Source of the DNA: Patescibacteria group bacterium
GTDB lineage: Bacteria > Patescibacteriota > Minisyncoccia > UBA6257 > Colwellbacteraceae
Assembly: GCA_023380305.1 (NCBI GenBank)
Contig: JAMCQZ010000006.1
Coordinates: 1-58,281 of the forward strand
Direction: 5' to 3'
Length of the DNA stretch: 58,281 bases
Shown: positions 1 to 58,281 of the stretch, one piece after another
Numbering within the stretch: the stretch's first letter is position 1
Layout: each line of letters starts with the position of its first letter
Made by a program: the position numbers and the translations under genes
Notes under the pieces: generated by a model
The model's input: the letters and a program-made list of their open reading frames with translations, nothing else
What the model was told of the DNA's origin: nothing
The model's database searches: none

Positions 1-126
1 AATCGCGGCCTCGATCCGGATAAGGCGACCTGCGCCCGCTGCGGCCGCGGGAAAATTGCCTATTTCTCCAGCCAAGATATAATGTTTTTATGTCGCCAAT
101 GCGGAAGGACAAAATACGGATATTGA
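1..126 (+). CDS. recO: 3' end of a probable RecO (C-terminal Zn finger), partial
   Basis: Frame 1 reads NRGLDPDKATCARCGRGKIAYFSSQDIMFLCRQCGRTKYGY*. The CxxC...F...CxxC pattern fits the RecO Zn finger, and recO near GlyRS is a common arrangement. Not in the ORF track. Confidence 0.55.
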   Translation, partial: NRGLDPDKATCARCGRGKIAYFSSQDIMFLCRQCGRTKYGY

Positions 127-1790
127 TTTTGATAAAAAAAATCCTGTTCGCGGCCGTCGGTATCGCGGCTGTTTTTATTGCCTACGAGCTTTTTTTCGCC
201 GGAGCCTCGAGAAGGCCGGTTATCGCTTTCGAGGCTCCCAAAAACGTCGTCTTGGGGGATATCTTTCCTTTGACGGTTGTTTTTACCAACAACTCCGAGG
301 TTTTGCTCCGGAACGTCGAAGTATCGCTTAGCGTTCCCGACGGCGCCATGTTTAGCGACGGGAAAAACGAAGTGAGAAGGATGCGCGAGGCGGGAACTAT
401 GGATGTGGGCGAGGTCTATAAGGAGACCTTCAATATAAGAGTGCTCGATGCGGCCTCGGTCGAAAAGACTTTTGAGGCCAATGTTTCTTATTTGCCGGCG
501 ACTTTGAACAAGAGTCTAAACGTCAGTAAGGATTTTATCGCCGCCGTGGAAAAGCCCGTGAAGGTGACGCTCGTCGTTCCGAAAGAAGTCATGGCCGGCG
601 AAGAATTTAATTGGCTGATCGATTATGAAAACACGAGCGACAAAGACTGGACTTTGTCTTTCGACCTTACAGCCTCGAAGGATTTTTCGAGCGATTTTTC
701 CAACGGCCCGGTGAACATCAAGGCCGGAGAGAAGGAAGAAGTCGCCTTTAAGGGGTCGGCCAGTCTACCCGACATGAGCGTTTTCAATCTGCGTGTGGAA
801 ACGAAGGGGCGGTTGGAGGGCCGCGATTACGTGCTCGATGATTCTTCCGCGGATATCGGGATCAAAGCGTCGCCGCTTTCCTTAAAGATCAATCTTGTGA
901 ATGCGGAATCGGCGGACAGCGGGGTAAATCCGGGAAGCGTCTTAAAATACCACCTGACCTGCGGTAATTTTAGCGACGAGGTTTTTAAAAATGTCATCAT
1001 CAAAGCGAGCTTCAAGGGAAGCATGTATGATCTTTCAAAGATAGCCGTGGCCGAAGGCGGAAGCCTGAACGCCGGAACTATTTTTTGGAACTACGCCACC
1101 GATCCAAATCTTGCGGCGCTCGATCCGGGTGAGGCGAGGGGGATCGATATAGAAGTCCCCCTGAAGCCGGATTATTCGATAAGACAGGCGAGCGACAAGA
1201 ATTTCACGGTAACCATGGCCGCCCAGGCTGAAGCGACGGTGGCCTCGACCGGACTCAAATTAAAAAGCGTCATCGTCTCCGACGCCAAACTTATCGGAAT
1301 CTTAAAAGTCAGACCCGAGGTTTATTTCCGCGACGCGGCTTCGGGCATTGTAAACAGCGGCAGCCTCCCGCTCCGGGTGGGCGCGCCGACGGATTTCACC
1401 ATCCATTGGTTTTTGTCGAGCGAGGCGACCGATATGAGCAACGTCGAAGTGAGGGCGGTTTTGCCGGTGGGCGTTGCCCTGACCGGCAGCCAGAAAGTGG
1501 CGGTTGGCGAACTGAACTACGACGCGCTTTCCAAGGAAGTCGTCTGGAGAATTCCGAAAATACTCGCGAATACCGGCATTGCCGATAAACCCCTGGAGGC
1601 CATTTTTCAGATAAGGGCGACGCCGATAGACGAATTTACCGGCTCGTATATGCCTCTATTAAGGGAGACAAAAGTGTCGGCTGCGGACGATTTCGCGGGC
1701 GTCGCCGTTTCGGCTTCGGGCGTTCCGCTAAACAGCTCCCTTACCGGCGACTCGACGACGGGTCCGTTAGACGGATTGGTCCGGGAATAA
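90..1790 (+). CDS. Membrane-anchored hypothetical protein with repeated beta-sandwich (DUF11/Ig-like) segments; start may be 99
   Basis: Basic N-terminus, then one hydrophobic helix (ILFAAVGIAAVFIAYELFF) and beta-rich repeats such as PGSVLKYHLTCGN and NVEVRAVLPVGV. Confidence 0.7.
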   Translation: MSPMRKDKIRILILIKKILFAAVGIAAVFIAYELFFAGASRRPVIAFEAPKNVVLGDIFPLTVVFTNNSEVLLRNVEVSLSVPDGAMFSDGKNEVRRMREAGTMDVGEVYKETFNIRVLDAASVEKTFEANVSYLPATLNKSLNVSKDFIAAVEKPVKVTLVVPKEVMAGEEFNWLIDYENTSDKDWTLSFDLTASKDFSSDFSNGPVNIKAGEKEEVAFKGSASLPDMSVFNLRVETKGRLEGRDYVLDDSSADIGIKASPLSLKINLVNAESADSGVNPGSVLKYHLTCGNFSDEVFKNVIIKASFKGSMYDLSKIAVAEGGSLNAGTIFWNYATDPNLAALDPGEARGIDIEVPLKPDYSIRQASDKNFTVTMAAQAEATVASTGLKLKSVIVSDAKLIGILKVRPEVYFRDAASGIVNSGSLPLRVGAPTDFTIHWFLSSEATDMSNVEVRAVLPVGVALTGSQKVAVGELNYDALSKEVVWRIPKILANTGIADKPLEAIFQIRATPIDEFTGSYMPLLRETKVSAADDFAGVAVSASGVPLNSSLTGDSTTGPLDGLVRE

Positions 1791-1809
1791 TAGAATATAT
1801 AAGAAGATC

Positions 1810-3210
1810 ATGGAAACCGATTTGATGGAAAAAATCTTGAGCCTGGCCAAACGCCGGGGTTTTGTTTTTCCGGGGAGTGAAATTTACGGCGGATTGCAGA
1901 ATGCCTGGGATTTCGGTCCTTTGGGTGTCGAGCTGAAACGGAACATCAAAGCCGCTTGGTGGAACAGGTTTATTCATCGGCGTTCCGATATGACTGGCAT
2001 CGACGCTTCTATCTTAATGAACACCAAAGTTTGGGAGGCTTCGGGGCATCTGAAGAATTTCTCCGATCCGCTCGTTGAATGCGAGAAATGTCATAAAAGA
2101 TTCCGATTCGATGAAGTGATTAAGGATTTAGAACAATTTGACAGATATAAAGATGACCCTGAAGGATTAAAAGAATTTTATTCAAGAGAAAGGTGTCCTT
2201 TATGTGGCGCTAATTTTTCTTTTCCACGTCAGTTTAATCTGATGTTGAAGACTCATCTTGGCGCGACCGAAGATAAGGCCTCCGAAGTTTATTTCCGTCC
2301 GGAAACTGCCCAGGGCATTTTCGTCAATTTCAAAAATATCCTAGACACCAAAAGAATGGACTTGCCTTTTGGCGTCGGCCAGATAGGCAAAGCTTTTAGA
2401 AACGAGATCACTCCTGGCAATTTCATTTTCCGCACCCGCGAGTTCGAGCAGATGGAGATCGAGTATTTTATTCCGGTTCCGAAAAGCGACGGGGATTGGA
2501 ACAAGTATTTCGAGATGTGGCGGAAAGAGATGATTGACTGGACCGCAAGCCTCGGCGTCGATGTTGAAAAAGAGATCAACGAACTCGAGGTGCCGAAAGA
2601 AGAGTTGGCGCATTACTCGAAGCGCACCATTGATTTCGAATATCATTTCCCGTTCGGGGCCAAGGAGCTATACGGACTGGCCTATCGCACGGATTTCGAC
2701 CTTAAAAATCACGGAGAGCGTTCCGGCGTCAATTTGAAGTACAAGGATCCGGAGACCGGCGAAGAGTTTTATCCGCATGTCATCGAGCCGACTTTCGGCG
2801 TCGAAAGGAGCGTTCTCGCGGCCATGTGTTCGGCTTACGCCGAAGAGCAGGCGCCTTCGGCGGGATCCGAGGAAAAAACAGAGACGCGGGTTGTCATGAG
2901 GTTCCCGAAATGGTTGGCGCCGGTGAAGGTGGCTGTGCTGCCGCTTTCCAAAAAGGAAGAGTTGTCTTCGGTCGCTAGGCCTTTGGCCGAGGAATTGAGG
3001 CGGGATTTCATCGTCGATTACGACGAAACCCAGTCCATCGGCAAGCGTTACCGCCGGCAGGACGAGATCGGCACGCCCTATTGCGTGACCATCGATTTCG
3101 ATTCCTTAAACGATCATCAAGCGACGGTCCGCGATCGCGACACGATGAAACAGGAAAGGGTTGCTATTTCCGAAATCAAGAGTTATCTTTTGGAGCAATT
3201 TAAAAAATAA
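1810..3210 (+). CDS. glyQS: Glycine--tRNA ligase, homodimeric (alpha2) type
   Basis: SEIYGG, WEASGH, LRPETAQG-like FRPETAQGIFVNF, FRNEITPGNFIFRTREFEQME, EPTFGVER, anticodon-binding domain with IGKRYRRQDEIGTP. Confidence 0.97.
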   Translation: METDLMEKILSLAKRRGFVFPGSEIYGGLQNAWDFGPLGVELKRNIKAAWWNRFIHRRSDMTGIDASILMNTKVWEASGHLKNFSDPLVECEKCHKRFRFDEVIKDLEQFDRYKDDPEGLKEFYSRERCPLCGANFSFPRQFNLMLKTHLGATEDKASEVYFRPETAQGIFVNFKNILDTKRMDLPFGVGQIGKAFRNEITPGNFIFRTREFEQMEIEYFIPVPKSDGDWNKYFEMWRKEMIDWTASLGVDVEKEINELEVPKEELAHYSKRTIDFEYHFPFGAKELYGLAYRTDFDLKNHGERSGVNLKYKDPETGEEFYPHVIEPTFGVERSVLAAMCSAYAEEQAPSAGSEEKTETRVVMRFPKWLAPVKVAVLPLSKKEELSSVARPLAEELRRDFIVDYDETQSIGKRYRRQDEIGTPYCVTIDFDSLNDHQATVRDRDTMKQERVAISEIKSYLLEQFKK

Positions 3211-3212
3211 TC

Positions 3213-4496
3213 ATGCCCGAAATCAACTACGTTAAAACCATTTTCCCGAATGGTCTTAGATATATATTCGTGCCCGAGCCGCAGAGTCTCGCAACCACGG
3301 TTTTAGTTCTCGTCGCCGCCGGCTCGGAATATGAGACCAAAGACAAGAGCGGCATTTCCCATTTTTTGGAGCATCTCTGCTTCAAGGGAACAACCAAGCG
3401 GCCCAGAAGCGGGGCCATTGCCGCCGAGCTTGACGCCTTGGGGGCCGAATACAACGCCTTCACCGCGAACGAGATGACAGGCTATTACGCCAAGGCCGCC
3501 AACAAGAATTTCGAAAAGATTTTGGAGATCGTGGCCGATCTTTACATGAATCCGATCATCGATCAGGCGGAGATGGACAGGGAAAGGGGAGTGATTCTCG
3601 AAGAGATAAACATGTACGAGGACCTGCCGATGGAGAAGGTCAAGGAGAACTTCGCGAAGCTTCTTTATGGAGACCAGCCGGCCGGATGGTCCGTCGCCGG
3701 AAACAAGGAGGTGATTCGGCGCCTGAACAGGGAAGACATCGTCGCTTACCGGACCAGACATTATCTGCCACCGAAAACGACGGTGATCGTTTGCGGCGGC
3801 ATTCCGGAGAATCCCGAAAAAACCGTTTGGAAATATTTTGAGGCGATGCCGAGGGGTGAAACCGTTAAAAAGGAGAAAACCATTGATAGCCAAACCGAGC
3901 CGGAGTTGAATCTTCAGACAAAATCAACCGACCAACTGCACCTTGTCTTGGGGAGCCGGGGCATCAACGCTTTTGATCCTCGGAGGTACGCCTTGATGGT
4001 GCTCGCCGACATTTTGGGAGGCAGCATGTCTTCGAGGATGTTCGTAAAAATTCGGGACGAAATGGGCGCTGCCTATTACGTCCGGAGCGGAGTGGACGAA
4101 TCCTCGGACCATGGTTCGATCTTTGTCGCCGCTGGCATCGACAAAACGAAAATGATCGATGTCTGTCGCGTCATTCTCGCCGAGTTTGAGGACTTGAAGA
4201 ATAATCCGGTTTCCGAGGCGGAGCTCAACAAGGCCAAAGAGCATCTGTCCGGCAACCTGATTTTGCAGCTTGAAACGTCAGATGACATCGCCGTCTTCTT
4301 CGGCGCCGAAGAGATCGTGTCCGGCAAGGTTTTAACCCCGGCCGAAGTGCTTCGGAAGATCAAAGAAGTTACACCCGAAGACATCCGATCCCTGGCGGGG
4401 GAGATTTTTAAGAAGAGCCGGTTGAACTTGGCCGCCATCGGCCCGGATTTCGAAGAAAAGGCATTGCGGGATCTTCTCCAATCCGTTAAGATTTAA
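3213..4496 (+). CDS. M16 family (pitrilysin-like) zinc peptidase
   Basis: Inverted zinc motif HFLEH, FKGT, NAFT, and C-terminal SSRMFVKIRDEMGAAYYV. Confidence 0.92.
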   Translation: MPEINYVKTIFPNGLRYIFVPEPQSLATTVLVLVAAGSEYETKDKSGISHFLEHLCFKGTTKRPRSGAIAAELDALGAEYNAFTANEMTGYYAKAANKNFEKILEIVADLYMNPIIDQAEMDRERGVILEEINMYEDLPMEKVKENFAKLLYGDQPAGWSVAGNKEVIRRLNREDIVAYRTRHYLPPKTTVIVCGGIPENPEKTVWKYFEAMPRGETVKKEKTIDSQTEPELNLQTKSTDQLHLVLGSRGINAFDPRRYALMVLADILGGSMSSRMFVKIRDEMGAAYYVRSGVDESSDHGSIFVAAGIDKTKMIDVCRVILAEFEDLKNNPVSEAELNKAKEHLSGNLILQLETSDDIAVFFGAEEIVSGKVLTPAEVLRKIKEVTPEDIRSLAGEIFKKSRLNLAAIGPDFEEKALRDLLQSVKI

Positions 4497-4499
4497 CCA

Positions 4500-5522
4500 A
4501 TGGAAAAGCGGGAGTTGGAAATCTCTTGGGGCACCCTCTGGAGGGTGGTGGCGATGATCGCCATCGTCGCGTTCCTGATCGCGGCCCACGAAGCCCTGCT
4601 CGTCTTGCTTTTCGCGCTCATCATTTCCTCGGCGCTCGACGGTCTAGTGTCTTGGCTCGAGGGCCGCAAGGTTCCCCGCCTTATTGGAACGGTTCTAATT
4701 TTCCTCGCGATGTCGGTTGTTTTCGGCTTTATTCTTTATGAAGTCGTTCCCTTGGTTTCTTTGGAGACCGCCAAATTGATCGAAACCTATCAGGGTCTGG
4801 GCGGCCTTTTCGGGGAAAACGGTGCCATTTTGGATAAACTAAACCAGACGTTGCTCAGCGGTAATTTCGGCAGCCAGATGGTTGATGCCATTTTGAAGGG
4901 AGCGAGTCCATTCATCTCCGCGGTCGGAGGATTGCTCGGCGGAGTCATATTTCTCGCGACCGTCTTTATCACCTCGTTTTATCTGACCCTGAGCCGCGAC
5001 GGGGTGGAAAGGCTTTTGCGGGCTGTGTTTCCAACGCAGGCCGAAGAGTACATTATCAAGATTTATATCCGGGCCAAAAAAAGAATCGGCCGTTGGATGC
5101 AGGCGCAAATGCTTTTGAGCTTTGTCATCGGCCTGGTGGTTTTCGTGGGGCTTTGGCTCGCCGGCATCGATTACAGTCTTTTGATCGGGGTGCTCGCTGG
5201 ACTTTTCGAAATCGTGCCGGTAGTCGGTCCGATTTTCGCCGGAGCTATCGGCGTGGCCGTCGCTTTTTCGAATTCCTTGTCTCTCGCCGTGGTTACCCTC
5301 ATCTTTTTCGTGATCGTTCAACAGCTTGAAAACAACATTTTGGTGCCGATTTTGATGCGCAAGGCCGTAAATATTCATCCGGTGATCGTTATCATCGCTT
5401 TGATGGCCGGCTTCGAAGTCGCCGGCGTCATCGGAACGGTTCTCGCCATTCCTACCGCCGTTGTCATCCAGGAAGTCGTCGAGAATAGATTGCGGAAGAA
5501 GGCGGAAGACGCCGCCTGTTAA
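4500..5522 (+). CDS. AI-2E family (PerM-like) transporter
   Basis: Multiple transmembrane helices; family motifs FEIVPVVGP, QQLENNILVP, IHPVIVIIAL, G..G..LAIP. Confidence 0.9.
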   Translation: MEKRELEISWGTLWRVVAMIAIVAFLIAAHEALLVLLFALIISSALDGLVSWLEGRKVPRLIGTVLIFLAMSVVFGFILYEVVPLVSLETAKLIETYQGLGGLFGENGAILDKLNQTLLSGNFGSQMVDAILKGASPFISAVGGLLGGVIFLATVFITSFYLTLSRDGVERLLRAVFPTQAEEYIIKIYIRAKKRIGRWMQAQMLLSFVIGLVVFVGLWLAGIDYSLLIGVLAGLFEIVPVVGPIFAGAIGVAVAFSNSLSLAVVTLIFFVIVQQLENNILVPILMRKAVNIHPVIVIIALMAGFEVAGVIGTVLAIPTAVVIQEVVENRLRKKAEDAAC

Positions 5523-6980
5523 ATGAAGACCAGGAAAAAATTCTATATCACGACGTCGATTGCTTACGTGAACGCGGCGCCGCATATCGGCTTCGCCCTG
5601 GAGCTTGTTCTTGCCGACACCATCGCGCGTTATCGCCGCTCCCTGGCAGATGATGTTTTTTTTCTGACGGGGACCGACGAGCATGGCGAAAAAATCAGCC
5701 GGATGGCCTGCTCCGCGGGCAAGAGCCCGAAGGCTTTTGCGTCGGCCATTTCTGAAAAATTCCGGGCGCTTCGAGGTAAGCTCGATCTTTCCTACGATGA
5801 TTTTATCCGGACATCCGACAAAAAACGCCACTGGCCCGGAGCCTTGGCCCTTTGGAAGAGGATCGAGGAAAACGGCGATATCTATCAAAAGAAGTATGAG
5901 GGTCTGTATTGCGTCGGCTGTGAAAGGTTTATCACCAAAAAAGAATTGCTCGACGGCCGTTGTCCGATACACAAAACCGAGCCGGAGGTCATCGAGGAAG
6001 AAAATTATTTTTTCAAATTATCGAATTACCGAGATGAACTCTACAGGATCATCGAGTCCGGAGAATATCTCATTGTTCCGGAGTCGCGCAAGAACGAAGT
6101 GCTGTCGTTTCTTTCGGCCGGGCTTGAGGATATCAGTTTCAGCAGGCCGAAGGCGCACGTCCCCTGGGGAATCCCGATTCCGAAGACCGACCAGACGATG
6201 TATGTTTGGTGCGACGCGCTTTCGAACTACATTTCCGCTTTGGGTTTCGGCCGGAAAGGAGGGGCGGCGCGCCGTTTCCGCAAGTTCTGGCCGGCGGATG
6301 TCCATTTGATCGGGAAAGACATCTTAAGATTCCACGCCGTTATCTGGCCGGCGATGCTCTTGTCCGCCAAACTGCCCTTACCGAAGAAACTCTTTGTTCA
6401 CGGATTCATCACTGTGGACGGAGTAAAAATGTCGAAGAGCCTCGGCAACGTTGTCGATCCTGTCGATCTCGTGGAACGTTACGGCAGCGAGCCGGTGCGG
6501 TATTATCTTCTCCGCGAGATTCCTTCGAACGAAGACGGCGATTTTAGCGAGACAAAGTTCGTCGAACGATATTCCGCCGATCTTTCAAACGGCTTGGGCA
6601 ATTTCGCTTCGAGAGTTTTGAACCTTGGTGCGGGACTGGTTTTCCGTGGACAAAAAATTGGAGAAAAAACAGAGCTTCAAATAAAGCGGGCCGAAGCCAT
6701 GGTTTCGAAACATATGGAAGAGTTTCGAATCCACGAGGCAGTGTCGAGCGTCTGGGAGCTGCTGAAGTTCGGAGACGGCTATGTCAACGAGACCAAGCCC
6801 TGGAAGACCAAAGACAAGCAGGCCATTTTTGATTTGTTAATTATCTTGGAGTCCGCGGCGAGACTGCTCGCGCCGTTTCTGCCGGAAGCAGCCGGAAAGA
6901 TCAAAAAGTGTTTTCGCCGTCGCGGAGGAACTTTACGGGTTTCGAAAATCAAACCGTTGTTTCCGAGAATAAGCGGATAA
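5523..6980 (+). CDS. metG: Methionine--tRNA ligase (short monomeric form)
   Basis: YVNAAPHIGF (HIGH), TGTDEHG, YVWCDAL, GKDILRFH, KMSKS. Confidence 0.96.
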   Translation: MKTRKKFYITTSIAYVNAAPHIGFALELVLADTIARYRRSLADDVFFLTGTDEHGEKISRMACSAGKSPKAFASAISEKFRALRGKLDLSYDDFIRTSDKKRHWPGALALWKRIEENGDIYQKKYEGLYCVGCERFITKKELLDGRCPIHKTEPEVIEEENYFFKLSNYRDELYRIIESGEYLIVPESRKNEVLSFLSAGLEDISFSRPKAHVPWGIPIPKTDQTMYVWCDALSNYISALGFGRKGGAARRFRKFWPADVHLIGKDILRFHAVIWPAMLLSAKLPLPKKLFVHGFITVDGVKMSKSLGNVVDPVDLVERYGSEPVRYYLLREIPSNEDGDFSETKFVERYSADLSNGLGNFASRVLNLGAGLVFRGQKIGEKTELQIKRAEAMVSKHMEEFRIHEAVSSVWELLKFGDGYVNETKPWKTKDKQAIFDLLIILESAARLLAPFLPEAAGKIKKCFRRRGGTLRVSKIKPLFPRISG

Positions 6981-6986
6981 CCGATT

Positions 6987-7805
6987 ATGACTCCCAGCCT
7001 TTTTGACGTTCACACGCACGCGGAATTTGCCGCTTTCAAAGACGATTATCAAGAGGTAATCCGCCGCGCTCTCAATCGTGGCATTTGGTTGAACAACGTC
7101 GGTTCGCAAAAGACGACTTCGGAAAAATCCGTCATGATCGCGCGCGATTACGACGATGGTGTCTACGCGACAGTCGGCTTCCATCCGATTCATGTGAGTG
7201 GCGGAGAAGAGGATCCCCAGGAAGAGTTGTCGGCGGGCGAGGAGTTCGATTACGATTTTTTCAAGAATCTCGCGATGGATTCGAAGGTGGTGGCCGTAGG
7301 CGAGTGCGGGCTCGATTATTTCCATCTGAAAAACGACGCCAAAGAAGAACAAAAGGAAGTTTTTATAAAACACATCGAGCTTTCGGCTGAAATCGGCAAG
7401 CCGTTGATGATTCATTGCCGCGACGCCTATCCTGATTTGATCGAGATTCTGCGGCGGGAAAGGGGACGGCTTTCATCCGACCGGCCGGGAATCAGCCATT
7501 TTTTCACGGGCAGCGTCGCCGACGCCGAGTCCCTTCTGCAGATGGGATTTATGTTTTCCTTCGGTGGAGCGATCACTTTTTCCGGGAGCTACGACGAGGT
7601 CCTCCGGAAAATTCCGCTTGAAAAAATTCTTTTGGAAACAGACGCCCCTTATGTCAGTCCGGCGCCTTTTCGGGGAAAGAGGAACGAGCCCCTCTATGTT
7701 TCCTACGTTTCCGATTACATCGCCAAAGCAAAAGGGGTGGCTTCCGAGGAGGTGGCGCGACAGACGACGGAAAACGCTTTGAGCATTTTTGCAATCAAGG
7801 GTTAA
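6987..7805 (+). CDS. tatD: TatD family hydrolase
   Basis: DVHTH, GFHP, VAVGECGLDY, IHCRDA, ETDAPY, RGKRNEP. Confidence 0.93.
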   Translation: MTPSLFDVHTHAEFAAFKDDYQEVIRRALNRGIWLNNVGSQKTTSEKSVMIARDYDDGVYATVGFHPIHVSGGEEDPQEELSAGEEFDYDFFKNLAMDSKVVAVGECGLDYFHLKNDAKEEQKEVFIKHIELSAEIGKPLMIHCRDAYPDLIEILRRERGRLSSDRPGISHFFTGSVADAESLLQMGFMFSFGGAITFSGSYDEVLRKIPLEKILLETDAPYVSPAPFRGKRNEPLYVSYVSDYIAKAKGVASEEVARQTTENALSIFAIKG

Positions 7806-7826
7806 AAAGCATTAATATCTCTTTAT

Positions 7827-10217
7827 ATGAAAAACTACCCGTTCCAAAAAATCGAGAAGAAATGGACGTCTTTCTGGATCCAGAAGAAGGTTTTTCAACC
7901 CGATCTCAAAAAAGCCAAAAAGCCTTTCTATAATTTGATGATGTTTCCCTATCCTTCGGCTGAAGGGCTTCACGTGGGGAATATGTATGCTTTTACCGGA
8001 AGCGATATTTACGGAAGGTTCATGCGGATGAGGGGGAACGATGTTTTCGAGCCGATCGGCCTCGACGGCTTCGGCATCCATTCCGAGAATTACGCCATTA
8101 AGATCGGAGCGCACCCGATGAAGCAGGCTCGGGTCACGGAAAAGAATTTTTATCGCCAGCTCCTCATGATCGGGAACGGTTTTGCCTGGGACAACCGATT
8201 GGAAACTTACGATCCGGAGTATTATCGGTGGACGCAATGGATTTTCACCGAGTTGTTCAGGGCCGGCTTGGTTTCGCGTAAAAAGTCGCCGGTCAATTGG
8301 TGCCCGTCTTGCAAGACGGTCCTGGCCGACGAACAGGTAATCTCCGGAAAATGTGAACGTTGCGACAGCGAAGTCGTCAAGAAAGACTTGGAGCAATGGT
8401 TTTTCAAGACCACCAAGTACGCCGGTAAGCTTTTGGATAACCTCGACAAATTGGATTGGTCGGAAAAGGTGAAGATCGCCCAAAGAAACTGGATTGGGCG
8501 TTCGGAGGGCGCCTTGATCAAATTCGCCGTTGTCGGCTTCAAATCGCCGATCAGCGTTTTTACGACGAGGCCCGACACTATCTTGGGCGCCACCTATCTC
8601 GTGCTTGCTCCGGAAAGCGCGGTCATTCCGGATCTTCAGAAGAAAATCAAAAACTGGGGCGAGGTTAAAAAATACGTCGAGAAAGCCGAGGGTAAATCCG
8701 AGGCCGAGAGAATCAGCGAAGAGAGGGCAAAAACCGGCGTCGAGCTCAAAGGGGTAAAGGCGATAAATCCGGTGAACAATATGGAAATTCCGGTCTGGGT
8801 CTCGGACTATGTCGTCGAGGGTTACGGCACCGGCGCCATCATGGCTGTGCCGGCTTACGACGAACGCGATTTCGCTTTTTCCGAGAAGTTCGGATTACCG
8901 GTGGTCAAGGCGCCTTTGATTCCCAAGGAGCAAGCAATCAAACAGATTAAGGCCAAAAAGACGGTCGAATACCGTCTCCGCGATTGGTTGATTTCAAGGC
9001 AGCGCTATTGGGGGCCGCCCATTCCTTTGGTTTATTGCGAGCATTGCGCCGAGGCTTTGAAACGGATGACGCCGAAGCAGGCCGCGACCAAGGGCTGGAC
9101 CAAAGGAGAAATAGAAAATTCCGGTTGGATTCCGGTCAGGGCCAAAGATCTCCCGGTGGTGTTGCCTTACGTCAAGAACTTCCGGCCAACCGGCTCCGGA
9201 GAATCTCCTCTCGCCTCACTCAAGAATTTTTATGAAGCCAAGTGTCCGCGTTGCGGAAAGACGGGCCACCGGGAGACCGATGTTTCGGATACCTTTCTCG
9301 ATTCGGCTTGGTACTTTTTGAGATATCCGTCGGTGAACGACAAATCTTTGAGCAAGCGGAACGCTTTTGATCCGAAGCTTACCAAAAAATGGTTGCCGGT
9401 TGATATGTATTTGGGCGGCGCCGAGCATGCCGTTTTGCATCTCCTTTATTCGAGATTCTTAACGATGGCCTTGAAAGACCTGAAGCACATCGATTTTGAA
9501 GAGCCGTTCACGGTCTTCCACGCCCACGGATTGCTTTTGAAAAACGGAGCCAAAATTTCCAAATCGAAAGGCAACGTCATCAATCCGGACGATTATATTA
9601 AAAAGTTCGGCGCCGACGCTTTCCGGATGCATCTCATGTTTCTGGGGCCGCTCGAGGAAGGAGGGGATTTTAGGGATTCGGGCATCGTCGGCATCACGAG
9701 GCTCCTGGACCGGGTCTGGAACTTCGCTTTAAACTTCAAACCCGGGAGAAGGACCGGACTTTCGGAATGGTTAAATAGCTCCATCAAAAAAATCACCAAA
9801 AATATTTCCGATCTCCGTTATAACGTCGCCATTTCGGAGTTGATGGTTATCATGAATAAGTTCTCCGAAAGACCGGACGAGGTGACCAAAAAAGATTTCG
9901 AAACGTTTGTGCTTCTCCTTGCGCCGTTCGCGCCGTTCATGACCGAGGAGATCTGGCAGAAACTCGGTAACAAACCGAGCGTTCATCTGAAGTCGTGGCC
10001 GTCGTTTAGAGAGAGCGCCGTTGGGTCCGGAAGCTTTGAAATGGTCATTCAGGTGAACGGTCGGGTCAGGGACCGGGTGGAGGCGGAAGCGGGGATCGAT
10101 GCCAAAGAAGCGGAAAAAATCGCTTTAGGGAGGCCAAAAATCAAAACCCTGCTTAAGGGAGCCAAACCGATAAGGGTGATCTTCGTCGAGGGCCGATTGA
10201 TCAATATCGTGGCTTAA
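7827..10217 (+). CDS. leuS: Leucine--tRNA ligase
   Basis: MFPYPSAEGLHVGN, CP1 editing motifs TTRPDT and GTGAIMAVP, DWLISRQRYWG, KISKSKGN (KMSKS variant). Confidence 0.97.
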   Translation: MKNYPFQKIEKKWTSFWIQKKVFQPDLKKAKKPFYNLMMFPYPSAEGLHVGNMYAFTGSDIYGRFMRMRGNDVFEPIGLDGFGIHSENYAIKIGAHPMKQARVTEKNFYRQLLMIGNGFAWDNRLETYDPEYYRWTQWIFTELFRAGLVSRKKSPVNWCPSCKTVLADEQVISGKCERCDSEVVKKDLEQWFFKTTKYAGKLLDNLDKLDWSEKVKIAQRNWIGRSEGALIKFAVVGFKSPISVFTTRPDTILGATYLVLAPESAVIPDLQKKIKNWGEVKKYVEKAEGKSEAERISEERAKTGVELKGVKAINPVNNMEIPVWVSDYVVEGYGTGAIMAVPAYDERDFAFSEKFGLPVVKAPLIPKEQAIKQIKAKKTVEYRLRDWLISRQRYWGPPIPLVYCEHCAEALKRMTPKQAATKGWTKGEIENSGWIPVRAKDLPVVLPYVKNFRPTGSGESPLASLKNFYEAKCPRCGKTGHRETDVSDTFLDSAWYFLRYPSVNDKSLSKRNAFDPKLTKKWLPVDMYLGGAEHAVLHLLYSRFLTMALKDLKHIDFEEPFTVFHAHGLLLKNGAKISKSKGNVINPDDYIKKFGADAFRMHLMFLGPLEEGGDFRDSGIVGITRLLDRVWNFALNFKPGRRTGLSEWLNSSIKKITKNISDLRYNVAISELMVIMNKFSERPDEVTKKDFETFVLLLAPFAPFMTEEIWQKLGNKPSVHLKSWPSFRESAVGSGSFEMVIQVNGRVRDRVEAEAGIDAKEAEKIALGRPKIKTLLKGAKPIRVIFVEGRLINIVA

Positions 10218-10237
10218 AATACCCGGAATTTGTCGGA

Positions 10238-10272
10238 AAAGCCGCTTTTATCTAGATAAAAGCGGCTTTCTT
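10238..10272. terminator. Perfect 32-bp palindrome; probable leuS terminator
   Basis: AAAGCCGCTTTTATCT|AGATAAAAGCGGCTTT (10238-10269) is its own reverse complement and is followed by CTT. Confidence 0.65.
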
Positions 10273-10299
10273 GACTAAAACGCCAAAATGTTTTATAAT
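10271..10299 (+). promoter_or_regulatory. sigma70 promoter for the FN3 gene
   Basis: TTGACT, 17 bp, TATAAT, about 40 nt upstream of the ATG at 10339. Confidence 0.75.
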
Positions 10300-10338
10300 T
10301 TGCTCTATTGGGTCAAAAATAAACGAGCTGAAACAAAT

Positions 10339-12528
10339 ATGACTATCACCATTAACAGAAACGTGCTGATTGCAATTGTTATCGCTTTGATTCTGGTCGG
10401 TATTTTTTATTTGGCGAACAGGGCTAATTTGATCTTTCGCAGATTTTCGGCCACGGTGTTGTCGAGTCTCGAGGGAGGCGCGGTGACTGTGCCTCAAAAG
10501 ATTTCCAATCTGGTGGCTGTTTCCGGAAACGGAGCGGCTTCTCTTGCTTGGGCTGCGCCGGATAACGGAGGCAGTAAAATCACGAGCTACCGGATCTATC
10601 GGGGGATGTCGGTTAATGACCTGAACTTTTTGACGACCGTGGACAATGAATCTTTCGCCGATTCGAGGTTGCAGAACGGCACGACCTATTACTATAAGGT
10701 GGCCGCCGCAAACGTTATGGGCGAAGGCCCGATGTCCGAAACGGTTGATGTTTTGCCGAGCGCGAACGGTCAAAAACCGGTTACGCCTCCGCGCGATGAC
10801 GGATCGTCTATCACCATTCCGGGCGCGATCAACAGCCTTGCGGCCGTGGCCGGAAACAATATGGTTTCTCTCGCTTGGTCTGCTCCGTATAATAACGGCG
10901 GCAGTTCGATCGCGAGTTATAAGGTTTATCGCGGAACCTATTCCGGCGGCGAAGCCTTTTTGGCGAGGGCCAACAACACTACTTTTTCCGACTACAACGT
11001 CGTAAATGGCACAACCTATTATTACAAAGTATCGGCCGTGAACGCCAAAGGCGAAAGCCCGTATTCGAACGAGGCTTCGGCCAATCCGATTGTTTGGACC
11101 ACTCCGGTAATCATCTCCAATCAGGCGCCGGTTTTGACCGGTTCGGCCGGAGATGCGCAGACGTTTCTTTCCTGGTCCTTCCAAGGGAACAGCCCGGTCA
11201 GTTATTACAAGATCTATCGCGGAAGCTATCCGGGCAGTGAGTCTTATTATGTGACCGCAAATTCGACAAGCTATACCAACACCGGTCTTCAAAATGGCGC
11301 GACTTATTACTACCGCGTTTCGGCGATGACCGCCTTCGGGGAGAGTTCTCTTTCCCAGAGCGTGGTTTTGACTCCTTATTCCACCTGGAATAACTATCAG
11401 TACCAGACTCCGAACGCGGTTTCGGGGTTGAACGCTTACGGAAACAATAACCGGATTGTTTTGAATTGGTCCTATTCTGGCCCGGCTGTCAGCGGTTACC
11501 GGATCTACCGCGGCACCTATGCTGGCGGCGAATACGCCATCGCGACAAGTTATTCGGTGAGCTACGAGGATCACGGCGTTTCTTCCGGCCATACTTATTA
11601 TTACCGCGTTTCCGGGCTCAATTCTTACGGAGAAGGGCCGTTGTCGGCCGCGATTTCGGCGACGATGCAATCTTCCCAGAATCCCGCCTCGAACGTTCCC
11701 GGACAGATCACCAATTTGTCCGCCCAAAACAACGGAGGCTACGCCTACCTGAGTTGGAGCGCGCCCCAGGACGGCGGAAGCTACATCCAGCAATACAGGA
11801 TTTATCGAGGGGCTTCTTCGTCGAACGATTCTTTGATTGCGACCACCCAATTTAACAATTACACCGATTCTGGCGTTTCTTCCGGCCACACTTATTACTA
11901 TCGCGTGAAAGCCGTGAACGCCGTCGGCGAAAGCGGTTTCTCGAACCAAGCTTCGGTTACCATTCCTTCGCGGATTTCGTATCATGATGACGATGGTTAT
12001 ACACCTTCGTATCCGAGCGAGTATGTGAGGATCACGAGCGTCAATCCTTCGTCGATAACTGCGGGCAAAACTTTTTCGGTGAGTTGGGACGCTTCATCCA
12101 ACTTCCAAGGGTGTCGCGTTTGGTTCCAAGGGACGAACGCCATTAATCCGAGCCTTCCGAGAAATGGTAGCACTAGTTTTTCCACTTCCGGCATCGCGGC
12201 CGGGTCTTATGAAGTCGGTGTAAGATGCTTCCGCTCTCATGAGATCGGTTCGATGTCGAATTACAATGAGGATGATTATATGACTAATCCTGCTTACAAT
12301 AATGTTGGTTTGCGAGCCTCTTCGATTGTGACGGTTACGGCGGTTCAGGCTTCGGCTTCAAGCCTTTTGGCTCGGGGATCGTTTACCTGCGCCTGCAACA
12401 ACGGTTCGGTCAGCGGACTTTTAGCCGAAGGCGTGGAATGCCGCTTTGTCGGCGGTCCGGAGGCCTGTCTTAGCAAATGCGATTCTAAAGGCGGTTGGAC
12501 CGGCGGATTCACTTGCGTGAACGCTTAA
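10339..12528 (+). CDS. Membrane-anchored protein with five fibronectin type III repeats and a Cys-rich C-terminus
   Basis: Start reassigned to 10339, downstream of the promoter. N-terminal helix, five L.W..P/S...Y.IYRG...Y..R/KV.A.N..GE repeats, and a terminal segment with 6 Cys. Confidence 0.85.
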   Translation: MTITINRNVLIAIVIALILVGIFYLANRANLIFRRFSATVLSSLEGGAVTVPQKISNLVAVSGNGAASLAWAAPDNGGSKITSYRIYRGMSVNDLNFLTTVDNESFADSRLQNGTTYYYKVAAANVMGEGPMSETVDVLPSANGQKPVTPPRDDGSSITIPGAINSLAAVAGNNMVSLAWSAPYNNGGSSIASYKVYRGTYSGGEAFLARANNTTFSDYNVVNGTTYYYKVSAVNAKGESPYSNEASANPIVWTTPVIISNQAPVLTGSAGDAQTFLSWSFQGNSPVSYYKIYRGSYPGSESYYVTANSTSYTNTGLQNGATYYYRVSAMTAFGESSLSQSVVLTPYSTWNNYQYQTPNAVSGLNAYGNNNRIVLNWSYSGPAVSGYRIYRGTYAGGEYAIATSYSVSYEDHGVSSGHTYYYRVSGLNSYGEGPLSAAISATMQSSQNPASNVPGQITNLSAQNNGGYAYLSWSAPQDGGSYIQQYRIYRGASSSNDSLIATTQFNNYTDSGVSSGHTYYYRVKAVNAVGESGFSNQASVTIPSRISYHDDDGYTPSYPSEYVRITSVNPSSITAGKTFSVSWDASSNFQGCRVWFQGTNAINPSLPRNGSTSFSTSGIAAGSYEVGVRCFRSHEIGSMSNYNEDDYMTNPAYNNVGLRASSIVTVTAVQASASSLLARGSFTCACNNGSVSGLLAEGVECRFVGGPEACLSKCDSKGGWTGGFTCVNA

Positions 12529-12544
12529 TCTAAAAACGATTTTT

Positions 12545-12575
12545 AAAAAACTCCCGAGCAAATCGGGAGTTTTTT
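12545..12575. terminator. Bidirectional intrinsic terminator
   Basis: A6-CTCCCGA-gcaaa-TCGGGAG-T6 between the convergent FN3 and cupin genes. Confidence 0.85.
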
Positions 12576-12586
12576 AAATATGTCGC

Positions 12587-12988
12587 TTATTCCGTTGTTT
12601 TGCCGTCAAACTCCGGAGCGTCGGCTACGGCTTCCGCCTTGGTCGGTCTGACCACCCCGTCCTTATGATGAGCCGGGGAATAAATGGTGTAGAGCTTCAA
12701 CATTTCCGTTTCGGAAACATTGACGATGTTGTGCTCTGATCCGGCGGGAACAATAACCGCATCGCCGTTTCCGATATCATAGACGTTTCCGTCGATGATC
12801 GCCTGGCCCTTGCCGGCTTCGAACCGGAAGAATTGATCGTTGTCCGGATGGGTTTCCATGCCGATATCTTCTTTCGGCTGGAGAGCCATCAACACGAGCT
12901 GACTATGGGGAGCGGTATAAAGGACCTGGCGGAAATTATTGTTTTCGAGAGTCAGCTTCTCGATATTGTTTTTAAATCCTTTTTTCAT
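12587..12988 (-). CDS. Cupin domain protein
   Basis: NFRQVLYT..HSQLVLM, IGMETH...DQFFRFEAG.G, VIVPAGSEHNIVN, KLYTIYSPAHH. Confidence 0.88.
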   Translation of the reverse strand: MKKGFKNNIEKLTLENNNFRQVLYTAPHSQLVLMALQPKEDIGMETHPDNDQFFRFEAGKGQAIIDGNVYDIGNGDAVIVPAGSEHNIVNVSETEMLKLYTIYSPAHHKDGVVRPTKAEAVADAPEFDGKTTE

Positions 12989-13060
12989 GATTTAATTTTA
13001 TTAAACCAAAATCATCTGGCAAGCCGGTCGTAGTGGAAAAACTCCTTAACTTTATAAAAG

Positions 13061-13147
13061 CGGAGAGGGCGAGATTCGAACTCGCGATACCCTTTCGGAT
13101 ATAACAGTTTTCAAGACTGTCGCCTTCAACCACTCGGCCACCTCTCC
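13061..13147 (-). tRNA. tRNA-Ser(UGA)
   Basis: Minus strand GGAGAGG...ACAGT-ctTGAaa-ACTGT, long variable arm, GTTCGAATC T-loop, CCTCTCCG end; CCA not encoded. Confidence 0.95.
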
Positions 13148-13243
13148 CGAACTCTTTTTAGCTTATATTTGAAGGGCTTTGTTTACAAGCCAGCCGTATT
13201 TGTTTTTCTTCAATAATCATTTACAATAGACATTGTTTAAAAC

Positions 13244-13316
13244 GGGCCTATAGCTCAGTTGGTAGAGCGCTTCTATGGCATAGAAGAGGCAAGGGGTTCG
13301 AATCCCCTTAGGTCCA
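13244..13316 (+). tRNA. tRNA-Ala(GGC)
   Basis: GGGCCTA/TAGGTCC acceptor stem with G3:U70; CTTCT-atGGCat-AGAAG anticodon arm. Confidence 0.95.
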
Positions 13317-13376
13317 CAAAGAAAATTTGGTTATTGTCCGGGTCGTCAAAACCGGCTATTATAACCTTGATCCTTC

Positions 13377-13448
13377 GGGCCCGTAGCTTAGTGGTAGAGC
13401 GCCACATTTGCAATGTGGAGGTCATCGGTTCGAGTCCGATCGGGTCCA
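13377..13448 (+). tRNA. tRNA-Ala(UGC)
   Basis: GGGCCCG/CGGGTCC acceptor stem with G3:U70; CCACA-ttTGCaa-TGTGG anticodon arm. Confidence 0.95.
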
Positions 13449-13462
13449 CAAGAATCAAGTTT

Positions 13463-13552
13463 GGAGGGTTCGCATAGTGGTCTAGTGCGCCGCACTCGAA
13501 ATGCGGTTTCCCGGAAACGGGATCACAGGTTCAAATCCTGTACCCTCCGCCA
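13463..13552 (+). tRNA. tRNA-Ser(CGA)
   Basis: GGAGGGT/ACCCTCC acceptor stem, CCGCA-ctCGAaa-TGCGG anticodon arm, long variable arm, encoded CCA at 13550-13552. Confidence 0.95.
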
Positions 13553-14169
13553 TGGATGAGAAATTGAAAGATATCCTTGATTTCTTCGAACAAAGCTCGG
13601 GTTTAAAAACAACTGCGAGGTACGTTCGTTTGAAAAATAATGAGCAAGAATCGAGCGCCGCGCATTCTTGGCAGCTTAGCCTGATGGCGCCGATCATAAT
13701 AGATTTTTTGAAATTGAATTTGGACGTCGCTAAAGCCGTTAACTTGGCTATAGTCCACGATTTGCCGGAGGCGATTACCGGAGACATCGACGCCGTTAAA
13801 GTGGCGGATAACATCATTTCTAAAGAACAAAAACAAACGCTCGAAAAAAATGCTATTTCTAAGTTATCCGCAATTTTACCGGATCAGTTAGGTAAGATAA
13901 ATTTTAGCCTTTGGAGCGAATATGAGGAGGCTAAAACAGCCGAAGCCAGATTTATCAAAGCTCTAGATAAATTAGAGACGACTTTCCAGATGGCGAGGAC
14001 CTGTCTCAATTGCGACCGTCCTGATTTTCTTGTCACTTATCCGGACAAGGCGGTTCGCAACTTTCCCGAGCTTTTGCCGTTGCTTAAAGCGGTGAAATTA
14101 AGATTAAAGACAGGATTTCAAGAATCTGGCCTGGAGTGGAAAGAGGAGTTTAATTACGGGTTAGACTGA
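13552..14169 (+). CDS. HD-domain protein (YfbR/HDDC2-like 5'-nucleotidase family)
   Basis: LKTTARY, ESSAAHSW, AIVHDLPEAITGD, FIKALDKLE. Start placed at the first Met after the tRNA (MDEKLK). Confidence 0.85.
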   Translation: MDEKLKDILDFFEQSSGLKTTARYVRLKNNEQESSAAHSWQLSLMAPIIIDFLKLNLDVAKAVNLAIVHDLPEAITGDIDAVKVADNIISKEQKQTLEKNAISKLSAILPDQLGKINFSLWSEYEEAKTAEARFIKALDKLETTFQMARTCLNCDRPDFLVTYPDKAVRNFPELLPLLKAVKLRLKTGFQESGLEWKEEFNYGLD

Positions 14170-14189
14170 TTATTTGCTAAAATAGCCAC

Positions 14190-14684
14190 ATGAATGAACC
14201 GGAATTAAGGAATGCCACGCTTGTATTCTTGATAAAAAGATCCGAGGAAGGGGTCTCTAATATTTGTTTGGCGATGAAAAAGCGGGGTTTCGGGATGAAT
14301 AGATGGAATGGAGTCGGCGGCAAAGTAATCGCCGAAGAAACGATCGAAGAGGCGGCGAAAAGGGAAGCTAGAGAGGAAATCGGGGTTTCTGTAAACGATC
14401 TTCAAAAAATCGCCGAGCTGTCTTTTTATTTTCCCCATAATCCGGCGTGGGACCAGAGGGTTCATGTTTATTTTTCCGAGACTTGGGAAGGCGAGCCGGC
14501 GGAAAGCGAAGAGATGAATCCAAAATGGTTTTCTTTTGATGAGATACCTTTCGAAAATATGTGGCCGGACGATATCTTCTGGCTGCCGGAAGTGATTAAA
14601 GGCAAGATGCTTAAGGCGATGTTTAAGTTTGGAGAGAACGACATTGTGGAAGACAAAGAGATAAATATTATCGAAGGGTTCTAA
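14190..14684 (+). CDS. NUDIX hydrolase, MTH1/NUDT1-like (oxidised purine dNTP sanitiser)
   Basis: LAMKKRGFG..RWNGVGGK, Nudix box ETIEEAAKREAREEIG, SEEMNPKWF, MWPDDIFWLP. Confidence 0.85.
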   Translation: MNEPELRNATLVFLIKRSEEGVSNICLAMKKRGFGMNRWNGVGGKVIAEETIEEAAKREAREEIGVSVNDLQKIAELSFYFPHNPAWDQRVHVYFSETWEGEPAESEEMNPKWFSFDEIPFENMWPDDIFWLPEVIKGKMLKAMFKFGENDIVEDKEINIIEGF

Positions 14685-14776
14685 TATAACTAAGAATATT
14701 AAGTATAAATTAACATCGGAGAATCGATTTTAAGGTCCCCGTGGAGAACAGTCGATAATTTAAAATAAATCGGTTT

Positions 14777-15385
14777 ATGCGGAAGGTTCTCGAACATTTT
14801 CAAAAATACGACTCCAAAATTTATCCGTATCTTAAAAACGTCCCCGGATTGGAGCGGCTTAATCGGAGACGACCAAACGAATATTTCGGTCGGCTTTGCC
14901 GGGCCATTATTTTTCAGCAGATTTCCGGTAAAGCCGGAGACGCCATTTTAAAGAAATTTCTGGCGTTGTTTCCGGGAGGAAGGGCGACTCCCAAAAGAAT
15001 TTTATCGCTTTCCGACACCGTGTTGAGACGAGCCGGCGTTTCTCCTCAAAAATCGAAATATTTGAAAAGCCTGGCCGAGCATTTTGCTTCCGGACGCATG
15101 AAGACAAAAAAATTCGAGAGTCTTTCCGACGAAGAAATAATCTCCGAGCTTGTTAAGGTAAAGGGCATCGGCCGCTGGACAGCCGAGATGTTTTTGATGT
15201 TCACCCTGGGGAGGGAAGACATTTTTTCTCCGGGCGATCTCGGCCTTAAAAAAGGGCTGATGAAGGTTTACGGGCTTAAAGAATATCCGTCGGAGAGGCG
15301 GACAGCCGATATTATCAGGCGTTGGTCTCCGTACAAAACCTACGGCTGCCTCGCATTATGGCACAGCAACGATAAAAAGGATTAA
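14777..15385 (+). CDS. DNA-3-methyladenine glycosylase II (AlkA, HhH-GPD family)
   Basis: AIIFQQISGKAG, HhH motif LVKVKGIGRWTAEM, catalytic Asp region PGDLGL, WSPYKTY. Confidence 0.9.
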   Translation: MRKVLEHFQKYDSKIYPYLKNVPGLERLNRRRPNEYFGRLCRAIIFQQISGKAGDAILKKFLALFPGGRATPKRILSLSDTVLRRAGVSPQKSKYLKSLAEHFASGRMKTKKFESLSDEEIISELVKVKGIGRWTAEMFLMFTLGREDIFSPGDLGLKKGLMKVYGLKEYPSERRTADIIRRWSPYKTYGCLALWHSNDKKD

Positions 15386-15439
15386 TTTCCCGGCGGCTTG
15401 TGTTATACTTAATTCAATAAAGTCAGTCTTTTAATCGCC

Positions 15440-17452
15440 ATGAGCAAAATAAAAACAGGGAGTTTTGCCGCGAACGCCGGAGCTTCTAACCGGGGTCGGA
15501 GGGGATTCACTTTAATGGAGCTTCTGGTCTATGTCGGAGTTTTTTCGGTGGCCTCAGTCTTTCTCACAAATATTCTATTGACGGTGACGAATATCAGCAG
15601 CCGGGAATCGGCCTCGAGAGAGGTTTCTTCCCAGCTCGATACGACGCTTGAAACCATTCAGCAATTGATCCAGCAATCGAGCACCATCGAGTCGGCCACG
15701 GGTTCGACTTTAAAACTCAGGATGTCCGATCCGGCCAAAGATCCGACTTGCATCACCCTGGAGTCCGGCGTGATTAAAATCGCCCAGGGGCCGGGCACTC
15801 CGGCAGACGAATGCTCGACGACGAAGACCGATCTTACCACCAGTAAAGTGGTGGCCGACTCGTTGGCCTTCACCAAAATCGATAATATCCAGTATTCAGA
15901 AACAGAAGGAAAGGATCTGGTTGGCCATTCGGTCGTCAACATCGATATGGCCATGACATACAACACCTCCAATCCGAAATACGAGATCTCGCGGACCCTG
16001 TCTTCCGCTATCGGCCGCGTGTCGGCCGCGACTTTTGATTCGGATTTGCTGCCCGATACGGCCAATACGCGGAGCATCGGTACAAGCGCCTTGAAGTGGC
16101 AGAATTTGAACGTGAACGGAACAGCCTATTTCGCCGGTTCCGTCGGCATCAATGTTTCTACACCAGCCCAAAAGCTTGATGTAAACGGCAGTATCAAACA
16201 AGGGAAGATCGTTCTTTGGGCTGGCGCCATCGGAACCTTTGATCGGGTTGCCGATCAGGTCGCCTATATCAATTTCGGGGACATCGGCTGGCTCGGTTCG
16301 GTCGAAATCAACATCACCGGAGGGTGGAACTACAGTCCGGCTTTTGGAGCGCTCACTAAAAGATTTTCTTTCTATCACGCCGCGGCAGGCACGTCTTACA
16401 GCAACTATATTTCGGAAGTGACAGCGGCTTCTGGCCCGGTGGCGACCAACTACGCGATAGGCGAGCTGGAAATTTACGAAACTTCTAAATTAAGGATCCC
16501 AATTTATCAGGTGAACGACGCGGCATCGAACACGCTCTACACCACGATCAAGATTTTTTCGACTAACGCCGACACTATGGCAAATGCCATCACCATTACC
16601 GCTCCGGCCACGGTTACCAACACTTACACAAGAAACAATGTTTCTTTTATGGACACAAGCGTGGGTATCGGGACGAACAGCCCGGCATACAAATTGCATG
16701 TTTATAGCGCGGCGGGCGGGACAGGTTCAACTATACTTGTCGGAGCAGGCACGAGCGGAAACGCGCAACTGGTGCTGGATTCCGCGAACGGAGACGGCGC
16801 TGGAGCCGACTATTATCTATTGGCCCATAACAGAGCGGACAATAATTTGAATATCGGATACGGAGGAGCGAGCAATCTAGTTATAACTAGCGATGGCAAG
16901 GTCGGTGTCGGAGCAGCGCCCGGATACAAACTGGACGTGGTAAGCGGAGGAGCGACTACCGCCCGTTTCGGTAGCGCCGCCGGAGATACGGTGGTTGTGG
17001 GCGGTGGGTCTGGTAAATTGACCGTCGGAACGGTCGACCCGCTTTTCAACATCGATGGAAGACAATATGCCACTTATACGCCTGGCATGACCGGCGTCAA
17101 AGAGGAGACGGCCGGAGTCTTGGCCTTGGATAATATGGGCAACGGCCGTTTGTCCGCGGAAATCGATTTCGGGGCCGCGGAGAACGGTTCCGACCTTTGG
17201 ATTTTCCGCAATGTGACCGATTTCGGGGATGATTGGGAAAATCTTGGAGTCTTGCTCACGCCGGGATTTATCGGAAGGGTTTCTTACAAAAAAGATATTC
17301 GTAACAATCGTATTATCATCACCGGCGACGCCAACGAGACGGTCAGCGACTTTGAGGTTTCCTATCGCCTGACTGCTCCGAGATTCGATCATCTGGATTG
17401 GCCGAACATTCCTCTTAATACGGAACCGGGGATCGGCTTAAAGGTCAGATAA
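15440..17452 (+). CDS. Type IV pilin-like protein with a long tail-fibre-like C-terminal extension
   Basis: Class III signal RRG|FTLMELLVYVGV, followed by three VGI/VGV..P..KL(D/H)V repeats. Confidence 0.8.
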   Translation: MSKIKTGSFAANAGASNRGRRGFTLMELLVYVGVFSVASVFLTNILLTVTNISSRESASREVSSQLDTTLETIQQLIQQSSTIESATGSTLKLRMSDPAKDPTCITLESGVIKIAQGPGTPADECSTTKTDLTTSKVVADSLAFTKIDNIQYSETEGKDLVGHSVVNIDMAMTYNTSNPKYEISRTLSSAIGRVSAATFDSDLLPDTANTRSIGTSALKWQNLNVNGTAYFAGSVGINVSTPAQKLDVNGSIKQGKIVLWAGAIGTFDRVADQVAYINFGDIGWLGSVEINITGGWNYSPAFGALTKRFSFYHAAAGTSYSNYISEVTAASGPVATNYAIGELEIYETSKLRIPIYQVNDAASNTLYTTIKIFSTNADTMANAITITAPATVTNTYTRNNVSFMDTSVGIGTNSPAYKLHVYSAAGGTGSTILVGAGTSGNAQLVLDSANGDGAGADYYLLAHNRADNNLNIGYGGASNLVITSDGKVGVGAAPGYKLDVVSGGATTARFGSAAGDTVVVGGGSGKLTVGTVDPLFNIDGRQYATYTPGMTGVKEETAGVLALDNMGNGRLSAEIDFGAAENGSDLWIFRNVTDFGDDWENLGVLLTPGFIGRVSYKKDIRNNRIIITGDANETVSDFEVSYRLTAPRFDHLDWPNIPLNTEPGIGLKVR

Positions 17453-17463
17453 AAGACAACAAT

Positions 17464-18954
17464 ATGCGTATTTCAAAGAAGATTGATGTCGTTAAAATAG
17501 CCGCCATCGCGGTTTTGGTCGTCGTGGCCGTAATCAGCCTAGTCGTTATTTTAAACGTCCGGTCGTCGGCAGGCCCGCATCAAGCGGAAAATCGGACCGC
17601 TGCCGGCGCGCAGCATAAACGCCCTATTCTTCCTTCGGGTCGTCAAGTCTACCGGATCAGCCAAGCGGCCGAAACTTGGCCCAAGTTCATTCAAGCGACC
17701 CTCGATCCGGTTGACGTTCATGTCGGAGACACCCAATTTCTGTCGGTGATTGTCGAAGACGAGGCCGCGATCGTTTCGGTTGAAGCCAAAATCGAGACCG
17801 ATAACGGCGAGCTGACTCTGCCACTTACATACAGCGAACCAGCCAAAGTGCTTTTGGTTCCTCTCGGAAAGATCGCTCTGGCGGAAGAATCCGCCAAAAC
17901 TTCGTTATACGAAGGATCGTGGAAGGTGAAAGATACGCATGACATCACTTATCACACCACTTTTGTTGCCAAGGACGTTTTGGGTCGCGAGAGCTCCATC
18001 ACGCTTGCTTGGAGCGACGCTTGCGGCATTCCGTTCGGGGGAAACGTTACTCTAAGCTCCAATTGCACGATTTCGGCTGTTGACGGTGTGGATAACGGCA
18101 GCCTGACCATTACCGCCGGCACAACCCTAACATTGAATGCCGAATTCGTTTTTAATTCCGGCAAGACCATTACCATCAACAATGGCGGAGCGATCGCGTT
18201 CGGCGCCGGAGGAGTTCTTAGAAAAACCAATCTTTGGATGATCGATGCCGATAGTGATAACTATCCGAATAGTACGAATCAAATTGCTTCAGACACGGCG
18301 CCAGCGAACGGAAGGAGGCGTTATCTTTTAAACGCGACGGGCATCGATTGCAATGATGCGAATATTTCTATTTATCCTGGAGTGGTTACCGGATCCGGAT
18401 CGTGTTCGTGCTCTTACTCTTCAACCTGCGATGAGTCGGCGAGCGGCACTTTGGACAACACGACGTGCAACAGCGACGGAACGTATACTGGAGGAGTCAG
18501 TTCTTGCACGTGTACGCGAGATAGAGATGGCTATACGTGTGGCACGACTTATATCTGCGGTGATTATATAAGCCATCCTCCCTATACTCATAGATTTTCC
18601 GTCCCTCTGACTTGCGCCGCCGGAGTCTGTAACGCGACCAACTGGGCGGCGGCAACGGATTTGGGATGTAGCACATCTTGTACCGGATGTTGCAGCACCA
18701 GCGACTGCGCGTCGACTGCTTGGTGCAATACCGTGTGGGAATGCGATGCCTGCAGCAACTTGGCGTCGGCTTGCGGCGGCGGAACCCCATGCAATACCTG
18801 CAGCGGCGTTTCAAAGCCGTGGTATTGCGATTGTTCCGGCTACACTTCCACCTCCCATTGCAGCGGATATCAGTTCGTGAGCAGCGTTCAAAGATGCGGC
18901 ACTTGCGGATGTTCAGCCGGAACAACCTGTCAGGGAGACGGCACCTGTCTTTAA
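17464..18954 (+). CDS. Membrane-anchored surface protein with a beta-rich core and a very Cys-rich C-terminus
   Basis: N-terminal transmembrane helix, D.D.D.Y and DCND..IYPG motifs, and 30 Cys counted in the last 202 residues. Confidence 0.75.
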   Translation: MRISKKIDVVKIAAIAVLVVVAVISLVVILNVRSSAGPHQAENRTAAGAQHKRPILPSGRQVYRISQAAETWPKFIQATLDPVDVHVGDTQFLSVIVEDEAAIVSVEAKIETDNGELTLPLTYSEPAKVLLVPLGKIALAEESAKTSLYEGSWKVKDTHDITYHTTFVAKDVLGRESSITLAWSDACGIPFGGNVTLSSNCTISAVDGVDNGSLTITAGTTLTLNAEFVFNSGKTITINNGGAIAFGAGGVLRKTNLWMIDADSDNYPNSTNQIASDTAPANGRRRYLLNATGIDCNDANISIYPGVVTGSGSCSCSYSSTCDESASGTLDNTTCNSDGTYTGGVSSCTCTRDRDGYTCGTTYICGDYISHPPYTHRFSVPLTCAAGVCNATNWAAATDLGCSTSCTGCCSTSDCASTAWCNTVWECDACSNLASACGGGTPCNTCSGVSKPWYCDCSGYTSTSHCSGYQFVSSVQRCGTCGCSAGTTCQGDGTCL

Positions 18955-18989
18955 TTTGGCTTATGGCGGCTGGATCCGGCCGCGCTGTT

Positions 18990-19679
18990 TTAGCTTTTTG
19001 CAAAAACGAATCCGATGACTTTCCTGGCGCCGGCGGACTTTAAAGTTTTTATGGCTTCGGCCATGGTCGCGCCCGAAGTGAAGACGTCATCGACGACGAT
19101 TAAAGTTTTCCCCGAAACCGCTTCTTTCTGACGGGAGTCAACACGGAAACTTCCGGAAAGATTTTTTAATCTTTCTGATTTTTGCTCGAGCTGAGCCTGG
19201 GGTCTGGTGTTTTTGATTCTGCAAAGCAGGCGGTTGTTTACCGGCCATCCGGTTGCGGCGCTCAAAATCGCGGCCAGATCCTCGGCTTGATTAAACCCGC
19301 GGCTGATTGATTTCATGAAGTGTAAGGGAACCGGCACGAGTTCCGGATGCGGGGGCTGACGAAAAAGGGCGAGAAAATCGGATTTCCGGAGGTATGTTTT
19401 AACGATTTCGGAAATCGGGTATTTCACTCCGGGAAAATCTTCGTATTTCAGGAAGCGCACCAGGTTTCTCACGGCGTCAATCCGATAAAAAGTGGCGGCG
19501 CCGAAGAAAAATCCTCGGCTGTGGAAAACCTGGCGGTTGACGATAATTGAACCAAAACATTGGCCGCATAGAAGATTTTTTCTGTCGATCGTGCCGTCAA
19601 GCTCCCGGCGGCAATTCAGGCAGAGTTTGGGAAAAATCAGATCCAAAAACTGTCCTTTGATGTTCGTTAAGCCCCTCAT
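18990..19679 (-). CDS. comF: ComF family competence protein (PRT fold with N-terminal Zn ribbon)
   Basis: LIFPKLCLNC...LCGQC, LVPVPLH...RGFNQA, RLKNLSGSF, VVDDVFTSGAT. Confidence 0.9.
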   Translation of the reverse strand: MRGLTNIKGQFLDLIFPKLCLNCRRELDGTIDRKNLLCGQCFGSIIVNRQVFHSRGFFFGAATFYRIDAVRNLVRFLKYEDFPGVKYPISEIVKTYLRKSDFLALFRQPPHPELVPVPLHFMKSISRGFNQAEDLAAILSAATGWPVNNRLLCRIKNTRPQAQLEQKSERLKNLSGSFRVDSRQKEAVSGKTLIVVDDVFTSGATMAEAIKTLKSAGARKVIGFVFAKS

Positions 19680-19709
19680 TTCGTGTTATTATTCTAATAA
19701 TAGCAATCC

Positions 19710-20798
19710 ATGGCCATATTTGATTTTTTGAAGCCCCTAAAACCGTTGCTTTCTTTCCAATCGGCCATCGGGGTTGATATTGGCACGACTTCCATCAAGC
19801 TCATCGAATTAACGATCGTCGCTGATCGGCCGCAATTCAAAAACTACGGCATATTGGAAACATACGGCCACTTATCCAGGCAGAATAGCGCCATCCAGAC
19901 AAGCAGTCTGAAGATGGACGACAAAGAAGCGGCCGCCATGTTGCAGGCGCTCGTTAAACAGACCAGGCCCGGAAACGCCATGGTTTTTGCGTCTTTGCCT
20001 CCATTCTCCGTTTTTACCACCTTGCTCGAGCTGCCGATGATGCCGAAGAGCGAAATGGATCAAATCATGGCTTACCAGGCGCGGGCCTTGGTGCCGGCCG
20101 CCATTGCTTCCGTTTCCACCGAATGGTCGGTGGTCGGCGAGTTCGAGGATGAAAAGGGGCAAAAAAAGCAGCAGGTTTTTTTAAGCGCCATTCCGAACAA
20201 CATTGTCGAAAAATACAAGAGCATTTTTCAAACAGCCGGTTTGAGTTTGAAGGTTATCGAGATCGAGGGCGCAAGCCTGGCCAGGGTTTTTACAAAAGGG
20301 GACGATGAATTTTCCTTGATTCTCGATATTGGCGGGAGATCGACCGGAATCTACGTCGCCCAAAACGGTCATCTTTTTTCGAGCGGTTATATTGATTACG
20401 CCGGCGGCTCTTTAAGTCAGGCGGTCGCGAACGGCTTGAATATCAACGTGAAGCGGGCCGAAGAGCTGAAAAAACGCCGGGGTTTGCTCGGAATAGGCGG
20501 GGAATACGAGTTGTCCACTTTAATGCTGCCCTACGTGGATGTTATACTTAATGAGATAAAACGAGCGAAAGACAATTTTGAGAGGAATTATCGCGGCCAA
20601 ATAAAGAAAGTGATCCTTTCCGGCGGAGGCGGCGAACTTGCCGGTCTGGAGAAATATGCCGCCGAATTCCTGCAGATGAGAGTCGAAAAACCCAGCCCTT
20701 TTGCCAATATCAGCTATCCGCCGGCGCTCCAGCCCGTGGTGAACGAGCTTGGGGGGGAGCTGGCAGTCGCGATCGGACTCGGATTGCGCCAATTTTAA
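19710..20798 (+). CDS. pilM: Type IV pilus assembly protein PilM
   Basis: IGVDIGTTSIKLIEL, LILDIGG, VILSGGG, AVAIGLGLR (actin-like fold). Confidence 0.92.
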   Translation: MAIFDFLKPLKPLLSFQSAIGVDIGTTSIKLIELTIVADRPQFKNYGILETYGHLSRQNSAIQTSSLKMDDKEAAAMLQALVKQTRPGNAMVFASLPPFSVFTTLLELPMMPKSEMDQIMAYQARALVPAAIASVSTEWSVVGEFEDEKGQKKQQVFLSAIPNNIVEKYKSIFQTAGLSLKVIEIEGASLARVFTKGDDEFSLILDIGGRSTGIYVAQNGHLFSSGYIDYAGGSLSQAVANGLNINVKRAEELKKRRGLLGIGGEYELSTLMLPYVDVILNEIKRAKDNFERNYRGQIKKVILSGGGGELAGLEKYAAEFLQMRVEKPSPFANISYPPALQPVVNELGGELAVAIGLGLRQF

Positions 20799-20801
20799 AA
20801 A

Positions 20802-21347
20802 ATGCCACCGCAATATCCAAGCAATATCGATCAAAGATTCAATGTCGGCCGCGAACCGGCCGGGTGGCCGGCAAGACTTTTCGCATTTTCCCTTTTCATC
20901 CTCGTTTTGCTCGCGGTGAGTTATTTCGGTTTGGTATACGGATATAAGCCGTTCTTGCAGAAAGACATTCGAAATATTCAGAGCCAGACCGAACAACTGG
21001 ACCAACAAGTGTCGCCGGCCGACCGCCAGGCTTTTATCGCTTTTTATTCCCAGATAGAGAATTTAAAGAGCCTGCTTTCGAAACACGTTTTTTCCTCCAA
21101 AATATTTCCGTTTATCGAGACGAACACCCGGAAAGACGTGGCTTATAATTCGATGGATCTCGACGTCGCAAGTCGAACGGCCAACTTAAGCGGGACAGCC
21201 GCGAACTACGAATCGTTGGCGAGCCAACTTGATGTTTTTCAAAATCTTTCCGAGGTAAAGAGCGTTGCCATCAACGGGGCGACGGTCGGTCAAGGAGGAG
21301 TTTCTTTCCAAATACAAATAATTTTCAACAATGGCTTCTTCCTTTAA
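20802..21347 (+). CDS. pilN: PilN-like protein
   Basis: Follows pilM; single transmembrane helix; C-terminal LSGTAANYESLASQL...VSFQIQI fold. Confidence 0.65.
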   Translation: MPPQYPSNIDQRFNVGREPAGWPARLFAFSLFILVLLAVSYFGLVYGYKPFLQKDIRNIQSQTEQLDQQVSPADRQAFIAFYSQIENLKSLLSKHVFSSKIFPFIETNTRKDVAYNSMDLDVASRTANLSGTAANYESLASQLDVFQNLSEVKSVAINGATVGQGGVSFQIQIIFNNGFFL

Positions 21348-21891
21348 GAGATTCTTGAGTATTTTGGGAAGCATCGCTTTGCTGATAGCGGCGGTGATCG
21401 TATTCACCAATTTCATCAGACCGGAATTCGAGGGAACGGACGGCGTCAAACAGCTGAGGACCAAGCGCGATGCCGCTGCGGCGACGTTCAACCTGGCGAC
21501 CGCCCAAGTGGACGCCTTTGCCAACTTGGCAAAACAGTACGAGGACAGCTTCCAATACAAATCTGAGCTTGACCGGTCCCTGCCGTCGGGCGACAACATT
21601 CCCGAAGTCCTGGCGCAGATTCAGGGCCTTGCCGCTGCAGACAAAGTGGCCTTGGCGAGCGTTACTTTTCAGCACCCGCCGATGCAATCCAGCCAGAGCT
21701 CGTTTGTGAGCGCCTACGGCGTTTTGAGGGCCTCTTTAAGAGCCGAAGGCGGATACAACGATATCAAGGCTTTCATCCGGGATATTGAAAACAACATCAG
21801 GCTGATGGACGTGTCATCGATGAACCTGAGCACCTCGGGAAGAAGCAACGTGTATTCCCTCCAACTAACAATCAACACATATTACGAATAA
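21331..21891 (+). CDS. pilO: PilO-like protein
   Basis: Transmembrane helix, coiled coil, LP....IP.VL.QI..LA, GGYNDIKAFIRDIENNIRLMDV. Confidence 0.75.
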   Translation: MASSFKRFLSILGSIALLIAAVIVFTNFIRPEFEGTDGVKQLRTKRDAAAATFNLATAQVDAFANLAKQYEDSFQYKSELDRSLPSGDNIPEVLAQIQGLAAADKVALASVTFQHPPMQSSQSSFVSAYGVLRASLRAEGGYNDIKAFIRDIENNIRLMDVSSMNLSTSGRSNVYSLQLTINTYYE

Positions 21892-21892
21892 C

Positions 21893-22195
21893 ATGGCCGT
21901 CATCATTCAACCGAGTCAAAAAGGGTCGAGAACGTTTATTCTGGTTTCCATTGCGGCGGTGATCGCCATGGTGGCCGTAGGCGCCTATTATCTTTTCTTC
22001 ACGCCGGCGCCCCTTATCGAAGCGATCCTGCCCGCCAATCTTCAATCGGTCGCCGATTTGAAGGGTCTTAAGTTCAATCCGGAGGAGGTACTGCAAAACG
22101 ATTTCTTCTCCGCCGAAAAGTCGAGAAAGTCGATCATCCTTCCGGAAGCGGGCGCGAGCGTCTTGGGGAGGACCAATCCCTTCGCCGCTTTTTAA
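21893..22195 (+). CDS. Small single-helix membrane protein at the PilP position
   Basis: Between pilO and pilB; ends GRTNPF, similar to the PilP xDPF motif. Confidence 0.6.
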   Translation: MAVIIQPSQKGSRTFILVSIAAVIAMVAVGAYYLFFTPAPLIEAILPANLQSVADLKGLKFNPEEVLQNDFFSAEKSRKSIILPEAGASVLGRTNPFAAF

Positions 22196-22196
22196 G

Positions 22197-23930
22197 ATGG
22201 ACTCCCAAATTTTAACGGCTGCCCTCATCAAAAAAAATCTGCTGACCAAAGAAGCGGGGGAGCAGGTATTGAAGGAATCGGCAGTTTCTCAAAAACCAGT
22301 CGAGGATTTGCTTTACATGCGTCGGACGATCCCCGAAGAAAAAATTGCCGAGGTAAAGAGCGAGATTACAGGGATTCCTTATCAAAAAATAGACATCAAA
22401 GTTCTAACAGACGATCTTTTGGCGCTTGTGCCGAAAGAGACGGTTCAAACTTATAAGGTGGCGCCGCTTTCGCGCACCAAAGATATGCTGGTGGTCGGCA
22501 TGGTTGACCCCCAAGACAGCCGGGCCCAGGACGCGCTGCGTTTTATCGCCAAAGCCAACCGTTTAAATCTCGGAGTTTATGTCATTACGCCTTCGGACCT
22601 TGAGTTGGTGCTCCGGAAATACAATCCGTACAAATCGGAAGTCGAGGCCGCCATCAGGTCGTTGGGAATGAAGCCCGGGGAGGGGCTGTCGCCGTTGCAG
22701 CGACCGGTGGCTCTTGAAGAATCGCGAGGCGTGGCCGAAGAAGCGCCGATCATCAAACTGGTCGCTTCGACGTTCCGAGAGGCGGTGGAACGCAAGGCTT
22801 CCGATATTCACGTGGAACCGATGAGAAACCGGGTCCGCGTGAGATTCAGGATAGACGGGGATTTGGAGGAGGCGGCTTCGTTCCCCATCGAGCTTCAACA
22901 GCCGCTCGTTTCAAGAATCAAGATCCTTTCCGATCTTAAAATAGACGAAACAAGAATCCCCCAGGACGGCCGTTTTAGGACGGTGATTTTCGGTCGGGAC
23001 ATTGATTTTCGCGTCGCCACCTTTCCGACACCCATGGGAGAAAAAGTGGCTCTGCGCGTTTTGGATCCAAGCATCGGATTGAAAGGCATCGATAACTTGG
23101 GCATCGTCGGCAAGAATGCCGACATCATCAAGGAGGGCATCGAAAAACCGTTCGGAATGGTGCTCGTCACCGGTCCGACCGGTTCGGGAAAGACCACCAC
23201 GTTGTATGCGCTTTTGAAAATTTTGAACCAGGAGAACGTCAATATCGTCAGTTTGGAAGACCCGGTGGAATATTTCGTCGAAGGTATCAACCAATCCCAG
23301 GTAAAGCCCGAGATCGGTTACGATTTCGCTTCCGGCCTCCGTCAGATTTTGCGGCAAGACCCCGATATTATTATGGTCGGCGAAATCCGCGACAACGAAA
23401 CCGCCGGCCTGGCGGTAAACGCCGCGCTGACCGGACATATCGTGCTTTCCACCCTTCACACCAATAACGCCGCCGGCGTCATTCCGAGGCTCATTGACAT
23501 GGAGGTGCCTCCTTTTCTCTTGCCTTCGGCGTTGAATCTGATGATGTCCCAGCGACTTTTGGGAAGGCTTTGCCAACAGTGCCGCCAGACGGAGGCGGCT
23601 TCGCCGGAAATCCAAAAAATTATCAAAGAAGAAATCGCTAAACTTCCGGAAGAAGTGAGATTGAAGCTCGTTTACAAGGAACCATATCAAATTTTCCATT
23701 CTCCAGGATGCCCGGCCTGCAAAAATAAAGGAACCTCCGGTCGTATTGCCATTTTCGAAATCATGCGGATGACGAGGGAGCTTGAGAAGATTATCGCCGA
23801 GCATCCGACTGAGGCAGCCATTATCGACGAGGGCGCGCGTCAGGGGATGATCACTTTAAGACAAGATGGAATTCTGAAGGCGCTGGACGGCGTTGTCTCG
23901 ATGGAAGAGGTTTTGAGGGAAACCGAATAG
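22197..23930 (+). CDS. pilB: Type IV pilus extension ATPase (PilB/GspE)
   Basis: ASDIHVEP, PQDGRF, Walker A GPTGSGKTTT, LRQDPDIIMVGEIRD, tetra-Cys CQQC/CPAC. Confidence 0.95.
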   Translation: MDSQILTAALIKKNLLTKEAGEQVLKESAVSQKPVEDLLYMRRTIPEEKIAEVKSEITGIPYQKIDIKVLTDDLLALVPKETVQTYKVAPLSRTKDMLVVGMVDPQDSRAQDALRFIAKANRLNLGVYVITPSDLELVLRKYNPYKSEVEAAIRSLGMKPGEGLSPLQRPVALEESRGVAEEAPIIKLVASTFREAVERKASDIHVEPMRNRVRVRFRIDGDLEEAASFPIELQQPLVSRIKILSDLKIDETRIPQDGRFRTVIFGRDIDFRVATFPTPMGEKVALRVLDPSIGLKGIDNLGIVGKNADIIKEGIEKPFGMVLVTGPTGSGKTTTLYALLKILNQENVNIVSLEDPVEYFVEGINQSQVKPEIGYDFASGLRQILRQDPDIIMVGEIRDNETAGLAVNAALTGHIVLSTLHTNNAAGVIPRLIDMEVPPFLLPSALNLMMSQRLLGRLCQQCRQTEAASPEIQKIIKEEIAKLPEEVRLKLVYKEPYQIFHSPGCPACKNKGTSGRIAIFEIMRMTRELEKIIAEHPTEAAIIDEGARQGMITLRQDGILKALDGVVSMEEVLRETE

Positions 23931-23975
23931 CTTGTGATATAATAAAAAACGATCCGCCAAGCGGACGAAAATACC

Positions 23976-25046
23976 ATGGATTACAGGCAAAAGATGAACG
24001 AGCTGCTTCTGATGACGGCGCGCAACAACGCTTCAGATTTGCATTTGGCCGTCGGCCGCCGGCCGATGATGCGTATCGACGGCAGCCTGATGGATATGCC
24101 GAAAGAGCAGGTCTTAACCCCGGAAATGACGGCGGGCCTCATCGGCGCCCTACTTACCGACGAGCAAAAAGAGAAATTTTTAACCTATCGCGATCTTGAT
24201 CTTTCATATTCTTTTGAAGACAAGGCCCGTTTCCGCGTCAACGTTTTTTTCCAGCGCGGTTTTATGGCGGCTTCCTTGCGTTTAATACCGGCTCAAATTA
24301 GGACTCTTGAAGAACTTCACCTTCCGCCGATTCTTCATGAATTTACCGAGCTTTCCCAGGGATTTGTGCTGGTTGTCGGTCCGGCCGGCCACGGAAAATC
24401 GAGCACGCTTGCGGCTTTGGTCGACGAGATCAACCACAAGCGGATGGATCATATCATTACCATCGAGGATCCGATCGAATACCTTTTCGTCCAGGACAAA
24501 TGCATCGTCTCTCAAAGAGAGGTGAAGACCGACAGTTTGAATTTTCACCAGGCTCTGAAGTCTTTGTTGCGTCAAGATCCGGATGTGGTGATGATCGGCG
24601 AAATGAGGGATTCCGAATCCATAGCCACGGCGATGACTTCGGCGGAAACCGGACATTTGGTTTTTTCCACCCTTCACACCAACTCGGCCGCTCAAACCAT
24701 CGACCGCATCATCGATTCTTTCCCGGCTAACCAACAGGGACAAATTACGTCCCAGCTTGCCGCCACCTTGGTCGGCATCGTTTCCCAGAGGCTTGTTCCG
24801 CGCATCGACGGCGGCCGCGTCCCGGCTTGCGAAATAATGTTTGTTAATTCCGCTATCCGAAATTTGATCCGGGAGAGAAAAATTTATCAGATCGACCTGG
24901 TTATCGAAACAAGCCTGCAGGAGGGCATGAGCACGTTAAACCGGTCTTTGGCCGAGCTCGTGAAAAAGAGGGAAATTTCTTTGGAAAACGCCGAGTTGTA
25001 TTCTTTAAATCCTTCGGAATTGAGAATCCTTCTCGAGCGGATTTAG
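23976..25046 (+). CDS. pilT: Type IV pilus retraction ATPase PilT
   Basis: ASDLHL, RFRVNVF, GPAGHGKSST, TIEDPIE, QREV, AETGHLVFSTLHT, AIRNLIRE. Confidence 0.95.
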   Translation: MDYRQKMNELLLMTARNNASDLHLAVGRRPMMRIDGSLMDMPKEQVLTPEMTAGLIGALLTDEQKEKFLTYRDLDLSYSFEDKARFRVNVFFQRGFMAASLRLIPAQIRTLEELHLPPILHEFTELSQGFVLVVGPAGHGKSSTLAALVDEINHKRMDHIITIEDPIEYLFVQDKCIVSQREVKTDSLNFHQALKSLLRQDPDVVMIGEMRDSESIATAMTSAETGHLVFSTLHTNSAAQTIDRIIDSFPANQQGQITSQLAATLVGIVSQRLVPRIDGGRVPACEIMFVNSAIRNLIRERKIYQIDLVIETSLQEGMSTLNRSLAELVKKREISLENAELYSLNPSELRILLERI

Positions 25047-25049
25047 ACA

Positions 25050-26258
25050 ATGAGGTTCAAATATTCAGCGAGAACTAAAGAAGGGGAACTCCAAGCCGGG
25101 TTTGTCGAGGCGCCGACCAAGGAGTCGGCTATCGGCATCTTGACCGGGCACGAGCTTTTTATCCTCACCCTGGAAAGCGAAGAGAAAAAATCATTCCTCG
25201 CCGGCTTGCCGTTTTTCGGCGAAAGGGTGAGCCTGCACGACCTGATGGTTTTCACAAGGCAATTCGCCACCTTGCTTTCGGCTCAGGTGCCGCTCGACCG
25301 GACGTTTACGACTCTTTTCAATCAGACGCGCAACCCGCTTTTAAAAAGGACCGTCGAAGAAGTGCGCCAGGATATCGATTCCGGATTGGCCCTTTCCCAG
25401 GCTCTCGAGAAGTACGAAAATGTCTTCTCGCCGTTCTACGTGAATATGGTCAGGTCCGCGGAGATAACCGGCCGGCTCGAAGAGGCGGTCAGCTATCTGG
25501 CCGATTATTACGAACGGCAGGCGACGTTGTCGGGAAAAATCAAGAATTCAATGACCTATCCGATGGTAACGATCGTCCTTTTTCTGGGCGTCGCCGGGTA
25601 TCTTATCGTCGGAGTCTTGCCGCAGATCGAAGACATGTTCGTTTCTTCGGGCATCAAGCTGCCGGCTTTCACCCACAGTTTGGTGGTGCTTGGACAGTTT
25701 TTTACCCATTGGTGGTTTTTGGTTCTATTTTCCATTGCCGCCCTGGTTTTCTTTTTTATGGATTATTTCCGATCGGCCGAGGGCAAGATTGTCTATGATG
25801 AGCTTATCTTTAGGATGCCGGTATTCGGGAAACTGTTTCGTTACATCGCCATCGCCCAGTTCGGGGAGTCGGCGAGCATCCTTATCAAAGGAGGGATCCC
25901 TATTGCGCAAGCTTTGGAAATAACCGGAGACACCATTGGTAACATGATCTATGGAGACGCCTTGAAATCTTCAGCCGAGGACATCAGGCGGGGAGAGCTG
26001 TTGTCCCAATCTCTCGCTAAAAACCAGGATTTGTTTCCTCCGCTCGTGAGCCAGATGGTCGCCGTCGGCGAGACCACCGGCCGTTTGGACGAGCTCCTGT
26101 CGAAACTTTCCGGTTTTTACAGCCGGGAAGTGGACGAAACCGTCGGCAACCTGGTGGAGCTTATTCAGCCCGCCTTGATGATCGTCATCGGCGGCGCCGT
26201 AGCCGGACTTTTCGCTTCGATTTTGCTGCCGATGTTCCAATTTGTTTCCACGTTGTAA
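25050..26258 (+). CDS. pilC: Type IV pilus platform protein PilC (GspF family)
   Basis: FTRQFATLL, GE.TGRL motifs in two GspF domains, LIQPALMIVIG. Confidence 0.93.
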   Translation: MRFKYSARTKEGELQAGFVEAPTKESAIGILTGHELFILTLESEEKKSFLAGLPFFGERVSLHDLMVFTRQFATLLSAQVPLDRTFTTLFNQTRNPLLKRTVEEVRQDIDSGLALSQALEKYENVFSPFYVNMVRSAEITGRLEEAVSYLADYYERQATLSGKIKNSMTYPMVTIVLFLGVAGYLIVGVLPQIEDMFVSSGIKLPAFTHSLVVLGQFFTHWWFLVLFSIAALVFFFMDYFRSAEGKIVYDELIFRMPVFGKLFRYIAIAQFGESASILIKGGIPIAQALEITGDTIGNMIYGDALKSSAEDIRRGELLSQSLAKNQDLFPPLVSQMVAVGETTGRLDELLSKLSGFYSREVDETVGNLVELIQPALMIVIGGAVAGLFASILLPMFQFVSTL

Positions 26259-26331
26259 ATCGGCTAAAATTATGACGAAGAGTTTTATTAAGAACAATAA
26301 AATAAAAGTCGTGTAATCAAATCAAAAAAAT

Positions 26332-26817
26332 ATGAAATCGCAAAAAGGTTTTACGCTGGTCGAAATGGTGATCGTCATCGCAGTCATCGGCATTCTGATG
26401 GGATTGGTTTTCAACGGAACACGGAGCGTTCAGGCCAACGCTCGGGATACGCGCCGGCAAGCGGACTTGAAGAAAGTCCAAACTTATTTGGAGCTGTATT
26501 TTAATAAATGCGGACATTATCCGGTTACCACATTCACTATACCAGCAGATAGCTGCAAGATAACCGCGGCACCGACATATAATCAATTAGTGACGCTTCT
26601 TGAGAGTACCGTTGCGAGCGGAGGAGAAATGCCGCATGATCCTATCACTACGCCGGGTCATGAATACCAATATGGAGTTGATATAGCCGCTGGTCAACAA
26701 GGATTTGATTATGTGCTTGGGGCGCAAATGGAAAAAGGAGTGCCGACAGGCGGCGTTACTACCGATCCGCTATATGGCATCGCGGGGTGTGGCACTACTT
26801 TATATTGCGTGAAGTAA
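26332..26817 (+). CDS. Major type IV pilin candidate
   Basis: KG|FTLVEMVIVIAVIGIL, ARDTRRQADL, YFNKCGHYP, C-terminal Cys pair; lies between pilC and pilD. Confidence 0.85.
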   Translation: MKSQKGFTLVEMVIVIAVIGILMGLVFNGTRSVQANARDTRRQADLKKVQTYLELYFNKCGHYPVTTFTIPADSCKITAAPTYNQLVTLLESTVASGGEMPHDPITTPGHEYQYGVDIAAGQQGFDYVLGAQMEKGVPTGGVTTDPLYGIAGCGTTLYCVK

Positions 26818-26824
26818 ACCTATA

Positions 26825-27670
26825 GTGATAGCCAATTACTTCATTTTATTTATTTTCGGCGCTTGCATCGGCAGTTTTCTTAATGTCGTTGTTTTGCGGT
26901 ACAACCCGGAAAAAACAGCCTTGTTGGGGCGGCATCTTGGGGGAAGGTCAAGATGCCGTTCTTGCGGAAAATCTCTGCGATGGTTCGAACTCATTCCGGT
27001 TTTAAGCTTCGCTTTTCAAGGAGGGAAGTGTCGGGGATGCCGGCAAAAAATATCCTGGCAATATCCGATCGTCGAGATTCTTTCGGGAGCCATTCTTGTC
27101 GCCGCCTATTGGAAATGGGGGTTCACCCCGGAGGCGCTTTTGATTAGCTTGTTCGCTTTAAGCCTTCTCGTTTTATCCTTCATCGATTTCTATTTTCAAG
27201 TCATCCCCGACGAGCTCAATCTTTTCATCGGTTTTTTGGGACTGATCTTCGTCTTTTTCGGGGCATGGGACAAGTCTTTCGGCCCGACCGAAGGGTCTTT
27301 TATAGGATATTATGCGAGCGTCTTGGGATTTCGGCAGAATATCTTCATCAACCATTTGGCGGCCGCTGTTTTCGCGGGACTATTGTTTTACGGATTAATC
27401 TTTTTGACGCGCGGGAAAGGCATGGGCGTCGGCGACGCCAAGCTGGCTCTTGCCGCCGGGCTTTTTATCGGCTGGCCGGACATAGTGCTGGCCCTGATGT
27501 TTTCTTTCGTGTTGGGAGGGCTTTTCGGATTTGTCGCGCTTGTCTCGCGCAAGAAAAAAATGAAGGATTTGTTGCCATTCGGCCCGTTTATGGCGGCGGG
27601 GATTCTTTTAATAGTCTTTTTGGGCTTTAATATATGCCATGGTTATCTCCGATTTTTTAATCTCGTTTAG
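26825..27670 (+). CDS. pilD: Prepilin peptidase / N-methyltransferase
   Basis: GSFLNVV, RSRCRSC, CRGC..KISWQYP, aspartate motifs FIDF and GMGVGDAKL, LPFGPFM. Confidence 0.95.
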   Translation: MIANYFILFIFGACIGSFLNVVVLRYNPEKTALLGRHLGGRSRCRSCGKSLRWFELIPVLSFAFQGGKCRGCRQKISWQYPIVEILSGAILVAAYWKWGFTPEALLISLFALSLLVLSFIDFYFQVIPDELNLFIGFLGLIFVFFGAWDKSFGPTEGSFIGYYASVLGFRQNIFINHLAAAVFAGLLFYGLIFLTRGKGMGVGDAKLALAAGLFIGWPDIVLALMFSFVLGGLFGFVALVSRKKKMKDLLPFGPFMAAGILLIVFLGFNICHGYLRFFNLV

Positions 27671-28235
27671 GAAATCCGCGAATTGCCATCGCGGGCGGAT
27701 TTCGGGATTTACTTTGGTGGAAATGGTGGTGACGATCGGCATCGTCTCCTTGCTTTTAACGTCGATGAGTATTTCCGGAGCTTCGATCAGAAGAGAATTC
27801 GCCTTGGCCAAAGCTCAAGAAGAATTAAGAAGTTTGATCACTTACGCCAGATTCTTGAGCGTGGCCACTCTGGCTGATCCGGGAGGCGCGCTGGTTTGCG
27901 GTTACGGGGTGCATATCTTAACCAACCCGGGAGCCGGCAATCCTAATGCTTATATTTTTCGCGATTCCGGCGATGGTGAAATCTGTTCGGGTATTAATGA
28001 AACGGATAATTTAAAAGACCAGGGCACATTATATTCGATGACTTTGGACCCTTTAATATTATTAGATTCCCCGGATCAAATAATCGAATTTATTCCGCCG
28101 GATCCGACAGTGGTTTTTGATCCCGGAGCCGATCCCGATGGAGGCGTAACTATTGTAGTCCAGTCCAGGAGTGGATCCGGTCATTCGCGTCAAGTCAAGG
28201 TTCTCGCCTCGGGTATGGTTTCGATAGCCCGTTAA
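27639..28235 (+). CDS. Minor pilin (FimU/GspH-like position)
   Basis: SG|FTLVEMVVTIGIVSLL; overlaps the end of pilD. Confidence 0.82.
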   Translation: MVISDFLISFRKSANCHRGRISGFTLVEMVVTIGIVSLLLTSMSISGASIRREFALAKAQEELRSLITYARFLSVATLADPGGALVCGYGVHILTNPGAGNPNAYIFRDSGDGEICSGINETDNLKDQGTLYSMTLDPLILLDSPDQIIEFIPPDPTVVFDPGADPDGGVTIVVQSRSGSGHSRQVKVLASGMVSIAR

Positions 28236-28255
28236 ACCGGTTATAATCAAGAAAA

Positions 28256-28801
28256 ATGAGAAGCGGCAAGGGACAATTCATTGTCGAGGGAATGATCGCC
28301 ATGGGCATCATTGTTTCGAGCGTTCTCGGTATTTTTAGTCTGGCGGTGAGCGCTTTGCGGGTGAGTTCGGCGGTAACCGATCAATTTATCGCCGCCAATC
28401 TGGCGGCCGAAGGGATCGAGGTGACAAAAAATATTTTAGACAGCAATGTCGCCCGGGGACGTCCTTGGAACGAGAACTTCGCGGTCAGCCGCTGTTTCGA
28501 GGTGGTTTACAACGGCGCCGATACGTCGCGGAACCTGTCGAGCTGCGACGCCGCAGGAGAAGATGACGTCGCTGTGACGTTCAATGAAGCGCGCTTTTTA
28601 AACATCAACGCCGTCAATGGTCTATACGATTACAGCGCCTCGGAAGAATCGAGTATTATGAAGCGTTGGATTCAAACTAGGCCTTTATCCGATCTTAAGA
28701 TCCGGGCGATAGCGACCGTGGCCTGGCGCGATCGGAGAAATCCCAACAACATTTTGACATCGAGAATAGCCACGGATTTTGTCGGTTGGCGGGCGGATTA
28801 A
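28256..28801 (+). CDS. Minor pilin (PilV-like)
   Basis: KG|QFIVEGMIAMGII with E5, and A.NLAAEGIE helix motif. Confidence 0.78.
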   Translation: MRSGKGQFIVEGMIAMGIIVSSVLGIFSLAVSALRVSSAVTDQFIAANLAAEGIEVTKNILDSNVARGRPWNENFAVSRCFEVVYNGADTSRNLSSCDAAGEDDVAVTFNEARFLNINAVNGLYDYSASEESSIMKRWIQTRPLSDLKIRAIATVAWRDRRNPNNILTSRIATDFVGWRAD

Positions 28802-28808
28802 CAATAAA

Positions 28809-29309
28809 ATGACGAATCATTCCAAAAATTCGGGATTTACCTTGATCGAGCTTACTATCACCTTGGGAATTTTTGTTTTCGTTATTTTTTTGATCTTATC
28901 CATTTTTACCAACTCGTTGAAAGCCGAACGCAACGTGGCCAATCAAACGGCTATTCTCGACAATCTTTCCTTGGTAATCGAACAAATGGCACGGGAGATA
29001 AGAACCGGTACCAATTTTCCTTCTTCGCCGGAGACCAGTTCGTTCGCTTTCAAAAACTATCTCAATCAGAACGTCGTTTATTCAAAGCCGGCGGACGGAG
29101 ACTACGTCACTAAAAATACGAATGGCGTCGTTACGCGGCTGACCGCGGACGATATTCAGGTAACGAATTTAAAGTTTTATATCACCCAACCGGATTTTTA
29201 TCCGCCGAGGGTAACCATCCAATTTCAGGTGAAAAGTTCTCTGTTTCAGGGAGTGCTCACCTTTCAAACGACCGTGAGCGAAAGGTTGTTCTATTACAAG
29301 GCTTCTTGA
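28809..29309 (+). CDS. Minor pilin (PilW-like)
   Basis: SG|FTLIELTITLGIF, MAREIRTG, terminal FQTTVSER. Start reassigned to 28809. Confidence 0.82.
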   Translation: MTNHSKNSGFTLIELTITLGIFVFVIFLILSIFTNSLKAERNVANQTAILDNLSLVIEQMAREIRTGTNFPSSPETSSFAFKNYLNQNVVYSKPADGDYVTKNTNGVVTRLTADDIQVTNLKFYITQPDFYPPRVTIQFQVKSSLFQGVLTFQTTVSERLFYYKAS

Positions 29310-29752
29310 TGAATATGACACACCGATTATCGAAAGGACAAACCATGCTTTTTATGGTTTTTACGATGTCTATCGTTATTCTTGGCGCGACCGCGCTGGC
29401 GAACCTGCTTGTGGTGTATGAATTAAGACAGTCGAGTAGCATCAGCCAATCGACCCAGGCTCTTTTTTCGGCCGATGCCGGAATCGAAAGAATTTTGATG
29501 CGCCGATTCGGATGTTGCGCCGCGGGTTGCGGTCCGATATGCCTTCCGGAAGTGGCGGAAGAGGACGGATCGATTAGCGATACCGGACAGACTTTCAAGG
29601 TTTACAAAAGATGTTCGGACGTCGACGGCAACCCCAGATTGTGCGTCAATCCTCCGGGAGCCGCCTTGATCGAGCGATGGTATGCCGTCGGCAAGGACGC
29701 GACCGGTCAAATCGTGCGCACTTTGGAAATAACTTTCACCGAACAGAAATAA
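29306..29752 (+). CDS. Minor pilin (PilX/GspK-like, lacks E5)
   Basis: KG|QTMLFMVFTM, ALFSADAGIER, terminal RTLEITF. Confidence 0.75.
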   Translation: MMNMTHRLSKGQTMLFMVFTMSIVILGATALANLLVVYELRQSSSISQSTQALFSADAGIERILMRRFGCCAAGCGPICLPEVAEEDGSISDTGQTFKVYKRCSDVDGNPRLCVNPPGAALIERWYAVGKDATGQIVRTLEITFTEQK

Positions 29753-29781
29753 TTTGTTCGCGTTCGTGTTATAATCATTTT

Positions 29782-31146
29782 ATGGATTATCAAGACGCAG
29801 GCTCGACTTTTCCGACACCGTCCGGAAAACCTCCGGTCTGGCCAAGAGTTCTTCTGATCTTGATTTTAATTGTCGCATTCGCGGCGGCGGTATGGGTCGC
29901 TATGAACTACGGCTGGTTTGGCCGTCTTTCTGTAAAAGATCGAGGAGTCGTCACCGGATTAGTGTCCAATTATTATGCCGATTATGCGGGGCGAGTGGAT
30001 ACGAACGACGCCTGGCAGGCCTTCATAGATCGTTACGTTTCCGGCGCGGCGAAACAGGATCTTATAACGGAAGCCAATGCTTTTTTGGCTGACTCCGCTC
30101 AGGCAAAACAGCGTTATTTCGACTCCATCGACGTATTGAAGACCCAAATCACGGATGGCCGGTCGGATAAAGCCGTTGTCTTCGCCGCGACGCGCGTTAA
30201 AAGCCGCATCCTGGGTTTCCCGGCCGAGACGAAAATTGATCGAACGATGTTTTATTTGCGGAAATTCGGCAATCAATGGTTGATCGCAAAAATCGAGCCA
30301 TATTCTCACGAAGTTAAAATGTCTGTGGATTATTTTTCTCGTTTTGACGGAGTCCCAGTTTCGGCGGAGCTTGAAAAAAACGCGTGGGAATTCGGTTCCG
30401 AGGAGCCGGCCGATGTTTATGAAGCCGGAGCGGTCATCATGCGGTTGACCGGAAATCAAAATTTAATCGATCAAAGCCTGGCGGATGATTATAGGAAAAA
30501 CGTCGAGAGCTTCTTTTCTTCTAAAAAAACAGGATTATCCGGCCAAGCGCTGACGTCGGAGCTGTTGAACAGGATGGCGGTGGCCGCCGGCGTCCGCCTC
30601 AGCTTTAATATCGCCATTGATGCGAAACGCACAAATAGGGAAATCAATCGAGGCGAACTCGCATTTTTTGCCGTAACCGCAACCGAAGGAGAAAAAAGAC
30701 CCAACCCGGCTCCGCTAAGAAACGTCGTCTGTGATAATAAATCATTGAATGCTTTTCCGATAAGGACAGGGGACGCGCAAGCCTGGGTGGAGGTTGATTA
30801 TCCGAACGGCGGGGAAAGCTTCGCTCCCGGAGACAACATGACTGTTAATTGGCGAAGCAGCGGCACAAAACCCGATTCTAAAGATAAATCCATCCGCATC
30901 AGTTTGATAAAAGGGAGTGAGGTTGTTAATTCTTTAGTTACCGAAAACGATGGCACGGAGGTTGTTGTCTTGCGGCCGGAGCGGTCGGTCGGATCGGATT
31001 ACAAAATTTCCGTAAGCTACACTTACGATTATTTGGGTTGTTGCGACGATAGTTGTTTGAACGATTGTCATTTCCAGGGTTTGGTAACCGATCAAAGCGA
31101 CAATAATTTCTGTCTGGTGAGCCCCTTTGCGAAGGGGAATCCCTAA
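29782..31146 (+). CDS. Membrane-anchored hypothetical protein (NTF2-like segment plus PNGGE Ig-like domain)
   Basis: Start at 29782, after TGTTATAAT. One transmembrane helix, YLRKFGNQWLI, VDYPNGGESFAPGDNMTVNW, Cys cluster GCCDDSCLNDC. Confidence 0.65.
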   Translation: MDYQDAGSTFPTPSGKPPVWPRVLLILILIVAFAAAVWVAMNYGWFGRLSVKDRGVVTGLVSNYYADYAGRVDTNDAWQAFIDRYVSGAAKQDLITEANAFLADSAQAKQRYFDSIDVLKTQITDGRSDKAVVFAATRVKSRILGFPAETKIDRTMFYLRKFGNQWLIAKIEPYSHEVKMSVDYFSRFDGVPVSAELEKNAWEFGSEEPADVYEAGAVIMRLTGNQNLIDQSLADDYRKNVESFFSSKKTGLSGQALTSELLNRMAVAAGVRLSFNIAIDAKRTNREINRGELAFFAVTATEGEKRPNPAPLRNVVCDNKSLNAFPIRTGDAQAWVEVDYPNGGESFAPGDNMTVNWRSSGTKPDSKDKSIRISLIKGSEVVNSLVTENDGTEVVVLRPERSVGSDYKISVSYTYDYLGCCDDSCLNDCHFQGLVTDQSDNNFCLVSPFAKGNP

Positions 31147-31183
31147 AATAGCGGTATCCGGAGTTTTGGTTTAAAATTGGCTT

Positions 31184-32227
31184 ATGGAAATACTTTTCGG
31201 GGTAATAGCGGGCCTATTTTTGATATCTTTGCTTTTTTTCGCTTACGTTCTTTTCTTTAAGAAAAGAACCGCTGAGCCGGACAATTCTCTGGTCTTATTA
31301 CAGAATCAGATCAACGAGATGAGCCGCATCCTGGACGCAAAGCTCGGCGAGCTGCCGAAAGTGATGCAGTCGCAGTTCGGGGAAAGTAGTCGGATGATAA
31401 AAGAAATCACCGAAGAGCTGACAAAGGTGGGCGAGGGGCAAAAACAGGTCGTCAACTTGGCCGACCAATTAAAGAATCTCCAGGATATTTTGAAAAATCC
31501 GAAACAAAGAGGAGTACTCGGAGAATATTTTTTGGAAGAAACTTTGAAAAACGTCTTGCCGCCGAACTCCTTTAAGATGCAATACAAATTCAAGGACGGC
31601 AAAATCGTGGACGCCGCGGTTTTCGTCAAAGACAAAGTCATTCCGGTGGATTCGAAATTTTCTTTGGAGAACTACGAACGCATTTTAAACGAGAACGATG
31701 CCACGAGAAGGGAGGATTTGGAAAAGCAATTCAAGATGGATTTGAAGAACCGTATCGACGAGACTTCGAAATACGTGCGGCCGGCGGAAAACACGATGGA
31801 TTTCGCTTTTATGTTTATTCCTTCCGAAGCCATTTATTACGATCTTCTGGTCAATAAGGTGGGAGCGGTCAAGGTGAATACGACGGACTTAATCGAATAC
31901 GCCATAAAAGAAAAGAGAGTTATTATTATTTCCCCGACAACGTTCTTGGCTTATTTGCAGACAGTACTTCAGGGATTGAGAGCTTTGCAGATCGAGGAAT
32001 CGGCCAAGGAAATTAAAAAATGGGTGGAAGGTTTAGTAAGACATCTAGTAAGTTATGACGAATATATGAAAAAGCTAGGAAGTTATCTCGGGACCTCGGT
32101 TGGGATGTACAACCAGGCGTATAAAGAGTTCGGGAAAATCGATAGAGACGTTCTGAAAATCAGCGGTGCCGGAGCAAATGTCGAGCCGATGATTTTGACA
32201 AAGCCGGAAGCGGACGAGGACAGATGA
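31184..32227 (+). CDS. rmuC: DNA recombination protein RmuC
   Basis: N-terminal anchor, RGVLGE..LE, VDAAV, IPVDSKF, FAFMFIPSEAIY, SPTTFLAYL. Confidence 0.93.
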   Translation: MEILFGVIAGLFLISLLFFAYVLFFKKRTAEPDNSLVLLQNQINEMSRILDAKLGELPKVMQSQFGESSRMIKEITEELTKVGEGQKQVVNLADQLKNLQDILKNPKQRGVLGEYFLEETLKNVLPPNSFKMQYKFKDGKIVDAAVFVKDKVIPVDSKFSLENYERILNENDATRREDLEKQFKMDLKNRIDETSKYVRPAENTMDFAFMFIPSEAIYYDLLVNKVGAVKVNTTDLIEYAIKEKRVIIISPTTFLAYLQTVLQGLRALQIEESAKEIKKWVEGLVRHLVSYDEYMKKLGSYLGTSVGMYNQAYKEFGKIDRDVLKISGAGANVEPMILTKPEADEDR

Positions 32228-32319
32228 AGATTCCATCCGGCGGACTTTGGTCTTCCGATAAAACCGTATTGAAAGACCTTGACAAAAACATGATGGATTA
32301 TGATATAACATAAGTCGAA

Positions 32320-32610
32320 ATGACCATAAAACCTTTATCCAACCATATTTTCCTTGAGCCGATCGAAGAAGAAAAAGCCACCGAATCCGGCATCATCATC
32401 CCGGACACGGCCGACAAGGAAAAGCCGGTCAAGGGCAAAATCATCGCCGTCGGCGAGGGAAAAATCAACGAAAAAGGCGAGAGGCGGCCGGTAGCGGTCG
32501 AAGTCGGCGATACGGTTTTGTTCAAAAAATACGGCCCGGACGAAATCGAAATCGACGGCAAAAAATATCTGGTCGGAGACGAAGATGATATTTTAGCGAT
32601 CGTGGAATAA
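32320..32610 (+). CDS. groES: Co-chaperonin GroES
   Basis: IKPL, SGIIIPDTADKEKP, AVGEG, VGDTVLFKKYG. Confidence 0.97.
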   Translation: MTIKPLSNHIFLEPIEEEKATESGIIIPDTADKEKPVKGKIIAVGEGKINEKGERRPVAVEVGDTVLFKKYGPDEIEIDGKKYLVGDEDDILAIVE

Positions 32611-32628
32611 ACCGAATCGCATTTCTAA

Positions 32629-34272
<1,644 letters not shown>

Positions 34273-34281
34273 CAAGATCGC

Positions 34282-34304
34282 GCCGCGCCCCCAGGGCGCG
34301 GCTT
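34282..34304 (+). terminator. GC hairpin after groEL
   Basis: GCCGCGCCC-cca-GGGCGCGGC followed by a weak T tract. Confidence 0.55.
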
Positions 34305-34364
34305 GTCGATTTATTGTGCTATACTCAATATAAATAGAAGTCGCCGAAAATAAAAAACATTTTT

Positions 34365-34910
34365 ATGTATATTTTATGGGGGATTATCGCGTTGATCCTG
34401 ATCTGGATAGCCGGTTCTTATAACGGGCTGGTTGTCTTGAAAATCCGGGTTAAAGAAGCTTTGTCGGATATCGATGTCCAATTGAAAAGGCGGTTTGATT
34501 TAATTCCCAATTTAGTGGAAACGGTCAAGGGCTACATGACCCACGAGGCGGCTGTTCTGGAGAAGGTGACTGCCGCGAGAGCGAGCGTGGCCGAAAACAA
34601 AGGAAGCCCCCTGGAAAGGGATAAAGCCGAAAATGTCTTGAGCGGAACCTTGAAAACGCTTTTCGCGGTCGCCGAGAATTATCCGGAACTTAAGGCCAAC
34701 GTCAATTTTATCGAACTTCAGCGCGAACTTTCCGACACCGAGGATAAAATCCAGGCCTCCCGGCGTTTTTACAACAGCAACGTGAGGGAGATCAATATCA
34801 GGGTTCAGAGATTTCCGACGAATATCATCGCCAGGCTGTTCGGCTTCCGGACGGAACCTTTCTTCGAAACCGCCGTTGAGGAAAAGGAGCCCGTTAAGGT
34901 GCAATTTTAA
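34365..34910 (+). CDS. lemA: LemA family protein
   Basis: YNGLV, IDVQLKRRFDLIPNLVETVKGY, AVAENYPELKA, RRFYN. Confidence 0.95.
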   Translation: MYILWGIIALILIWIAGSYNGLVVLKIRVKEALSDIDVQLKRRFDLIPNLVETVKGYMTHEAAVLEKVTAARASVAENKGSPLERDKAENVLSGTLKTLFAVAENYPELKANVNFIELQRELSDTEDKIQASRRFYNSNVREINIRVQRFPTNIIARLFGFRTEPFFETAVEEKEPVKVQF

Positions 34911-34973
34911 TTTCGTTTTGAACGTAGCCGCTTCGCGCGCCAATCGCGGGTTTTACGGAAGCGTTGACTCAAT

Positions 34974-35861
34974 ATGGCCAGAAACATCTATACGGAAAAA
35001 GACGCGAATATAAAAAGAACGTGGATGCTCTTCACGGTTTTTATTGCCGTTGTCATCGGTGTCGGCTGGGGGTTTGGTTATTTTTACGATAGTCCCGTGA
35101 TCCTTCTCGGATCGATTGTTTTTAGCCTCGCGATGAGCGGCGCGAGCTTCCTTTTCGCGGACAATATCGCTCTGGGACTCGCCAAGGCAAAACCGGTGGC
35201 GCATGAAGACAATCCGGAGCTTTATCATCTCGTCGAAAATCTGGCCATCGCCGCCGGCGCGCCTGTACCAAAGATTTATATCATTAACGACCCGAGCCCG
35301 AACGCTTTTGCGACCGGCCGGGCGCCTGACCGCGCGACAATCGCCGTAACAAGCGGTTTGCTGCAGAAACTGAACAAAACGGAACTGGAAGGCGTGCTCG
35401 GCCACGAATTGAGCCACATCGAAAACCGCGACACCCTGATAGCCGTAACCGCGGCCGTGCTCGTCGGATTCGTCGCCATACTCGCGGATATTTTTTTAAG
35501 ATCCCCCCGGTGGTTCGGCCGGGACGACGACAGCAAAGAGTTGCGGAGCGCTTTCTACCTGGTCGGCGTTGTTCTCGCCATTATCGCGCCGATCGCCGTC
35601 AATCTGATTCAGCTCGCCATTTCGCGGAAAAGGGAGTTTTTAGCCGACGCCTCTTCTGCGCTTTTGACCCGTTATCCCGAAGGTTTGGCTTCCGCTTTGG
35701 AAAAAATTTCAACGGACCAGACGTCGATGCGATCGCCGGCTTCGGCGACCGCCCATCTTTGGATAGCCGATCCTTTCAAGGTCAAGCGGGCATCGTCTAT
35801 TTTCGCCACCCATCCGCCCATCGCGGAAAGAATACAGAGGCTTCGCGAAATGAGCTTATAG
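34974..35861 (+). CDS. htpX: HtpX / M48 zinc metalloprotease
   Basis: PNAFATG, LEGVLGHELSH, SRKREFLADA, FATHPPIAERI; follows lemA. Confidence 0.93.
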   Translation: MARNIYTEKDANIKRTWMLFTVFIAVVIGVGWGFGYFYDSPVILLGSIVFSLAMSGASFLFADNIALGLAKAKPVAHEDNPELYHLVENLAIAAGAPVPKIYIINDPSPNAFATGRAPDRATIAVTSGLLQKLNKTELEGVLGHELSHIENRDTLIAVTAAVLVGFVAILADIFLRSPRWFGRDDDSKELRSAFYLVGVVLAIIAPIAVNLIQLAISRKREFLADASSALLTRYPEGLASALEKISTDQTSMRSPASATAHLWIADPFKVKRASSIFATHPPIAERIQRLREMSL

Positions 35862-37751
35862 TCAAACTTCCCGGTGTTTTAACCGGATGCGGATGATTCT
35901 GAGGGAATTGGTAATCGGTAAGAAATCGGTGACAAAATTAAAAACCGCAGCGCCGATCGGGCCGAGGACTCCGAGCAATACGAGGAAAATACCCACAGTG
36001 TTCGTGATGCCCCAGATCCAAAAGTCCTGGTTGACGATCTTAAGGGCGATTTTACTCAAATCCATCAGCTTCGGAATGACGCGCAGATTATCGGACATAA
36101 GCGCGATGTCCGCCGCCTCGATCGCCGCGTCCGAACCGATAGCTCCCATGGCGATGCTCAGATCCGCCGCCGCCAGAGCGGCCGCGTCGTTCACTCCGTC
36201 TCCGATCATGGCTACCTGACCGTATTCCTTTTTAAGCTCGGCGATGATCGCCACTTTGTCTTCGGGCTTCAGATCGGCTTTAAAAATATCGATGCCGACG
36301 TCTTTGGCGACTCGGGCGGCGACTTTTTCATTATCGCCGGTAATCATTACCCAGCGTTTGACGCCGAATTCTTTGGTGTGTTTGACGACGATCTGGGCGA
36401 ACGGCCGGAGTTGGTCTTCAAAAAAAATGATGCCGGCGAATTTTTCGTTTACGCCGAGGCTGGTGATGCTTGCGCCGCTGTCTTTGGCGATGGCCGCTAT
36501 TTTCTTGAGCTCGGCGGTGATTCGCACGCCTTGTTTTTCCAGGTAGTCCATTTTTCCGGCGCATATTTTTTGACGGCGGTATTCGACGCAGATGCCTTCG
36601 CCCGGAATTTCTTCGAATTTTTCCGGAAGTTCGACGGCGATGTTCTTGGATTTCAAATATTGGAGGACGGCCTTGGCTGTCGGATGCTTGGAATAAGTCT
36701 CCGCCGTTCCGAGCATTTTTAAGAATTTTTCTTCGCTCATTTTAATCGGCTCGACAGCCGTAACCTGCGGTTTACCTCTCGTCAGGGTTCCGGTTTTGTC
36801 GGTGATGATAGTTTGGATGCGGGAGATTGTCTCCAAAAATACCGCCCCTTTGACGATGGCGCCTTCGTGGGCCGCTCTCGTTATCGCTCCGGTGAACGTC
36901 AAGGGAATAGACACGGCGATATCGTCGGCGCAGACGACGAGGAGTAGCGAAAGCACCAGGTCGATGTTTTTAGTCGCGATGAAGATGGCCGTCGAACCGA
37001 TAAGCGCGAGGCCGATATACCAGGCGACGAATTTGTCGGCCACGCTTTCTTCGGCGGTCTTCATGCGGCTGGCCGCGTCCACCAGCCTTACGATTTTCGC
37101 GAAAGCGGTTTCCTCGCCGAGCTTTTCGGCCTTAACGACGAGCGAGCCCGATTCGTTGACTGTGCCGCTGAAGACTCGGTCGCCGACCTTTTTTAAGACG
37201 GGCTCGCTTTCGCCGGTTAATATCGCTTGGTTGATCGCTCCTTGTCCGGAGACGACCAAGCCGTCGATCGGCAACTGGTCTCCGGATTCGATAACGACAA
37301 GATCGCCGGCTTTGATATTTTCGACCAGGACGATCTTGACCGTATGATCGACTTGGATTTTGGCTTTGATGGGTTTGTTTTTCAAAAGCGCGTGGATAAT
37401 GTGCCGCGCGCGATTGGCGGTGTATCTTTCGAAAATCCTCGCCGAAGCGATCATGAGGTTGATAAAAGCCGCCGAATACCAAGCCCGGGCGATAAGGCTA
37501 AAAATAAGAGCGATGCTCGCGAGAAGATCGATGGTAAGACGGCGTTTATAGAGCGCCTTCGCGGCATTGGCGACAACCGGCAAAGTGCCGACGATCGACA
37601 GGAAAATTAGAAAATAGGCACTCGACTTGGCGGGCAAAAGGTGGAAGATGTCTGCGCTAAGTCCGATGACAAGAAAAACAACTAAAACAATATCAAGATA
37701 TATGAAACGATCGTTAAGCCGGTCGACGCCTGATTTTTTGAAATCGGGCAT
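35862..37751 (-). CDS. P1B-type (heavy-metal family) ATPase with a non-canonical CADD motif
   Basis: TGES, DKTGT, HP, GDGVND motifs; no N-terminal metal-binding domain. Confidence 0.92.
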   Translation of the reverse strand: MPDFKKSGVDRLNDRFIYLDIVLVVFLVIGLSADIFHLLPAKSSAYFLIFLSIVGTLPVVANAAKALYKRRLTIDLLASIALIFSLIARAWYSAAFINLMIASARIFERYTANRARHIIHALLKNKPIKAKIQVDHTVKIVLVENIKAGDLVVIESGDQLPIDGLVVSGQGAINQAILTGESEPVLKKVGDRVFSGTVNESGSLVVKAEKLGEETAFAKIVRLVDAASRMKTAEESVADKFVAWYIGLALIGSTAIFIATKNIDLVLSLLLVVCADDIAVSIPLTFTGAITRAAHEGAIVKGAVFLETISRIQTIITDKTGTLTRGKPQVTAVEPIKMSEEKFLKMLGTAETYSKHPTAKAVLQYLKSKNIAVELPEKFEEIPGEGICVEYRRQKICAGKMDYLEKQGVRITAELKKIAAIAKDSGASITSLGVNEKFAGIIFFEDQLRPFAQIVVKHTKEFGVKRWVMITGDNEKVAARVAKDVGIDIFKADLKPEDKVAIIAELKKEYGQVAMIGDGVNDAAALAAADLSIAMGAIGSDAAIEAADIALMSDNLRVIPKLMDLSKIALKIVNQDFWIWGITNTVGIFLVLLGVLGPIGAAVFNFVTDFLPITNSLRIIRIRLKHREV

Positions 37752-37765
37752 CGTTGTTATTTTAG

Positions 37766-37955
37766 CACGTATTTGAAGGAGTGGCAGGGGATCTCGCTGC
37801 TCGCCAGTACGGGGTTATTATAAGCGCGGAGTCTGTCTGAAAATATCCGAGCAGAATTCTTTGAGATCGGTAGGCGGAATTTCCTCTTACTTCATTTTCT
37901 GCCGTACCCTCGCTTTGCCTGCTCGACTAAAACTTATGAGCGAAGGCAGGAACCG
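37766..37955 (-). ncRNA. Candidate structured RNA or 5' leader upstream of the ATPase, family unassigned
   Basis: Nested complementary blocks: GATCTC/GAGATC, CTGCTCG/CGAGCAG and GGCAG/CTGCC, plus a second hairpin at about 37908-37950. No known family matched by eye. Confidence 0.35.
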
Positions 37956-38046
37956 GGGCGGAAAGGATAATTTCAAATTTTTCTTTGGCGGAAAATTATT
38001 TTTACAATCACAACTAATGTTTTCACAACTGATATAATTTTTTGTA

Positions 38047-38352
38047 TTACAGATTTTTCTTTAACCAGAGATACTGATTTCTTAGAAAGATAATATAAAA
38101 TAGTGAAAGCAAAATCTTGAACCCTCGTAAATTACTGCCACATTCAAAATTGATATTACTATCGTTGACATCAAAATTAACTGTATTACTACGACACCAA
38201 TCTATTTTCAAATACAACTGATGAACACCTTTTGGCACCTCTAATGTAATTTCTTGGCCATCTCTTAGCTCTCCGATTATCTTTTCATCTAGAATAACTT
38301 TATAGGCGCGCATACTATCTGTGTATCCCGAGTCTCTTCTGATTTTTATCAT
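38047..38352 (-). CDS. AT-rich hypothetical protein
   Basis: 101-aa ORF with a beta-rich N-terminal part and C-terminal hydrophobic segment; DNA visibly more AT-rich than the flanks. Confidence 0.7.
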   Translation of the reverse strand: MIKIRRDSGYTDSMRAYKVILDEKIIGELRDGQEITLEVPKGVHQLYLKIDWCRSNTVNFDVNDSNINFECGSNLRGFKILLSLFYIIFLRNQYLWLKKNL

Positions 38353-38393
38353 ATTATTATTTGTATAATCTTTTGAAACGGGGCTTTATTTTG

Positions 38394-38478
38394 CGGAGAG
38401 GCAGGGATTCGAACCCTGGATACCTTGCGGTATATTCGCTTTCCAAGCGAACGCACTAGGCCACTATGCGACCTCTCC
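38394..38478 (-). tRNA. tRNA-Ser(GGA)
   Basis: Minus strand GGAGAGG...TTCGC-ttGGAaa-GCGAA, long variable arm, GTTCGAATC, CCTCTCCG; CCA not encoded. Confidence 0.95.
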
Positions 38479-38724
38479 AAGCGTATTTTTTAATTTGTTT
38501 TTCAGAATTTTTCTTCCGTGCCCAGTTTTGAAATATCGTTCAGCTTCCCGCGCGTCGTCTTCGTTAATATATACTTCGCAGAATATTAATTCAAACTTTC
38601 CATTTCGGGCGGTAAAATCGGAATGACCATCGTTATGCTCTTTAAGTCTTCTTTTTAAATTATTTGTGAAGCCTTTATAAAGCTTGTTATTTTTCTTAAA
38701 TCTTAAGACATAAAAATAATATAT
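38464..38724 (-). CDS. Small GIY-YIG nuclease (YazA/UPF0213-like), ATA start or start-loss pseudogene
   Basis: Translated by hand: IYYFYVLRFKKNNKLYKGFTNNLKRRLKEHNDG...AREAERYFKTGHGRKIL...TLGEVA*. No in-frame ATG, GTG or TTG after the upstream stop. Stop codon lies inside tRNA-Ser(GGA). Confidence 0.8.
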   Translation of the reverse strand: MYYFYVLRFKKNNKLYKGFTNNLKRRLKEHNDGHSDFTARNGKFELIFCEVYINEDDAREAERYFKTGHGRKILKNKLKNTLGEVA

Positions 38725-38730
38725 AACTTT

Positions 38731-38798
38731 TAGGCCACTCCCGCCTCTTCGGCGGGTGCGCCGAAGAGGCGCAATGCGACCTCTCCCGAGCGTATTTT
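38731..38798 (-). pseudogene. Duplicated 5' fragment of tRNA-Ser(GGA) plus leader, interrupted by a 34-nt palindrome
   Basis: AAAATACGCTcgGGAGAGGTCGCAT[34 nt]AGTGGCCTA, versus AAAATACGCTtGGAGAGGTCGCATAGTGGCCTA at the intact tRNA. Confidence 0.85.
38740..38773. repeat. 34-nt GC-rich compound palindrome (REP/MITE-like)
   Basis: CCCGCCTCTTCGGCGGGTGCGCCGAAGAGGCGCA folds as one 12-bp stem with a 4-nt loop, or as two 6-bp hairpins. Confidence 0.8.
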
Positions 38799-38799
38799 C

Positions 38800-38828
38800 A
38801 GCTTATACTCTTGCGGGTCTTTTCTCAA
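38800..38828 (-). promoter_or_regulatory. Probable promoter of the tRNA-Ser(GGA) locus
   Basis: Minus strand TTGAGA, 17 bp, TAAGCT, directly upstream of the duplicated leader. Confidence 0.5.
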
Positions 38829-38909
38829 GGATAACCGAACCTTGACCATCGGTTTAAAAAAGCGATATTTTAAACGAGCGTCCGCATCAAACTTCGGAGG
38901 TGCAAAATC

Positions 38910-39281
38910 ATGCGTTACGCGCGCGTTTCAGAGGCCCTAAAGGAATTGCGGCGACTCGGCGGGGTGGAGGAGCTCCAGAGAGCCCTTTATCCCCAGGAGC
39001 GACTGGAGCTTCTGGTGAAGTATCTGCCACAGATCCGCGGCTGGCCTCCGTTTCCAGCGAGGGAATTGGTCTTTCGTCTCCAGCGCGACGAGAAAGTCGA
39101 CATGGGTGTGTGTTCTTTCTACAGCTTAAGCGACGACAAAGAGGATGAAGAGCAGTATTGCCTCCATGGAGGAGGCAAGGTGTCTTGCCTTTGTCCTCAG
39201 CCGTGGCAAGGGCTCTGCGTCATCCGGGACGCGGACAGACAGATGATGATGATGTCTTTCGGCCCGAGCGTCGAAGCTTGA
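38910..39281 (+). CDS. Orphan hypothetical protein with a Cys-rich C-terminus
   Basis: GGAGGTG Shine-Dalgarno site upstream, TTGACC-N18-TATTTT promoter-like site, and its own terminator. Confidence 0.65.
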   Translation: MRYARVSEALKELRRLGGVEELQRALYPQERLELLVKYLPQIRGWPPFPARELVFRLQRDEKVDMGVCSFYSLSDDKEDEEQYCLHGGGKVSCLCPQPWQGLCVIRDADRQMMMMSFGPSVEA

Positions 39282-39286
39282 GCCGG

Positions 39287-39322
39287 GCCGCGGAGCGAAT
39301 TTCGCTTCGCGGCTTTTATTTT
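39287..39322 (+). terminator. Intrinsic terminator
   Basis: GCCGCGGAGCGA-att-TCGCTTCGCGGC followed by TTTTATTTT. Confidence 0.8.
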
Positions 39323-39345
39323 ATGCTATAATTTTTCAAAGAATC

Positions 39346-39573
39346 ATGTCCGAAAAAATAAAAAAACTATATAGGTCGAGGACCAACCGGATGATCTTCG
39401 GAGTCTGCGGGGGCCTCGGGGAATATTTTGAAATTGATCCGGTTGTTTTCCGCCTGCTTTTCGTCGCGCTCGCCTTTGCCGGCAGCGGAGTTCCAATTTA
39501 TCTGGTTGCGGCGGTTATCATGCCTTTGAATCCTCGAGAGCGCGAGCGTTCGAGCCCGGCCGAGGAAGGATAA
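39346..39573 (+). CDS. pspC: PspC domain protein
   Basis: KKLYRSRTNRMIFGVCGGLGEYFEIDPVVFRL...YLVAAVIMP. Confidence 0.9.
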   Translation: MSEKIKKLYRSRTNRMIFGVCGGLGEYFEIDPVVFRLLFVALAFAGSGVPIYLVAAVIMPLNPRERERSSPAEEG

Positions 39574-39609
39574 GAAAAATCAGTTTACCGGTTGAAAGCT
39601 GTAACAGAA

Positions 39610-39637
39610 TGCGCCTCGGATTGCTCCGGGGCGCTTT
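39610..39637. terminator. Hairpin between convergent genes
   Basis: GCGCCTCGGA-ttgc-TCCGGGGCGC-TTTC. Confidence 0.6.
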
Positions 39638-39653
39638 CAAAAGAACTTTCGGG

Positions 39654-40160
39654 TTATTCGATCCGTTCGACGACGATCTCCGCCGGCGGTTGTCTCGGAT
39701 CCCAGTAAAGATGGCGGGTTTCTCCGATTTCCATGCCCATCAATACCTTGCTAAGCGGCGCGTGGACGTTGACCTTCCGGGGTTCGTCGCGCGTTTTGTC
39801 TTCCATCGGGTCGTGCCATTCGCCGCAAAGAATCACCTTGAAGATCTGTCCGGGATAACGATGGTCGCGATAGCTGACGCAATGGCCTATGGCGGCCACC
39901 TTCGTCTGAGTCGGCTTTTCGACGATAATCGCTCTCTGACTAAGATCGTTCAGGAAACCGAGAGTGTCTCGATTCGCGGCCTGTTTGGCGAGCTGGGCCC
40001 CGGCGTCAATGGCATTTTCGTCGCCGCAGGGCGGCAGCCAGAGCACGTCTTTGAGACCTCGTTGCAAGTTTTCTCGCTGAGTCTCTTCTTGTCTGATGGC
40101 TTTCGGCAGGGCCTTGAAATCTTCGGCTAACAATCGGGGCGTTTCAGACATCCGGATCAT
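39654..40160 (-). CDS. Divergent GreA/GreB-like paralog
   Basis: Coiled coil with tip CGDENAID (greA has GDLSENAEY); C-terminal VNVHAPLSKVLMGMEIGE (greA has ISNESPLGRALLGKKVGD); AAGGAGG Shine-Dalgarno site. Confidence 0.6.
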   Translation of the reverse strand: MIRMSETPRLLAEDFKALPKAIRQEETQRENLQRGLKDVLWLPPCGDENAIDAGAQLAKQAANRDTLGFLNDLSQRAIIVEKPTQTKVAAIGHCVSYRDHRYPGQIFKVILCGEWHDPMEDKTRDEPRKVNVHAPLSKVLMGMEIGETRHLYWDPRQPPAEIVVERIE

Positions 40161-40280
40161 ACAGAAACCTCCTTCATAAATTGTGTGGACCAGGGTTTTA
40201 AATTAGCACTTTAAGGGCCTTTTGGCAAGTTTCATTTGGATTTGGGGCTTTGGAAAATCGGGATTAGAATTAGATTATCT

Positions 40281-41537
40281 ATGAAGAACAACCCGCTTGA
40301 AAGCGCCAAACAGCAATTGCTTGATATAGCCAAAATCCTTGAGCTTGATAAAAAAACCGTTGACCGTTTACTGAAGATCGAAAATCTGGTTTCCGGAGAA
40401 ATTTCCGTGAAGCTCGACAACGGCAGAATCCAGAAGTTCAAGGCTTGGAGAAGCCAGCATAACAGCGCCTGCGGTCCTTACAAGGGCGGAATCAGGTTTC
40501 ACGAAGGAGTGACCGTGGAAGAAGTGCAGGCGCTTTCGATGTGGATGACTTGGAAGACGGCGGTTGTCGGCATTCCTTACGGCGGCGGCAAGGGTGGTGT
40601 GGTCGTCAATCCTAAAAATCTTTCGAAATCGGAATTGCAAAGATTGAGCCGCGCCTATATCAAATTGATTGCCGAACATATCGGTAGCGACAAAGACATT
40701 CCGGCGCCGGATGTGAACACCAACGCCGAAATCATGGGATGGATGCTCGACGAATACGAAAAAATCGTCGGTCGCAAGGAACCGGGCGTGCTCACCGGGA
40801 AGCCTTTGGAACTTGGAGGCTCGAAGGGCCGCACCGAAGCCACGGGTTTGGGTGGTTCGTATGTTCTCGATTCGTTCGTCAAAAAACTGAAGAAGCAGAA
40901 GAAGAACGTTTCGATCGCCGTCCAGGGTTTCGGAAACGTCGGCTCGTATTTCGCCAAATTCGCTTATAAAAACGGCTATAAGATTGTGGCGGTCTCCGAC
41001 AGCAAAAACACTCTTTATAACGAAAAGGGATTGAACATAGACAAGGCTTTCGATTATAAAGCGGCGAACGATACTTTTAAGGGGTTTCCCGGGGGCAAGC
41101 TTTTGCCTGCGGAAGCAGTTTTAAGCCTCAATGTCGACATTTTGGTTCCGGCGGCTCTCGAGAACGCCGTCAACGAGGAAAACGTTTCGAAAATCAACGC
41201 GAGGCACATCTTGGAAATGGCGAATGGCCCGGTGACTCCTAGAGCCGAAGAGGTTTTAACCGCCAAAAAGATTTTGATTCTTCCGGATGTCTTGGCGAAC
41301 GCCGGCGGCGTGGTTGTTTCTTATTTCGAATGGGTGCAGAATCTCCAGAATTATTATTGGGAAAAAGAAGAGGTTTATGCGAAACTGAAAAAACTGATGG
41401 ACAAGGCTTTCGCTTCGGTCTGGTCCGAGTTTGAAAGACTTTCGAAGGTTTCGAAAAAATCGACTCTGAGGCAGGCGGCTTATTCCCTGGCCGTCCAAAA
41501 AGTCGTCGGAGCGATGAAGGCGCGTGGTGAAAATTAA
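40281..41537 (+). CDS. gdhA: Glu/Leu/Phe/Val dehydrogenase (glutamate dehydrogenase)
   Basis: GPYKGGIRF, MTWK, GGGKGG, DIPAPDV, GRTEATG, QGFGNVG, EMANGP, NAGGVVVSYFEWVQN. Start reassigned to 40281. Confidence 0.93.
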   Translation: MKNNPLESAKQQLLDIAKILELDKKTVDRLLKIENLVSGEISVKLDNGRIQKFKAWRSQHNSACGPYKGGIRFHEGVTVEEVQALSMWMTWKTAVVGIPYGGGKGGVVVNPKNLSKSELQRLSRAYIKLIAEHIGSDKDIPAPDVNTNAEIMGWMLDEYEKIVGRKEPGVLTGKPLELGGSKGRTEATGLGGSYVLDSFVKKLKKQKKNVSIAVQGFGNVGSYFAKFAYKNGYKIVAVSDSKNTLYNEKGLNIDKAFDYKAANDTFKGFPGGKLLPAEAVLSLNVDILVPAALENAVNEENVSKINARHILEMANGPVTPRAEEVLTAKKILILPDVLANAGGVVVSYFEWVQNLQNYYWEKEEVYAKLKKLMDKAFASVWSEFERLSKVSKKSTLRQAAYSLAVQKVVGAMKARGEN

Positions 41538-41548
41538 TCCGCTAGATT

Positions 41549-42505
41549 ATGTTGATTAAAAAACGCATCGCGGTTCTGATGGGAGGGCCGTCTTCCGAGC
41601 ACGATGTTTCTTTGTCGAGCGGCAAAACCGTGGCCAAGTTTTTGGATCGGAGAAAGTATGAGGTCTTTCCGGTAATAATAGACAGGCGCGGGCGATGGGG
41701 GACGGAGGCACATGAATTAAAAGAGCTGGTTGATCTCGCTTTTATCGCCATGCATGGCGAGTACGGCGAAGACGGAACAATCCAAATGATTCTCGAAGAG
41801 GCCGGTCTTCCCTATACCGGGAGCGGTCCGGCTTCAAGCGCCCTCGGCATGAACAAGATTCTTTCCGAGAGGGTTTTTAAAACCGCCGGGTTGAACACTC
41901 CTGAATCCATTTCGATCCAGCATCTCGGGGATTTAAAAAACCTGCGGATAGATCTCGATTGGCCGGTAGTCGTAAAGCCCGCTGACAAAGGATCGTCGGT
42001 AGGCGTAGCCGTTGTCAGAAATCCGGACGAGCTTTATCCGGCCCTGGAACAGGCTTTTGCTTTCAGCCGCAACATTATGATCCAGGAGTTTATCAAGGGC
42101 AGAGAATTGACCTGCGGCGTTATCGATGACGGATTGGAAAACAGCCGGGCTTTGGCGCCGACGGAAATCGCTCCGAAAACATCCGACTTTTTCGATTACG
42201 ACGCCAAATACGTCCCGGGCGCCTCCGAAGAGACGACGCCGGCGAGACTGCCGATAGATTTCATCCAGCTCATCCAAAAGACGGCTCTTGCGGCGCACCG
42301 GGCGATCGGCGCCTCCGGTTTTTCTCGAACGGACATGATTTTGTCCCCATACGGCAAATTGTATATATTAGAGGTGAACACCATTCCGGGGATGACGCCG
42401 ACAAGCCTTTTGCCTCAAGGGGCTTGGGCTTCGGGCCTGAATTTTCCGGAATTTTTGGACAACATAATCCAGGCGGCTTTCCGAAAACATGGCATCTCCG
42501 ATTGA
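41549..42505 (+). CDS. ddl: D-alanine--D-alanine ligase
   Basis: GGPSSEHDVSLSSG, MHGEYGEDG, GSSVG, FDYDAKY, EVNTIPGMTPTSLLP. Confidence 0.96.
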   Translation: MLIKKRIAVLMGGPSSEHDVSLSSGKTVAKFLDRRKYEVFPVIIDRRGRWGTEAHELKELVDLAFIAMHGEYGEDGTIQMILEEAGLPYTGSGPASSALGMNKILSERVFKTAGLNTPESISIQHLGDLKNLRIDLDWPVVVKPADKGSSVGVAVVRNPDELYPALEQAFAFSRNIMIQEFIKGRELTCGVIDDGLENSRALAPTEIAPKTSDFFDYDAKYVPGASEETTPARLPIDFIQLIQKTALAAHRAIGASGFSRTDMILSPYGKLYILEVNTIPGMTPTSLLPQGAWASGLNFPEFLDNIIQAAFRKHGISD

Positions 42506-44255
42506 AGAAATAAAATCAAGGCTTGATCTCGTCGGTTTTCTCCGGGGCTACCTCGACTTAAAGCCGGCCGGCAGGAATTTGAAGGCGAGTTGTCCGTTCC
42601 ACAAAGAGCGGACGCCGTCTTTTATGGTTTCGCCGGAAAGGCAGATCTGGCATTGCTTCGGCTGCAACGAGGGCGGGGATATTTTTAAGTTTTTGATGAA
42701 ATATGAAAACCTGGAATTTTACGAGGCGCTCCAGGTTTTAGCCGAGAAGGCCGGCATCGAGCTCCGGCGCGTGAGCCCGGCCGATCAACGGGAATTCGGC
42801 GTACTTTACGATATCAGCCGGATTTCCATGGAGTTTTATCAAAAAAACCTTGAAGCATCAGAGGTCGGTCGGGGTTATCTTCAAAAAAGGGGCGTCGTCT
42901 CCGAAAGTATAGAGAATTTCGGCATCGGATTCGCGAGCCAAAGCTTTGAGGATCTGACCCTGCATCTCATCAATGTCGGCTTCGACGTCAAAGACCTGGT
43001 GCGTTCCGGAATGACCGTGAGGAGCGAAAAAGGAAAATATTTTGACCGCTTTCGCGGCCGAATCATGTTCCCGCTTTTCAATAATTTCGGAAAGCCCGTC
43101 GGTTTTTCCGGCCGGATTTTGCCGAATTACGAGACCGAGGAAACGGCCAAGTATTTGAATTCCCCGGAGACGCCGATTTTTTCCAAATCGAAGATTCTTT
43201 ATGGATTGGTCCAGGGGAAAGAGGCGATCCGTGACGCGGGTTTTACGCTGATCGTCGAGGGGATGATGGACGTGATCGCGAGTCATCAAGACGGGGTCAA
43301 AAACACGATCGGCATTTCGGGAACGGCGTTAACCATTGATCAGTTGAGGGTGCTTCATCGCCACACGAACAAATTGGTTTTGAATCTCGACAACGACGCC
43401 GCTGGAAAGCAGGCGACCGAACGGAGCATCGATCTTGGCCTTGAAAACGATTTCGAGGTGCGAGTGCTCGATCTCGGCGGAATCGCCGCGGGAAAAGGGC
43501 TGCAGATCAAGGACGCGGCCGATCTCGTTCTTTTAAAGCCGGGGCTTTTGAAAGATCTTGCCGGTCAGAGCGTCGGCGGCATGGAATATTATTGCAGGGA
43601 ATTCTTGAAGGACGGCGATATCAGCGACCGCAAACAGGGCATCAGGATGGCGCTTCAAAAAGTGAGGAAGATTTCAAGCGCCATCGAAAGAGACCATTGG
43701 TTGAAACAGGTGGCCGATCGCACTGGTATCCGCGAATCCAGCCTGCGGGAGGAGATGGAAAAACTCGGAACAACAGGTCCGGAGGCCGTCAAAAAAGTTG
43801 ACATACCCGTCGATTTACGGGATATTAAATTATCAAGGCGGGAGCTGATTGCCGAACGATTGCTCGGTTGTTTCTCCGGAGACAGCGCCTCGAAGGAGCG
43901 CGTGGAAAAGGTCAAGGAGTTTCTCCCGCAAAAGTATCTCGAGGTGTATTACTGCCTTGCCGAAGGCAAACAGCCGGAGAGTGAGGATTTCGCCAGCCTT
44001 GCCAATCTGATCAATCTGCGTTCCGGGCTCGGCGAAACCGACGCGGCCGGAATTTCCAGGGAGGAAGAAATGGAAGAACTCGGCAGAAACCTGGAAATGG
44101 AATTTTGGATGGAAAAACGCGACAGCCTAAAGAAGCTGATCCAGGCTTCGGGAGGTGATCCGGACGAGAAAACCCTCGGATATATCAAAGATTTTCAGGA
44201 CATCACGGCGAAAATAGAAGCCCTAAGGGCCAAAAAAATTCTTTATAATGGCTAA
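42489..44255 (+). CDS. dnaG: DNA primase
   Basis: [47 protein letters not shown] and DND.AG. Confidence 0.97.
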
Positions 44256-45516
44256 AGACAAAAAAAAGAAAAAAGCGCGAAAACCGGCGACCAAGGCGCG
44301 GAAACCGGCAAAGAAGCGGTTGGCGCGCAAGCCGGTTAAACCGCGGAAACCGAAGAAAGCAGCCAGACCAAAAGCCGCGAAAAAGATCTCGAAGAAAGCC
44401 GTCAAACCGGCGAAAAAAACGGCGGTCGCGGAAAAGCCGCGCAAATTCAAATTCGATCCGGCGATCCTCGACGAGCTGCTTACCCAAGGCAAAGCCAAAG
44501 GATTTGTGACCGATCTTGAGATTTTGAAATTTTTCCCGAGAATCGAGGCGGACGTTCCTTTCCTGGAGCACATTTACGACCGTATTGAAGAAGCCGGATT
44601 GCGCGTTATCGACGTCGGCAACTTGATTGAGCTTCCAGGAGACGAGATCACCCAAAAAGAGCTTGAGGATGCGACCTTGATCACCGGCGAGCTTCCGGAC
44701 AACGTCCAGATCTATTTGAAAGAAATAGGCAAAACCCCGCTTTTAACGACTCTTGAAGAAAGGGAAATCGCCAAAAAAGTGGCTCATGGGGACGAAGAAG
44801 CCAGGCAGAAACTTATTAAGGCCAACTTGAGGCTCGTGGTTTCCATCGCCAAGCGTTACGTCAACCGGAGTCCCCAGCTCGGTATCCTCGATCTTATCCA
44901 GGAAGGGAACCTCGGACTTTTCCGGGCGGTCCAGAAATTCGATTATCGTAAAGGATTCAAATTTTCGACCTACGCCACCTGGTGGATCAGGCAGGCGATC
45001 ACCCGCGCCTTGGCCGATCATTCACGCACCATCAGAATTCCGGTCCACATGGTGGAGACAATTTCCAAATACACCCAGGCGAGACGAAAATTGATGCAGG
45101 AGCTTGGCCGCGAGCCGTTGGCCGAAGAGGTGGCCATCGAAATGGGCGTAAGCGTGGATAAAATTCGTCATATCCAGAAGATTTCCCAAGAAGTGATTTC
45201 GCTCGAATCCCCGGTCGGAGAGGAGGAGGATTCGACTCTTTCGGAATTTATCGAGGACGAGAAGACCCTTTCTCCTTCACAGGTGGTTTCGCGCGAGCTT
45301 TTGAAAGACCAGATCAGGGAGGTTTTGAACGATCTGACCGAAAGGGAACGGAAGATTTTGGAGCTGAGGTTTGGCTTGAGCGACAACAATCCGCACACCT
45401 TGGAAGAGGTCGGGAAGATTTTCGGTGTTACCAGGGAGCGCATCAGGCAAATCGAAGCCAAAGCTTTGGAAAAAATCAGGCAGCATCAGAAGTCCGTCAA
45501 GTTCGGGGAATACTAA
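44248..45516 (+). CDS. rpoD: Primary sigma70 factor with a Lys/Ala/Pro-rich N-terminal tail
   Basis: [57 protein letters not shown]; dnaG-rpoD order. Confidence 0.96.
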
Positions 45517-45517
45517 C

Positions 45518-47368
45518 ATGTTGTCCGCCGACGAGATCAGAAAAAAATATCTGGATTTTTTTAAGGAAAGGGGACATGCCGTCATTCCTTCGGCTTCCCT
45601 AATTCCCGAAAACGACTCAACCCTGCTTTTTACGAATTCGGGTATGTTCCCGCTCGTGCCTTATCTCGCCGGAGAAAAACACCCGGCCGGGAAAAGGCTC
45701 GTGGATTCCCAGAAATGCTTCCGGGCCGAGGACATCGAGGAGATCGGGGACAGTCGGCACGACACTTTCTTTGAGATGCTCGGCAACTGGTCTTTGGGAG
45801 ACTATTTCAAAAAAGAACAGCTTAATTGGTGGTACGAGTTTCTGATCGAGGAGCTCAAGCTTGATCCGAATAGGCTTTACCAAACCGTCTACGCCGGCGA
45901 TCCCAAGATCGGCCTGGAAAAAGACGACGAAGCTATCGCCATCATCAAAGATGTTTTCAAGAAATACGGTCTTGAATCCGGAGAAGGTCCGGCGACGACT
46001 GGCAAGGGAGATTTGGGGTCGGGCGAAGAGATTGATTTCGACCGAGATCGCGTTTTCGCTTACCGCGACAAAAATTGGTGGCAGCGAGGGGACGCCTTGG
46101 GCGAATTGGGCGGCCCGGACTCCGAGACTTTTTACGACACCGGAAAAGCGCACGATCCGAAATTCGGGAAGTATTGCCATCTTAACTGCGACTGCGGCCG
46201 GTTTTTGGAGATCGGCAATTCGGTTTTCATGCAGTTCGAAAAAACCGTGGAGGGTTGGAAACCGCTTCAAAACAAAAACGTCGATTTCGGCGGAGGATTG
46301 GAAAGGATCGCCATGGTGGCAAACAGCCTTGGAAATATTTTCGAGTCTGAGCTTTTCGCGCCGATCATCGAAGAGATCGAGGGCTTGTCCGGCAAAAAGT
46401 ATGCCGATAACCGCCGGGCCTTCGAGATTGTCGCCGATCATTTGAAAGCAGCCGTCTTTATCATGTCCGAGCCGGCCCGGGTCGGTCCTTCAAACAAGGA
46501 TCAGGGTTATGTCGTGCGGCGTTTGATCAGGCGGGCGGCGGTTTATGGTCGCGAGCTCGGCGTCGGCGACGGCGTTTGGATGAAACGGATTGCCGATATC
46601 GTCAGGAAAATTTACAAGGACGTTTATCCCGAGTTGAAAAATAATAGGGCCTTTGTCGACGAGGAGTTGGAAAAAGAGGAGGGGAAATTTATGAAAACTT
46701 TAGAAAAAGGTCTTAGGGAATTTTCAAAAATCGATCAGACGGACGGCGTCTCCGGCAAAGAAGCCTTCAATCTTTATCAAACCTTCGGTTTTCCCATCGA
46801 AATCATCGAGGAGCTTGCAGCTCAGAAAAACGTGAGCGTTGACAAGGGGGAATTCGAAAAAAAGATGAAAGAGCACCAGGAGCTGTCCCGGACAGCTTCG
46901 GCTGGAATGTTCAAGGGCGGATTGGCCGACCAGAGCGAGGCGACGACCAAGCTCCACACGGCCGCCCATTTGCTTTTGGCGGGACTCCGCAAAGTGCTCG
47001 GCGAGCACGTCGTCCAGAAAGGAAGCAACATCACTGCGGAAAGATTGAGATTCGATTTTTCCCATTCGGAGAAATTGACGGACGAGGAGATTAAGCAAGT
47101 CGAGGATTACGTGAACGAAGCCATCAAAGCGGACAAGCCGGTCGTTTGCGAAGAGATGGATTTGGAAAGCGCGAAAAAATCCGGCGCCATGGGCGTTTTC
47201 GACGATAAATACGGCAATAAAGTGAAGGTTTACGACATTTCGCCCTACAGCCGGGAGATTTGCGGCGGTCCCCACGTCGCTCGCACGGGAACTCTGGGGC
47301 AATTCAAAATCCAAAAAGAGGAATCCGCGGCGGCGGGAATTAGACGCATCAGGGCGGTTATTTTATAA
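45518..47368 (+). CDS. alaS: Alanine--tRNA ligase lacking the C-Ala domain
   Basis: LLFTNSGM, HDTFFEMLGNWSLGDYFK, DFGGGLER, editing motifs HTAAH and CGGPH. Ends at GIRRIRAVIL. Start reassigned to 45518. Confidence 0.95.
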   Translation: MLSADEIRKKYLDFFKERGHAVIPSASLIPENDSTLLFTNSGMFPLVPYLAGEKHPAGKRLVDSQKCFRAEDIEEIGDSRHDTFFEMLGNWSLGDYFKKEQLNWWYEFLIEELKLDPNRLYQTVYAGDPKIGLEKDDEAIAIIKDVFKKYGLESGEGPATTGKGDLGSGEEIDFDRDRVFAYRDKNWWQRGDALGELGGPDSETFYDTGKAHDPKFGKYCHLNCDCGRFLEIGNSVFMQFEKTVEGWKPLQNKNVDFGGGLERIAMVANSLGNIFESELFAPIIEEIEGLSGKKYADNRRAFEIVADHLKAAVFIMSEPARVGPSNKDQGYVVRRLIRRAAVYGRELGVGDGVWMKRIADIVRKIYKDVYPELKNNRAFVDEELEKEEGKFMKTLEKGLREFSKIDQTDGVSGKEAFNLYQTFGFPIEIIEELAAQKNVSVDKGEFEKKMKEHQELSRTASAGMFKGGLADQSEATTKLHTAAHLLLAGLRKVLGEHVVQKGSNITAERLRFDFSHSEKLTDEEIKQVEDYVNEAIKADKPVVCEEMDLESAKKSGAMGVFDDKYGNKVKVYDISPYSREICGGPHVARTGTLGQFKIQKEESAAAGIRRIRAVIL

Positions 47369-47375
47369 TTCAGTC

Positions 47376-48314
47376 GTGGAGACTGAATTCATAGAGATAT
47401 CTGACGGAAAGTATATAGTAGTCGCGCCGGCCTCCTTGAGTTTAACGGTCTACACGCGGGTCATCGAGGAGCGTGAACGGCCGCGCGAAGAGATAAGCGA
47501 GGCTGAGCTTTCTAATATAGTCTCCCAGGCGATTTGGAAAGTATTCGACAAGGAACGAACGCCGGCGAGTTTCCGGCTCGGCGTTCCCGAAATAGACGTT
47601 TTATTGACCGACGCCCGTATTGTTTCGGCGCGGGTGGACGGATCCAAAGTGCTAAATCCGATCGGTTTTCCGGCGAAAAAGATCGAAGTGGGGGTTTCGG
47701 AAACCTTGGCAAGCCGAGAGGCTTTCCAAAAAATTCAAAAAGGGTTGCCGAAAAACGGGGAAATACTTTTTATCAGCGAGCCTACGGCGGTCAAGGCTCA
47801 TCTTTTGCATGAGGAGAGCCGTAATAAGAATTTTATTTTCGCAAACATTTTGAAGGACAAGACTTACGTCTGCGCCGTTAAGGAGAACGGCGACATCCTG
47901 CCGGCCGGGGATTTTGACTGGGGTCTCGACAATCTCCTGCAGGCTTTCCACGACGATCTTTTGATTTTCAAGGAGAGCGTCCCTGTCGTTCTGAATCGCT
48001 ACCTTCAAAACGACGCCTCGGCCGATTTTTTGAAAAAGTTCAAGCTCGTTTTTAACAAACATTTTTCCGTTTTCGGGAAGGGCGTGTCAGCGGCGAGCCA
48101 CAATGCTAAAATGGTTAAGCCGACGGTATTTATTATGTGCGACAAGATTGGCTCTTCGGCGAGGCCTTTCAGCCTTGTCGGGGGAGCGAAGTTTTCATTC
48201 CTGCCTCAGGAAAAAGCGGGCGACATCTTGAAGCGGGAATTCATCCAGTTTTCTTCGAATAAGAATTTTAATCGGTTCGCCCGACAACGCATCAAGTGGC
48301 TTAACCTGAATTAA
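47376..48314 (+). CDS. Divergent FtsA-like protein lacking the N-terminal phosphate loop
   Basis: RVDGSKVLNPIGFPAKKIEV resembles the FtsA 1C motif (IDxxxxxxNPxGxxGxRxE). GTG start. Confidence 0.5.
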   Translation: METEFIEISDGKYIVVAPASLSLTVYTRVIEERERPREEISEAELSNIVSQAIWKVFDKERTPASFRLGVPEIDVLLTDARIVSARVDGSKVLNPIGFPAKKIEVGVSETLASREAFQKIQKGLPKNGEILFISEPTAVKAHLLHEESRNKNFIFANILKDKTYVCAVKENGDILPAGDFDWGLDNLLQAFHDDLLIFKESVPVVLNRYLQNDASADFLKKFKLVFNKHFSVFGKGVSAASHNAKMVKPTVFIMCDKIGSSARPFSLVGGAKFSFLPQEKAGDILKREFIQFSSNKNFNRFARQRIKWLNLN

Positions 48315-49927
48315 TGGACAAATCCGAAAATAAGAAAATTTATCTCAAAAGGAGCGAAACCGCGGCCTCGATTATTCAGAAGATACTGAACGCCCGCGAG
48401 CTGAAGGTAACCCTCGTCGTTCCCAAAGATTCGGTTCTCGCCGAAAACGGCAACAATTTTTATTTAATCTTCCGTGAAGCCTCGGCCATGGGCAAGCAGG
48501 TGAATATCGAGTCGAGCGACGATGACGTCATAAACCTTGCTTTGGCCTCCGGCTTCCAGGTAATCAATCCGGTTTTCAAAAAAGTGAAACGGGCCGTGGC
48601 CGACATTATTCCGGTTTCGGCTCCGGTAAAGCCGGGACGTCGCCCCCGGGTCAAGGCGACTTTCGAAGAAAAGCCGATTCCGGCGCCGGCAATCCAGGAG
48701 GAACCGAAAGAAGAGTCGGAAATCGAACCCGTCATCCACGAATATGAACCCGAACCCGGACCAGCGTCTCCGGAAGAACCGCGGAGGCCGAGGGGACTGA
48801 AAAAAATCGTTCTGGTTTCTTCGGGGATCGTTCTCGCCGGCGTTTTGGCGTATGCGGCGCTTTACGTGTTGCCGAGGGCGGACGTGAAATTGACTTTGGT
48901 GAAAACCGCCTGGGAGACGCCGATCGGCATTACCGCTTCCACCAAAGCGAATACGGAAACCGGACTTACCATTCCCGGGCAGGTGTTTGCCGTGAATAAA
49001 AACAACGTTTTCAGCGCGCCGGCGAGCGGCACCAAAAAAGTGGCGCAGAGCGCCACCGGCATTATCACCGTTTACAACGCCTATAGTTCGAGCAAGCAAT
49101 CCATCGTTAAAGGAACGCGCTTTATCACCACGGGCGGAAAGGTTTTTAAAACAACCAAGGCCGTTACCATTCCGGCCGCGGCCATCAACGAGGGGAAGAT
49201 CGTTCCTTCAAGCATCGATGTCGAGGTGGCGGCGGAAAAGCCCGGAACCGAATACAATCTTGCGGCTGGTCAGAGCTGGCGCATACCCGGATTTGAGGGC
49301 ACGCCGAAGTTTAACGGATTTTATGGAGAGTCCAAGGAGGCGATGGCGGGAGGGTTTGTCGGCGACGTCAAAGTGCCCACCGAAGCGGACATCGCCGCTT
49401 TGAGAGAAAGGTCCAGACAGGAGCTTTTAGCGATGGTTAAAACCGCCGGAGACATTGCCGTGCCCGAGGAATTAAAAACGATAAACGGCGCGACGTCGTA
49501 CGCCGTCGTTAAGGAAGAGGTGGTGAACGATGTCGACGAAAATGGCAATTTTAAAATGGTGCTTGCCGCCGAGACAAAAATCATGGCTTTCGACGAAAAA
49601 AGCGTCCGCAAGGTCGTCGAAGAAAAACTGAAAACAAGCGCTCCGGGCGAAGGCTATGAAATGAAAAATTACGAAATACGCTACGGCGAAGCTAGCGTTA
49701 ATTTTGGAACGGGCAAGGCGATTATTCCGCTTACCATCGTTTCGGAATGGATTAAGATTTTCGACGCCGCCGGGTTTAAGGCGGCTGTCGCCGGCAAATC
49801 AGAAGGGGAGGTCAATAATTATGTTGTGGGAAATCCGGAAATCCGGTCCGCGGTCGTTACCCTTTGGCCGTTCTGGGTAAGGAGCGTTCCCCGGGACGCG
49901 GATCGCGTCATCCTGACCCTCGAATAA
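48314..49927 (+). CDS. Single-pass membrane protein with a baseplate J/gp47-like domain
   Basis: Cytoplasmic N-domain, Pro/Glu linker, transmembrane helix, then ATG.ITVYN...GTRF.T..GKVF.T...VTIP...V.A..PG..YN...MAGG. Confidence 0.65.
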
Positions 49928-49939
49928 AGGGGGCGGATA

Positions 49940-49969
49940 TTGACTCCAGCCGGGGCCTTGTGTTAGTAT
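49940..49969 (+). promoter_or_regulatory. Promoter of the infA-alpha operon
   Basis: TTGACT, 18 bp, TAGTAT, with a TG extension. Confidence 0.55.
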
Positions 49970-49977
49970 TTTCCTAC

Positions 49978-50175
49978 ATGATAGAAAAAGGCGTTGTTCT
50001 TGAAGCTCTCCCGGCTGTCAATTTTCGAGTTGAGCTGGAGGGCGGAAAAGAAGTTCTCGCGTATCTATCTGGCCGCATGCGGCAGAATCACATTAAGGTT
50101 TTGCCCGGCGACAAAGTGACGGTGGAGATGTCTCCCTACGATGATAAAAGAGGACGCATCACCCGTAGGCTTTAA
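49978..50175 (+). CDS. infA: Translation initiation factor IF-1
   Basis: [41 protein letters not shown]. Start at 49978. Confidence 0.95.
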
Positions 50176-50207
50176 AAATCTATAAACCATAGTCAAGAAT
50201 CATCGGT

Positions 50208-50324
50208 ATGAAAGTCAGACCATCGGTGAAAAAAATTTGTAAGGATTGCAAGATTGTCCGCCGCCGAGGGCGGATTTATGTGGTTTGCAAGAAAACCCCG
50301 AAACATAAGCAAAGACAAGGATAG
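50208..50324 (+). CDS. rpmJ: 50S ribosomal protein L36
   Basis: Translated by hand: [38 protein letters not shown]. Too short for the ORF track. Confidence 0.97.
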
Positions 50325-50328
50325 TTAA

Positions 50329-50712
50329 ATGCGATTAATAGGTATAAATATTCCAGACGAAAAGCGCATCGAAGTGGCGCTTACTTATATTTACGGCATC
50401 GGTCCGGCTGTTTCCAAAAAAATTCTGACCGAAACCAAAATTGATCCCGACAAACGGGCCAAAAATCTTGATCCGGGCGAAATAAGCCTCTTAAAGGATT
50501 CTATCGAGAAAAACTGCAAGATCGAAGGAGAGTTGAGACAGATTGTCCGCCAGAACATCGGCCGTTTGAAGGATATTCAGTGCTACCGCGGCGCGAGACA
50601 CGCGAGAAAGCTTCCGGTTCGCGGACAGCGTACCAAAACCAATTCCCGGACGGTCCGCGGGAACGTGAGAAAAACCGCCGTTAGCGGCAAAAGAAAAGTC
50701 GAGCTGAAATAA
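50329..50712 (+). CDS. rpsM: 30S ribosomal protein S13
   Basis: IEVALTYIYGIG, YRGARH..KLPVRGQRTKTNSRT. Confidence 0.97.
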   Translation: MRLIGINIPDEKRIEVALTYIYGIGPAVSKKILTETKIDPDKRAKNLDPGEISLLKDSIEKNCKIEGELRQIVRQNIGRLKDIQCYRGARHARKLPVRGQRTKTNSRTVRGNVRKTAVSGKRKVELK

Positions 50713-50727
50713 TCTCGAAAGACCACC

Positions 50728-51165
50728 ATGGGTAAAAAGAAAGTAGTTTCGAAACAAGAGAATATCGCTGAAGGAGAAGAAAAGCAGGCCAAGGCGACCG
50801 CTAAGAAGTCTTCAAAAAGCATCGACTCCGGCAGGATCTACATCAACGTTTCTTTCAACAACACCATCATCACCGTAACCGACAGCCGCGGCAACGTGGT
50901 TACCTGGGCCTCGGCCGGATCGCTCGGTTTTGCCGGTCCGAAAAAAGCGACTCCGTTTGCCGCCCAGAAGATTATCGCCGCTATCGCCGAAAAAATCGCG
51001 AAGACCGGCCCCTTCAATGTCGACGTTATCGTTTCGGGTGTTTCCGTCGGCCGGGATTCGGCCATCAGGTCCCTGGTGAATCACGGTTTCAATATTTTGT
51101 CGATCAAAGACGTGACTCCGGTGCCGCACAATGGTCCGCGGCCGAAAAAGCCGAGGAGAGTTTAA
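50728..51165 (+). CDS. rpsK: 30S ribosomal protein S11
   Basis: SFNNTIIT, KKATPFAAQ, DVTPVPHNGPRPKKPRRV. Confidence 0.97.
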   Translation: MGKKKVVSKQENIAEGEEKQAKATAKKSSKSIDSGRIYINVSFNNTIITVTDSRGNVVTWASAGSLGFAGPKKATPFAAQKIIAAIAEKIAKTGPFNVDVIVSGVSVGRDSAIRSLVNHGFNILSIKDVTPVPHNGPRPKKPRRV

Positions 51166-51174
51166 TTTGTAACC

Positions 51175-51789
51175 ATGACAAGAAGAATTTTGGAGAAAAA
51201 GGAAAGAAGATTGGGAGCGAAGCTTTTTTTGAAAGCCGATCGCTGTTTTTCGGCCAAGTGCGCCGAAGTGAAGAAGCCTTATGCTCCGGGGCAACACGGA
51301 AAGGGTCGGAGGCGCCAAGGTGAATACGGCAAACAGATGGCGGAAAAGCAGAAGGTTCGTTTCACTTACGGCTTGACCGAAGCTGAAATGAAAAAGGCGT
51401 TTGTCATGGGCGAGCAGAGCAAGGAGCCGACTGACGTCGCCTTGGTAAAAAATCTGGAGAGCCGCCTGGACAATATCGTTTTTCGCCTGGGGTTCGCGCC
51501 TTCCCGCCGAGTGGCGAGCCAGCTTGTCGGACACGGCCATATCGCGGTGAACGGCAGAAAGGTTACCATTCCCTCGATGCGTTTGCGGCCGGGGGACAAA
51601 ATCGCTTTTCGAAAAGAGTCAGCCGATCACCCGATCGCCAAGGAAGCGGGGAATCGCTTGAAGCAGTATGAACCGCCGACCTGGTTGAAATTGGATAAAG
51701 AAAAAATGATCGGCGAGATGGTCGCCCAGCCCAAAGATATCGACATGCCTTTTGACTTGGAATTAGTCGTAAACTTTTATTCAAAATAA
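51175..51789 (+). CDS. rpsD: 30S ribosomal protein S4
   Basis: PGQHG, EKQKVRFTYG, LESRLDNIVFRLGFA, QLVGHGH. Confidence 0.97.
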   Translation: MTRRILEKKERRLGAKLFLKADRCFSAKCAEVKKPYAPGQHGKGRRRQGEYGKQMAEKQKVRFTYGLTEAEMKKAFVMGEQSKEPTDVALVKNLESRLDNIVFRLGFAPSRRVASQLVGHGHIAVNGRKVTIPSMRLRPGDKIAFRKESADHPIAKEAGNRLKQYEPPTWLKLDKEKMIGEMVAQPKDIDMPFDLELVVNFYSK

Positions 51790-51793
51790 AAAA

Positions 51794-52552
51794 ATGCAAT
51801 ACGCGCTTTTAAGCGAAACAGTTAATATCAAAACAATTTCCGAAGATAACAAAGTCGGGAAGTTCAGCGTCGAAGGCCTTTATCCGGGTTACGGCCTCAC
51901 CTTGGGGAACAGCCTTCGTCGGGTGCTTTTGTCTTCCTTGCCCGGCGCGGCGGTTACCCAATTTAAGGTGAAAGGGATCCTGCACGAATTTTCGACTATT
52001 CCGGGAGTGATGGAAGACGTGGTGGAAATCGGGTTGAATTTGAAAAAGATCAGGTTCCAATTTTTTGCCGACGAGCCGCAGGTTTTGACCTTGAAAGTCA
52101 AAGGGGAGAAGGACGTCTCCGCCAGAGACATCGAAGCGAACAGCCAGGTGATCGTCGCCAATCCCGACGAGCATCTTTTCACAGTTACCGACAAGAAAGC
52201 CGACATCGAAATGGAGATCACCGTCGATAAGGGCTTGGGATACGTCCCAGTGGAAAGGAGAAAAACCGAAAAATTGGAAATCGGAGTCGTCGCTTTGGAC
52301 GCCATTTTTACGCCGGTTCAGGCGGTGAGTTTCAAGGTGGAGAATATGCGCGTCGGCGATCGTACCGATTACAACAGGCTGGATTTGGAAATCACGACCG
52401 ACGGGACGATCAGCCCGTCTGACGCCCTTCATAAAGCCGGAAACATTTTGCTCGACCACTTCAAAAAAATCTCGGAGGTGAACGTCAAAGAATTGTCGGC
52501 CGGAAAGCCGGAAAAGAAGAAGACCCGATCGGCTGACGCTAAAGAAGAATAA
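51794..52552 (+). CDS. rpoA: RNA polymerase alpha subunit, N-terminal domain only
   Basis: GYGLTLGNSLRRVLLSSLPG, HEFSTIPGV, DAIFTPV, RTDYNRL. Stops at 252 aa. Confidence 0.96.
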   Translation: MQYALLSETVNIKTISEDNKVGKFSVEGLYPGYGLTLGNSLRRVLLSSLPGAAVTQFKVKGILHEFSTIPGVMEDVVEIGLNLKKIRFQFFADEPQVLTLKVKGEKDVSARDIEANSQVIVANPDEHLFTVTDKKADIEMEITVDKGLGYVPVERRKTEKLEIGVVALDAIFTPVQAVSFKVENMRVGDRTDYNRLDLEITTDGTISPSDALHKAGNILLDHFKKISEVNVKELSAGKPEKKKTRSADAKEE

Positions 52553-52554
52553 TT

Positions 52555-52905
52555 ATGAACCACAGCCATAAGGGAAGAAAATTTGGGAGAAAAGCCGGAG
52601 ACCGCCGGCAATTCGTCAAAGGGTTGCTGAACAATTTGGTTATTCGCGAATCCATCAAGACTACCGAGGCGAGAGCTAAGGAAATCAGGCCCTTGGCGGA
52701 GAAGCTTGTTACTTTGGCGAAAAAGCAGGATTTGGCCTCGATGAGGCTGTTGCTTAGCCGTCTCAACAAGAAAGCGGCTATGAAGATTTATCATGAAATT
52801 GCGCCGAAGTATAAAGAGAGGAAGGGCGGTTATTTGAGAATCGTCAAACTGGGAATCGTGCGCAAGAGGGACGGCGCGCCCTGGGTGGAAATAAAGTTTG
52901 TTTAA
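52555..52905 (+). CDS. rplQ: 50S ribosomal protein L17
   Basis: GRKFGR, IKTTEARAKE, KERKGGYLRI.KLG..RKRDGA. Confidence 0.97.
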   Translation: MNHSHKGRKFGRKAGDRRQFVKGLLNNLVIRESIKTTEARAKEIRPLAEKLVTLAKKQDLASMRLLLSRLNKKAAMKIYHEIAPKYKERKGGYLRIVKLGIVRKRDGAPWVEIKFV

Positions 52906-52906
52906 T

Positions 52907-53248
52907 ATGGAACATATCATTGACGCGAAAAATCAAAAAATGGGCCGTTTGGCGACGAAAATCGCCAATATCTTGCAGGGCAAGCACACAGCCGGTTACA
53001 ACCCCCGTTTGGAAGGAGAGGACAAGGTAATCGTCAAAAACGTGGGGAAAATCGAGCTTTCAGGAAAGAAAGTCGAGCAGAAGGTTTATCATCGTCACAC
53101 GGGCTATATGGGTCATTTGAAAACCACGACCTACAAGCAGGTTTCGGAAAAAGATCCGACCTGGGCTTTGAGGCACGCGGTCCGCGGCATGTTGCCCAAA
53201 AATTCCCTGCAAGCAAAAAGGTTGAAGAGACTTATTATTGAAAAATAA
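52907..53248 (+). CDS. rplM: 50S ribosomal protein L13 (short, 113 aa)
   Basis: IIDA....GRLAT.IA..L.GKH, HTGYMG, AVRGMLPKN. Start reassigned to 52907. Confidence 0.95.
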   Translation: MEHIIDAKNQKMGRLATKIANILQGKHTAGYNPRLEGEDKVIVKNVGKIELSGKKVEQKVYHRHTGYMGHLKTTTYKQVSEKDPTWALRHAVRGMLPKNSLQAKRLKRLIIEK

Positions 53249-53655
53249 TGGCGAAAGAAACTAACAAAGAAAGCAAATATTTCGAAGCCGTCGGCCGGAG
53301 AAAAACAGCCGTGGCCCGCGTCCGGATTATTCCGGGCGGAACAGGTTTTACGGTGAACGACCTGGACTACAAAAAATATTTTAAGACCGATCGCGAGCGC
53401 CTAAGCGCTTACGCGCCGTTCAAACTTGTCGCCGTCGACAAAGTCGGCGTGAGCGTCAAAGCGGCTGGCAGCGGTCTGCCGAGTCAGGCCGAAGCCGTTT
53501 CTCTGGGCATATCCAGAGCTCTCTTAAAAATGAACGCGGAGGCGAGACCGATACTCAAAGCCGCAGGGCTTCTGACGAGGGATCCGCGCATGGTTGAAAG
53601 GAAGAAGTACGGCTTGAAGAAAGCCAGGCGCGCTCCGCAGTGGGCCAAGCGTTAA
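53248..53655 (+). CDS. rpsI: 30S ribosomal protein S9
   Basis: GRRKTAVARV, LLTRDPRMVERKKYGLKKARRAPQWAKR. Confidence 0.97.
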   Translation: MAKETNKESKYFEAVGRRKTAVARVRIIPGGTGFTVNDLDYKKYFKTDRERLSAYAPFKLVAVDKVGVSVKAAGSGLPSQAEAVSLGISRALLKMNAEARPILKAAGLLTRDPRMVERKKYGLKKARRAPQWAKR

Positions 53656-53669
53656 ACTTCGTCCAGCCG

Positions 53670-54359
53670 ATGAATAAACCCCTTCTTTCCGTCGTCATTC
53701 CCGCTTATCAAAGCGGCAGAGATTTGCCGCTTACCCTTATAGACGCGGATAAGTTTTTAAGAGAGGCCGGATTCGAATATGAGATTGTCGTGGCCGACGC
53801 CAAGTCGGCCGATCAGACGGCGGATATAGTCCGCCGTTTTTCAGCTCTTGTGAGGAATCTTAAGTTGTTTTCGGGAGAAGCGGCGGGACATTGCGGTCAA
53901 GCCCTGCGAGCCGGCATCCGGAACGCTTCCGGTGAATTCGTGGCGCTCCTGGATCCTATTTTTTCCAAACCGGGAGAAATTCTGTCCGAGTTGTCTTCGG
54001 CTTTTGCCGCGGACAAAGCCAGGGTATTCGATGTTTTTATCGCCGCGAACGTCCGCAACCGGAACAGCTTCGCGGCGAAATCTCTCCTCGGCGTTAAATC
54101 CGGAGACCCGTTCTTCGGAGCCGCGGGCTTTAATCGCCGACGCGCCGACGAGGTTTTTTCGAAAATAAGGCTGTCTGGTCCAGGAGCGTTTTGGGAGGTG
54201 ATCGCCGTCGCGAATCAGATGGGTCTTAAAATCAAGACGGTGGATTTAGACGCGGAACAGATGCGGCCCCGCGGATTTTTTGAAGATCTCGGTTCGATGC
54301 TGCGGATCGCCTACGGGCTTCGCCGGGACGTTTATCATTTGAAAAATAAAAATAATTAA
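53670..54359 (+). CDS. GT2 family glycosyltransferase-like protein with degenerate motifs
   Basis: LSVVIPAY, YEIVVAD..S.D.T. The DxD position reads LDPI. Start reassigned to 53670. Confidence 0.7.
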   Translation: MNKPLLSVVIPAYQSGRDLPLTLIDADKFLREAGFEYEIVVADAKSADQTADIVRRFSALVRNLKLFSGEAAGHCGQALRAGIRNASGEFVALLDPIFSKPGEILSELSSAFAADKARVFDVFIAANVRNRNSFAAKSLLGVKSGDPFFGAAGFNRRRADEVFSKIRLSGPGAFWEVIAVANQMGLKIKTVDLDAEQMRPRGFFEDLGSMLRIAYGLRRDVYHLKNKNN

Positions 54360-54367
54360 AAAACAAA

Positions 54368-54829
54368 ATGAATTATTATTTATCAGCTGCAAGGCTCGAG
54401 GAATTAAAAAAGGAATTGGTCGAGTTGAAAACCGTCAAACGCATTGAAATTTCCGACAGAATCAAAAAAGCCAAGGAGTACGGCGACCTTTCGGAAAATG
54501 CCGAATACGAGAACGCGCGTGAGGAACAGGACAGAATAGAAAGCCGGATCGAGGAATTGGAAGACATCATCAAAAGCGCCGTTACCATTAAAAAAGCCAC
54601 CCAACAGGAAACCGTCGACATCGGCTCGACCGTCGAGGTTGCCCGCAACGGGGAAAAAAGGAAAGTGGTGATCGTCGGTTCGAACGAGACCAGGCCCGAA
54701 GAGGGATTGATTTCAAACGAATCGCCGCTCGGCCGCGCCCTTCTCGGAAAGAAAGTCGGCGACGAGGCTGTTTTTAAAAATCCGGCAGGCAAGGAAATAA
54801 CGTATTTGGTGACCAAAATAGGCGAATAA
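54368..54829 (+). CDS. greA: Transcription elongation factor GreA
   Basis: YGDLSENAEY, ISNESPLGRALLGKKVGD. Confidence 0.96.
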   Translation: MNYYLSAARLEELKKELVELKTVKRIEISDRIKKAKEYGDLSENAEYENAREEQDRIESRIEELEDIIKSAVTIKKATQQETVDIGSTVEVARNGEKRKVVIVGSNETRPEEGLISNESPLGRALLGKKVGDEAVFKNPAGKEITYLVTKIGE

Positions 54830-54839
54830 GCGTTTTTAC

Positions 54840-54870
54840 ATCTCCCTCGGCTGGCCGAGGGAGATTTTTA
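54840..54870 (+). terminator. Intrinsic terminator after greA
   Basis: TCTCCCTCGG-ctgg-CCGAGGGAGA-TTTTT. Confidence 0.8.
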
Positions 54871-54919
54871 TTCGGATTTGTAAATAAGGAGAAATGGTTT
54901 AAGATTATTAGACAAAACC

Positions 54920-56254
54920 ATGCTGGAAGACATCATCGAGGCGCGCAGAAAAAAATTGGAAATTCTCCGCGAAGAGGGAATCAATCCTTATCCGGCGAGA
55001 GTAAAAAGGACGATGTCCGTGGCCGAAGCCGTGGCCGGGTTCGCTAAATTGAGCAGGGAGAAAAAGAAGCTTTATCTTTCCGGCAGGGTGATGTCACTCC
55101 GCGACCAAGGCGGGGTGATTTTCGCGGATATCGACGACGGTACCGGAAAAATTCAGGCCGTTCTCACCAAGAAAAATCTGAAAGATTTTAAACTATTGAA
55201 GGAGGTTTTCGATACGGGCGACTTCATGGAAGTCGGCGGAGTTCTCTTCAAGACCAAGAAAGGAGAGAAAAGTATCGAAGCCAAATCTTCCCGGATGGCC
55301 GGCAAGGCGTTGAGGCCGGTCCCTTCGAGCTGGTTCGGCCTTGACGACGTCGAGGAGCGGTTCAGAAAACGCTATCTTGACATCATGTTGAACCAGGACG
55401 TCAAAAATGATTTGGTGCTGCGTTCGGAAATCATAAGCGGCATCCGCGAGACTTTGAATTGCGAAGGATTCATGGAGGTGGAAACCCCGATGCTCCAACC
55501 GATTCCGGGCGGGGCGCTCGCGCGGCCGTTCGCCACCCACCACAACGCCCTGGATGCCGATTTCTATCTTCGGGTGGCGCCGGAGCTTTACTTAAAGAGG
55601 CTTCTGGTTGCCGGTTTTCCGAAAGTTTTCGAGATCGGCCGCAACTTTAGGAACGAAGGCATGGACCGCGAGCACAATCCGGAGTTTACCATGATCGAGC
55701 TTTACTGGGCTTACCAGGACTATGAAGGCTTGATGAAATTCACCGAGAAGCTTTTGAAGAAATTTATTCCGGGCAAATACGGCCGAATCACCTACAGCGA
55801 GGCGATGAAAAAATACGCCGGTCGGGACGTGACAAAAATTCCGGGGGAAAAAATAGACGAGATTTTCAAAAAAGAGGTGCGTCCGAAACTGGTGAAGCCG
55901 GTTTTTCTGACCGACCATCCGAAAGCGATTTCTCCGCTCGCCAAAATTGACGAAAAAGATCCCCGTTTCGTCGAGAGATTTCAACTTATCGTCAAGGGCA
56001 CCGAGGTGGCCAACGCTTTCTCGGAATTGAACGATCCGATCGATCAGCGCGAGCGCATGGAAGAACAGGAGCGCCGTTATCGCGCCGGCGATCCCGAGAC
56101 GACCAGGTTTGACGAGGATTTCATCGAGGCCATCGAGTACGGCATGCCGCCGGCGGCTGGCATCGGCATCGGCATCGACCGCCTGGTATCGCTTATCACC
56201 GGCAAGCCCGTAAAAGAAATAATTATTTTCCCGACCCTAAGGCCGAAAAAATAA
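54920..56254 (+). CDS. lysS: Lysine--tRNA ligase, class II
   Basis: OB-fold GRVMSLR, GGALARPFATHHN, YLRVAPELYLKRL, FRNEG...HNPEF, YGMPP..G.GIDRL. Confidence 0.97.
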   Translation: MLEDIIEARRKKLEILREEGINPYPARVKRTMSVAEAVAGFAKLSREKKKLYLSGRVMSLRDQGGVIFADIDDGTGKIQAVLTKKNLKDFKLLKEVFDTGDFMEVGGVLFKTKKGEKSIEAKSSRMAGKALRPVPSSWFGLDDVEERFRKRYLDIMLNQDVKNDLVLRSEIISGIRETLNCEGFMEVETPMLQPIPGGALARPFATHHNALDADFYLRVAPELYLKRLLVAGFPKVFEIGRNFRNEGMDREHNPEFTMIELYWAYQDYEGLMKFTEKLLKKFIPGKYGRITYSEAMKKYAGRDVTKIPGEKIDEIFKKEVRPKLVKPVFLTDHPKAISPLAKIDEKDPRFVERFQLIVKGTEVANAFSELNDPIDQRERMEEQERRYRAGDPETTRFDEDFIEAIEYGMPPAAGIGIGIDRLVSLITGKPVKEIIIFPTLRPKK

Positions 56255-56264
56255 ATTTGATAAA

Positions 56265-57500
56265 ATGATCGACATTAATTTGATTCGGGAAAATCCCGAT
56301 AAAGTAAGGAAAGGAATCGAGCGCAAGCATTACGACGCCGGATTGGTCGACGCTTTTTTGAAGATCGACGCCGATTGGCGCGCCAACAAGCAGGAGGCGG
56401 ATGAATTGCGGGCCAAGCAGAAAACTTTCGGTCCGGAATCGCGAGACGAAGCCAAGGCCGTCAAAGAGAAAGTCGCCGAGAAAGAGGCGGTAATCTCCGG
56501 CCTGGAAAAAGAAAGGCAAAGGGTTTTGGAACAGATTCCCAATATTCCGGCCGATGACGTCCCCGAGGGCAAAGACGACAGCGAAAACGTTGTTTTGAGG
56601 CAAGTCGGAGAGCGGCCGCAATTCGATTTCGAGCCGAAGGATTATCTGACCTTGGCCGGGCGGCTAATCGACACCGAGCAGGCGGTCAAGGTCGCTTCCA
56701 GCCGGTTCGGATATATTTTTGGCGATTTGGCGAGGTTGGAATTCGCCTTGGTAAAGCTCGCCATGGACACGCTCGAGCCCTACGGATTCGTCCCGACGAT
56801 CCCGCCGGTGATGGTCAAACCGGAAGTCATGCGGGGGATGGGAAAGCAAAAGTTTTTGGAAGCCGGGGACGCCTTTTATCTGCAGGACGACAATCTTTAT
56901 CTCGTCGGAAGCTCCGAACATTCGATTGGACCATTTCATATGGACAATATTTTGGAAGAAGAAACGTTGCCGAGGCGCTATATGGGATTTTCTACCTGTT
57001 TCCGGCGCGAAGCCGGGAGTTACGGCAAGGACACCAAGGGCATACTGCGCGTGCACCAATTCGACAAAGTGGAAATGTTTTCTTTTTCCAAGCCCGAGGA
57101 TTCGGAAGAAGAGCACAAGTTTTTGCTTGGAAGAGAAGAGGAGATGCTTGGCAAGCTGAAATTGCCCTACCAAGTGATGGCCATCTGCACCGGAGACATG
57201 GGCTTCGGCGATTATCGTCAATTCGACGTGGAGACATGGCTTCCGGGACAGGGGAAATACCGCGAAACGATGTCTTGCTCGAACACCGGCGATTTTCAGT
57301 CGAGGGGGCTGAATATTAAATACCGGGTGAAATCAACCGGAGAGTTGAAATACATTCACACTTTGAACGCGACCGCTTTCGCCATCGGCCGAATGCTTAT
57401 CGCCATTTTGGAAAATTATCAGACAAAGGCGGGAGACGTCTTGGTCCCGGAGGCCTTGCAGGCTTTCGTCGGAAAGGAAAAATTATCCATTCCTAAATAA
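56265..57500 (+). CDS. serS: Serine--tRNA ligase
   Basis: MIDINLIRENP, coiled-coil arm, CFRREAGSYGKDTKGILRVHQFDKVE, HTLNATA.A.GR. Confidence 0.97.
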   Translation: MIDINLIRENPDKVRKGIERKHYDAGLVDAFLKIDADWRANKQEADELRAKQKTFGPESRDEAKAVKEKVAEKEAVISGLEKERQRVLEQIPNIPADDVPEGKDDSENVVLRQVGERPQFDFEPKDYLTLAGRLIDTEQAVKVASSRFGYIFGDLARLEFALVKLAMDTLEPYGFVPTIPPVMVKPEVMRGMGKQKFLEAGDAFYLQDDNLYLVGSSEHSIGPFHMDNILEEETLPRRYMGFSTCFRREAGSYGKDTKGILRVHQFDKVEMFSFSKPEDSEEEHKFLLGREEEMLGKLKLPYQVMAICTGDMGFGDYRQFDVETWLPGQGKYRETMSCSNTGDFQSRGLNIKYRVKSTGELKYIHTLNATAFAIGRMLIAILENYQTKAGDVLVPEALQAFVGKEKLSIPK

Positions 57501-57504
57501 AAAG

Positions 57505-58092
57505 ATGCGCCGGTTTGCTCGGCTCATATTACTTGTAGGCGCCGTCTGCGGGCTGGCGTTGTTTTGGAAAGCGAACTCGCAATCCCTGGCGGGTTTTAAA
57601 GATCGGATTTTGGCTAAAGCGACCGGAATTTACCATAAACTTTTTCGTCGCGATTCGGCCGCGCCGGGACCAATTCCGGAGACGGGAACGATAATCTGGT
57701 GCGGCGAGCAATGTTTTTGGCTCAACCGGGACGGTATGCTTCTGGACGGCGCTCCGGAGACCGAGGGGAGCCTCATTAAAACAGCCAGGGTTTCTTTATT
57801 ATCCGAAATAAAAACCGGAGATCGGGTCCTCGAGCAGTCGGAAGCGGAAAACCTTTATCAGATTTCCGAACTCATGAAGCAGTTCGGGTTCAATTTCAGC
57901 GCGATTGATCTCGGAGACTTGTCGCTCAAGGAAGCGACCATCGAAATCGCTTCCGGGACCAAATTTTATTTCAGCCTCAAAAATTCTCCGGATTTCGCCA
58001 GACCCGTCGTCGAATCGTTGACGAGCTCTGGGGAGATCCAAGGGCTCCGATATATCGATTTCCGCATGGAAAACAGGGCTTATTACAAATAA
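57505..58092 (+). CDS. FtsQ/DivIB-like membrane protein
   Basis: N-terminal anchor, CFWLNRDG, C-terminal YIDFRMENRAYYK similar to the FtsQ end motif YxDLR. Confidence 0.55.
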   Translation: MRRFARLILLVGAVCGLALFWKANSQSLAGFKDRILAKATGIYHKLFRRDSAAPGPIPETGTIIWCGEQCFWLNRDGMLLDGAPETEGSLIKTARVSLLSEIKTGDRVLEQSEAENLYQISELMKQFGFNFSAIDLGDLSLKEATIEIASGTKFYFSLKNSPDFARPVVESLTSSGEIQGLRYIDFRMENRAYYK

Positions 58093-58111
58093 GCCTTCGA
58101 TTTTTGAATTT

Positions 58112-58281
58112 ATGTTTTTTCATTCCTCCCCCCGTATTCTCCACCCCGGCTTCCCCCCGTCCCAAACCCGCAGTTTGGGACGGGGTTTCACCCTCCTCGA
58201 ACTCCTCCTTGTCATAGGAATCCTTGGAATCCTCGGAGGAATCACCTTCGTAGCCTTGAATCCCCAGGAACTCATCGCCGA
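58112..58281 (+). CDS. 5' part of a type IV pilin gene, runs off the window
   Basis: Translated by hand: MFFHSSPRILHPGFPPSQTRSLGRG|FTLLELLLVIGILGILGGITFVALNPQELIA. Not in the ORF track. Confidence 0.85.
   Translation, partial: MFFHSSPRILHPGFPPSQTRSLGRGFTLLELLLVIGILGILGGITFVALNPQELIA

Follow-up and report, generated by a model that had tools for sequence, protein, structure and literature searches.

The window, a stretch of 58,281 nucleotides from a member of the Patescibacteria, carries a gene whose 670-residue product joins a type IV pilin to a long tail-fibre-like extension (Table 1). The genes for PilMNO, PilB, PilT, PilC and PilD and for other pilins, a complete pilus operon, follow 2-12 kb downstream, in an order that is identical in the loci L001-L003 and L008, and the machinery encoded at 19710-26258 shares 76-96% amino acid identity with that of L001. 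Within the minor pilin set, a Pfam N_methyl match lies at 27639-28235. The ComF-like gene found between the fibre unit and pilM is likewise syntenic in L001-L003 and L008; as it is read from the opposite strand and splits the pilin-fibre gene from pilM, the latter gene stands outside the pilus operon itself. The surroundings consist of housekeeping and pilus genes, with no phage genes among them.

Table 1. Parts of the pilin-fibre gene and of the pilus locus that follows it (a slash in a sequence marks the prepilin cleavage site)
Feature	Position	Strand	Basis or remark
Modular type IV pilin with tail-fibre-like (MAT-like) extension	15440-17452	+	ORF, 670 aa plus stop
Class III (prepilin) leader, aa 1-22, last residue Gly22	15440-15505	+	Sequence, Pfam N_methyl
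Pilin module, aa 23-195	15506-16024	+	AlphaFold2, N-terminal family matches
Neck, aa 196-234 (..AATFDSDLLPDTANTRSIGTSALKWQNLNV..), conserved pilin/fibre junction	16025-16141	+	Family alignment
Motif copy 1 (VGINVSTPAQKLDV), aa 235, capping-loop-type	16142-16183	+	Translation
Long module 1, aa 249-407	16184-16660	+	Shaft-module ends plus insertion of about 110 aa
Motif copy 2 (VGIGTNSPAYKLHV), aa 408	16661-16702	+	Translation
Shaft module 2, aa 422-487, Gly/Ala/Ser/Asn-rich, short beta-strands	16703-16900	+	Module HMM
Motif copy 3 (VGVGAAPGYKLDV), aa 488	16901-16939	+	Translation
Gly-rich linker, aa 501-530 (..GGATTARFGSAAGDTVVVGGGSGKLTVG)	16940-17029	+	Alignment
Tip domain, aa 531-670, TVDPLFNIDG..GSDLW..EVSYRLTAPRFD, beta-rich	17030-17449	+	AlphaFold2, homologues
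Downstream ORF, 496 aa	17464-18954	+	11 nt past the pilin-fibre stop; ORF call
Terminator-like GC-rich hairpin after the two-gene unit	18966-18983	+	Consensus scan only
ComF-like phosphoribosyltransferase with zinc ribbon	18990-19679	-	Pfam Pribosyltran and DZR_2
PilM, PilN-like, PilO, PilB (extension ATPase), PilT (retraction ATPase), PilC	19710-26258	+	Pfam
Candidate major pilin, 161 aa, MKSQKG/FTLVE	26332-26817	+	N_methyl, E=2.7e-9
Prepilin peptidase PilD (A24)	26825-27670	+	Pfam A24_N_bact and Peptidase_A24
Four small pilin-like ORFs (minor pilin set)	27639-29752	+	Prepilin-like N-termini

The leader, MSKIKTGSFAANAGASNRGRRG, is followed by FTLMELLVY, with glycine at -1, phenylalanine at +1 and glutamate at +5 (...GRRG/FTLME; G22, F23, E27), and N_methyl matches residues 18-42 at 22.1 bits, above its cutoff of 21.2. 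AlphaFold2 folds residues 23-195 as a classic pilin at a pLDDT of about 90 or more, with an alpha-1 helix (residues 25-79) and a beta-sheet head (strands at 80-192). Both the prepilin site RRG/FTLME and the pilin-sized domain that an earlier, sequence-only reading of this DNA had proposed are thus present. Besides Phe1 and Glu5, the module displays a hydrophobic alpha-1N segment and two conserved cysteines (Cys104 and Cys125). It is the best conserved part of the protein, with 80-87% identity in the four closest relatives (P0002-P0005), on par with PilM and PilB; the leaders are variable (31-40% identity among close homologues). Glu5 is invariant in the closest relatives, and the pattern G[FY][TS][LI]xE is kept in 83 of 101 family members. 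A prepilin peptidase and an assembly machinery (PilD, PilB, PilT, PilC, PilMNO) are encoded at the same locus, and PilD is the enzyme expected to cleave the pilin-fibre leader. A weak match to NCBIfam ComGF (E=0.0096, 16 bits against a cutoff of 80) covers the N-terminus only and corresponds to the generic pilin helix.

The fusion is real. The same ORF sequence is found in independent assemblies: a single contig in X1 spans all the pilin-fibre junctions without any difference, a contig of X2 (15897-17064) also crosses every junction of the gene with 0 differences, and the identity across the junctions holds for independent runs of two studies. X1-X4 stem from mine tailings and sediment. An orthologue lies at the syntenic locus in L001-L003. 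An assembly artefact, which the sequence-only reading had named as a way in which it could fail, is thereby dismissed. The same reading had described a middle region (~16200-16900) richer in A/T-ending codons than both ends. This does not hold, as the two ends, with a GC3 of 0.612, do not differ significantly from residues 254-487, with 0.581 (Fisher p=0.46), and every segment of the gene lies inside 0.52-0.68, the spread of the other window genes. Since the sliding window and the Fisher test find GC3 equal in middle and ends, codon usage gives no support for a recently foreign middle. A search for a diversity-generating retroelement, or for internal DNA repeats that might generate variation, found no template-like repeat within the window.

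Beyond the pilin head, the neck carries DLLP at residue 202, ANTRSIG at residue 208 and ALKW at residue 217. Residues V194-P205 are invariant across the six closest proteins, and an FDSDLLP-like motif occurs in 75/105 and 74/107 family members. These motifs and the three VG(I/V)..P..KL repeats, all noticed in the sequence-only reading, are read in the translation. In the third copy, the gap between VG and P is one residue shorter than in the other two, and its spacing is that of the capping-loop consensus V-G-x-pi-x-x-P-x-x-x-L published for the mosaic adhesive trimeric (MAT) fibres of Bdellovibrio bacteriovorus (Caulton et al. 2024; PMC10769870). There is little nucleotide identity among the three copies, and no other copy of the motif in its strict form turns up when the window is translated in all six frames. 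The motifs are spaced by 80 and 173 residues in this protein, with a family median of 80.

The stretches between these motifs had been taken for two unrelated inserts. They are indeed mutually unrelated by BLAST, but they are not simply inserts, as residues 407-501 (module 2 with its flanking motifs) form a standard shaft module of about 80 residues: they score 43.4 bits end to end with a 95-position HMM of the family shaft module (~80 aa), which was built without the 670-residue protein. In the region 235-421, this HMM matches residues 232-266 and 376-422 only, so that module 1 is module-like at both ends alone. Midway, it accommodates about 110 extra beta-rich residues of unassigned fold, modelled by AlphaFold2 as beta-strands at a pLDDT of 50-60. 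The shaft is essentially unfolded in the monomer model (pLDDT 28-45), as would be expected for an intertwined oligomer and in a manner compatible with a trimer.

Searched against the PDB, the shaft-module profile retrieves MAT crystal structures (Bd2133 8OND, E=1.6e-23; 8OML, 6e-12; 8OJN, 3e-9; also 8ON4 and 8OL4), and the family member P0079 alone matches 8OND (3.9e-4) and the long tail fibre of phage S16 (6F45, 1e-6). The shaft module of the 670-residue protein itself gives no direct match to PDB chains. Since the module profile matches these structures, the shaft is, at the level of sequence profiles, homologous to trimeric beta-helix fibres, a link that is transitive through the family profile. 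Other searches returned little: phmmer with the whole protein and with residues 401-537 retrieved nothing relevant from PDB sequences, Pfam annotated no domain in the extension of the 670-residue protein, and Foldseek with the full-length model against the PDB gave noise alone (uromodulin and levivirus coat proteins at E>=0.007). A homologue search with residues 249-485 alone recovered nothing at E<=0.001 beyond the proteins already retrieved.

The extension ends in the separate C-terminal domain that the sequence-only reading had distinguished. It starts with TVDPLFNIDGRQYATY at residue 531, and residues ~540-660 fold confidently on their own in the monomer model (pLDDT 89-97). The preceding linker is 91% identical in P0002 and 82% in P0003, and is conserved as well in small tip-domain proteins. 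For the tip domain (about 140 residues), neither Pfam nor a search for significant PDB folds gives a match. The best Foldseek leads in the PDB, both weak, are the R1 pyocin fibre and, with a probability of 0.85 and E=0.29, the receptor-binding domain of the cyanophage Pam1 tailspike. The tip model also matches phage tail proteins in BFVD (E 2.9e-6 to 6.5e-4), and the PHROG tail-fibre family phrog_9942 matches residues 478-643. Together with the MAT matches of the module profile, these data bear out the tail-fibre-like character ascribed to the extension. Seventy-seven homologues of the tip were found, with about 40-60% identity across Patescibacteria, and the domain is shared by just 6 of 100 family members. 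Shaft and tip also occur on small pilin-less proteins equipped with an ordinary signal peptide or a transmembrane anchor. A tblastn search of 50,697 phage genomes with the tip gave no match, and viral contigs scanned for the tip motif YRLTAPRF, a single pattern of low sensitivity, contained none. The conservation of the tip and its occurrence on pilin-less proteins fit better with a common ligand or a role in folding or trimerisation than with strain-specific host recognition.

Comparison of the closest relatives reveals a mosaic pattern. The sequence-only reading had proposed to test homologues for conserved ends and swapped middles, and had named uniform conservation along the length as evidence against itself. 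The outcome is in its favour: the alignment shows a conserved pilin module, with middle and tip exchanged. Module 1 is common to P0002 only (63% identity; local BLAST), and module 2 is found in none of P0002-P0005. The tip is common to P0002 and P0003, and is replaced in P0004 and P0005. At the nucleotide level, the locus as a whole is 65-85% identical to L001; within the gene, identity drops to 33% only at 16701-16850, where module 2 is replaced in P0002. The breakpoints all fall within about 15 residues of one of the three motifs: at motif copy 1 the resemblance to P0003, P0004 and P0005 ends, while that to P0002 is lost at copy 2 and is back at copy 3, where that to P0003 resumes too. Scans of genomes and metagenomes for close relatives found copies of the P0002 variant alone.

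The pilin-domain family to which the protein belongs comprises 172 clusters (50% identity) at E<=1e-30 and 1261 at E<=1e-3, the match being always N-terminal. A C-terminal Peptidase_S74 domain is present in 21 of 105 members, others carry C1q, C-type lectin or LamG domains, and P0005 has a weak sub-threshold match to CBM_4_9. The 670-residue protein itself has no Pfam match to Peptidase_S74 (PF13884) at E<=0.1; its C-terminal domain has another, unannotated fold and is not an SDxxxK-type chaperone. The earlier description of the architecture as unusual was therefore overstated in view of the 1261 clusters, the cataloguing of pilin-S74 proteins in 2021, and CofB and TcpB as precedents.

Among known systems, the modular pilins of Raynaud et al. 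(2021), such as Streptococcus sanguinis PilB (pilin plus vWA) and PilC (pilin plus lectin) (PMC8179133), share with our protein the class III signal, the N-terminal pilin module (residues 23-195) and the grafted C-terminal modules, here about 475 residues of fibre and tip, and the S74-bearing members of its family were catalogued there. In that catalogue, pilin-S74 (IPR012902-IPR030392; 29 proteins) was among the most frequent modular architectures and was taken for a 'peptidase' rather than for a trimeric fibre; many of the modular pilins came from Candidate Phyla Radiation (CPR) genomes, and a role as tip-exposed adhesins was proposed (PMC8179133). The difference is that our protein lacks S74 and bears a multi-module fibre with cassette exchange instead of a single globular module. 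As it contains neither S74 nor another annotated domain, a domain-signature survey would miss such a protein.

The shaft points to the MAT fibres of B. bacteriovorus (Bd2133, 8OND; Bd3182; Bd1334; Bd2439). These are built of repeated beta-helix modules of about 80-100 residues bounded by capping-loop motifs (V-G-x-x-x-x-P-x-x-x-L), comprise S74 and non-S74 classes, the latter with a beta-rich tip in place of S74, and swap tips or modules between paralogues or relatives; S74 acts as a trimer (PMC10769870). B. bacteriovorus also lives by attachment to other bacteria. In our protein, modules bounded by V-G-G/N-pi-x-x-P-x-x-x-L capping loops are recognised from sequence, transitively through the family profile. 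The N-termini differ: MAT fibres have a Sec signal peptide and a beta-rich anchor domain of ~130 residues, present in all 21 Bdellovibrio MATs (PMC10769870), whereas the anchor of our protein is a type IV pilin. Since its N-terminus is a prepilin leader with a pilin fold, we file it as bearing a MAT-type shaft and not as a MAT member. No solved MAT structure was among the top 50 PDB matches of the tip fold, and the supplementary tables of PMC10769870 list no pilin-fused or Patescibacteria MATs.

CofB (CFA/III of ETEC) and TcpB (TCP of Vibrio cholerae), homotrimers to which a place at the pilus tip and a role in initiating assembly are ascribed (PMC8179133), likewise consist of a pilin module that continues into a beta-rich C-terminal extension. 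Theirs is a beta-repeat plus beta-sandwich rather than a capping-loop beta-helix fibre, and cassette exchange has not been described for them. Type IVb prepilins have long leaders; that of our protein counts 22 residues. The resemblance to CofB and TcpB is one of principle only, with no PDB sequence match, no Foldseek match at E<=0.001 and neither protein among the top 50. S74 phage tail fibres and tailspikes (T5 pb1, K1F endosialidase, S16 gp37) have an intertwined trimeric beta-helix stalk with the same type of motif, are mosaics in their receptor-binding parts, and are represented by the matching PHROG families. They start with a virion attachment domain, whereas our protein starts with a pilin, is encoded on the chromosome beside pilus genes and lacks S74. 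Finally, the minor pilins PilX1 and PilX2 of Saccharibacteria, proposed tip adhesins with large C-terminal domains, were without a PilD signal in their authors' signal-peptide prediction, and PilX2 is needed for efficient host binding (PMC11623550). Their domains are a beta-jelly-roll and a beta-propeller rather than fibres, and neither protein was among the homologues retrieved with ours.

Taken as a whole, these data lead us to favour, with somewhat more confidence than doubt, a modular minor type IV pilin of Colwellbacteria-like Patescibacteria that carries a trimeric fibre adhesin at the pilus tip and probably serves to grab a host. The neighbouring PilD would cut the 22-residue leader after Gly22, and the pilin module (Phe1, Glu5, alpha-1 helix, globular head) would be taken into the filament that the machinery encoded next to it (PilMNO, PilB, PilC) assembles. 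The other ~475 residues would make up a stalk with homology to the trimeric beta-helices found in phage tail fibres and in Bdellovibrio MAT adhesins. Fibres of this type are intertwined, three-chain structures, so the filament most likely starts, at the pilus tip, with three adjoining copies, in the manner of CofB and TcpB. The tip, and perhaps a side domain in module 1, may bind a ligand on the host-cell surface, and PilT-driven retraction would then draw the small cell onto its host. Related strains may trade whole modules by recombination at the conserved motifs, which would alter binding specificity and leave the pilin anchor unchanged. As a counter-point to this model, a pilin that bears so bulky a trimer might have difficulty in crossing the cell envelope.

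The most serious competitor, which we nevertheless consider rather unlikely, is a trimeric surface fibre that is anchored in the membrane and never enters a pilus, its prepilin signal serving only for export and anchoring by alpha-1; three chains would trimerise at the membrane and project the fibre outwards. Archaeal sugar-binding proteins, which use class III signal peptides, offer a parallel. The same shaft and tip occur on pilin-less proteins, so the fibre needs no pilus; the gene lies beyond the opposite-strand comF-like gene, outside the pilM-pilD operon, and Bdellovibrio needs no pilin to display its MAT fibres at the cell surface (PMC10769870). Against it stand the entire globular pilin head, which rather than the helix alone is the best conserved part (80-87%), a Glu5 that is invariant in the closest relatives and widespread in the family, and the syntenic position directly upstream of the pilus genes. 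Less probable still is a pilin that decorates the pilus shaft as scattered single copies with a monomeric, flexible extension and lectin-like globular binders. The tip domain does fold confidently alone in the monomer model, but the structures to which the shaft modules show homology are intertwined trimeric beta-helices, each face of which is made from several chains, the shaft is essentially unfolded as a monomer (pLDDT 28-45), and S74, the C-terminal chaperone of 21 of 105 family members, depends on trimerisation.

A part in a competence pilus, with an extension that captures DNA or has another non-adhesive function, strikes us as quite improbable. The ComF-like gene between the fibre unit and pilM and the ComGF match (E=0.0096) might suggest it, and a link between Patescibacteria type IV pili and natural competence has been drawn (PMC10187176). 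The ComGF match is nevertheless that of a generic pilin helix at 16 bits against a cutoff of 80, the extension is homologous to adhesive fibres, and the C1q, C-type lectin and LamG domains of relatives, like the sub-threshold CBM_4_9 of P0005, are glycan- or protein-binding folds. As for a prophage remnant or an assembly chimera of pilin and phage tail-fibre genes, the PHROG and BFVD matches are what it would predict, but the identical junctions in independent runs of two studies and the non-phage surroundings of housekeeping and pilus genes led us to reject it. The same architecture recurs in hundreds of clusters, tblastn with the tip against 50,697 phage records found nothing, a scan of viral contigs with one low-sensitivity pattern did not find its motif, and GC3 is uniform along the gene; this origin is hardly credible.

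If a tip-borne trimeric fibre adhesin is what the gene encodes, it bears on a broader question. Little is known about the way in which the episymbiotic, ultrasmall Patescibacteria/CPR, whose most conserved surface organelle is the type IV pilus, locate their hosts and keep hold of them. The locus suggests a widespread device (>1000 clusters) with a conserved carrier pilin, a tail-fibre-like trimeric stalk and exchangeable binding modules. It brings together modular pilins and Bdellovibrio MAT fibres, a link absent from the literature that we searched, although the combination is one of two protein kinds each already known, and it allows the catalogued 'pilin-S74 peptidase' architecture to be re-read as a fibre adhesin. 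We tentatively propose, with a degree of belief that stays short of even, that Patescibacteria mounted a trimeric receptor-binding fibre of the MAT/phage-tail-fibre type on a dedicated carrier pilin, and that cassettes (side domain, shaft modules, tip), shuffled between strains at the capping-loop motifs, set which host cell the episymbiont can seize. If this is true, a retractile type IV pilus would end in a tail-fibre-like probe, and cells would have their own equivalent of the host-range switching of phages. The variable cassettes could then be sequence markers of host range in uncultivated lineages, and the conserved tip domain a defined target for ligand screening.

The product of the 496-residue ORF that follows the pilin-fibre gene has an N-terminal transmembrane helix and a Cys-rich C-terminal half, with no Pfam match. 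This ORF is present 3' of three variants with the same tip and absent from two without that tip. Its product is a possible partner of the pilin-fibre protein, and this co-inherited, Cys-rich membrane protein could be a partner of the tip in particular.

The gene at the centre of this analysis joins a pilin to a fibre in a single uninterrupted ORF, and this fusion is real. A second, independently assembled contig encodes an identical protein. When contigs of public metagenome runs were aligned to the region, a single 3957-nt contig of run X1 spanned 14700-18372, and a contig of run X2 over 15897-17064 ran through the neck, the two modules and the three motifs, each with zero differences; pieces from run X3, a separate study, also match the region. 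These runs sampled metagenomes of mine tailings, sediment and mine drainage. P0002, the closest variant, recurs unchanged in at least four assemblies made from different samples. The assembly artefact considered in the sequence-only reading is thus discarded, since independent assemblies and the X1 and X2 contigs agree across the junctions. Every string quoted in that reading is found in the translation (table).

Features of the pilin-fibre gene and its surroundings (window nucleotides, or residues of the protein, aa), with segment identities to the closest relatives, P0002-P0005
Feature	Position	Strand	Size or sequence	P0002	P0003	P0004	P0005
746-aa ORF	10288-12528	+	746 aa
DNA repeat families D1, D2	10684-11956
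Group of four tRNA genes	13060-13552
tRNA-Ser(cga)	13463-13552
Listed HD-domain ORF	13501-14169
Element resembling extended -10	15400-15412		TGTTATACT
Pilin-fibre ORF	15440-17452	+	670 aa
Pilin module	aa 23-200			87%	82%	80%	84%
DLLP	aa 202
ANTRSIG	aa 208
ALKW	aa 217
VG..P..KL motif copy 1	aa 235		VGINVSTPAQKLDV
Module 1	aa 249-405			63%	14%	9%	7%
VG..P..KL motif copy 2	aa 408		VGIGTNSPAYKLHV
Module 2	aa 424-485			19%	25%	12%	9%
Third motif and linker	aa 486-530			91%	82%	33%	33%
VG..P..KL motif copy 3	aa 488		VGVGAAPGYKLDV
C-terminal string	aa 531		TVDPLFNIDGRQYATY
Tip	aa 531-670			65%	77%	17%	20%
496-aa ORF, membrane-anchored, Cys-rich	17464-18954	+	496 aa
tRNA-Ser(gga)	38393-38478
537-aa ORF	48314-49927	+	537 aa

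The protein is a prepilin and shows every hallmark of a pilin, in sequence as in fold. After its leader, MSKIKTGSFAANAGASNRGRRG, comes FTLMELLVY, which places Gly at -1, Phe at +1 and Glu at +5. AlphaFold2, run on the full-length protein with an alignment of 114 sequences, returned a classic pilin fold, with an alpha-1 helix (aa 25-79) and a beta-sheet reaching ~aa 192 (pLDDT ~90+), and a confident separate C-terminal domain (aa ~540-660, pLDDT 89-97), confirmed by a second model of aa 486-670 with 77 homologues. The neck was low (pLDDT 55-62), module 1 was modelled as beta-strands with pLDDT 50-60, and module 2 had pLDDT 28-45. The sole Pfam match is N_methyl (aa 18-42), barely over cutoff, and NCBIfam yields weak pilin-type N-terminal matches and nothing else; the PHROG tail-fibre family phrog_9942 matches aa 478-643 (E=5.5e-6). 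The bias of the middle region towards A/T-ending codons, as claimed from sequence, was not borne out: aa 254-487 have a GC3 of 0.581 and the two ends one of 0.612 (Fisher p=0.46), and every segment falls inside the range of the window's other genes (0.52-0.68).

The shaft is homologous to trimeric fibres. A phmmer search with aa 1-250 against 1.84 billion cluster representatives recovered 1261 proteins at E<=1e-3, of which 172 reach E<=1e-30; these pilin-module relatives are 225-1878 aa long, and the pilin module is N-terminal in nearly all matches listed. In two samples of the family, 96 of 105 and 80 of 107 proteins have at least one VGIG..P...L motif, and ~70% keep an FDSDLLP-like neck. Motifs are spaced by a median of 80 aa (interquartile 68-100), and by 173 and 80 aa in our protein; the strict motif has no further copy in a six-frame translation of the window. 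An HMM built from 144 modules of other family members, leaving out our protein and P0002, matched aa 407-501 from end to end (43.4 bits). Since it matched only the two ends of the first inter-motif stretch (aa 232-266 and 376-422), module 1 corresponds to a shaft module with ~110 extra beta-rich residues. A profile combining the protein's own module with 36 diverse family modules, compared with all PDB sequences, matched Bdellovibrio bacteriovorus fibre structures: 8OND (Bd2133; E=1.6e-23, profile 1-93 on chain residues 134-225), 8OML (6e-12), 8OJN/8ONB/8ONC (3e-9), 8ON4 (9e-7) and 8OL4/8ONF (2e-4). Searched singly, the family member P0079 matches 8OND (3.9e-4) as well as 6F45, the long tail fibre of phage S16 (1e-6).

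Bdellovibrio proteins named 'mosaic adhesive trimeric' (MAT) fibres by Caulton et al. 2024 are intertwined trimeric beta-helices with 'capping loops' at their edges (consensus V-G-G/N-pi-x-x-P-x-x-x-L), are akin to the T5 L-shaped tail fibre and the K1F endosialidase, and end in a Peptidase_S74 (S74) chaperone or other tip domains (PMC10769870). The VG-to-P gap of motif copy 3 equals the spacing of this consensus and is one residue shorter than in copies 1 and 2. As the protein's own module has no direct PDB match by sequence search, the MAT link is transitive, via the family profile. Our protein has a shaft of MAT type but not the defining MAT N-terminal domain, and is therefore not a member of that family; like MAT fibres of the non-S74 type, it carries a beta-rich tip instead of a chaperone. 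No pilin-fused or Patescibacteria examples are among those listed in the supplement of the MAT paper (PMC10769870).

According to Pfam, the protein has no S74 domain. Its folded tip, the C-terminal ~140 residues, is without a Pfam match, and neither its sequence nor its fold matches the PDB significantly. In BFVD, the tip model matches phage tail and tail-fibre-like proteins (seven at E<=1e-3, best 2.9e-6), with H-type-lectin and gp53-like entries lower down the list; no close copy was found in the phage genomes or viral contigs searched. Sequence searches found 77 tip homologues, mostly of 160-320 aa, members of which match several PHROG tail-fibre families; where a source is named, all but two generic labels are of Patescibacteria type (among them Liptonbacteria and Parcubacteria). 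GNVGIGT repeats occur in 27/77 and a pilin in 0/77, and the 12 inspected either begin within the fibre or carry a signal peptide or TM anchor. As the tip is fairly conserved across lineages, its role may be to bind a common ligand or to act as the folding nucleus of the trimer, and specificity might then reside in the swapped middle modules. Among these homologues of window 16895-17449, in 19/77 a signal peptide or TM anchor precedes a conserved W/F-x-x-P-S/T-x-x-P-P motif; this unannotated N-terminal motif may be a second route to fibre display.

Alignment of the closest relatives shows cassette exchange at motif boundaries: all six breakpoints lie at most ~15 residues from one of the three motifs. 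The tip is common to 6 of 100 family proteins, and module 1 to 1. Nucleotide identity to the orthologous P0002 locus L001 is 65-85% over 8 kb and, within the gene, drops to 33% only at 16701-16850, i.e., module 2. Neighbouring proteins are 96% (PilT), 89% (PilB), 86% (PilM) and 64% (HhH-GPD) identical to those of L001, so conservation of the pilin module resembles that of the machinery, and the fibre parts are either replaced or faster-evolving. Other family members terminate in Peptidase_S74 (21 of 105), C1q, C-type lectin, LamG, Kelch or beta-helix domains, and the middle region of P0005 gives a weak CBM_4_9 match. The window yielded no DGR-like template repeat. P0005 and P0003, whose pilin modules are 80-84% identical and whose middles and tips are unlike, lie on different contigs of the same metagenome (JGI sample 3300037067), and thus come from co-existing strains or are paralogues in one genome.

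The window is cellular chromosome, with genes for LeuRS, AlaRS, DnaG, GroEL, RmuC and a P-type ATPase, and the linkage to a complete, retraction-competent pilus gene set is conserved. A tRNA cluster and then HD phosphohydrolase, NUDIX and HhH-GPD glycosylase genes precede the pilin-fibre gene. The 496-aa ORF begins 11 nt past its stop and is followed by a terminator-like hairpin, a ComF-like gene on the minus strand, and PilM, PilN-like, PilO, PilB, PilT and PilC genes, then a 161-aa pilin, PilD and four small pilin-like ORFs. This order is kept around P0002 (three assemblies) and P0004. One protein in the 90% cluster of P0002 bears the name 'type II secretion system protein [Candidatus Colwellbacteria bacterium]', and the labels of other family members read Wolfebacteria or Patescibacteria group.

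We propose that PilD would cleave after Gly22 and that the pilin module would enter the filament. Held together by the trimeric fibre, three copies would make up the first turn, and so the pilus tip, for which the trimeric tips of CofB and TcpB are a precedent (PMC8179133). The tip, possibly together with the module 1 side domain, would bind a host-cell ligand, and PilT retraction would pull the cells together. The main rival is that the fibre is displayed at the membrane without entering a pilus, which is supported by proteins that share this fibre and tip but lack a pilin; the strong conservation of the whole pilin head and of Glu5 argues against it. The architecture is well supported, and a role in host attachment is plausible. 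The protein falls within the definition of modular pilins. Pilin-S74 members were already counted in 2021 (IPR012902-IPR030392, 29 proteins) and read as peptidase, and no pilin-borne tail-fibre-like trimer has been described in Patescibacteria in the literature searched. In Saccharibacteria, PilX2, a minor pilin with a large accessory domain, is required for efficient host binding (PMC11623550).

Several further observations concern the surroundings. In the 54-nt gap after the HhH-GPD gene, an element ~30 nt 5' of the ATG is a candidate extended -10, left out by the consensus scanner as it has no -35 match; the pilin-fibre gene may thus have its own promoter. The 496-aa product, a candidate tip partner, begins with a TM helix, followed by a conserved middle and a strongly Cys-rich C-terminal half whose 3' end varies among relatives. 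It has no match in Pfam, NCBIfam or PHROG; its ORF lies 3' of the three variants with the common tip (window, P0002, P0003) and is missing 3' of both variants with other tips (P0004, P0005). The 746-aa ORF has four fibronectin type III repeats, to which repeat families D1 and D2 correspond; it weakly matches the Ig-like domain of phage tip attachment protein J and probably encodes another surface protein. As listed, the HD-domain ORF shares its first 52 nt with tRNA-Ser(cga), so this gene probably starts further downstream. At 38001-39000, around tRNA-Ser(gga), GC drops to 0.39 versus ~0.50 elsewhere and only short ORFs are found; this may be what an integration left behind, or an intergenic island. 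The 537-aa ORF has weak Baseplate_J-like and GlxA beta-barrel matches in an otherwise housekeeping setting, with AlaRS upstream. Finally, the mine-drainage run X4, aligned at 16251-16810 and 18149-18438, has contig pieces identical to modules 1 and 2, none of at least 85% identity over the pilin part or the tip, and one from the downstream gene that is diverged by ~7%, a pattern reflecting either low coverage or a strain with the same cassettes in another context.

Follow-up and report, generated by a model that had tools for sequence, protein, structure and literature searches.

The 58,281-nucleotide window analyzed here, a stretch of DNA from a Patescibacteria genome, encodes a complete and intact P-type ATPase with P1B architecture (P0001), whose canonical transmembrane ligand positions, as read from alignments, carry oxygen ligands in place of sulfur and imidazole ligands, with a single cysteine retained in M4. 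Classification of P1B pumps and prediction of their cargo rest on signature residues in M4, M5 and M6, and the residues of P0001 at these sites are listed in Table 1 along with its catalytic motifs. The protein appears to represent a distinct P1B clade that is, as far as named records go, restricted to Patescibacteria. We consider it a roughly even call that P0001 is a working P-type ATPase of this clade that serves as an accessory exporter of a harder divalent cation, with Fe2+ or Mn2+ as the first choice.

Table 1. Location of the CADD-type ATPase gene, its sequence motifs and a putative promoter within the window.
Feature	Coordinates	Strand	Basis and conservation
CADD-type P1B ATPase gene (P0001)	35862..37751	-	
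M4 C274-A275-D276-D277, replaces CPC-A	36921..36932	-	translation; under CPC/SPC/TPCP in alignments; invariant (n=34)
P283, downstream M4 Pro ('..ATP' of CPCALGLATP)	36903..36905	-	invariant; aligned with ATP/STP Pro in all P1B rows
M5 T583-N584 (N584 = 36000-36002)	36000..36005	-	position of CopA 'YN' / ZntA K693; N584 invariant
M6 N605-F-V-T608-D609	35925..35939	-	alignments and translation; N605, F606, T608, D609, F610 and P612 invariant
DKTGT phosphorylation motif (D318)	36786..36800	-	translation; invariant
TGES, A-domain dephosphorylation motif	37206..37217	-	translation; invariant
H356-P357, N-domain 'HP' signature of P1B pumps	36681..36686	-	H356 invariant, P357 nearly so
GDGVND, P-domain hinge motif	36186..36203	-	translation; invariant
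Promoter-like site CTGCCA, 17-nt spacer, TG-n-TAAAAT	37759..37787	-	consensus scan; putative function

The gene lies on the minus strand, which the first-pass annotation had left unstated, and its ATG-initiated open reading frame encodes 629 residues with no internal stops. E1-E2_ATPase and Hydrolase are its only Pfam matches; Pfam detects no N-terminal metal-binding domain, in agreement with the first-pass annotation, and ~16 residues precede the first transmembrane helix. Cation_ATPase_N and Cation_ATPase_C are likewise absent by Pfam, and neither a C-terminal extension nor a hemerythrin domain is found in the translation or by Pfam. P0001 scores above the cut-offs of the P1B model TIGR01525 (472.6 bits, cut-off 346.25) and of the P-type ATPase superfamily model TIGR01494 (233 bits, cut-off 62.3), under that of TIGR01511, which served as a test for P1B-1 (335.6 bits, cut-off 397), and far under those of TIGR01116 and TIGR01522, which served as tests for P2A pumps. 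Its AF2 model contains 8 transmembrane helices, and the top Foldseek matches of this model are the P1B structures 4bbj, 4umw, 7r0g and 7qbz. The superfamily hallmarks (TGES, DKTGT, GDGVND and a HAD-type P domain) are all there and invariant, and P0001 retains the P1B chassis in full: the eight helices (MA, MB, M1-M6), the three domains A, P and N, and the complete set of catalytic motifs. Small and without regulatory domains, the pump would offer a handy minimal model for structural work.

The first-pass annotation had aligned CADD with CPC at the usual distance from DKTGT, and the HMMER and MAFFT columns agree with this placement. D276 lies 42 residues before D318, a distance equal to that of the second cysteine of CPC, and HMMER alignments position C-A-D beneath the C-P-C of solved CopA structures (7r0g and 3j08) and beneath the S-P-C of sCoaT (7qbz). 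In a MAFFT alignment of 52 sequences, the E. coli ZntA residues C392, C394, K693 and D714 share columns with C274, D276, N584 and N605, respectively, and the column of ZntA E202 is occupied by S93. The Met/Ser/Ser columns of CopA M6 correspond to N605, T608 and D609; the N605 column contains D714 in ZntA, methionine in CopA and histidine in sCoaT, while the D609 column contains serine in CopA and aspartate in P1B-5 enzymes. The asparagine in M5 and the N-F-V-T-D sequence in M6 noted earlier are likewise found in the translation, and of the seven side chains conserved at the site, six donate oxygen only. The M4 proline column holds an alanine in P0001, which does not carry the proline of CPx- and xPC-type motifs. 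This proline is usually described as the breaker of TM4 (PMC10654040), yet in the AF2 model the M4 helix is broken exactly at residues 274-275 though the proline is missing, and M6 is kinked at residue 609. The CSC-type (P1B-7) protein L017 also lacks the M4 proline, so this residue is not universal in P1B pumps.

The possibility that the motif is a one-off in a decaying gene, raised when it was first noticed, is at odds with both the intact reading frame and the homologs. CADD occurs in 119 of the best 120 homologs (46-84% identity) and AADD in the remaining one; when 16 CADD-clade genome loci are included, two exceptions to C274 are seen (AADD and SAED). A set of 34 sequences (45-84% identity) with a mean column identity of 57% shows no variation at C274, A275, D276, D277, N584, N605, T608 or D609, and a CADD, CADE or CIDE motif is found in ~35-40 clusters at 50% identity among 1.84 billion representatives. 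Conservation of the CADD motif is far above chance.

A collection of homologs and a P1B tree had been proposed in the first-pass annotation, and in our maximum-likelihood tree the CADD clade is monophyletic (100/100) and falls in none of the characterized clades sampled. With KdpB, MgtA and P2 pumps as outgroups, P0001 falls inside P1B and the CADD clade lies outside the CPC (P1B-1/-2), CPH (P1B-3), SPC (P1B-4), TPCP (P1B-5) and CSC (P1B-7) groups, the last being represented by L017, which is placed away from it. Its sister is P1B-5 (TPCP; Ni/Fe), a group that in our tree took in TPCP pumps from rhizobia that carry a hemerythrin domain. This relation is weakly supported (74/96.5, i.e. 74% bootstrap), and the two are separate 100/100 clades on long stems (0.56 and 0.75), with CADD not nested in P1B-5. 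The SCA group (P1B-6; FezB) is set apart from CADD by its M4 motif, the tree covering P1B-1 to P1B-5 and P1B-7; no SCA proteins occur among the best 150 profile hits. The earlier suspicion that the protein belongs to a subgroup that cannot be placed among those described has therefore held up. Its signature, CADD combined with Asn in M5 and Asn-Thr-Asp in M6, appears to lie outside every P1B signature described in the papers from which the motif classes are taken (PMC4932525 and PMC7558416), and a search of the searchable literature returned no description of a CADD-type P1B clade. All taxonomically named members of the clade are Patescibacteria MAGs, and 8 of 401 sampled Patescibacteria genomes (~2%) score >580 bits. 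Genomes at 410-480 bits were considered as carriers of divergent family members and rejected, as their hits are TPCP (P1B-5) and CPG pumps.

Annotation pipelines name the CADD clade 'Cd2+/Zn2+-exporting' despite its signature outside the described ones. An ordinary Zn2+/Cd2+/Co2+ exporter, in which one cysteine and carboxylates replace the two cysteines and the aspartate of ZntA, is suggested by this name, which JGI gives to several homologs as 'Cd2+/Zn2+-exporting ATPase', by a score of 397 bits against the cadmium family model TIGR01512 (cut-off 313.5), by the identity of the top solved relative by sequence, the Zn/Cd/Co pump sCoaT (7qbz; E 1.6e-83), and by a host genome in which neither a CDF exporter nor a ZntA-type pump was found; moreover, a mixed Cys/Asp site can bind Zn2+. 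We nevertheless regard a Cd/Zn cargo as improbable, because the odd site is fixed across the whole clade. The features of the Zn2+/Cd2+/Pb2+ group P1B-2 (CPC, M5 Lys and M6 Asp-x-Gly) and of the Co2+/Zn2+/Fe2+ group P1B-4 (SPC and M6 HEGxT) are all missing, the CADD clade lies outside both groups in the tree, and scores against the ZntA equivalog models are low (269 against a cut-off of 1240 for NF033775, and 315 against a cut-off of 1005 for a second model). P0001 resembles P1B-2 pumps (ZntA/CadA; 4umv and 4umw) in fold (Foldseek E 1.5e-40), in the match of C274 to C392 and in its automatic name, but it differs at the aligned positions of C394, K693, D714 and E202 and in having no metal-binding domain. 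The P1B-4 pumps (sCoaT, PfeT and CtpD) are similar to it in that they lack a classical metal-binding domain, and they handle harder transition metals; however, their M4 contains SPC and their M6 H-E-G-x-T, as compared to CADD and N-F-V-T-D, and they group with ZntA in the tree, away from the CADD clade. CopA (P1B-1; Cu+) is in a separate clade and contains CPC, YN and MxxSS, whereas P0001 contains CAD, TN and NFVTD.

The ligand set points to a cargo harder than Cu+, Zn2+ or Cd2+. Fe2+ or Mn2+ is our first choice because an almost invariant cysteine is retained, because the nearest clade is the Ni/Fe-type P1B-5 group and because the two share an aspartate in M6. The P1B-5 pump Nia from Sinorhizobium meliloti has been reported to be a Ni2+/Fe2+ pump (PMC4932525). 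P1B-5 enzymes are built on the same 8-helix chassis without an N-terminal metal-binding domain, those in Patescibacteria are of similar size (~610-640 residues), and their M6 is also polar, with the aspartate in the same column (Q-E-x-x-D in P1B-5 and N-F-x-T-D in CADD pumps). They differ in M4, where TPCP aligns with CADD, such that the proline is lost and the central cysteine becomes an aspartate, and in M5, where serine is present instead of asparagine; in addition, the rhizobial P1B-5 pump, like many of its group, has a C-terminal hemerythrin domain that P0001 does not. In the proposed mechanism, a cytoplasmic cation would bind in the E1 state between N584, the M6 residues N605/T608/D609 and the unwound part of M4, which would contribute C274, D276, D277 and backbone carbonyls. 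Cation binding would lead to phosphorylation of D318, the ion would be released outside in the E1P to E2P transition, and TGES would then mediate dephosphorylation. The direction of transport is assumed to be export by analogy with other P1B pumps. The Mn2+ or Fe2+ originally guessed from the oxygen-rich site is in keeping with these ligands and with P1B-5 as a weakly supported sister, although in our judgment the computed evidence does not separate Fe2+/Mn2+ from Ca2+, Zn2+/Co2+ or others. Several observations run against Fe2+/Mn2+: the oxygen-donor ligands and their spacing would suit Ca2+ just as well, bootstrap support for the P1B-5 sister relation is only 74%, and, as described below, the gene is accompanied by no metal-responsive regulator, chaperone or riboswitch and shows no co-occurrence signal with CorA, CDF or P2/P3 pumps.

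A different and less likely reading is that P0001 transports an alkaline-earth ion (Ca2+, perhaps Ca2+/Mn2+ or Mg2+) and that its P1B chassis has come by convergence to resemble 'site II' of the P2A pumps SERCA and SPCA. The SERCA site contains E309, N796, T799 and D800 (PMC6879984); D276 would then take the role of Glu309, and N605, T608 and D609 those of Asn796, Thr799 and Asp800, with M4 carbonyls as further ligands and C274 contributing through its backbone only. The spacing is identical to that of SERCA, with an M4 acid 42 residues before the phosphorylated aspartate and an N-x-x-T-D sequence in M6 (N, T at +3, D at +4, then x-x-P, as also in SPCA/PMR1). The predominance of oxygen donors among the conserved ligands, a host genome in which no Na/Ca exchanger, CorA or MgtE was found, and an MgtA-like pump that directly adjoins the CADD gene in one locus (L010) are also in line with this reading. 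However, Cys274 is almost invariant, and a mere backbone or packing role is rarely so conserved; the host genome already encodes a PMR1-like P2 pump, and P2/P3 pumps are also present in half of the CADD-positive genomes. As the gene occurs in ~2% of Patescibacteria species, it cannot be the housekeeping Ca2+ pump of the phylum. The likeness to P2A pumps concerns how the site may work and not family membership, since P2A pumps have 10 helices rather than 8, with M7-M10 as opposed to the MA/MB of CADD pumps, which also have an HP-type N domain and lack the PEGL proline, and P2 pumps rank far below P1B pumps in both sequence and fold searches. Homology of M5-M6 to P2 pumps was considered and rejected, as an M5-M6 profile finds only P1B pumps, weakly, and no P2 pump among PDB sequences; the resemblance to SERCA is therefore confined to a short motif. 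Should this less likely reading hold, no earlier pump for a non-thiophilic hard cation (Ca2+ or Ca2+/Mn2+) would have been built on a P1B chassis, and the CADD clade would have independently rebuilt the SERCA/SPCA site-II ligands (an acid in M4, and Asn, Thr and Asp in M6) on a minimal 8-helix, ~620-residue scaffold without the M4 proline. If the cargo is a hard cation, a single P-type pump chassis can have its ion selectivity rewired between the soft-metal and the alkaline-earth regime, which would also mean that a pump can do without the M4 proline.

The host genome (544 kb) also encodes CopA (CPC), CopB (CPH) and the PMR1-like pump, which makes the CADD pump a fourth, distinct pump; its presence in 8 of 401 genomes and the three other P-type pumps of the host imply that it is accessory rather than housekeeping. 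Patescibacteria are largely without CDF exporters (9 of 61 genomes have one) and rely on P-type pumps, and inferences about metal homeostasis in this phylum would be corrected if the CADD pump has the harder cargo proposed here. Co-occurrence was not significant for CorA (3/8 CADD-positive versus 143/393 other genomes, p = 1), for CDF exporters (0/8 versus 9/53, p = 0.59) or for the P2/P3 pump C-terminal domain (4/8 versus 40/53, p = 0.20). All-against-all BLAST of the open reading frames around 17 CADD loci identified no metal-responsive regulator or chaperone, and the other neighbors of note were too few to inform on the cargo. The lack of a metal-linked neighbor in these loci is compatible with transport of a monovalent ion (Na+ or H+) or of an organic cation (a polyamine), or with a non-transporting ATPase that keeps a polar pocket. 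Sites lined by Asp, Asn and Thr also serve Na+ in the Na,K-ATPase, and the three membrane carboxylates could hold a polyamine. We consider these readings very unlikely, as nothing positive points to them, the architecture and the closest relatives are those of metal pumps throughout, and coupled transport is favored by a complete ligand set that, like all the catalytic motifs, is strictly invariant.

Upstream of the gene, the -10 element of the putative promoter ends 7 nt before the start codon, so that the predicted mRNA would have little or no leader. A riboswitch or structured leader was considered as a clue to the cargo and rejected, as Rfam searches with E values up to 10 return nothing in 37752-37960 and the region is unconserved. 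The sole upstream stretch kept in the relatives whose proteins are 84%, 76% and 66% identical is the TGcTAAAATAA block. In four CADD loci, representing two independent lineages, a VTT/DedA-domain gene is located upstream.

The CADD pump, a P1B-type ATPase with Cys-Ala-Asp-Asp in helix M4 instead of CPC, is encoded by a single intact open reading frame of 629 codons with an ATG start, and the first-pass annotation described it correctly in every detail that could be checked, the (-) strand alone having been left out. Pfam assigns the protein an E1-E2_ATPase domain and a HAD hydrolase domain, and NCBIfam model TIGR01525 places it in the heavy-metal P1B subfamily (472.6 bits vs a cut-off of 346), with scores far under the cut-offs of both the CopA and ZntA equivalog models. 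An AlphaFold2 model built from a 34-sequence alignment (mean pLDDT 78.8) contains eight membrane helices (MA, MB and M1-M6) and no extra domains. Foldseek ranks the solved P1B structures of CopA (4bbj, 7r0g), ZntA (4umw) and sCoaT (7qbz) highest for this model, with KdpB and P2/P3 pumps far lower. As had been proposed, the protein is without an N-terminal metal-binding domain (reading frame, Pfam and the model), and only ~16 residues precede helix MA.

Coordinates of the pump gene, its motifs and the other features discussed
Feature	Contig or locus	Positions	Strand	Basis
CADD pump gene	C6 (window)	35862-37751	(-)	translation
TGES	C6 (window)	37206-37217	(-)	translation
C274-A275-D276-D277 (M4)	C6 (window)	36921-36932	(-)	translation
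DKTGT (phosphorylated D318)	C6 (window)	36786-36800	(-)	translation
HP	C6 (window)	36681-36686	(-)	translation
GDGVND	C6 (window)	36186-36203	(-)	translation
GC-rich upstream stretch	C6 (window)	37752-37960	(-)
tRNA, long variable arm	C6 (window)	38394-38478	(-)	Rfam, 56.6 bits
Further P-type ATPase gene, host genome G000	C5	10172-11683
Further P-type ATPase gene, host genome G000	C8	55739-57268
Further P-type ATPase gene, host genome G000	C8	44357-46054
VTT/DedA gene	L001	3348-3920
VTT/DedA gene	L002	2610-3182
VTT/DedA gene	L011	3012-3581
VTT/DedA gene	L044	3168-3995
SAED variant of the pump	L011	~3589-5487
MgtA-like P3B ATPase gene	L010	5830-8373

Translation and HMMER alignments to solved pumps bear out the placement of CADD under CPC, as C-A-D aligns with C-P-C of CopA and S-P-C of sCoaT, and the spacing to DKTGT is the usual one, D276 lying 42 residues ahead of D318 like the second cysteine of CPC. 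In a 52-sequence alignment, residues C392, C394, K693, D714 and E202 of E. coli ZntA correspond to C274, D276, N584, N605 and S93; N605, T608 and D609 take the places of Met/Ser/Ser in M6 of CopA; and the P1B-5 motifs T-P-C-P and Q-E-x-x-D correspond to C-A-D-D and N-F-x-T-D. These correspondences mean that a polar residue still occupies each canonical ligand position, while the site chemistry has moved from sulfur and nitrogen to oxygen donors, with one cysteine retained. The M4 proline is usually credited with breaking TM4 (PMC10654040); in the AlphaFold2 model M4 is still broken at residues 274-275 and M6 is kinked at 609, which suggests that loss of the proline need not abolish the ion cavity. 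The catalytic machinery is intact, and the pump would follow a normal Post-Albers cycle: a single cation from the cytoplasm would be bound between the unwound M4, M5 and M6 and then expelled.

The first-pass annotation allowed that the motif might be a one-off, but it recurs widely. Among the best 120 matches in a 5.8-billion-protein collection (46-84% identity), 119 contain CADD and one AADD, and when 1.84 billion representatives (50% identity) were searched with a profile, ~35-40 clusters with CADD, CADE or CIDE emerged, whose scores drop gradually from 850 to ~600 bits; below ~550 bits CPC-type pumps predominate, among which a few further CADD-type clusters are interspersed. Conservation of the polar residues that line up with the canonical ion site is strict: C274, A275, D276, D277, A279, P283 (further down M4), W580, N584, G587, N605, F606, T608, D609, F610, P612 and every catalytic residue are invariant in all 34 aligned sequences (57% mean column identity). 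The CADD pump is a real, conserved P1B variant with an oxygen-rich site. The acidic pair is kept in the rare variants CADE, CIDE and SAED, the last accompanied by N-F-I-G-D. This SAED protein (L011, from MAG DBS2-1.bin105; M6 N-F-I-G-D-F-P-P) carries Cys to Ser, Asp to Glu and Thr to Gly changes, a natural 'mutant' that could inform on ligand roles.

To place the variant, a maximum-likelihood tree of 52 sequences was calculated (LG+C20 PMSF; ultrafast bootstrap/SH-aLRT supports). The ingroup comprised CADD proteins, the host's own CopA and CopB, E. coli ZntA, one CSC pump, actinobacterial and proteobacterial CPC, CPH, CPD and SPC pumps, Patescibacteria TPCP pumps and, as P1B-5 references, two rhizobial TPCP pumps, one of which has the C-terminal hemerythrin domain of P1B-5 architecture (Pfam); KdpB, MgtA and one P2 pump formed the outgroup. 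All CADD proteins group in a single clade (100/100; stem 0.56 substitutions per site) that lies inside no motif-defined subgroup in the tree, in line with the earlier suggestion of a subgroup outside those described; from P1B-6 (SCA) it would be set apart by motif only. P1B-5 forms a separate clade (100/100), the sister of the CADD clade in the best tree; support for this node is moderate (74/96.5; 93 in a quick tree). Full-text literature on the motif itself, on P-type pumps of CPR bacteria and on how P1B pumps are classified, a scope outside which the key 2014 classification falls, contained no description of a CAD/CADD subgroup, and the variant is apparently undescribed so far. Short TPCP/Q-E-x-x-D pumps (611-640 aa) without hemerythrin are common in Patescibacteria (L087-L105; genomes G384, G159, G239, G344, G397 and others) and group 100/100 with the rhizobial P1B-5 pumps; an SPCP relative occurs on Levilactobacillus brevis brewery plasmids (L116). 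Off-consensus M4 or M6 motifs were also seen outside the CADD clade: C-P-D in a CopB-like Geodermatophilus pump (L023), C-P-G with M6 H-E-G-S (L091, G181) and CPC with M6 H-N-V-G-S in Hespellia (L015).

The nearly invariant cysteine, the position of P1B-5 as closest clade and the M6 aspartate common to both clades point to a transition metal of the Fe2+/Mn2+ type as the putative cargo, and Nia, a P1B-5 pump, reportedly transports Ni2+/Fe2+ (PMC4932525). Transport of Ca2+, or Ca2+/Mn2+, would compete with this reading: all but one of the seven conserved side chains are oxygen donors, and the acid at -42 and the N, T (+3) and D (+4) match Glu309, Asn796, Thr799 and Asp800 of the SERCA site (PMC6879984). 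However, the SERCA resemblance is at motif level only, the gene is rare within the phylum, and G000 already has a PMR1-like P2 pump. The annotated Zn/Cd function is least supported, because the signature residues of ZntA (P1B-2) and P1B-4 are all missing.

All 16 CADD-clade loci in a 185,579-species genome collection are MAGs, and those with a named lineage all belong to CPR/Patescibacteria (Paceibacterota and Komeili-, Wildermuth-, Azam- and Saccharibacteria). Matches above 580 bits occur in 8 of 401 sampled Patescibacteria genomes (~2%), the next score tier (410-480 bits) consisting of TPCP and CPG pumps; this patchy occurrence argues for an accessory gene and not a phylum-wide housekeeping pump. 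The G000 assembly (544 kb, 11 contigs, 97% complete) encodes four P-type pumps: CopA (CPC and an HMA domain), CopB (CPH and a His-rich N-terminus), the PMR1-like pump (M4 I-P-E-E-L-P, M6 E-L-F-M-D) and the CADD pump. G000 was found to lack a CDF, a Na/Ca exchanger, MgtE and CorA, leaving its Mg2+ uptake without an assigned carrier. Co-occurrence of the CADD pump with CorA (p = 1), CDF (p = 0.59) or P2/P3 pumps (p = 0.20) gave no signal.

The 200-nt GC-rich stretch in front of the gene matched no Rfam family. Compared with the upstream regions of L110, L112 and L113, it is unconserved in close relatives whose pump proteins are 84%, 76% and 66% identical, except for a TG-n-TAAAAT box that ends 7 nt ahead of the ATG. 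Conservation of this box alone suggests a leaderless-type promoter and a leaderless mRNA and disfavours a riboswitch; the GC-rich stretch may instead belong to the adjoining tRNA/mobile-element region. The tRNA precedes the pump gene by ~640 nt. Across 17 CADD loci, neither a metal regulator nor a chaperone turns up repeatedly; synteny common to close relatives extends to groES, groEL, lemA and a gene for an M48 protease, in convergent orientation to the pump gene. A gene for a VTT/DedA-domain membrane protein lies immediately upstream of the pump on the same strand at four loci, representing two independent lineages. In a Paceibacterota MAG (L010), the pump gene is directly followed on the same strand by one for an 847-aa MgtA-like P3B ATPase, with E. 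coli MgtA as best PDB match (E 4e-54) and N-L-L-S-D-F-P in M6.

Follow-up and report, generated by a model that had tools for sequence, protein, structure and literature searches.

Genomic islands and prophages that integrate by means of a tyrosine or serine integrase target tRNA genes, where they carry a copy of the part that they displace and leave direct repeats; it is the 3′ part of the tRNA gene that is duplicated. The repair nuclease Slx1, which has Slx4 as its partner, is structure-specific. Free-standing GIY-YIG homing genes are found in T4-type phages, especially SegB, which lies in a tRNA gene cluster (PMC2330249). In fungal mitochondria, mobile endonuclease ORFs (mORFs) occur in atp6 of Allomyces macrogynus and in atp6, atp9, cox2 and nad3 of Glomus, including a GIY-YIG nuclease in Glomus atp9, and their movement is ascribed to a double-strand break in alleles that lack the ORF (PMC3630166). 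Fungal mitochondria also contain double-hairpin elements, or GC clusters, according to a report that cites Paquin et al. 2000 (PMC10085805). Finally, rRNA genes of CPR bacteria hold GIY-YIG ORFs in insertion sequences that are not introns (PMC11270868). For GIY-YIG elements in bacterial tRNA genes, the searched literature, with subscription journals outside its coverage, yielded no description, in agreement with the initial annotation of this locus, which knew of no formal one. Similarly, the searchable literature assigns to UPF0213 proteins neither a role in mobile elements nor a linkage to tRNA genes with duplications.

Here we analyse a GIY-YIG gene inserted in a tRNA-Ser(GGA) gene of a Patescibacteria group bacterium, within a stretch of 58,281 nt (contig JAMCQZ010000006.1; hereafter the window). 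We think it probable, if with some reserve, that this insert is a very small autonomous selfish element of the homing type, driven by its own nuclease.

Architecture of the insert

The insert occupies the minus strand (Table 1), between nt 13 and 14 of tRNA-Ser(GGA), at the boundary of D-stem and D-loop. This position is set by two relatives of the host, one (L081) without the element and the other (L082) with it at exactly nt 13|14. The element's own nt 1–13 join resident nt 14–86, so that the tRNA is kept intact (86/86 identical to the tRNA in both relatives), and the resident nt 1–13 are left upstream as a dead fragment. The same 13 element-borne nucleotides encode the final residues of the nuclease, G-E-V-A, plus the T of its stop codon: the TAG at 38466–38464 is nt 13–15 of the tRNA.

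Table 1. Features at the tRNA-Ser(GGA) locus, with positions in the window.
Feature	Position	Strand	Remarks
18-nt stretch like the last codons of a GIY-YIG ORF	38787..38804	-	AAGCTGAAAATACGCTCG versus AAATTAAAAAATACGCTT; DNA resemblance
Broken upstream tRNA-Ser, nt 1–13	38774..38786	-	GGAGAGGTCGCAT; displaced resident 5′ part; 13/13 identical to 38466–38478
Whole insert, 308 nt	38466..38773	-	Cassette, short D-loop-like piece, GIY-YIG ORF, own tRNA nt 1–13
GC-rich double-hairpin cassette, 34 nt	38740..38773	-	Element's 5′ end
Hairpin HP1	38757–38773	-	TGCGCC-TCTTC-GGCGCA
Hairpin HP2	38740–38756	-	CCCGCC-GAAGA-GGCGGG
tRNA nt 14–22	38731..38739	-	AGTGGCCTA; right after the cassette; strict split-match test
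GIY-YIG nuclease ORF, 86 codons + TAG	38464..38724	-	ATA replacing ATG
Element-borne tRNA nt 1–13	38466..38478	-	5′ part of the working tRNA
Intact rebuilt tRNA-Ser(GGA)	38393..38478	-	ARAGORN; Rfam 56.6 bits

Several elements of this layout had been recognised in the initial annotation, namely the AT-rich GIY-YIG ORF ending on the TAG of the D-arm, the direct repeat with the intact tRNA and the lack of a nearby integrase or transposase, and all of these hold. In contrast, the broken copy had been read as the contiguous first 22 nt of the tRNA, with the tRNA 5′ end as the target. The strict split-match test in the window (a prefix, an insert, then the tRNA resumed at nt 14 for 9 nt) finds nt 1–13, the double hairpin and only then nt 14–22, which places the insertion inside the D-arm; the conserved cassette, an integral part of the element, had been overlooked. 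The sequence upstream of both copies had been described as a repeated leader. It resembles the last codons of a GIY-YIG ORF (KLKNTL-like), and is therefore probably a remnant of an earlier occupant rather than a tRNA leader. With these 18 nt included, the direct repeat spans 31 nt with 26 matches and two 1-nt indels, and its local alignment score of 21 compares with 7–10 in four control windows of the same locus. In both L082 and L081 an older GIY-YIG ORF ends at the same place as the 18-nt stretch. Across the 43 codons upstream of the broken copy in the window, no protein similarity to the older ORF of L082 was detectable, and the DNA resemblance over 18 nt is the sole feature of the window that suggests an older occupant.

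The ORF has a GC content of 0.33 against 0.50 for the whole window. A Pfam search found no integrase or transposase within about 6 kb of the element, whose neighbours are RmuC, GroEL, LemA, M48 peptidase, P-type ATPase, PspC, GDH, Ddl and DnaG. Consensus scans supported no intrinsic terminator and found no sigma-70-type promoter on the minus strand upstream of the broken copy, where one had been proposed. We also considered a group I intron in the tRNA gene: nothing but the tRNA itself matched Rfam at gathering thresholds or at E ≤ 10, and the insert does not belong to this class. A duplication of DNA, rather than splicing, restores the tRNA.

The cassette is a short, GC-rich two-hairpin unit with covariation. 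It is conserved in 27 aligned loci (alignment A2), over which the two-hairpin fold pairs 99.4% of cells, with compensatory changes at five pairs and no one-sided changes, and none of 500 shuffles was as good (0/500). Folded as DNA the cassette reaches −21.6 kcal/mol (z = −4.1). A single long hairpin is perfect over 13 bp in the window, but was rejected by the covariation, as it pairs 86.9% of cells and was equalled by 498/500 shuffles. The cassette matches no Rfam family (gathering thresholds; E ≤ 10).

The product of the ORF is a member of the GIY-YIG superfamily by profile, catalytic residues and fold alike. Residues 3–72 match PF01541 (Pfam GIY-YIG; E = 5.6e-15, 55.8 bits against a cut-off of 22.6). 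Among 43 sequences, conservation reaches at least 90% at Y6, Y17 and R27, and H31 and E63 do not vary; all five are present in the window copy, and from what is known of I-TevI and UvrC we take them to be the GIY Tyr, the YIG Tyr, the Arg, the His and the metal-binding Glu. The AlphaFold2 model (pLDDT 93.2, pTM 0.82) has the GIY-YIG alpha/beta fold, with Foldseek matches to UPF0213, Slx1, I-TevI and UvrC domains. Within the superfamily it amounts to a bare catalytic core, with Slx1 and UPF0213 as its closest matches: the best folds in the PDB are UPF0213 (1zg2), then Slx1 (6sei, 7cq2, 4xm5), at TM about 0.65–0.69; Foldseek gives a probability of 1.00 for Slx1, compared with E = 1.7 for I-TevI and E = 2.3 for UvrC; and the only significant PDB sequence matches are 1zg2 (E = 4.7e-8) and 1ywl (2.7e-7). 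Its 86 residues hold all core secondary-structure elements, and neither Pfam nor AlphaFold2 points to an added DNA-binding module. An assignment to the I-TevI/Seg type was rejected, as this type has a sequence-specific DNA-binding domain and the protein here consists of the core only; it may therefore work like a homing endonuclease, but not one of the I-TevI/Seg type.

The ATA at the beginning of the ORF, initially taken as its start codon, is better read as a start that was lost. It stands where nearly all of 42 homologues (62–77% identity) have their ATG, the proteins nearly all starting MYYFYVL, and the frame contains no ATG, GTG or TTG anywhere upstream. Because the orthologue in L082, 90% identical, has ATG, the window copy is most likely inactive, probably a relic in which ATG became ATA. 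The protein itself is under purifying selection, its catalytic residues being conserved across the 43 sequences; the ORFs of the window and L082 differ by 14 synonymous and 8 non-synonymous codon changes.

Relatives and history

We surveyed 80 related loci from other species, with 77 readable ORFs. Stop codons fall between −25 and +15 nt of a same-strand tRNA start in 55/77 of these ORFs, against 7/1897 control ORFs from the same loci, and a broken 5′ copy of the tRNA lies upstream in 41/59 loci (score ≥14; controls mostly 7–12). In 34/56 loci a GC-rich palindromic cassette is precisely inserted in the broken copy under the strict test. Together with an allele without the element (L081, see below), this enrichment and these duplications bear out the core of the original proposal, a minimal, integrase-less GIY-YIG cassette that sits in the 5′ part of a tRNA and rebuilds it. 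Misassembly had been raised as a concern; as a general explanation it can be discarded, since more than 50 independent assemblies show this architecture.

The details vary across the family. The 14-nt overlap of ORF and tRNA is shared by 20 related loci, and a fragment of nt 1–13 occurs in 24 close-clade loci, in 19/24 of them identical to the local tRNA. Sister clades occupy other stem-loop boundaries, in Ser, Cys, Tyr, His, Ile, Leu, Glu, Ala, Thr and Asp tRNA genes (at least ten tRNA species), and even within a clade the insertion positions vary (8|9, 12|13, 13|14, 35|36). Repeated invasions stack, and the older copies decay upstream. For example, up to three different GIY-YIG genes are stacked at one tRNA in L015, where the element-borne piece is a foreign acceptor sequence (GGAGAGG versus resident GGAAGGG), and premature stops or frameshifts were found in four loci (L025, L038, L041, L055). 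Two copies from one MAG (L038 and L048) become homologous precisely where the upstream tRNA fragment starts, at nt 1.

None of the 80 loci has a linked recombinase. A search of a phage collection returned two weak matches, at 41% identity, in Listeria phages, and therefore gave no sign of a phage vector. In the 10 places listed from 24 contigs read, one lineage (P0024) always follows a TPM_phosphatase gene and not a tRNA, and the same look-up gave no instance of an identical protein at two sites. Public data contain 1247 clusters of this large family at 50% identity (E ≤ 1e-10). Gene callers label it only ‘GIY-YIG nuclease’ or ‘excinuclease ABC subunit C’, miss the ORF in L082 and extend the ORF through the cassette in P0163 and P0164.

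Relatives of the window's host were reached by a homologue search with its ATPase, an exact look-up having given no match; the host ATPases of L081 and L082 are 76% and 66% identical to that of the window, and the tRNA-Ser locus is syntenic in all three. In L081 the same tRNA is present without the element, and an older GIY-YIG ORF runs straight into the intact tRNA. In L082 a remnant of the same older ORF is followed by tRNA nt 1–13, the cassette, an intact ORF that begins with ATG, and finally the tRNA. The ORFs of the window and L082 are 90.4% identical (79% at third codon positions), compared with 70% (49% at third positions) for the host ATPase genes, and the GC content of the ORF is 33%, against 46–52% in the hosts. 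That the element copies are far more alike than their hosts, with a foreign GC content, points to a horizontal origin. Three features expected of a free-standing homing gene are found here: presence or absence at one fixed site, a history discordant with that of the host, and cycles of decay. The site in L081 may, however, have been occupied before, the element having been lost again when the 13-nt repeats recombined. An exact-match scan of metagenome contigs, in an incomplete collection, returned 0 empty alleles of the window's own lineage, and a scan for a 41-mer common to the window and L082 ORFs gave 0 hits; since the second scan missed L082 itself, which comes, like L081, from JGI sample 3300037067, these zeros carry little weight.

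Mechanism and alternative explanations

The mobility of the element is well supported; its mechanism we infer from analogous systems. The nuclease would break an unoccupied tRNA gene at a boundary of the nt 13|14 type, and the break would be repaired from an occupied copy. This would be homing of the kind known from free-standing homing endonuclease genes and from the mobile ORFs of fungal mitochondria. As the tRNA sequence would supply the homology arms, the element could cross between genomes that share only the tRNA. Since the protein is without a DNA-binding domain and resembles Slx1, it may recognise its DNA by structure, such as hairpins or a cloverleaf-like form, rather than by a long sequence. 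The cassette may mark or protect the dead copy, be a binding site of the nuclease, or be a non-autonomous partner. It is a tentative idea, possible but not one we would call likely, that the bare Slx1-like core finds its targets by DNA shape, at stem-loop boundaries that may be extruded from tRNA genes and from the cassettes of the element. If true, this would be a new mode of movement, the structure-guided homing of a ~300 bp element with 30–35 nt cassettes as non-autonomous partners, and would explain how ten or more tRNA species, and possibly rRNA genes as well, came to be colonised throughout Patescibacteria. It might further be supposed that the element uses the tRNA promoter and is released by RNase P. 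With the stop codon located within the tRNA sequence, maturation of the tRNA 5′ end would leave a stop-less mRNA, an unusual control on a potentially toxic nuclease.

Some observations run against the homing reading. The rebuilt tRNA retains the presumed target, GTCGCAT|AGTGG, so that the escape of the occupied allele from re-cutting lacks explanation. A second tRNA-Ser gene in the window (13463–13552), with an identical D-arm, carries no element; recombinational repair would have to rely on a homology arm of 13 nt, which is short; and one lineage, as noted, is stably located after a TPM_phosphatase gene. In addition, the 19/24 identical pairs also fit a duplication made at insertion. Such a target-site duplication is contradicted by the foreign copy in L015. 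In those 19 loci, as in the window, the two copies are identical and so give no indication of where nt 1–13 came from.

Alternatively, the palindromic cassettes might be the primary mobile entities, entering the loops of tRNA genes in the manner of MITEs or double-hairpin elements. The GIY-YIG gene would then be a trans-acting nuclease or a mere neighbour, and the ORF with its tRNA duplication would persist by supplying an intact tRNA where a cassette had destroyed one. This explanation would account for a full-length tRNA-Ile interrupted by a cassette alone, with no ORF (L070, 3392–3498), for cassettes outside tRNAs (L020, 1762–1795; L021, 2356–2392), for two different cassettes inside one dead tRNA copy (L077, L078, L069), for both cassette orientations within the Asp/Ile/Thr/Ala/His clade (L075 versus L079), and for cassettes better conserved than the ORF (34/34 versus about 86% between L038 and L048; 57/59 versus 90% between the window and L082). 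It also fits the strict test, in which each cassette sits at an exact point of the tRNA, whose sequence continues with the very next base. We nevertheless regard it as unlikely: orientation and position relative to the ORF are fixed in 27/27 close-clade loci, as expected of one co-inherited unit; solo copies are few (L070, L020, L021, L011), with 23 distant motif hits in 416 kb versus 141 adjoining the ORF; and the difference between L081 and L082 would need two events, where a single insertion of cassette, ORF and nt 1–13 otherwise suffices.

The presence or absence of the element among close relatives, the occupation of at least ten tRNA species, the stacks of up to three different genes, the foreign acceptor sequence in L015, the frequent pseudogenes, and copies that are foreign in GC and much younger than their hosts all speak against a vertically inherited housekeeping GIY-YIG gene, co-transcribed with the tRNA and perhaps active in tRNA or DNA metabolism, with fragments and hairpins as by-products of local duplication and gene conversion. 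We judge such a resident gene quite improbable, despite the constant context of the TPM_phosphatase-adjacent lineage in 10 places, the synteny of the tRNA-Ser locus in the window, L081 and L082, the purifying selection on the protein, the apparently suitable second target left empty in the window, and older work describing stand-alone GIY-YIG domains fused to tRNA methyltransferases (PMC1564403). It is very improbable that the element integrates through a host recombinase, in the way that IMEX elements use Xer, from an intermediate that is circular or folded into hairpins, with the cassette and nt 1–13/14–22 serving as an attP-like site. Joined end to end, the element would indeed carry a target-like site (nt 1–13, cassette, nt 14–22), the stems are without G-T pairs, which suits a structure at the DNA level, and the cassettes are nearly two-fold symmetric (0.65–1.0 identity to their own reverse complement). 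But a recombinase was found neither in linkage with the 80 loci nor close to the window copy, the insertion positions within a clade vary, unlike a fixed att core, and the conserved nuclease gene would have no role.

We thus retain the nuclease-driven, homing-type element as the preferred reading. If self-moving, it would rank with the smallest known mobile elements that are autonomous, at about 310 bp with an 86-residue protein and one cassette. It would offer a testable function for UPF0213/YhbQ-like proteins, a poorly understood branch of GIY-YIG proteins, and a handle on horizontal gene transfer among uncultivated Patescibacteria, and could yield a compact nuclease with structure- or tRNA-gene-dependent targeting.

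Comparison with described systems

In its protein, the element is most like Slx1 and UPF0213 (YhbQ-like) proteins, which are minimal domains without a DNA-binding module and its nearest neighbours in sequence and fold. In its location it recalls integrase islands, in that a tRNA gene is targeted and kept working through a carried copy, with direct repeats. An integrase-mediated tRNA island was nevertheless rejected: Pfam finds no recombinase within about 6 kb, the element has a single 86-codon ORF and, unlike such islands, measures about 0.3 kb, and the duplicated part is nt 1–13, on the 5′ side and not the 3′ side.

The insertions in CPR rRNA genes come from the same bacterial group and likewise place ORFs within genes for structural RNAs, where their sites are the top or the base of stem-loops, without being introns (PMC11270868). 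These lie in rRNA genes and are judged sparse and outside homing, and that account makes no mention of tRNA genes, gene-end duplication or hairpin cassettes. The cassettes resemble the fungal double-hairpin elements, which are described as short, GC-rich and made of two hairpins in AT-rich genomes, located between genes as well as inside structural RNA genes, and suspected of being mobile (PMC10085805). The likeness is one of description, and in contrast to the fungal elements the cassettes here are bacterial, lie at tRNA stem-loop boundaries and nearly always adjoin a GIY-YIG ORF.

With the SegB-type genes of T4-type phages the element shares an intron-less GIY-YIG gene adjoining a tRNA gene, and an expected mode of spread, in which an allele without the gene is broken and then repaired with co-conversion (PMC2330249). 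Seg proteins, however, have a DNA-binding domain and their genes are located between genes, whereas the protein here is a bare core (I-TevI, Foldseek E = 1.7) and the element lies within the tRNA gene, where it needs a duplicated piece of the tRNA.

The best reading, by analogy, is that the element is the bacterial, tRNA 5′-end counterpart of the mobile endonuclease ORFs of fungal mitochondria. As in mORFs, an endonuclease ORF sits in a gene with its own gene end fused to the resident part, and the native end stays alongside as a duplicate that is dead (PMC3630166). In mORFs the inserted end can come from elsewhere (PMC3630166), and here it is foreign in L015. The architecture of ORF, fused gene end and remnant is found in the window and in 34–41 related loci. 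Unlike mORFs, the host gene here is a bacterial tRNA gene and not a mitochondrial protein gene, the 5′ end is replaced rather than the 3′ end, and the replacement is only 13 nt, overlapping the last codons of the nuclease itself, in an element of about 310 nt in all, with an 86-residue nuclease and a conserved hairpin cassette at the junction. The strategy of carrying a spare gene end, known from mitochondrial mORFs and integrase islands, would thereby extend to the 5′ part of bacterial tRNA genes without a recombinase.

Architecture of the window locus

The duplicated tRNA sequence at the window locus brackets a GC-rich hairpin cassette and a small GIY-YIG nuclease gene. The final codons of this ORF, GGA GAG GTC GCA TAG, are nt 1-15 of the intact tRNA-Ser(GGA), with the nuclease stop codon lying inside the tRNA at nt 13-15 (38464-38478); a transcript cut at the tRNA 5′ end would yield a stop-less mRNA, which may limit nuclease expression. 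The 13-nt repeat is exact and, extended by the 18 nt upstream, reaches 31 nt with 26 matches (alignment score 21, versus 7-10 in control windows). The ORF matches PF01541 (the GIY-YIG domain) at E = 5.6e-15 and is foreign in composition, with 33% GC versus 50% for the whole window.

Features of the window locus and of other window tRNA genes
Feature	Position	Strand	Remark
Remnant-like stretch, 18 nt	38804-38787	-	similar to final codons of a GIY-YIG ORF (sequence resemblance)
tRNA-Ser nt 1-13, GGAGAGGTCGCAT	38786-38774	-	broken upstream copy
GC-rich cassette, 34 nt	38773-38740	-	two hairpins, TGCGCC-TCTTC-GGCGCA and CCCGCC-GAAGA-GGCGGG
tRNA nt 14-22, AGTGGCCTA	38739-38731	-	resumes after cassette
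ORF, 86 codons	38724-38464	-	GIY-YIG, PF01541; preceded by 6-nt spacer
tRNA-Ser(GGA)	38478-38393	-	intact
AT-rich ORF, 101 codons	38047-38352	-	directly 3′ of the tRNA; 33% GC; flanks about 37900-38390
tRNA-Ser(CGA)	13463-13552	+	element-free
tRNA-Ser(TGA)	13060-13147		element-free

In-frame ATG, GTG and TTG are all absent as start codons of the window ORF, which has ATA where nearly all of 42 homologues start MYYFYVL. Apart from the lost start codon its frame is intact, as is the tRNA that this copy rebuilds. We find the window copy to be a genuine member of the element family, positionally orthologous to the copy in L082 (a relative's locus with the element) and, most likely, a relic that was inactivated recently. 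No recombinase genes lie within about 6 kb of it, where the neighbours are ordinary housekeeping genes, and a consensus promoter scan upstream of the broken copy found none. The AlphaFold2 model of the protein is confident (pLDDT 93.2) and comprises the GIY-YIG core and nothing else; the protein therefore lacks the DNA-binding domain that confers site specificity on I-TevI and the Seg enzymes. Among solved structures, sequence comparison relates it only to BH0048 and EF2693, both UPF0213 proteins; in fold it is closest to BH0048, followed by Slx1, part of the Slx1-Slx4 structure-specific endonuclease (TM 0.65-0.69, probability 1.0), while I-TevI and UvrC match at E of about 2 only.

Elsewhere in the window, tRNA-Ser(CGA), which tRNA-Ala precedes by 13 nt, has a D-arm (GTTCGCAT/AGTGG) identical to that of the occupied tRNA, yet is element-free, as is tRNA-Ser(TGA) with its other D-arm type (GTGGCCGAGTGG). 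The AT-rich ORF on the 3′ side of the occupied tRNA, with weak matches to DUF2846 and a phage 'lipoprotein', is missing from two related loci (L081 and L084), both of which have a terminator hairpin after the tRNA, and looks like a second, separate insertion.

Recurrence at tRNA genes and the hairpin cassette

A search over 5.8 billion proteins returned the 42 relatives, which are about 86 residues long, come from Patescibacteria wherever the source is named, and almost always have G-[GER]-[VIF]-A as their last residues, the kind of ending that a tRNA 5′ end encodes. A profile search over 1.84 billion cluster representatives gave 1247 clusters at E <= 1e-10. Across 80 loci from one-genome-per-species contigs, with tRNAs called by ARAGORN, the ORF stop lay at -25 to +15 nt of a same-strand tRNA start for 55 of the 77 ORFs with a readable stop, versus 7 of 1897 control ORFs from the same DNA. 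The close clade (60-73% identity) always overlaps tRNA-Ser by 14 nt, with its stop on T13-A14-G15, and more distant clades stop 1-13 nt ahead of, or overlap, tRNA-Ser, Cys, Tyr, His, Ile, Leu, Glu, Ala, Thr or Asp. At 41 of 59 loci a broken duplicate of the tRNA 5′ end, scoring at least 14, lay upstream; controls mostly scored 7-12, the few high-scoring ones being real extra copies. Misassembly as a general explanation is excluded by more than 50 independent assemblies.

Every clade has a GC-rich palindromic insert (25-65 nt, GC 0.66-0.80) within the upstream tRNA copy, and past it the tRNA sequence picks up at precisely the following base and runs for 5-19 nt; precise insertion held under a strict exact-match test at 34 of 56 loci. 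Insertion points are tRNA stem-loop boundaries or loops: nt 13/14 in the close Ser clade; 12/13, 8/9, 13/14 and once 35/36 in the second Ser/Cys/Tyr clade; 12/13 and also 22/23 in the Glu clade; and 20-22/21-23, once 13/14, in the Asp/Ile/Thr/Ala/His clade. When 27 close-clade copies were aligned (alignment A2), 99.4% of cells were paired in a two-hairpin structure, with five pairs showing compensatory changes and none one-sided (G-U type) changes, a fit reached by 0 of 500 shuffles. A single long hairpin is perfect in the window, but unsupported across this alignment. The cassettes are nearly two-fold symmetric and show no wobble intermediates, which hints at a role at the DNA level or as a protein-binding site; Rfam holds no corresponding family.

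Several loci depart from this layout. In the upstream tRNA copies of L075 and L079, the interiors of the CCCGCCCG...CGGGCGGG cassette are reverse complements of each other, and the cassette can therefore sit in either orientation or inverts in place. An ORF-less cassette at nt 21/22 alone breaks a full-length tRNA-Ile (L070 3392-3498) that adjoins an intact tRNA-Ile and has sequence variants in common with the upstream dead copy, and solo cassettes also occur outside tRNA genes (L020 1762-1795, L021 2356-2392). A lineage of this family that shares the cassette (L016, L019, L021, L085-L094) is found, instead of at a tRNA, directly at the stop codon of a TPM_phosphatase gene (C-terminus ...GGFGGFGGGSSGGGGSSGSW). 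Its junction sequence, GGTTCGTGG/T, is similar to GGTTCGCAT/ of the tRNA site; this context is identical in all ten places listed for one protein. Mirror-image layouts occur at L069 2911-3332 (Peregrinibacteria), where an intact tRNA-Ile precedes the ORF and a full copy carrying two cassettes comes after it, and, outside Patescibacteria, at L064 2729-3400 (Cyclobacteriaceae), where the ORF follows tRNA-Leu and is itself followed by a tRNA 3′ part with a T-loop double hairpin and a repeat of the downstream flank. ARAGORN also called tRNA-Ser with the unusual anticodon ACT beside elements (L011 3247-3336, L049 2808-2895), which may mark damaged or chimeric copies. The gene caller wholly missed the intact L082 ORF (2916-3176), and other predictions (P0163, P0164, P0165) carry N- or C-terminal extensions that are translated cassette and tRNA fragment (for example ...RIAPLRRIRRRGGS...).

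Evidence for mobility and alternative readings

Three related hosts were reached through homologues of the window's neighbouring P-type ATPase. At L081 (ATPase 76% identical to the window's), the tRNA-Ser(GGA) is identical to the window's at 86/86 positions, and another, older GIY-YIG ORF (...RERQIKSYKGGIAFKKILGEVA and stop) ends directly ahead of it; cassette and close-clade ORF are both absent from this locus. L082 (ATPase 66%) has, in order, an orthologous remnant of the older ORF, tRNA nt 1-13, the cassette, an intact 86-codon ORF with an ATG start, and the tRNA, such that a single insertion between nt 13 and 14 accounts for the difference. In both loci the older ORF, which belongs to another clade (...PWKVIYTESYNDKRDAWLRERQIKSYKGGIAFKKI(I)LGEVA), continues as a fusion into the 5′ end of this tRNA-Ser (L081 1-94; L082 2695-2865, N-terminally truncated), and the site was therefore occupied before the present element arrived.

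The element copies are young relative to their hosts. Window and L082 ORFs are 90.4% identical (79% at third codon positions; 14 synonymous and 8 non-synonymous codon differences) and the cassette regions 57/59 identical, as compared with 70% (49% at third positions) for the host ATPase genes. As L081 is the window's closer host relative yet element-free, either the same site was invaded twice or transfer followed the host split. Precise loss in L081 is possible, but would leave the young age of the copies unexplained.

Other loci also bear on mobility. In L038 and L048, from one MAG, the flanks are unrelated and homology begins exactly at nt 1 of the tRNA fragment. L015 (2947-4030) is a stack of three different GIY-YIG genes around one tRNA-Ser(TGA), two upstream and one downstream: resident nt 1-13 (GGAAGGG...) are followed by a close-clade cassette and ORF, which ends in a foreign GGAGAGG acceptor copy running on to nt 35, then by a second-clade cassette and ORF, the intact tRNA with GGAAGGG, and the third gene. 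The two upstream cassettes differ in type, one lying in the D-arm and the other in the anticodon loop after nt 35, and the foreign acceptor copy indicates that the element carries along, at its 3′ end, its own nt 1-13. Traces of earlier occupants are found in L001, L023 and, probably, the window, and degenerate copies are common.

We consider the insert to be probably a mobile element. That the nuclease is a resident housekeeping gene appears improbable, contradicted as it is by the L081/L082 difference, the young copies, L038 and L048, the L015 stack, the remnants and the decay, while integration by a host recombinase, for which there is no candidate enzyme to name, is very improbable indeed. 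A model centred on the cassette draws on the solo cassettes of L070, L020 and L021, the double cassettes in L077, L078 and L069, and the occurrence of both orientations within one clade; we regard it as unlikely, though less so than these two, and it may complement the mobile-element reading and not exclude it.

Proposed route and relation to known systems

The specific repair route is less certain than the mobile-element reading itself. The nuclease would cut an unoccupied tRNA gene at the D-arm boundary, and an occupied copy would serve as template for repair of the break, with homology arms provided by the tRNA itself (left arm nt 1-13, right arm from nt 14 on). A working tRNA would result only if the inserted nt 1-13 fit the resident acceptor 3′ strand, a need that would account for the identity of the two 13-nt copies in 19 of 24 loci and for the L015 mismatch sitting in a dead copy. 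Since both junctions end in ...GTCGCAT, a route by cutting and rejoining can also be envisaged.

Integrase islands, which sit in tRNA 3′ ends, are relatives in kind. So are T4 SegB, a homing endonuclease gene of GIY-YIG type located among tRNA genes (PMC2330249), the GIY-YIG ORFs inside non-intron insertions of CPR rRNA genes (PMC11270868) and mitochondrial double-hairpin elements (PMC10085805). Searches of full texts, mainly open-access ones, turned up nothing that describes a GIY-YIG element within the 5′ part of tRNA genes in bacteria. Among described systems, the nearest counterparts are fungal mitochondrial mobile endonuclease ORFs, inserted in atp6, atp9 (a GIY-YIG ORF), cox2 and nad3, which supply a replacement C-terminal gene end while the native end stays as a duplicate (PMC3630166).

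Follow-up and report, generated by a model that had tools for sequence, protein, structure and literature searches.

A conserved gene pair of Patescibacteria encodes an FtsA paralogue and a bitopic membrane protein bearing a GlxA/baseplate-J-type barrel

Two adjacent genes in a 58,281-nucleotide stretch of DNA from a member of the Patescibacteria (contig JAMCQZ010000006.1 of assembly GCA_023380305.1; hereafter "the window") form one conserved module of this phylum. Gene 1 (positions 47376–48314; both genes with their subfeatures, alaS, and the promoter-like site lie on the forward strand) begins with GTG and encodes a 312-amino-acid, truncated paralogue of the division protein FtsA without ATP-binding motifs. 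Gene 2 (48314–49927) encodes a 537-amino-acid bitopic membrane protein of a family annotated as "baseplate J/gp47 family protein." An initial annotation of the window had described a TAATG stop/start overlap between them (48312–48316), and we found the same: both open reading frames run as given above, and the TAA of gene 1 (48312–48314) shares a base with the ATG of gene 2 (48314–48316). It had also described housekeeping flanks devoid of phage context, which agrees with the genes ddl, dnaG, rpoD, and alaS upstream and infA, rpsM, and rpsK downstream, and with housekeeping neighbours at all 21 loci examined. The alanyl-tRNA synthetase gene alaS (45425–47368; Pfam tRNA-synt_2c, E 1e-116) is the pair's conserved neighbour on the upstream side. 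The best-scoring promoter-like site of the region (TAGACG, 17 nt, TATAAT; 47341–47369), a consensus match only, at 10 of 12 positions, ends 7 nt 5′ of the gene 1 GTG; this predicted site would place gene 1 on a leaderless or nearly leaderless transcript.

Of 301 genomes sampled from the phylum, 283 contained gene 2, including 251 of the 254 of good quality, as did 41 of 41 relatives. Gene 1 lay directly upstream of it, on the same strand, in each of 20 diverse families and at 98 of 112 loci; in 8 of the other 14, the end of a contig truncates the locus. The junction between the two genes measured 50 nt or less at 76 of these 98 loci, with overlap at 15. In a scan of a genome collection, the 80 loci listed were all from Patescibacteria. 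At 18 of 21 diverse loci alaS stood upstream of the pair, and downstream there were two contexts, infA-rpsM and ruvX-mltG, with mreB-mreC-pbp2 or a LysM/CHAP hydrolase gene coming after the latter. The order mnmA-alaS-gene 1-gene 2-ruvX-mltG-LysM-obg was found at four loci. Both of the folds proposed in the initial annotation hold, as described below, and the two genes are conserved as a pair; that proposal is therefore not refuted and is supported in part.

Probable counterparts of both genes exist in Southlakia epibionticum. From synteny, names, and lengths, we infer that SEML1_0656 is the orthologue of gene 1 and SEML1_0655 that of gene 2. The two-gene unit recurs there in an identical arrangement, with similar lengths (427 and 556 amino acids), within the series mnmA-alaS-0656-0655-ruvX-mltG-LysM-obg (PMC10633639); ruvX-mltG takes the place of the infA and ribosomal genes that follow the pair in the window. 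In a Tn-seq study of this species (2023, Cell; PMC10633639, Tables S1 and S2), SEML1_0655 was class II essential and SEML1_0656 was assigned a growth defect, and both were counted among core, Patescibacteria-enriched families. This difference in severity indicates that gene 2 is not strictly dependent on gene 1. Neither gene is taken up in the main text of that paper, and we found in the literature no main-text discussion of baseplate J or SHS2 in Patescibacteria, CPR, or Saccharibacteria.

The alaS neighbourhood is very stable, and gene 1 and gene 2 could be neighbours only through a rigid housekeeping operon while acting independently of each other. Such independence would be consistent with the unlike Tn-seq calls for the two genes and with the retention of gene 2 without gene 1 in one family. 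We consider it very unlikely, since the pair travels together across both the infA-rpsM and the ruvX-mltG contexts, its junctions are short or overlapping, and the covariation of the two proteins exceeds what the alaS proxy accounts for. In distance-matrix comparisons this covariation was high (partial r 0.6–0.75), although residual phylogeny can inflate r.

Gene 1 is a paralogue of FtsA, with an actin-like fold and the FtsA-specific SHS2/1C subdomain. An AlphaFold2 model built from a 150-sequence alignment (pLDDT 95.8, pTM 0.92) displayed the two-lobed actin-like (ASKHA) fold with an incomplete subdomain 1A, and its top solved structural matches were FtsA chains (Foldseek E about 1e-9). Against FtsA 3wt0_A, 274 residues aligned with a VIA Z of 15.8 and an rmsd of 5.2; structural Z values were 13.4–15.8 for FtsA chains, 12.5 for PilM, and about 9 for MreB. 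Profile comparison by hhalign of the gene 1 family with CPR FtsA gave a probability of 97.8% (E 5e-12, 361 columns). The Pfam FtsA model found no match in the window's gene 1 protein and scored long gene 1 orthologues from five other genomes at 53–62 bits (cut-off 31.8). The SHS2 module (residues 22–113; 47439–47714) follows the strand-helix-strand-strand pattern of FtsA subdomain 1C, with elements E22–32, H42–68, E75–87, and E102–113 in the model, and the DGxxVxNPxGF stretch of the gene 1 profile aligns to residues 141–160 of Thermotoga maritima FtsA, inside 1C. Conservation within gene 1 peaks in this module, at 2.13 bits/column compared with 1.3–1.65 elsewhere. The FtsA-like assignment and the 1C-like motif of the initial annotation are therefore borne out by model and profile alike.

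Subdomains 2A and 2B follow (residues 151–280; 47826–48215), and residues 281 to 309 form one continuous helix in the model. The C-terminus is basic/aromatic and conserved (RRxRWL, with W308 present in at least 90% of sequences); it aligns with the FtsA tail, the site of the amphipathic membrane-targeting helix in FtsA, though only in a forced global alignment. The same genome encodes a canonical FtsA of 410 amino acids on another contig, a PilM in the window (19710–20798), and two further matches to the FtsA-domain model PF14450, which we take to be MreB. Gene 1, which sits between alaS and gene 2 without ftsZ adjacency, is distinct from the genome's canonical FtsA and PilM.

The resemblance to PilM raises the question of whether the pair might serve the type IV pilus as an accessory unit for alignment, with gene 1 as a second PilM and gene 2 as a PilN/PilO-like protein with a larger outer domain. 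An actin-like protein beside a bitopic partner is the layout of PilM and PilN, and PilM is a good structural match to gene 1. In S. epibionticum the gene 1 orthologue carries the name "pilus assembly protein PilM," the ectodomain of the gene 2 orthologue received a domain call resembling the "pilus binding domain in G3P," and nearly all members of the phylum are reported to have type IV pili (PMC10633639). However, gene 1 is nearer to FtsA than to PilM, and the PilM model PF11104 gave no match for the window's gene 1 and only E 0.027 for one relative. The window already holds a canonical PilM, followed by open reading frames that resemble pilN, pilO, and pilus ATPase genes by position and size alone, and pilus genes never adjoin the pair in the 21 loci examined. 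Furthermore, the pilus genes of S. epibionticum are mostly class I essential (PMC10633639), in contrast to the class II call for gene 2 and the mere growth defect for gene 1. An accessory pilus role is thus improbable.

The initial annotation had noted the absence of an N-terminal DIG loop from gene 1. The loss goes further than that. The phosphate 1 motif is deleted together with about 70 residues, and the phosphate-2 and adenosine motifs of 2A and 2B are gone as well, leaving the degenerate sites ANILKDKT and MCDKIGSS, respectively. Long gene 1 relatives possess about 70 additional N-terminal residues, corresponding to beta1–beta3 and alpha1 of subdomain 1A. There is no space for such an extension in the window, as only 7 nt separate the end of alaS from the gene 1 GTG, and in other short forms of gene 1 the alaS stop likewise falls within about 10 nt of the start. 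The 150 nearest relatives had suggested that the entire gene 1 family is ATP-dead; this was ruled out, as other classes keep the three motifs. LDIGT, IDIGGGTTD, and CGGGS are intact at 20 of 23 gene 1 loci from other or deeper-branching lineages, and all three are absent at 78 gene 1 loci of the window's clade; beyond the motif loss, the window's family has also shed the first ~70 residues of subdomain 1A. By analogy with the motif-intact loci, gene 1 of S. epibionticum, which matches Pfam FtsA where the window's copy is truncated and motif-less, is probably an ATPase. Judged from its motifs, the window's gene 1 cannot bind ATP in the canonical manner. The "actin-like scaffold" of the initial annotation therefore needs qualifying: the actin-like fold is there, and canonical ATP binding has been lost from this copy.

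The gene 2 protein crosses the membrane once, with its N-terminus inside: a cytoplasmic alpha/beta domain is joined by a flexible linker to a transmembrane helix and an ectodomain of ~350 residues. The alpha/beta domain (residues 8–92; 48335–48589) is conserved phylum-wide (alignment A5). It is followed by ADIIP (residues 96–100; 48599–48613; consensus SDIVP), a linear motif limited to the window's clade, whose residues D97 and I98 do not vary in alignment A4; short forms of gene 2 without the N-domain start with an SDIVP-type motif. The poorly conserved Pro/Glu/Lys-rich linker (residues 101–163; 48614–48802; 1.15 bits/column) ends in RRPRGLKK, immediately before the single transmembrane helix (residues about 164–186; 48803–48871), which was read from the sequence; the N-in topology is that predicted by the positive-inside rule. 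Beyond the helix lie a beta-barrel of the GlxA/baseplate-J type (residues 239–340; 49028–49333) and the remaining ectodomain (residues 341–537; 49334–49924), which carries a GGFVG motif and a C-terminal LWPFWV..P motif and had no sequence-level domain match.

Receptors typically have a globular domain attached by a long flexible tether, and gene 2 might accordingly be a transmembrane receptor or signalling protein whose ectodomain senses a ligand, either external or of the envelope, whose cytoplasmic SpoIIAA-like domain signals by partner switching, and for which gene 1 serves as a regulated output or scaffold. The N-domain of SEML1_0655 was indeed called SpoIIAA-like (PMC10633639, Table S2). 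That call, however, has a probability of 0.89 and concerns another orthologue; our profile search of the PDB with the N-domain of the window's family returned nothing significant and no STAS protein. Some lineages lack the N-domain altogether, and kinase or phosphatase genes were unlinked to the pair in every one of the 21 loci examined. Atlas clusters of Chloroflexota Ser/Thr kinases, in which Baseplate_J occurs in 50% of members as an outer domain, resemble the gene 2 ectodomain with a TM of 0.37, that is, below 0.5. As a lead only, this resemblance would suggest that an ectodomain of this type can serve as an extracellular sensor module. We regard a receptor role for the pair itself as unlikely.

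Losses of the N-domain bear on where gene 1 would dock. One family lacks both gene 1 and the N-domain while keeping gene 2 itself, and one further locus has only fragments upstream of gene 2. A general pairing of N-domain loss with gene 1 loss holds only in part, as five loci from four families break the rule, having an N-domain-less gene 2 with gene 1 kept. The docking site is therefore not pinned to the N-domain. In a mirror-tree analysis of co-evolution, covariation of gene 1 with gene 2 was high but, within clades, showed no specificity for the cytoplasmic part.

The barrel is the best-conserved region of the pair, at 2.86 bits/column (alignment A3, 73 sequences). All Pfam barrel matches on gene 2 fall within residues 240–338. 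The GlxA beta-barrel model (PF21110) matched residues 247–338 with 35 bits (cut-off 27), and the Baseplate_J model (PF04865) scored 27.3 bits (cut-off 21.1), covering only positions 16–86 of the 255 in the profile. PHROG 6, "baseplate wedge subunit," matched the same residues as Baseplate_J (E 4.6e-11), and the gene 2 profile matched Streptomyces GlxA itself (4unm) with an E of 0.03. Among the 73 family members, 59 match the GlxA barrel and 10 match Baseplate_J. With one transmembrane helix and a Baseplate_J match above the cut-off, the description of gene 2 as a membrane protein with a baseplate-J-like domain is upheld.

The accompanying proposal of a "domesticated," "phage-derived" fold with a possible role in host contact is not supported. 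It can be put as follows: the pair would be a phage baseplate part that has been domesticated and is now used at the cell surface to contact or attack a host. Baseplate_J and PHROG 6 are above threshold on gene 2, and the ectodomain of the S. epibionticum orthologue was called as similar to the C-terminal domain III of gp6 (probability 0.86; PMC10633639). Cultivated Patescibacteria are epibionts, and this orthologue is required for growth on the host. Yet the baseplate similarity comprises, by sequence, one barrel of ~90 residues that is also found in the non-phage enzyme GlxA. Tail or baseplate genes are absent near the pair in all 21 loci examined, and the pair is housed in a housekeeping operon throughout the phylum. 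Conservation speaks against host contact: across the family alignment, no part of either protein is more conserved than the ectodomain barrel, whose conservation is far above what we would expect of a host-contact surface. A domesticated baseplate device is consequently the least probable of the alternatives that we consider. A prophage remnant was also ruled out, given the lack of phage genes nearby and the spread of the pair across the whole phylum.

We favour a different reading, to which we assign a little less than an even chance: gene 1 is a nucleotide-independent adaptor docked on gene 2, and the ectodomain of gene 2 acts on the cell's own envelope. From synteny and the coupled reading frames, we infer that the two proteins would be in physical contact. 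In the window's clade, gene 1 would work as an adaptor without need for nucleotide. Its SHS2/1C domain may dock on the cytoplasmic part of gene 2, by analogy with PilM-PilN, FtsA-FtsN, and MreB-RodZ, and such docking would couple the cytoplasm to the ectodomain. The binding target of the ectodomain would in turn be a conserved envelope component of the same cell and not the surface of a host, and the process served would be wall growth or division. In favour of an envelope role, ruvX-mltG and then mreB-mreC-pbp2 or a LysM/CHAP hydrolase gene lie downstream in other loci; against it, in the window wall genes are not next downstream, infA and ribosomal genes being there instead. The order alaS-ruvX-mltG is ancient in bacteria, and the proximity of wall genes may for that reason reflect ancestry and not function.

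In the window's clade the pair has stayed conserved through the loss of the ATP site and of some of the fold, which suggests that the SHS2 domain is what does the work in gene 1. More tentatively, we speculate that the pair may be an unstudied, envelope-spanning cytoskeletal module that is core to envelope building or division in Patescibacteria and that runs without ATP binding and without half of 1A, its actin-like partner having become a pure SHS2 adaptor.

Patescibacteria account for much of the diversity of bacteria, and a role is known for very few of the core genes specific to their lineage. The present pair is nearly universal in the phylum, yet it has been described only under automatic names, and a need for it in growth has been shown in the one species with genome-wide fitness data. 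Because S. epibionticum is genetically manipulable, the function of the pair can be tested directly. The window's clade offers a natural experiment, with matched ATP-competent and ATP-dead versions of gene 1.

Among known systems, FtsA (PF14450 with SHS2 PF02491; 1e4f, 4a2a, 3wt0, 7q6f) shares with gene 1 the actin-like fold with the 1C/SHS2 insertion, and FtsN, like gene 2, is a bitopic membrane partner. Gene 1 differs from FtsA in lacking the ATP motifs and about half of subdomain 1A and in standing outside an ftsA-ftsZ context. The baseplate wedge proteins J/gp47/gp6 (PF04865, PHROG 6) and the domain-2 barrel of GlxA (PF21110, 4unm) have in common with gene 2 one barrel of ~90–100 residues; unlike the wedge proteins, gene 2 is membrane-anchored and without phage neighbours, and the remaining wedge architecture is undetectable by sequence. 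The cytoplasmic domain of GspL/EpsL in type II secretion is an actin-like/SHS2 domain that has lost nucleotide binding and acts as an adaptor; GspL differs in carrying a fused transmembrane segment of its own and in binding the GspE ATPase. It was not among the structural matches listed for the gene 1 model. In MreB-RodZ and ZipA-type tethers, a cytoskeletal protein is bound by a bitopic adaptor with a globular cytoplasmic domain, a disordered linker, and an outer domain, a resemblance to the pair in layout only, with no relation in sequence or fold. PilM-PilN (2ych, 5eou) likewise places a cytoplasmic actin-like protein beside a bitopic protein with a short conserved cytoplasmic motif, and by this analogy the short cytoplasmic motif of gene 2 could be a PilN-like docking peptide. 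Structurally, gene 1 scores lower against PilM than against FtsA; the pair has no linkage to pilus genes, and gene 2 possesses a cytoplasmic domain and an ectodomain that is much larger than, and unrelated to, that of PilN. The pair thus has the layout of the FtsA-FtsN, PilM-PilN, and MreB-RodZ couplings, but with another outer domain.

The gene for the FtsA-like protein (gene 1) and the adjoining membrane protein gene (gene 2) form a real, conserved and unstudied module. Gene 1 is a 312-codon forward-strand ORF with a GTG start and a TAA stop (47376–48314), and gene 2 is a 537-codon ORF with an ATG start on the same strand (48314–49927); the TAA of the first runs into the ATG of the second in a TAATG overlap (48312–48316, forward strand). 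Upstream in the window lie gdh, ddl, dnaG, rpoD and alaS, the last ending 7 nt before the GTG of gene 1, and downstream lie infA, rpsM and rpsK. A simple scan found no convincing forward-strand terminator within the unit. The best promoter-like site of the region, a match to consensus only, occupies 47341–47369 and ends 7 nt 5′ of the gene 1 GTG. A second such site (49940–49969) ends 8 nt 5′ of an ATG at 49978, probably the infA start; if both sites are real, the messages of gene 1 and of the ATG at 49978 would be leaderless or nearly so.

Gene 1 matched no family in Pfam, NCBIfam or PHROG, and phmmer against the PDB gave no significant match. A word-based search recovered only 5 close relatives; when 1.8 billion representatives were searched in full with HMMER, 504 were recovered, the majority of ∼400 aa with ∼70 additional N-terminal residues. 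AlphaFold2 gave a pLDDT of 38 with a five-sequence alignment and a pLDDT of 95.8 (pTM 0.92) with a 150-sequence alignment. With the latter model, FtsA chains came out on top both in Foldseek (E about 1e-9) and in VIA (Z 13.4–15.8, 259–274 residues aligned; PilM 12.5, MreB about 9). Against PDB sequences the gene 1 family profile ranked FtsA and PilM highest with marginal E values (0.003–0.07), its DGxxVxNPxGF stretch aligning to residues 141–160 of T. maritima FtsA, within subdomain 1C. Comparison with six CPR FtsA proteins by hhalign gave 97.8% probability (E 5e-12, 361 columns). The 1C-like SHS2 module is the best-conserved part of gene 1, at 2.13 bits per column versus 1.3–1.65 elsewhere. 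Because the genome already encodes a canonical 410-aa FtsA, a canonical PilM (19710–20798; PF11104, E 3e-31) and two further PF14450 matches, taken to be MreB, gene 1 is an additional paralogue. Judged by their sizes and positions, the forward-strand ORFs after PilM, as far as about 26258, resemble pilN, pilO and pilus ATPase or platform genes.

The ATP-binding motifs LDIGT (phosphate 1), IDIGGGTTD (phosphate 2) and CGGGS (adenosine) are kept in 20/23 loci of other or deeper-branching lineages, where gene 1 is about 415–446 aa long and its motif-keeping form exceeds the Pfam FtsA cut-off. All three are gone from 78/78 loci of the window's clade, whose record titles include Harrisonbacteria, Colwellbacteria, Jorgensenbacteria, Liptonbacteria and Paceibacterota, and an intermediate state occurs in some loci from other orders of the window's class. 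A short gene 1 (<340 aa) lacking β1–β3 and α1 of subdomain 1A occurs in 26 loci of the clade, those of the window and its family among them. No more than about 10 nt separate the start of this short form from the alaS stop, so the truncation is real. In the window, the pair's actin-like partner is an ATP-dead and truncated variant. At one locus (L155, 3778–6789 on the reverse strand of contig C11 of genome G234), alaS and gene 1 occupy a single uninterrupted 1003-codon frame, matched by the gene 1 profile at residues 666–903; this is either a real AlaRS–FtsA-like fusion or a stop lost by sequencing error.

Gene 2, its parts delimited from the sequence and a 73-sequence alignment, encodes a conserved alpha/beta domain (residues 8–92), a short motif (ADIIP in the window, consensus SDIVP), a Pro/Glu/Lys-rich linker that is poorly conserved and ends in RRPRGLKK, a single hydrophobic helix (about residues 164–186) and a 350-residue ectodomain. 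Residues 240–338 match both the Pfam GlxA beta-barrel and Baseplate_J above cut-offs, as well as PHROG 6 (‘baseplate wedge subunit’), and GlxA 4unm is hit by the family profile. No other region of either protein is as conserved as this barrel (2.86 bits per column). The overlapping gene pair described in the initial annotation is confirmed by its junction, the FtsA-best fold of gene 1 and the barrel matches of gene 2. Its interpretation, a domesticated trans-envelope complex with a phage-derived outer fold and a possible role in division, polarity or host contact, holds in part. Phage origin is not supported, since the Baseplate_J match covers only profile positions 16–86 of 255 and GlxA is matched in 59/73 family members versus 10/73 for Baseplate_J. 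An Atlas cluster of Ser/Thr protein kinases 834 aa in length, largely from Chloroflexota, has Pfam Baseplate_J in half of its members and resembles the ectodomain in predicted structure (TM 0.37), a lead which hints that the ectodomain could serve as a sensor module.

Gene 2 is present in 41/41 relatives and in 283/301 genomes sampled across the phylum (251/254 of those of good quality). The gene 1 profile matches 262 of the 301, although true FtsA or PilM may account for the weakest matches as cross-hits. One unpublished genome (G194) is counted in these phylum tallies, and no conclusion depends on it. One family (f37) lacks gene 2 in all 15 genomes and gave three weak gene 1 matches only; its genomes are larger (0.8–1.6 Mb) and about 76–93% complete. 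With one genome scanned for each prokaryote species, 547 encoding loci were recovered, and among the 80 listed all are from Patescibacteria. Gene 1 immediately precedes gene 2 in 20/20 regions from 20 different families, and it is upstream on the same strand in 98/112 gene 2 loci, with 8 more interrupted by contig ends; in those 98, the junction is ≤50 nt in 76 and overlapping in 15. The upstream neighbour is alaS in 18/21 loci. Downstream, the pair is followed either by infA-rpsM-rpsK-rpsD-rpoA-rplQ, as in the window, or by ruvX-mltG and then mreB-mreC-pbp2 or a LysM/CHAP hydrolase and obg. In two loci of one family (L153 and L154; genomes G308 and G322), gene 2 is 465 aa, without its N-terminal domain, and no gene 1 lies between it and alaS; at a separate locus (L150, G251), gene 2 is preceded by no more than two short ORFs (153 and 170 aa). 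In family f47, with ∼700-kb genomes (L157 and L158; G110 and G292), the pair (gene 1 408–415 aa, gene 2 604–609 aa) occupies another neighbourhood, with no recognisable alaS, ruvX or mltG adjoining.

Wang et al. 2023 (PMC10633639) list SEML1_0656 and SEML1_0655 of Southlakia epibionticum in Tables S1 and S2, in the order mnmA-alaS-0656-0655-ruvX-mltG-LysM-obg. Because this eight-gene order is identical in four loci and names and lengths match, we infer that they are the orthologues of gene 1 and gene 2. SEML1_0656 is annotated as ‘pilus assembly protein PilM’ (K03590, Pfam FtsA) and SEML1_0655 as ‘baseplate J/gp47 family protein’, with domain calls for SpoIIAA-like (6–105), beta-barrel (256–365), a G3P pilus-binding-like domain and gp6 C-terminal domain III (PMC10633639). 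Both are flagged as core and Patescibacteria-enriched; SEML1_0655 is class II (non-essential at T0, essential at T1 and T2), and SEML1_0656 has a growth defect call at T2 (PMC10633639). Neither appears in the main text of that paper, and full-text literature searches found no other discussion of the pair.

The conservation of the barrel is far beyond our expectation for a host-contact surface, which speaks against host contact and suggests a ligand in the cell's own envelope; the ectodomain barrel would bind something invariant there. That many lineages have wall genes downstream of the pair is consistent with this own-envelope reading. The alaS-ruvX-mltG order is old, and the wall-gene linkage may simply be inherited from it. 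On the cytoplasmic side, short gene 2 forms without the N-domain start with an xDIV(P) motif, and we therefore consider this motif a candidate docking peptide in the window's class; it is absent from gene 2 of other classes. Covariation between the distance matrices of the two proteins exceeds that accounted for by an alaS proxy (partial r 0.6–0.75); the signal lacks specificity for the cytoplasmic part of gene 2, and residual phylogeny may inflate it. The folds, the motif loss, the topology as read from sequence, the pattern of conservation and the linkage are established here; beyond these, we propose that the two proteins bind each other. Since the window's clade has kept the pair over many genera while losing the ATP site and a portion of 1A, the holding role of gene 1 there would not need nucleotide. 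In this proposal its SHS2 domain would hold the cytoplasmic part of gene 2, similar to PilM with PilN and FtsA with FtsN.
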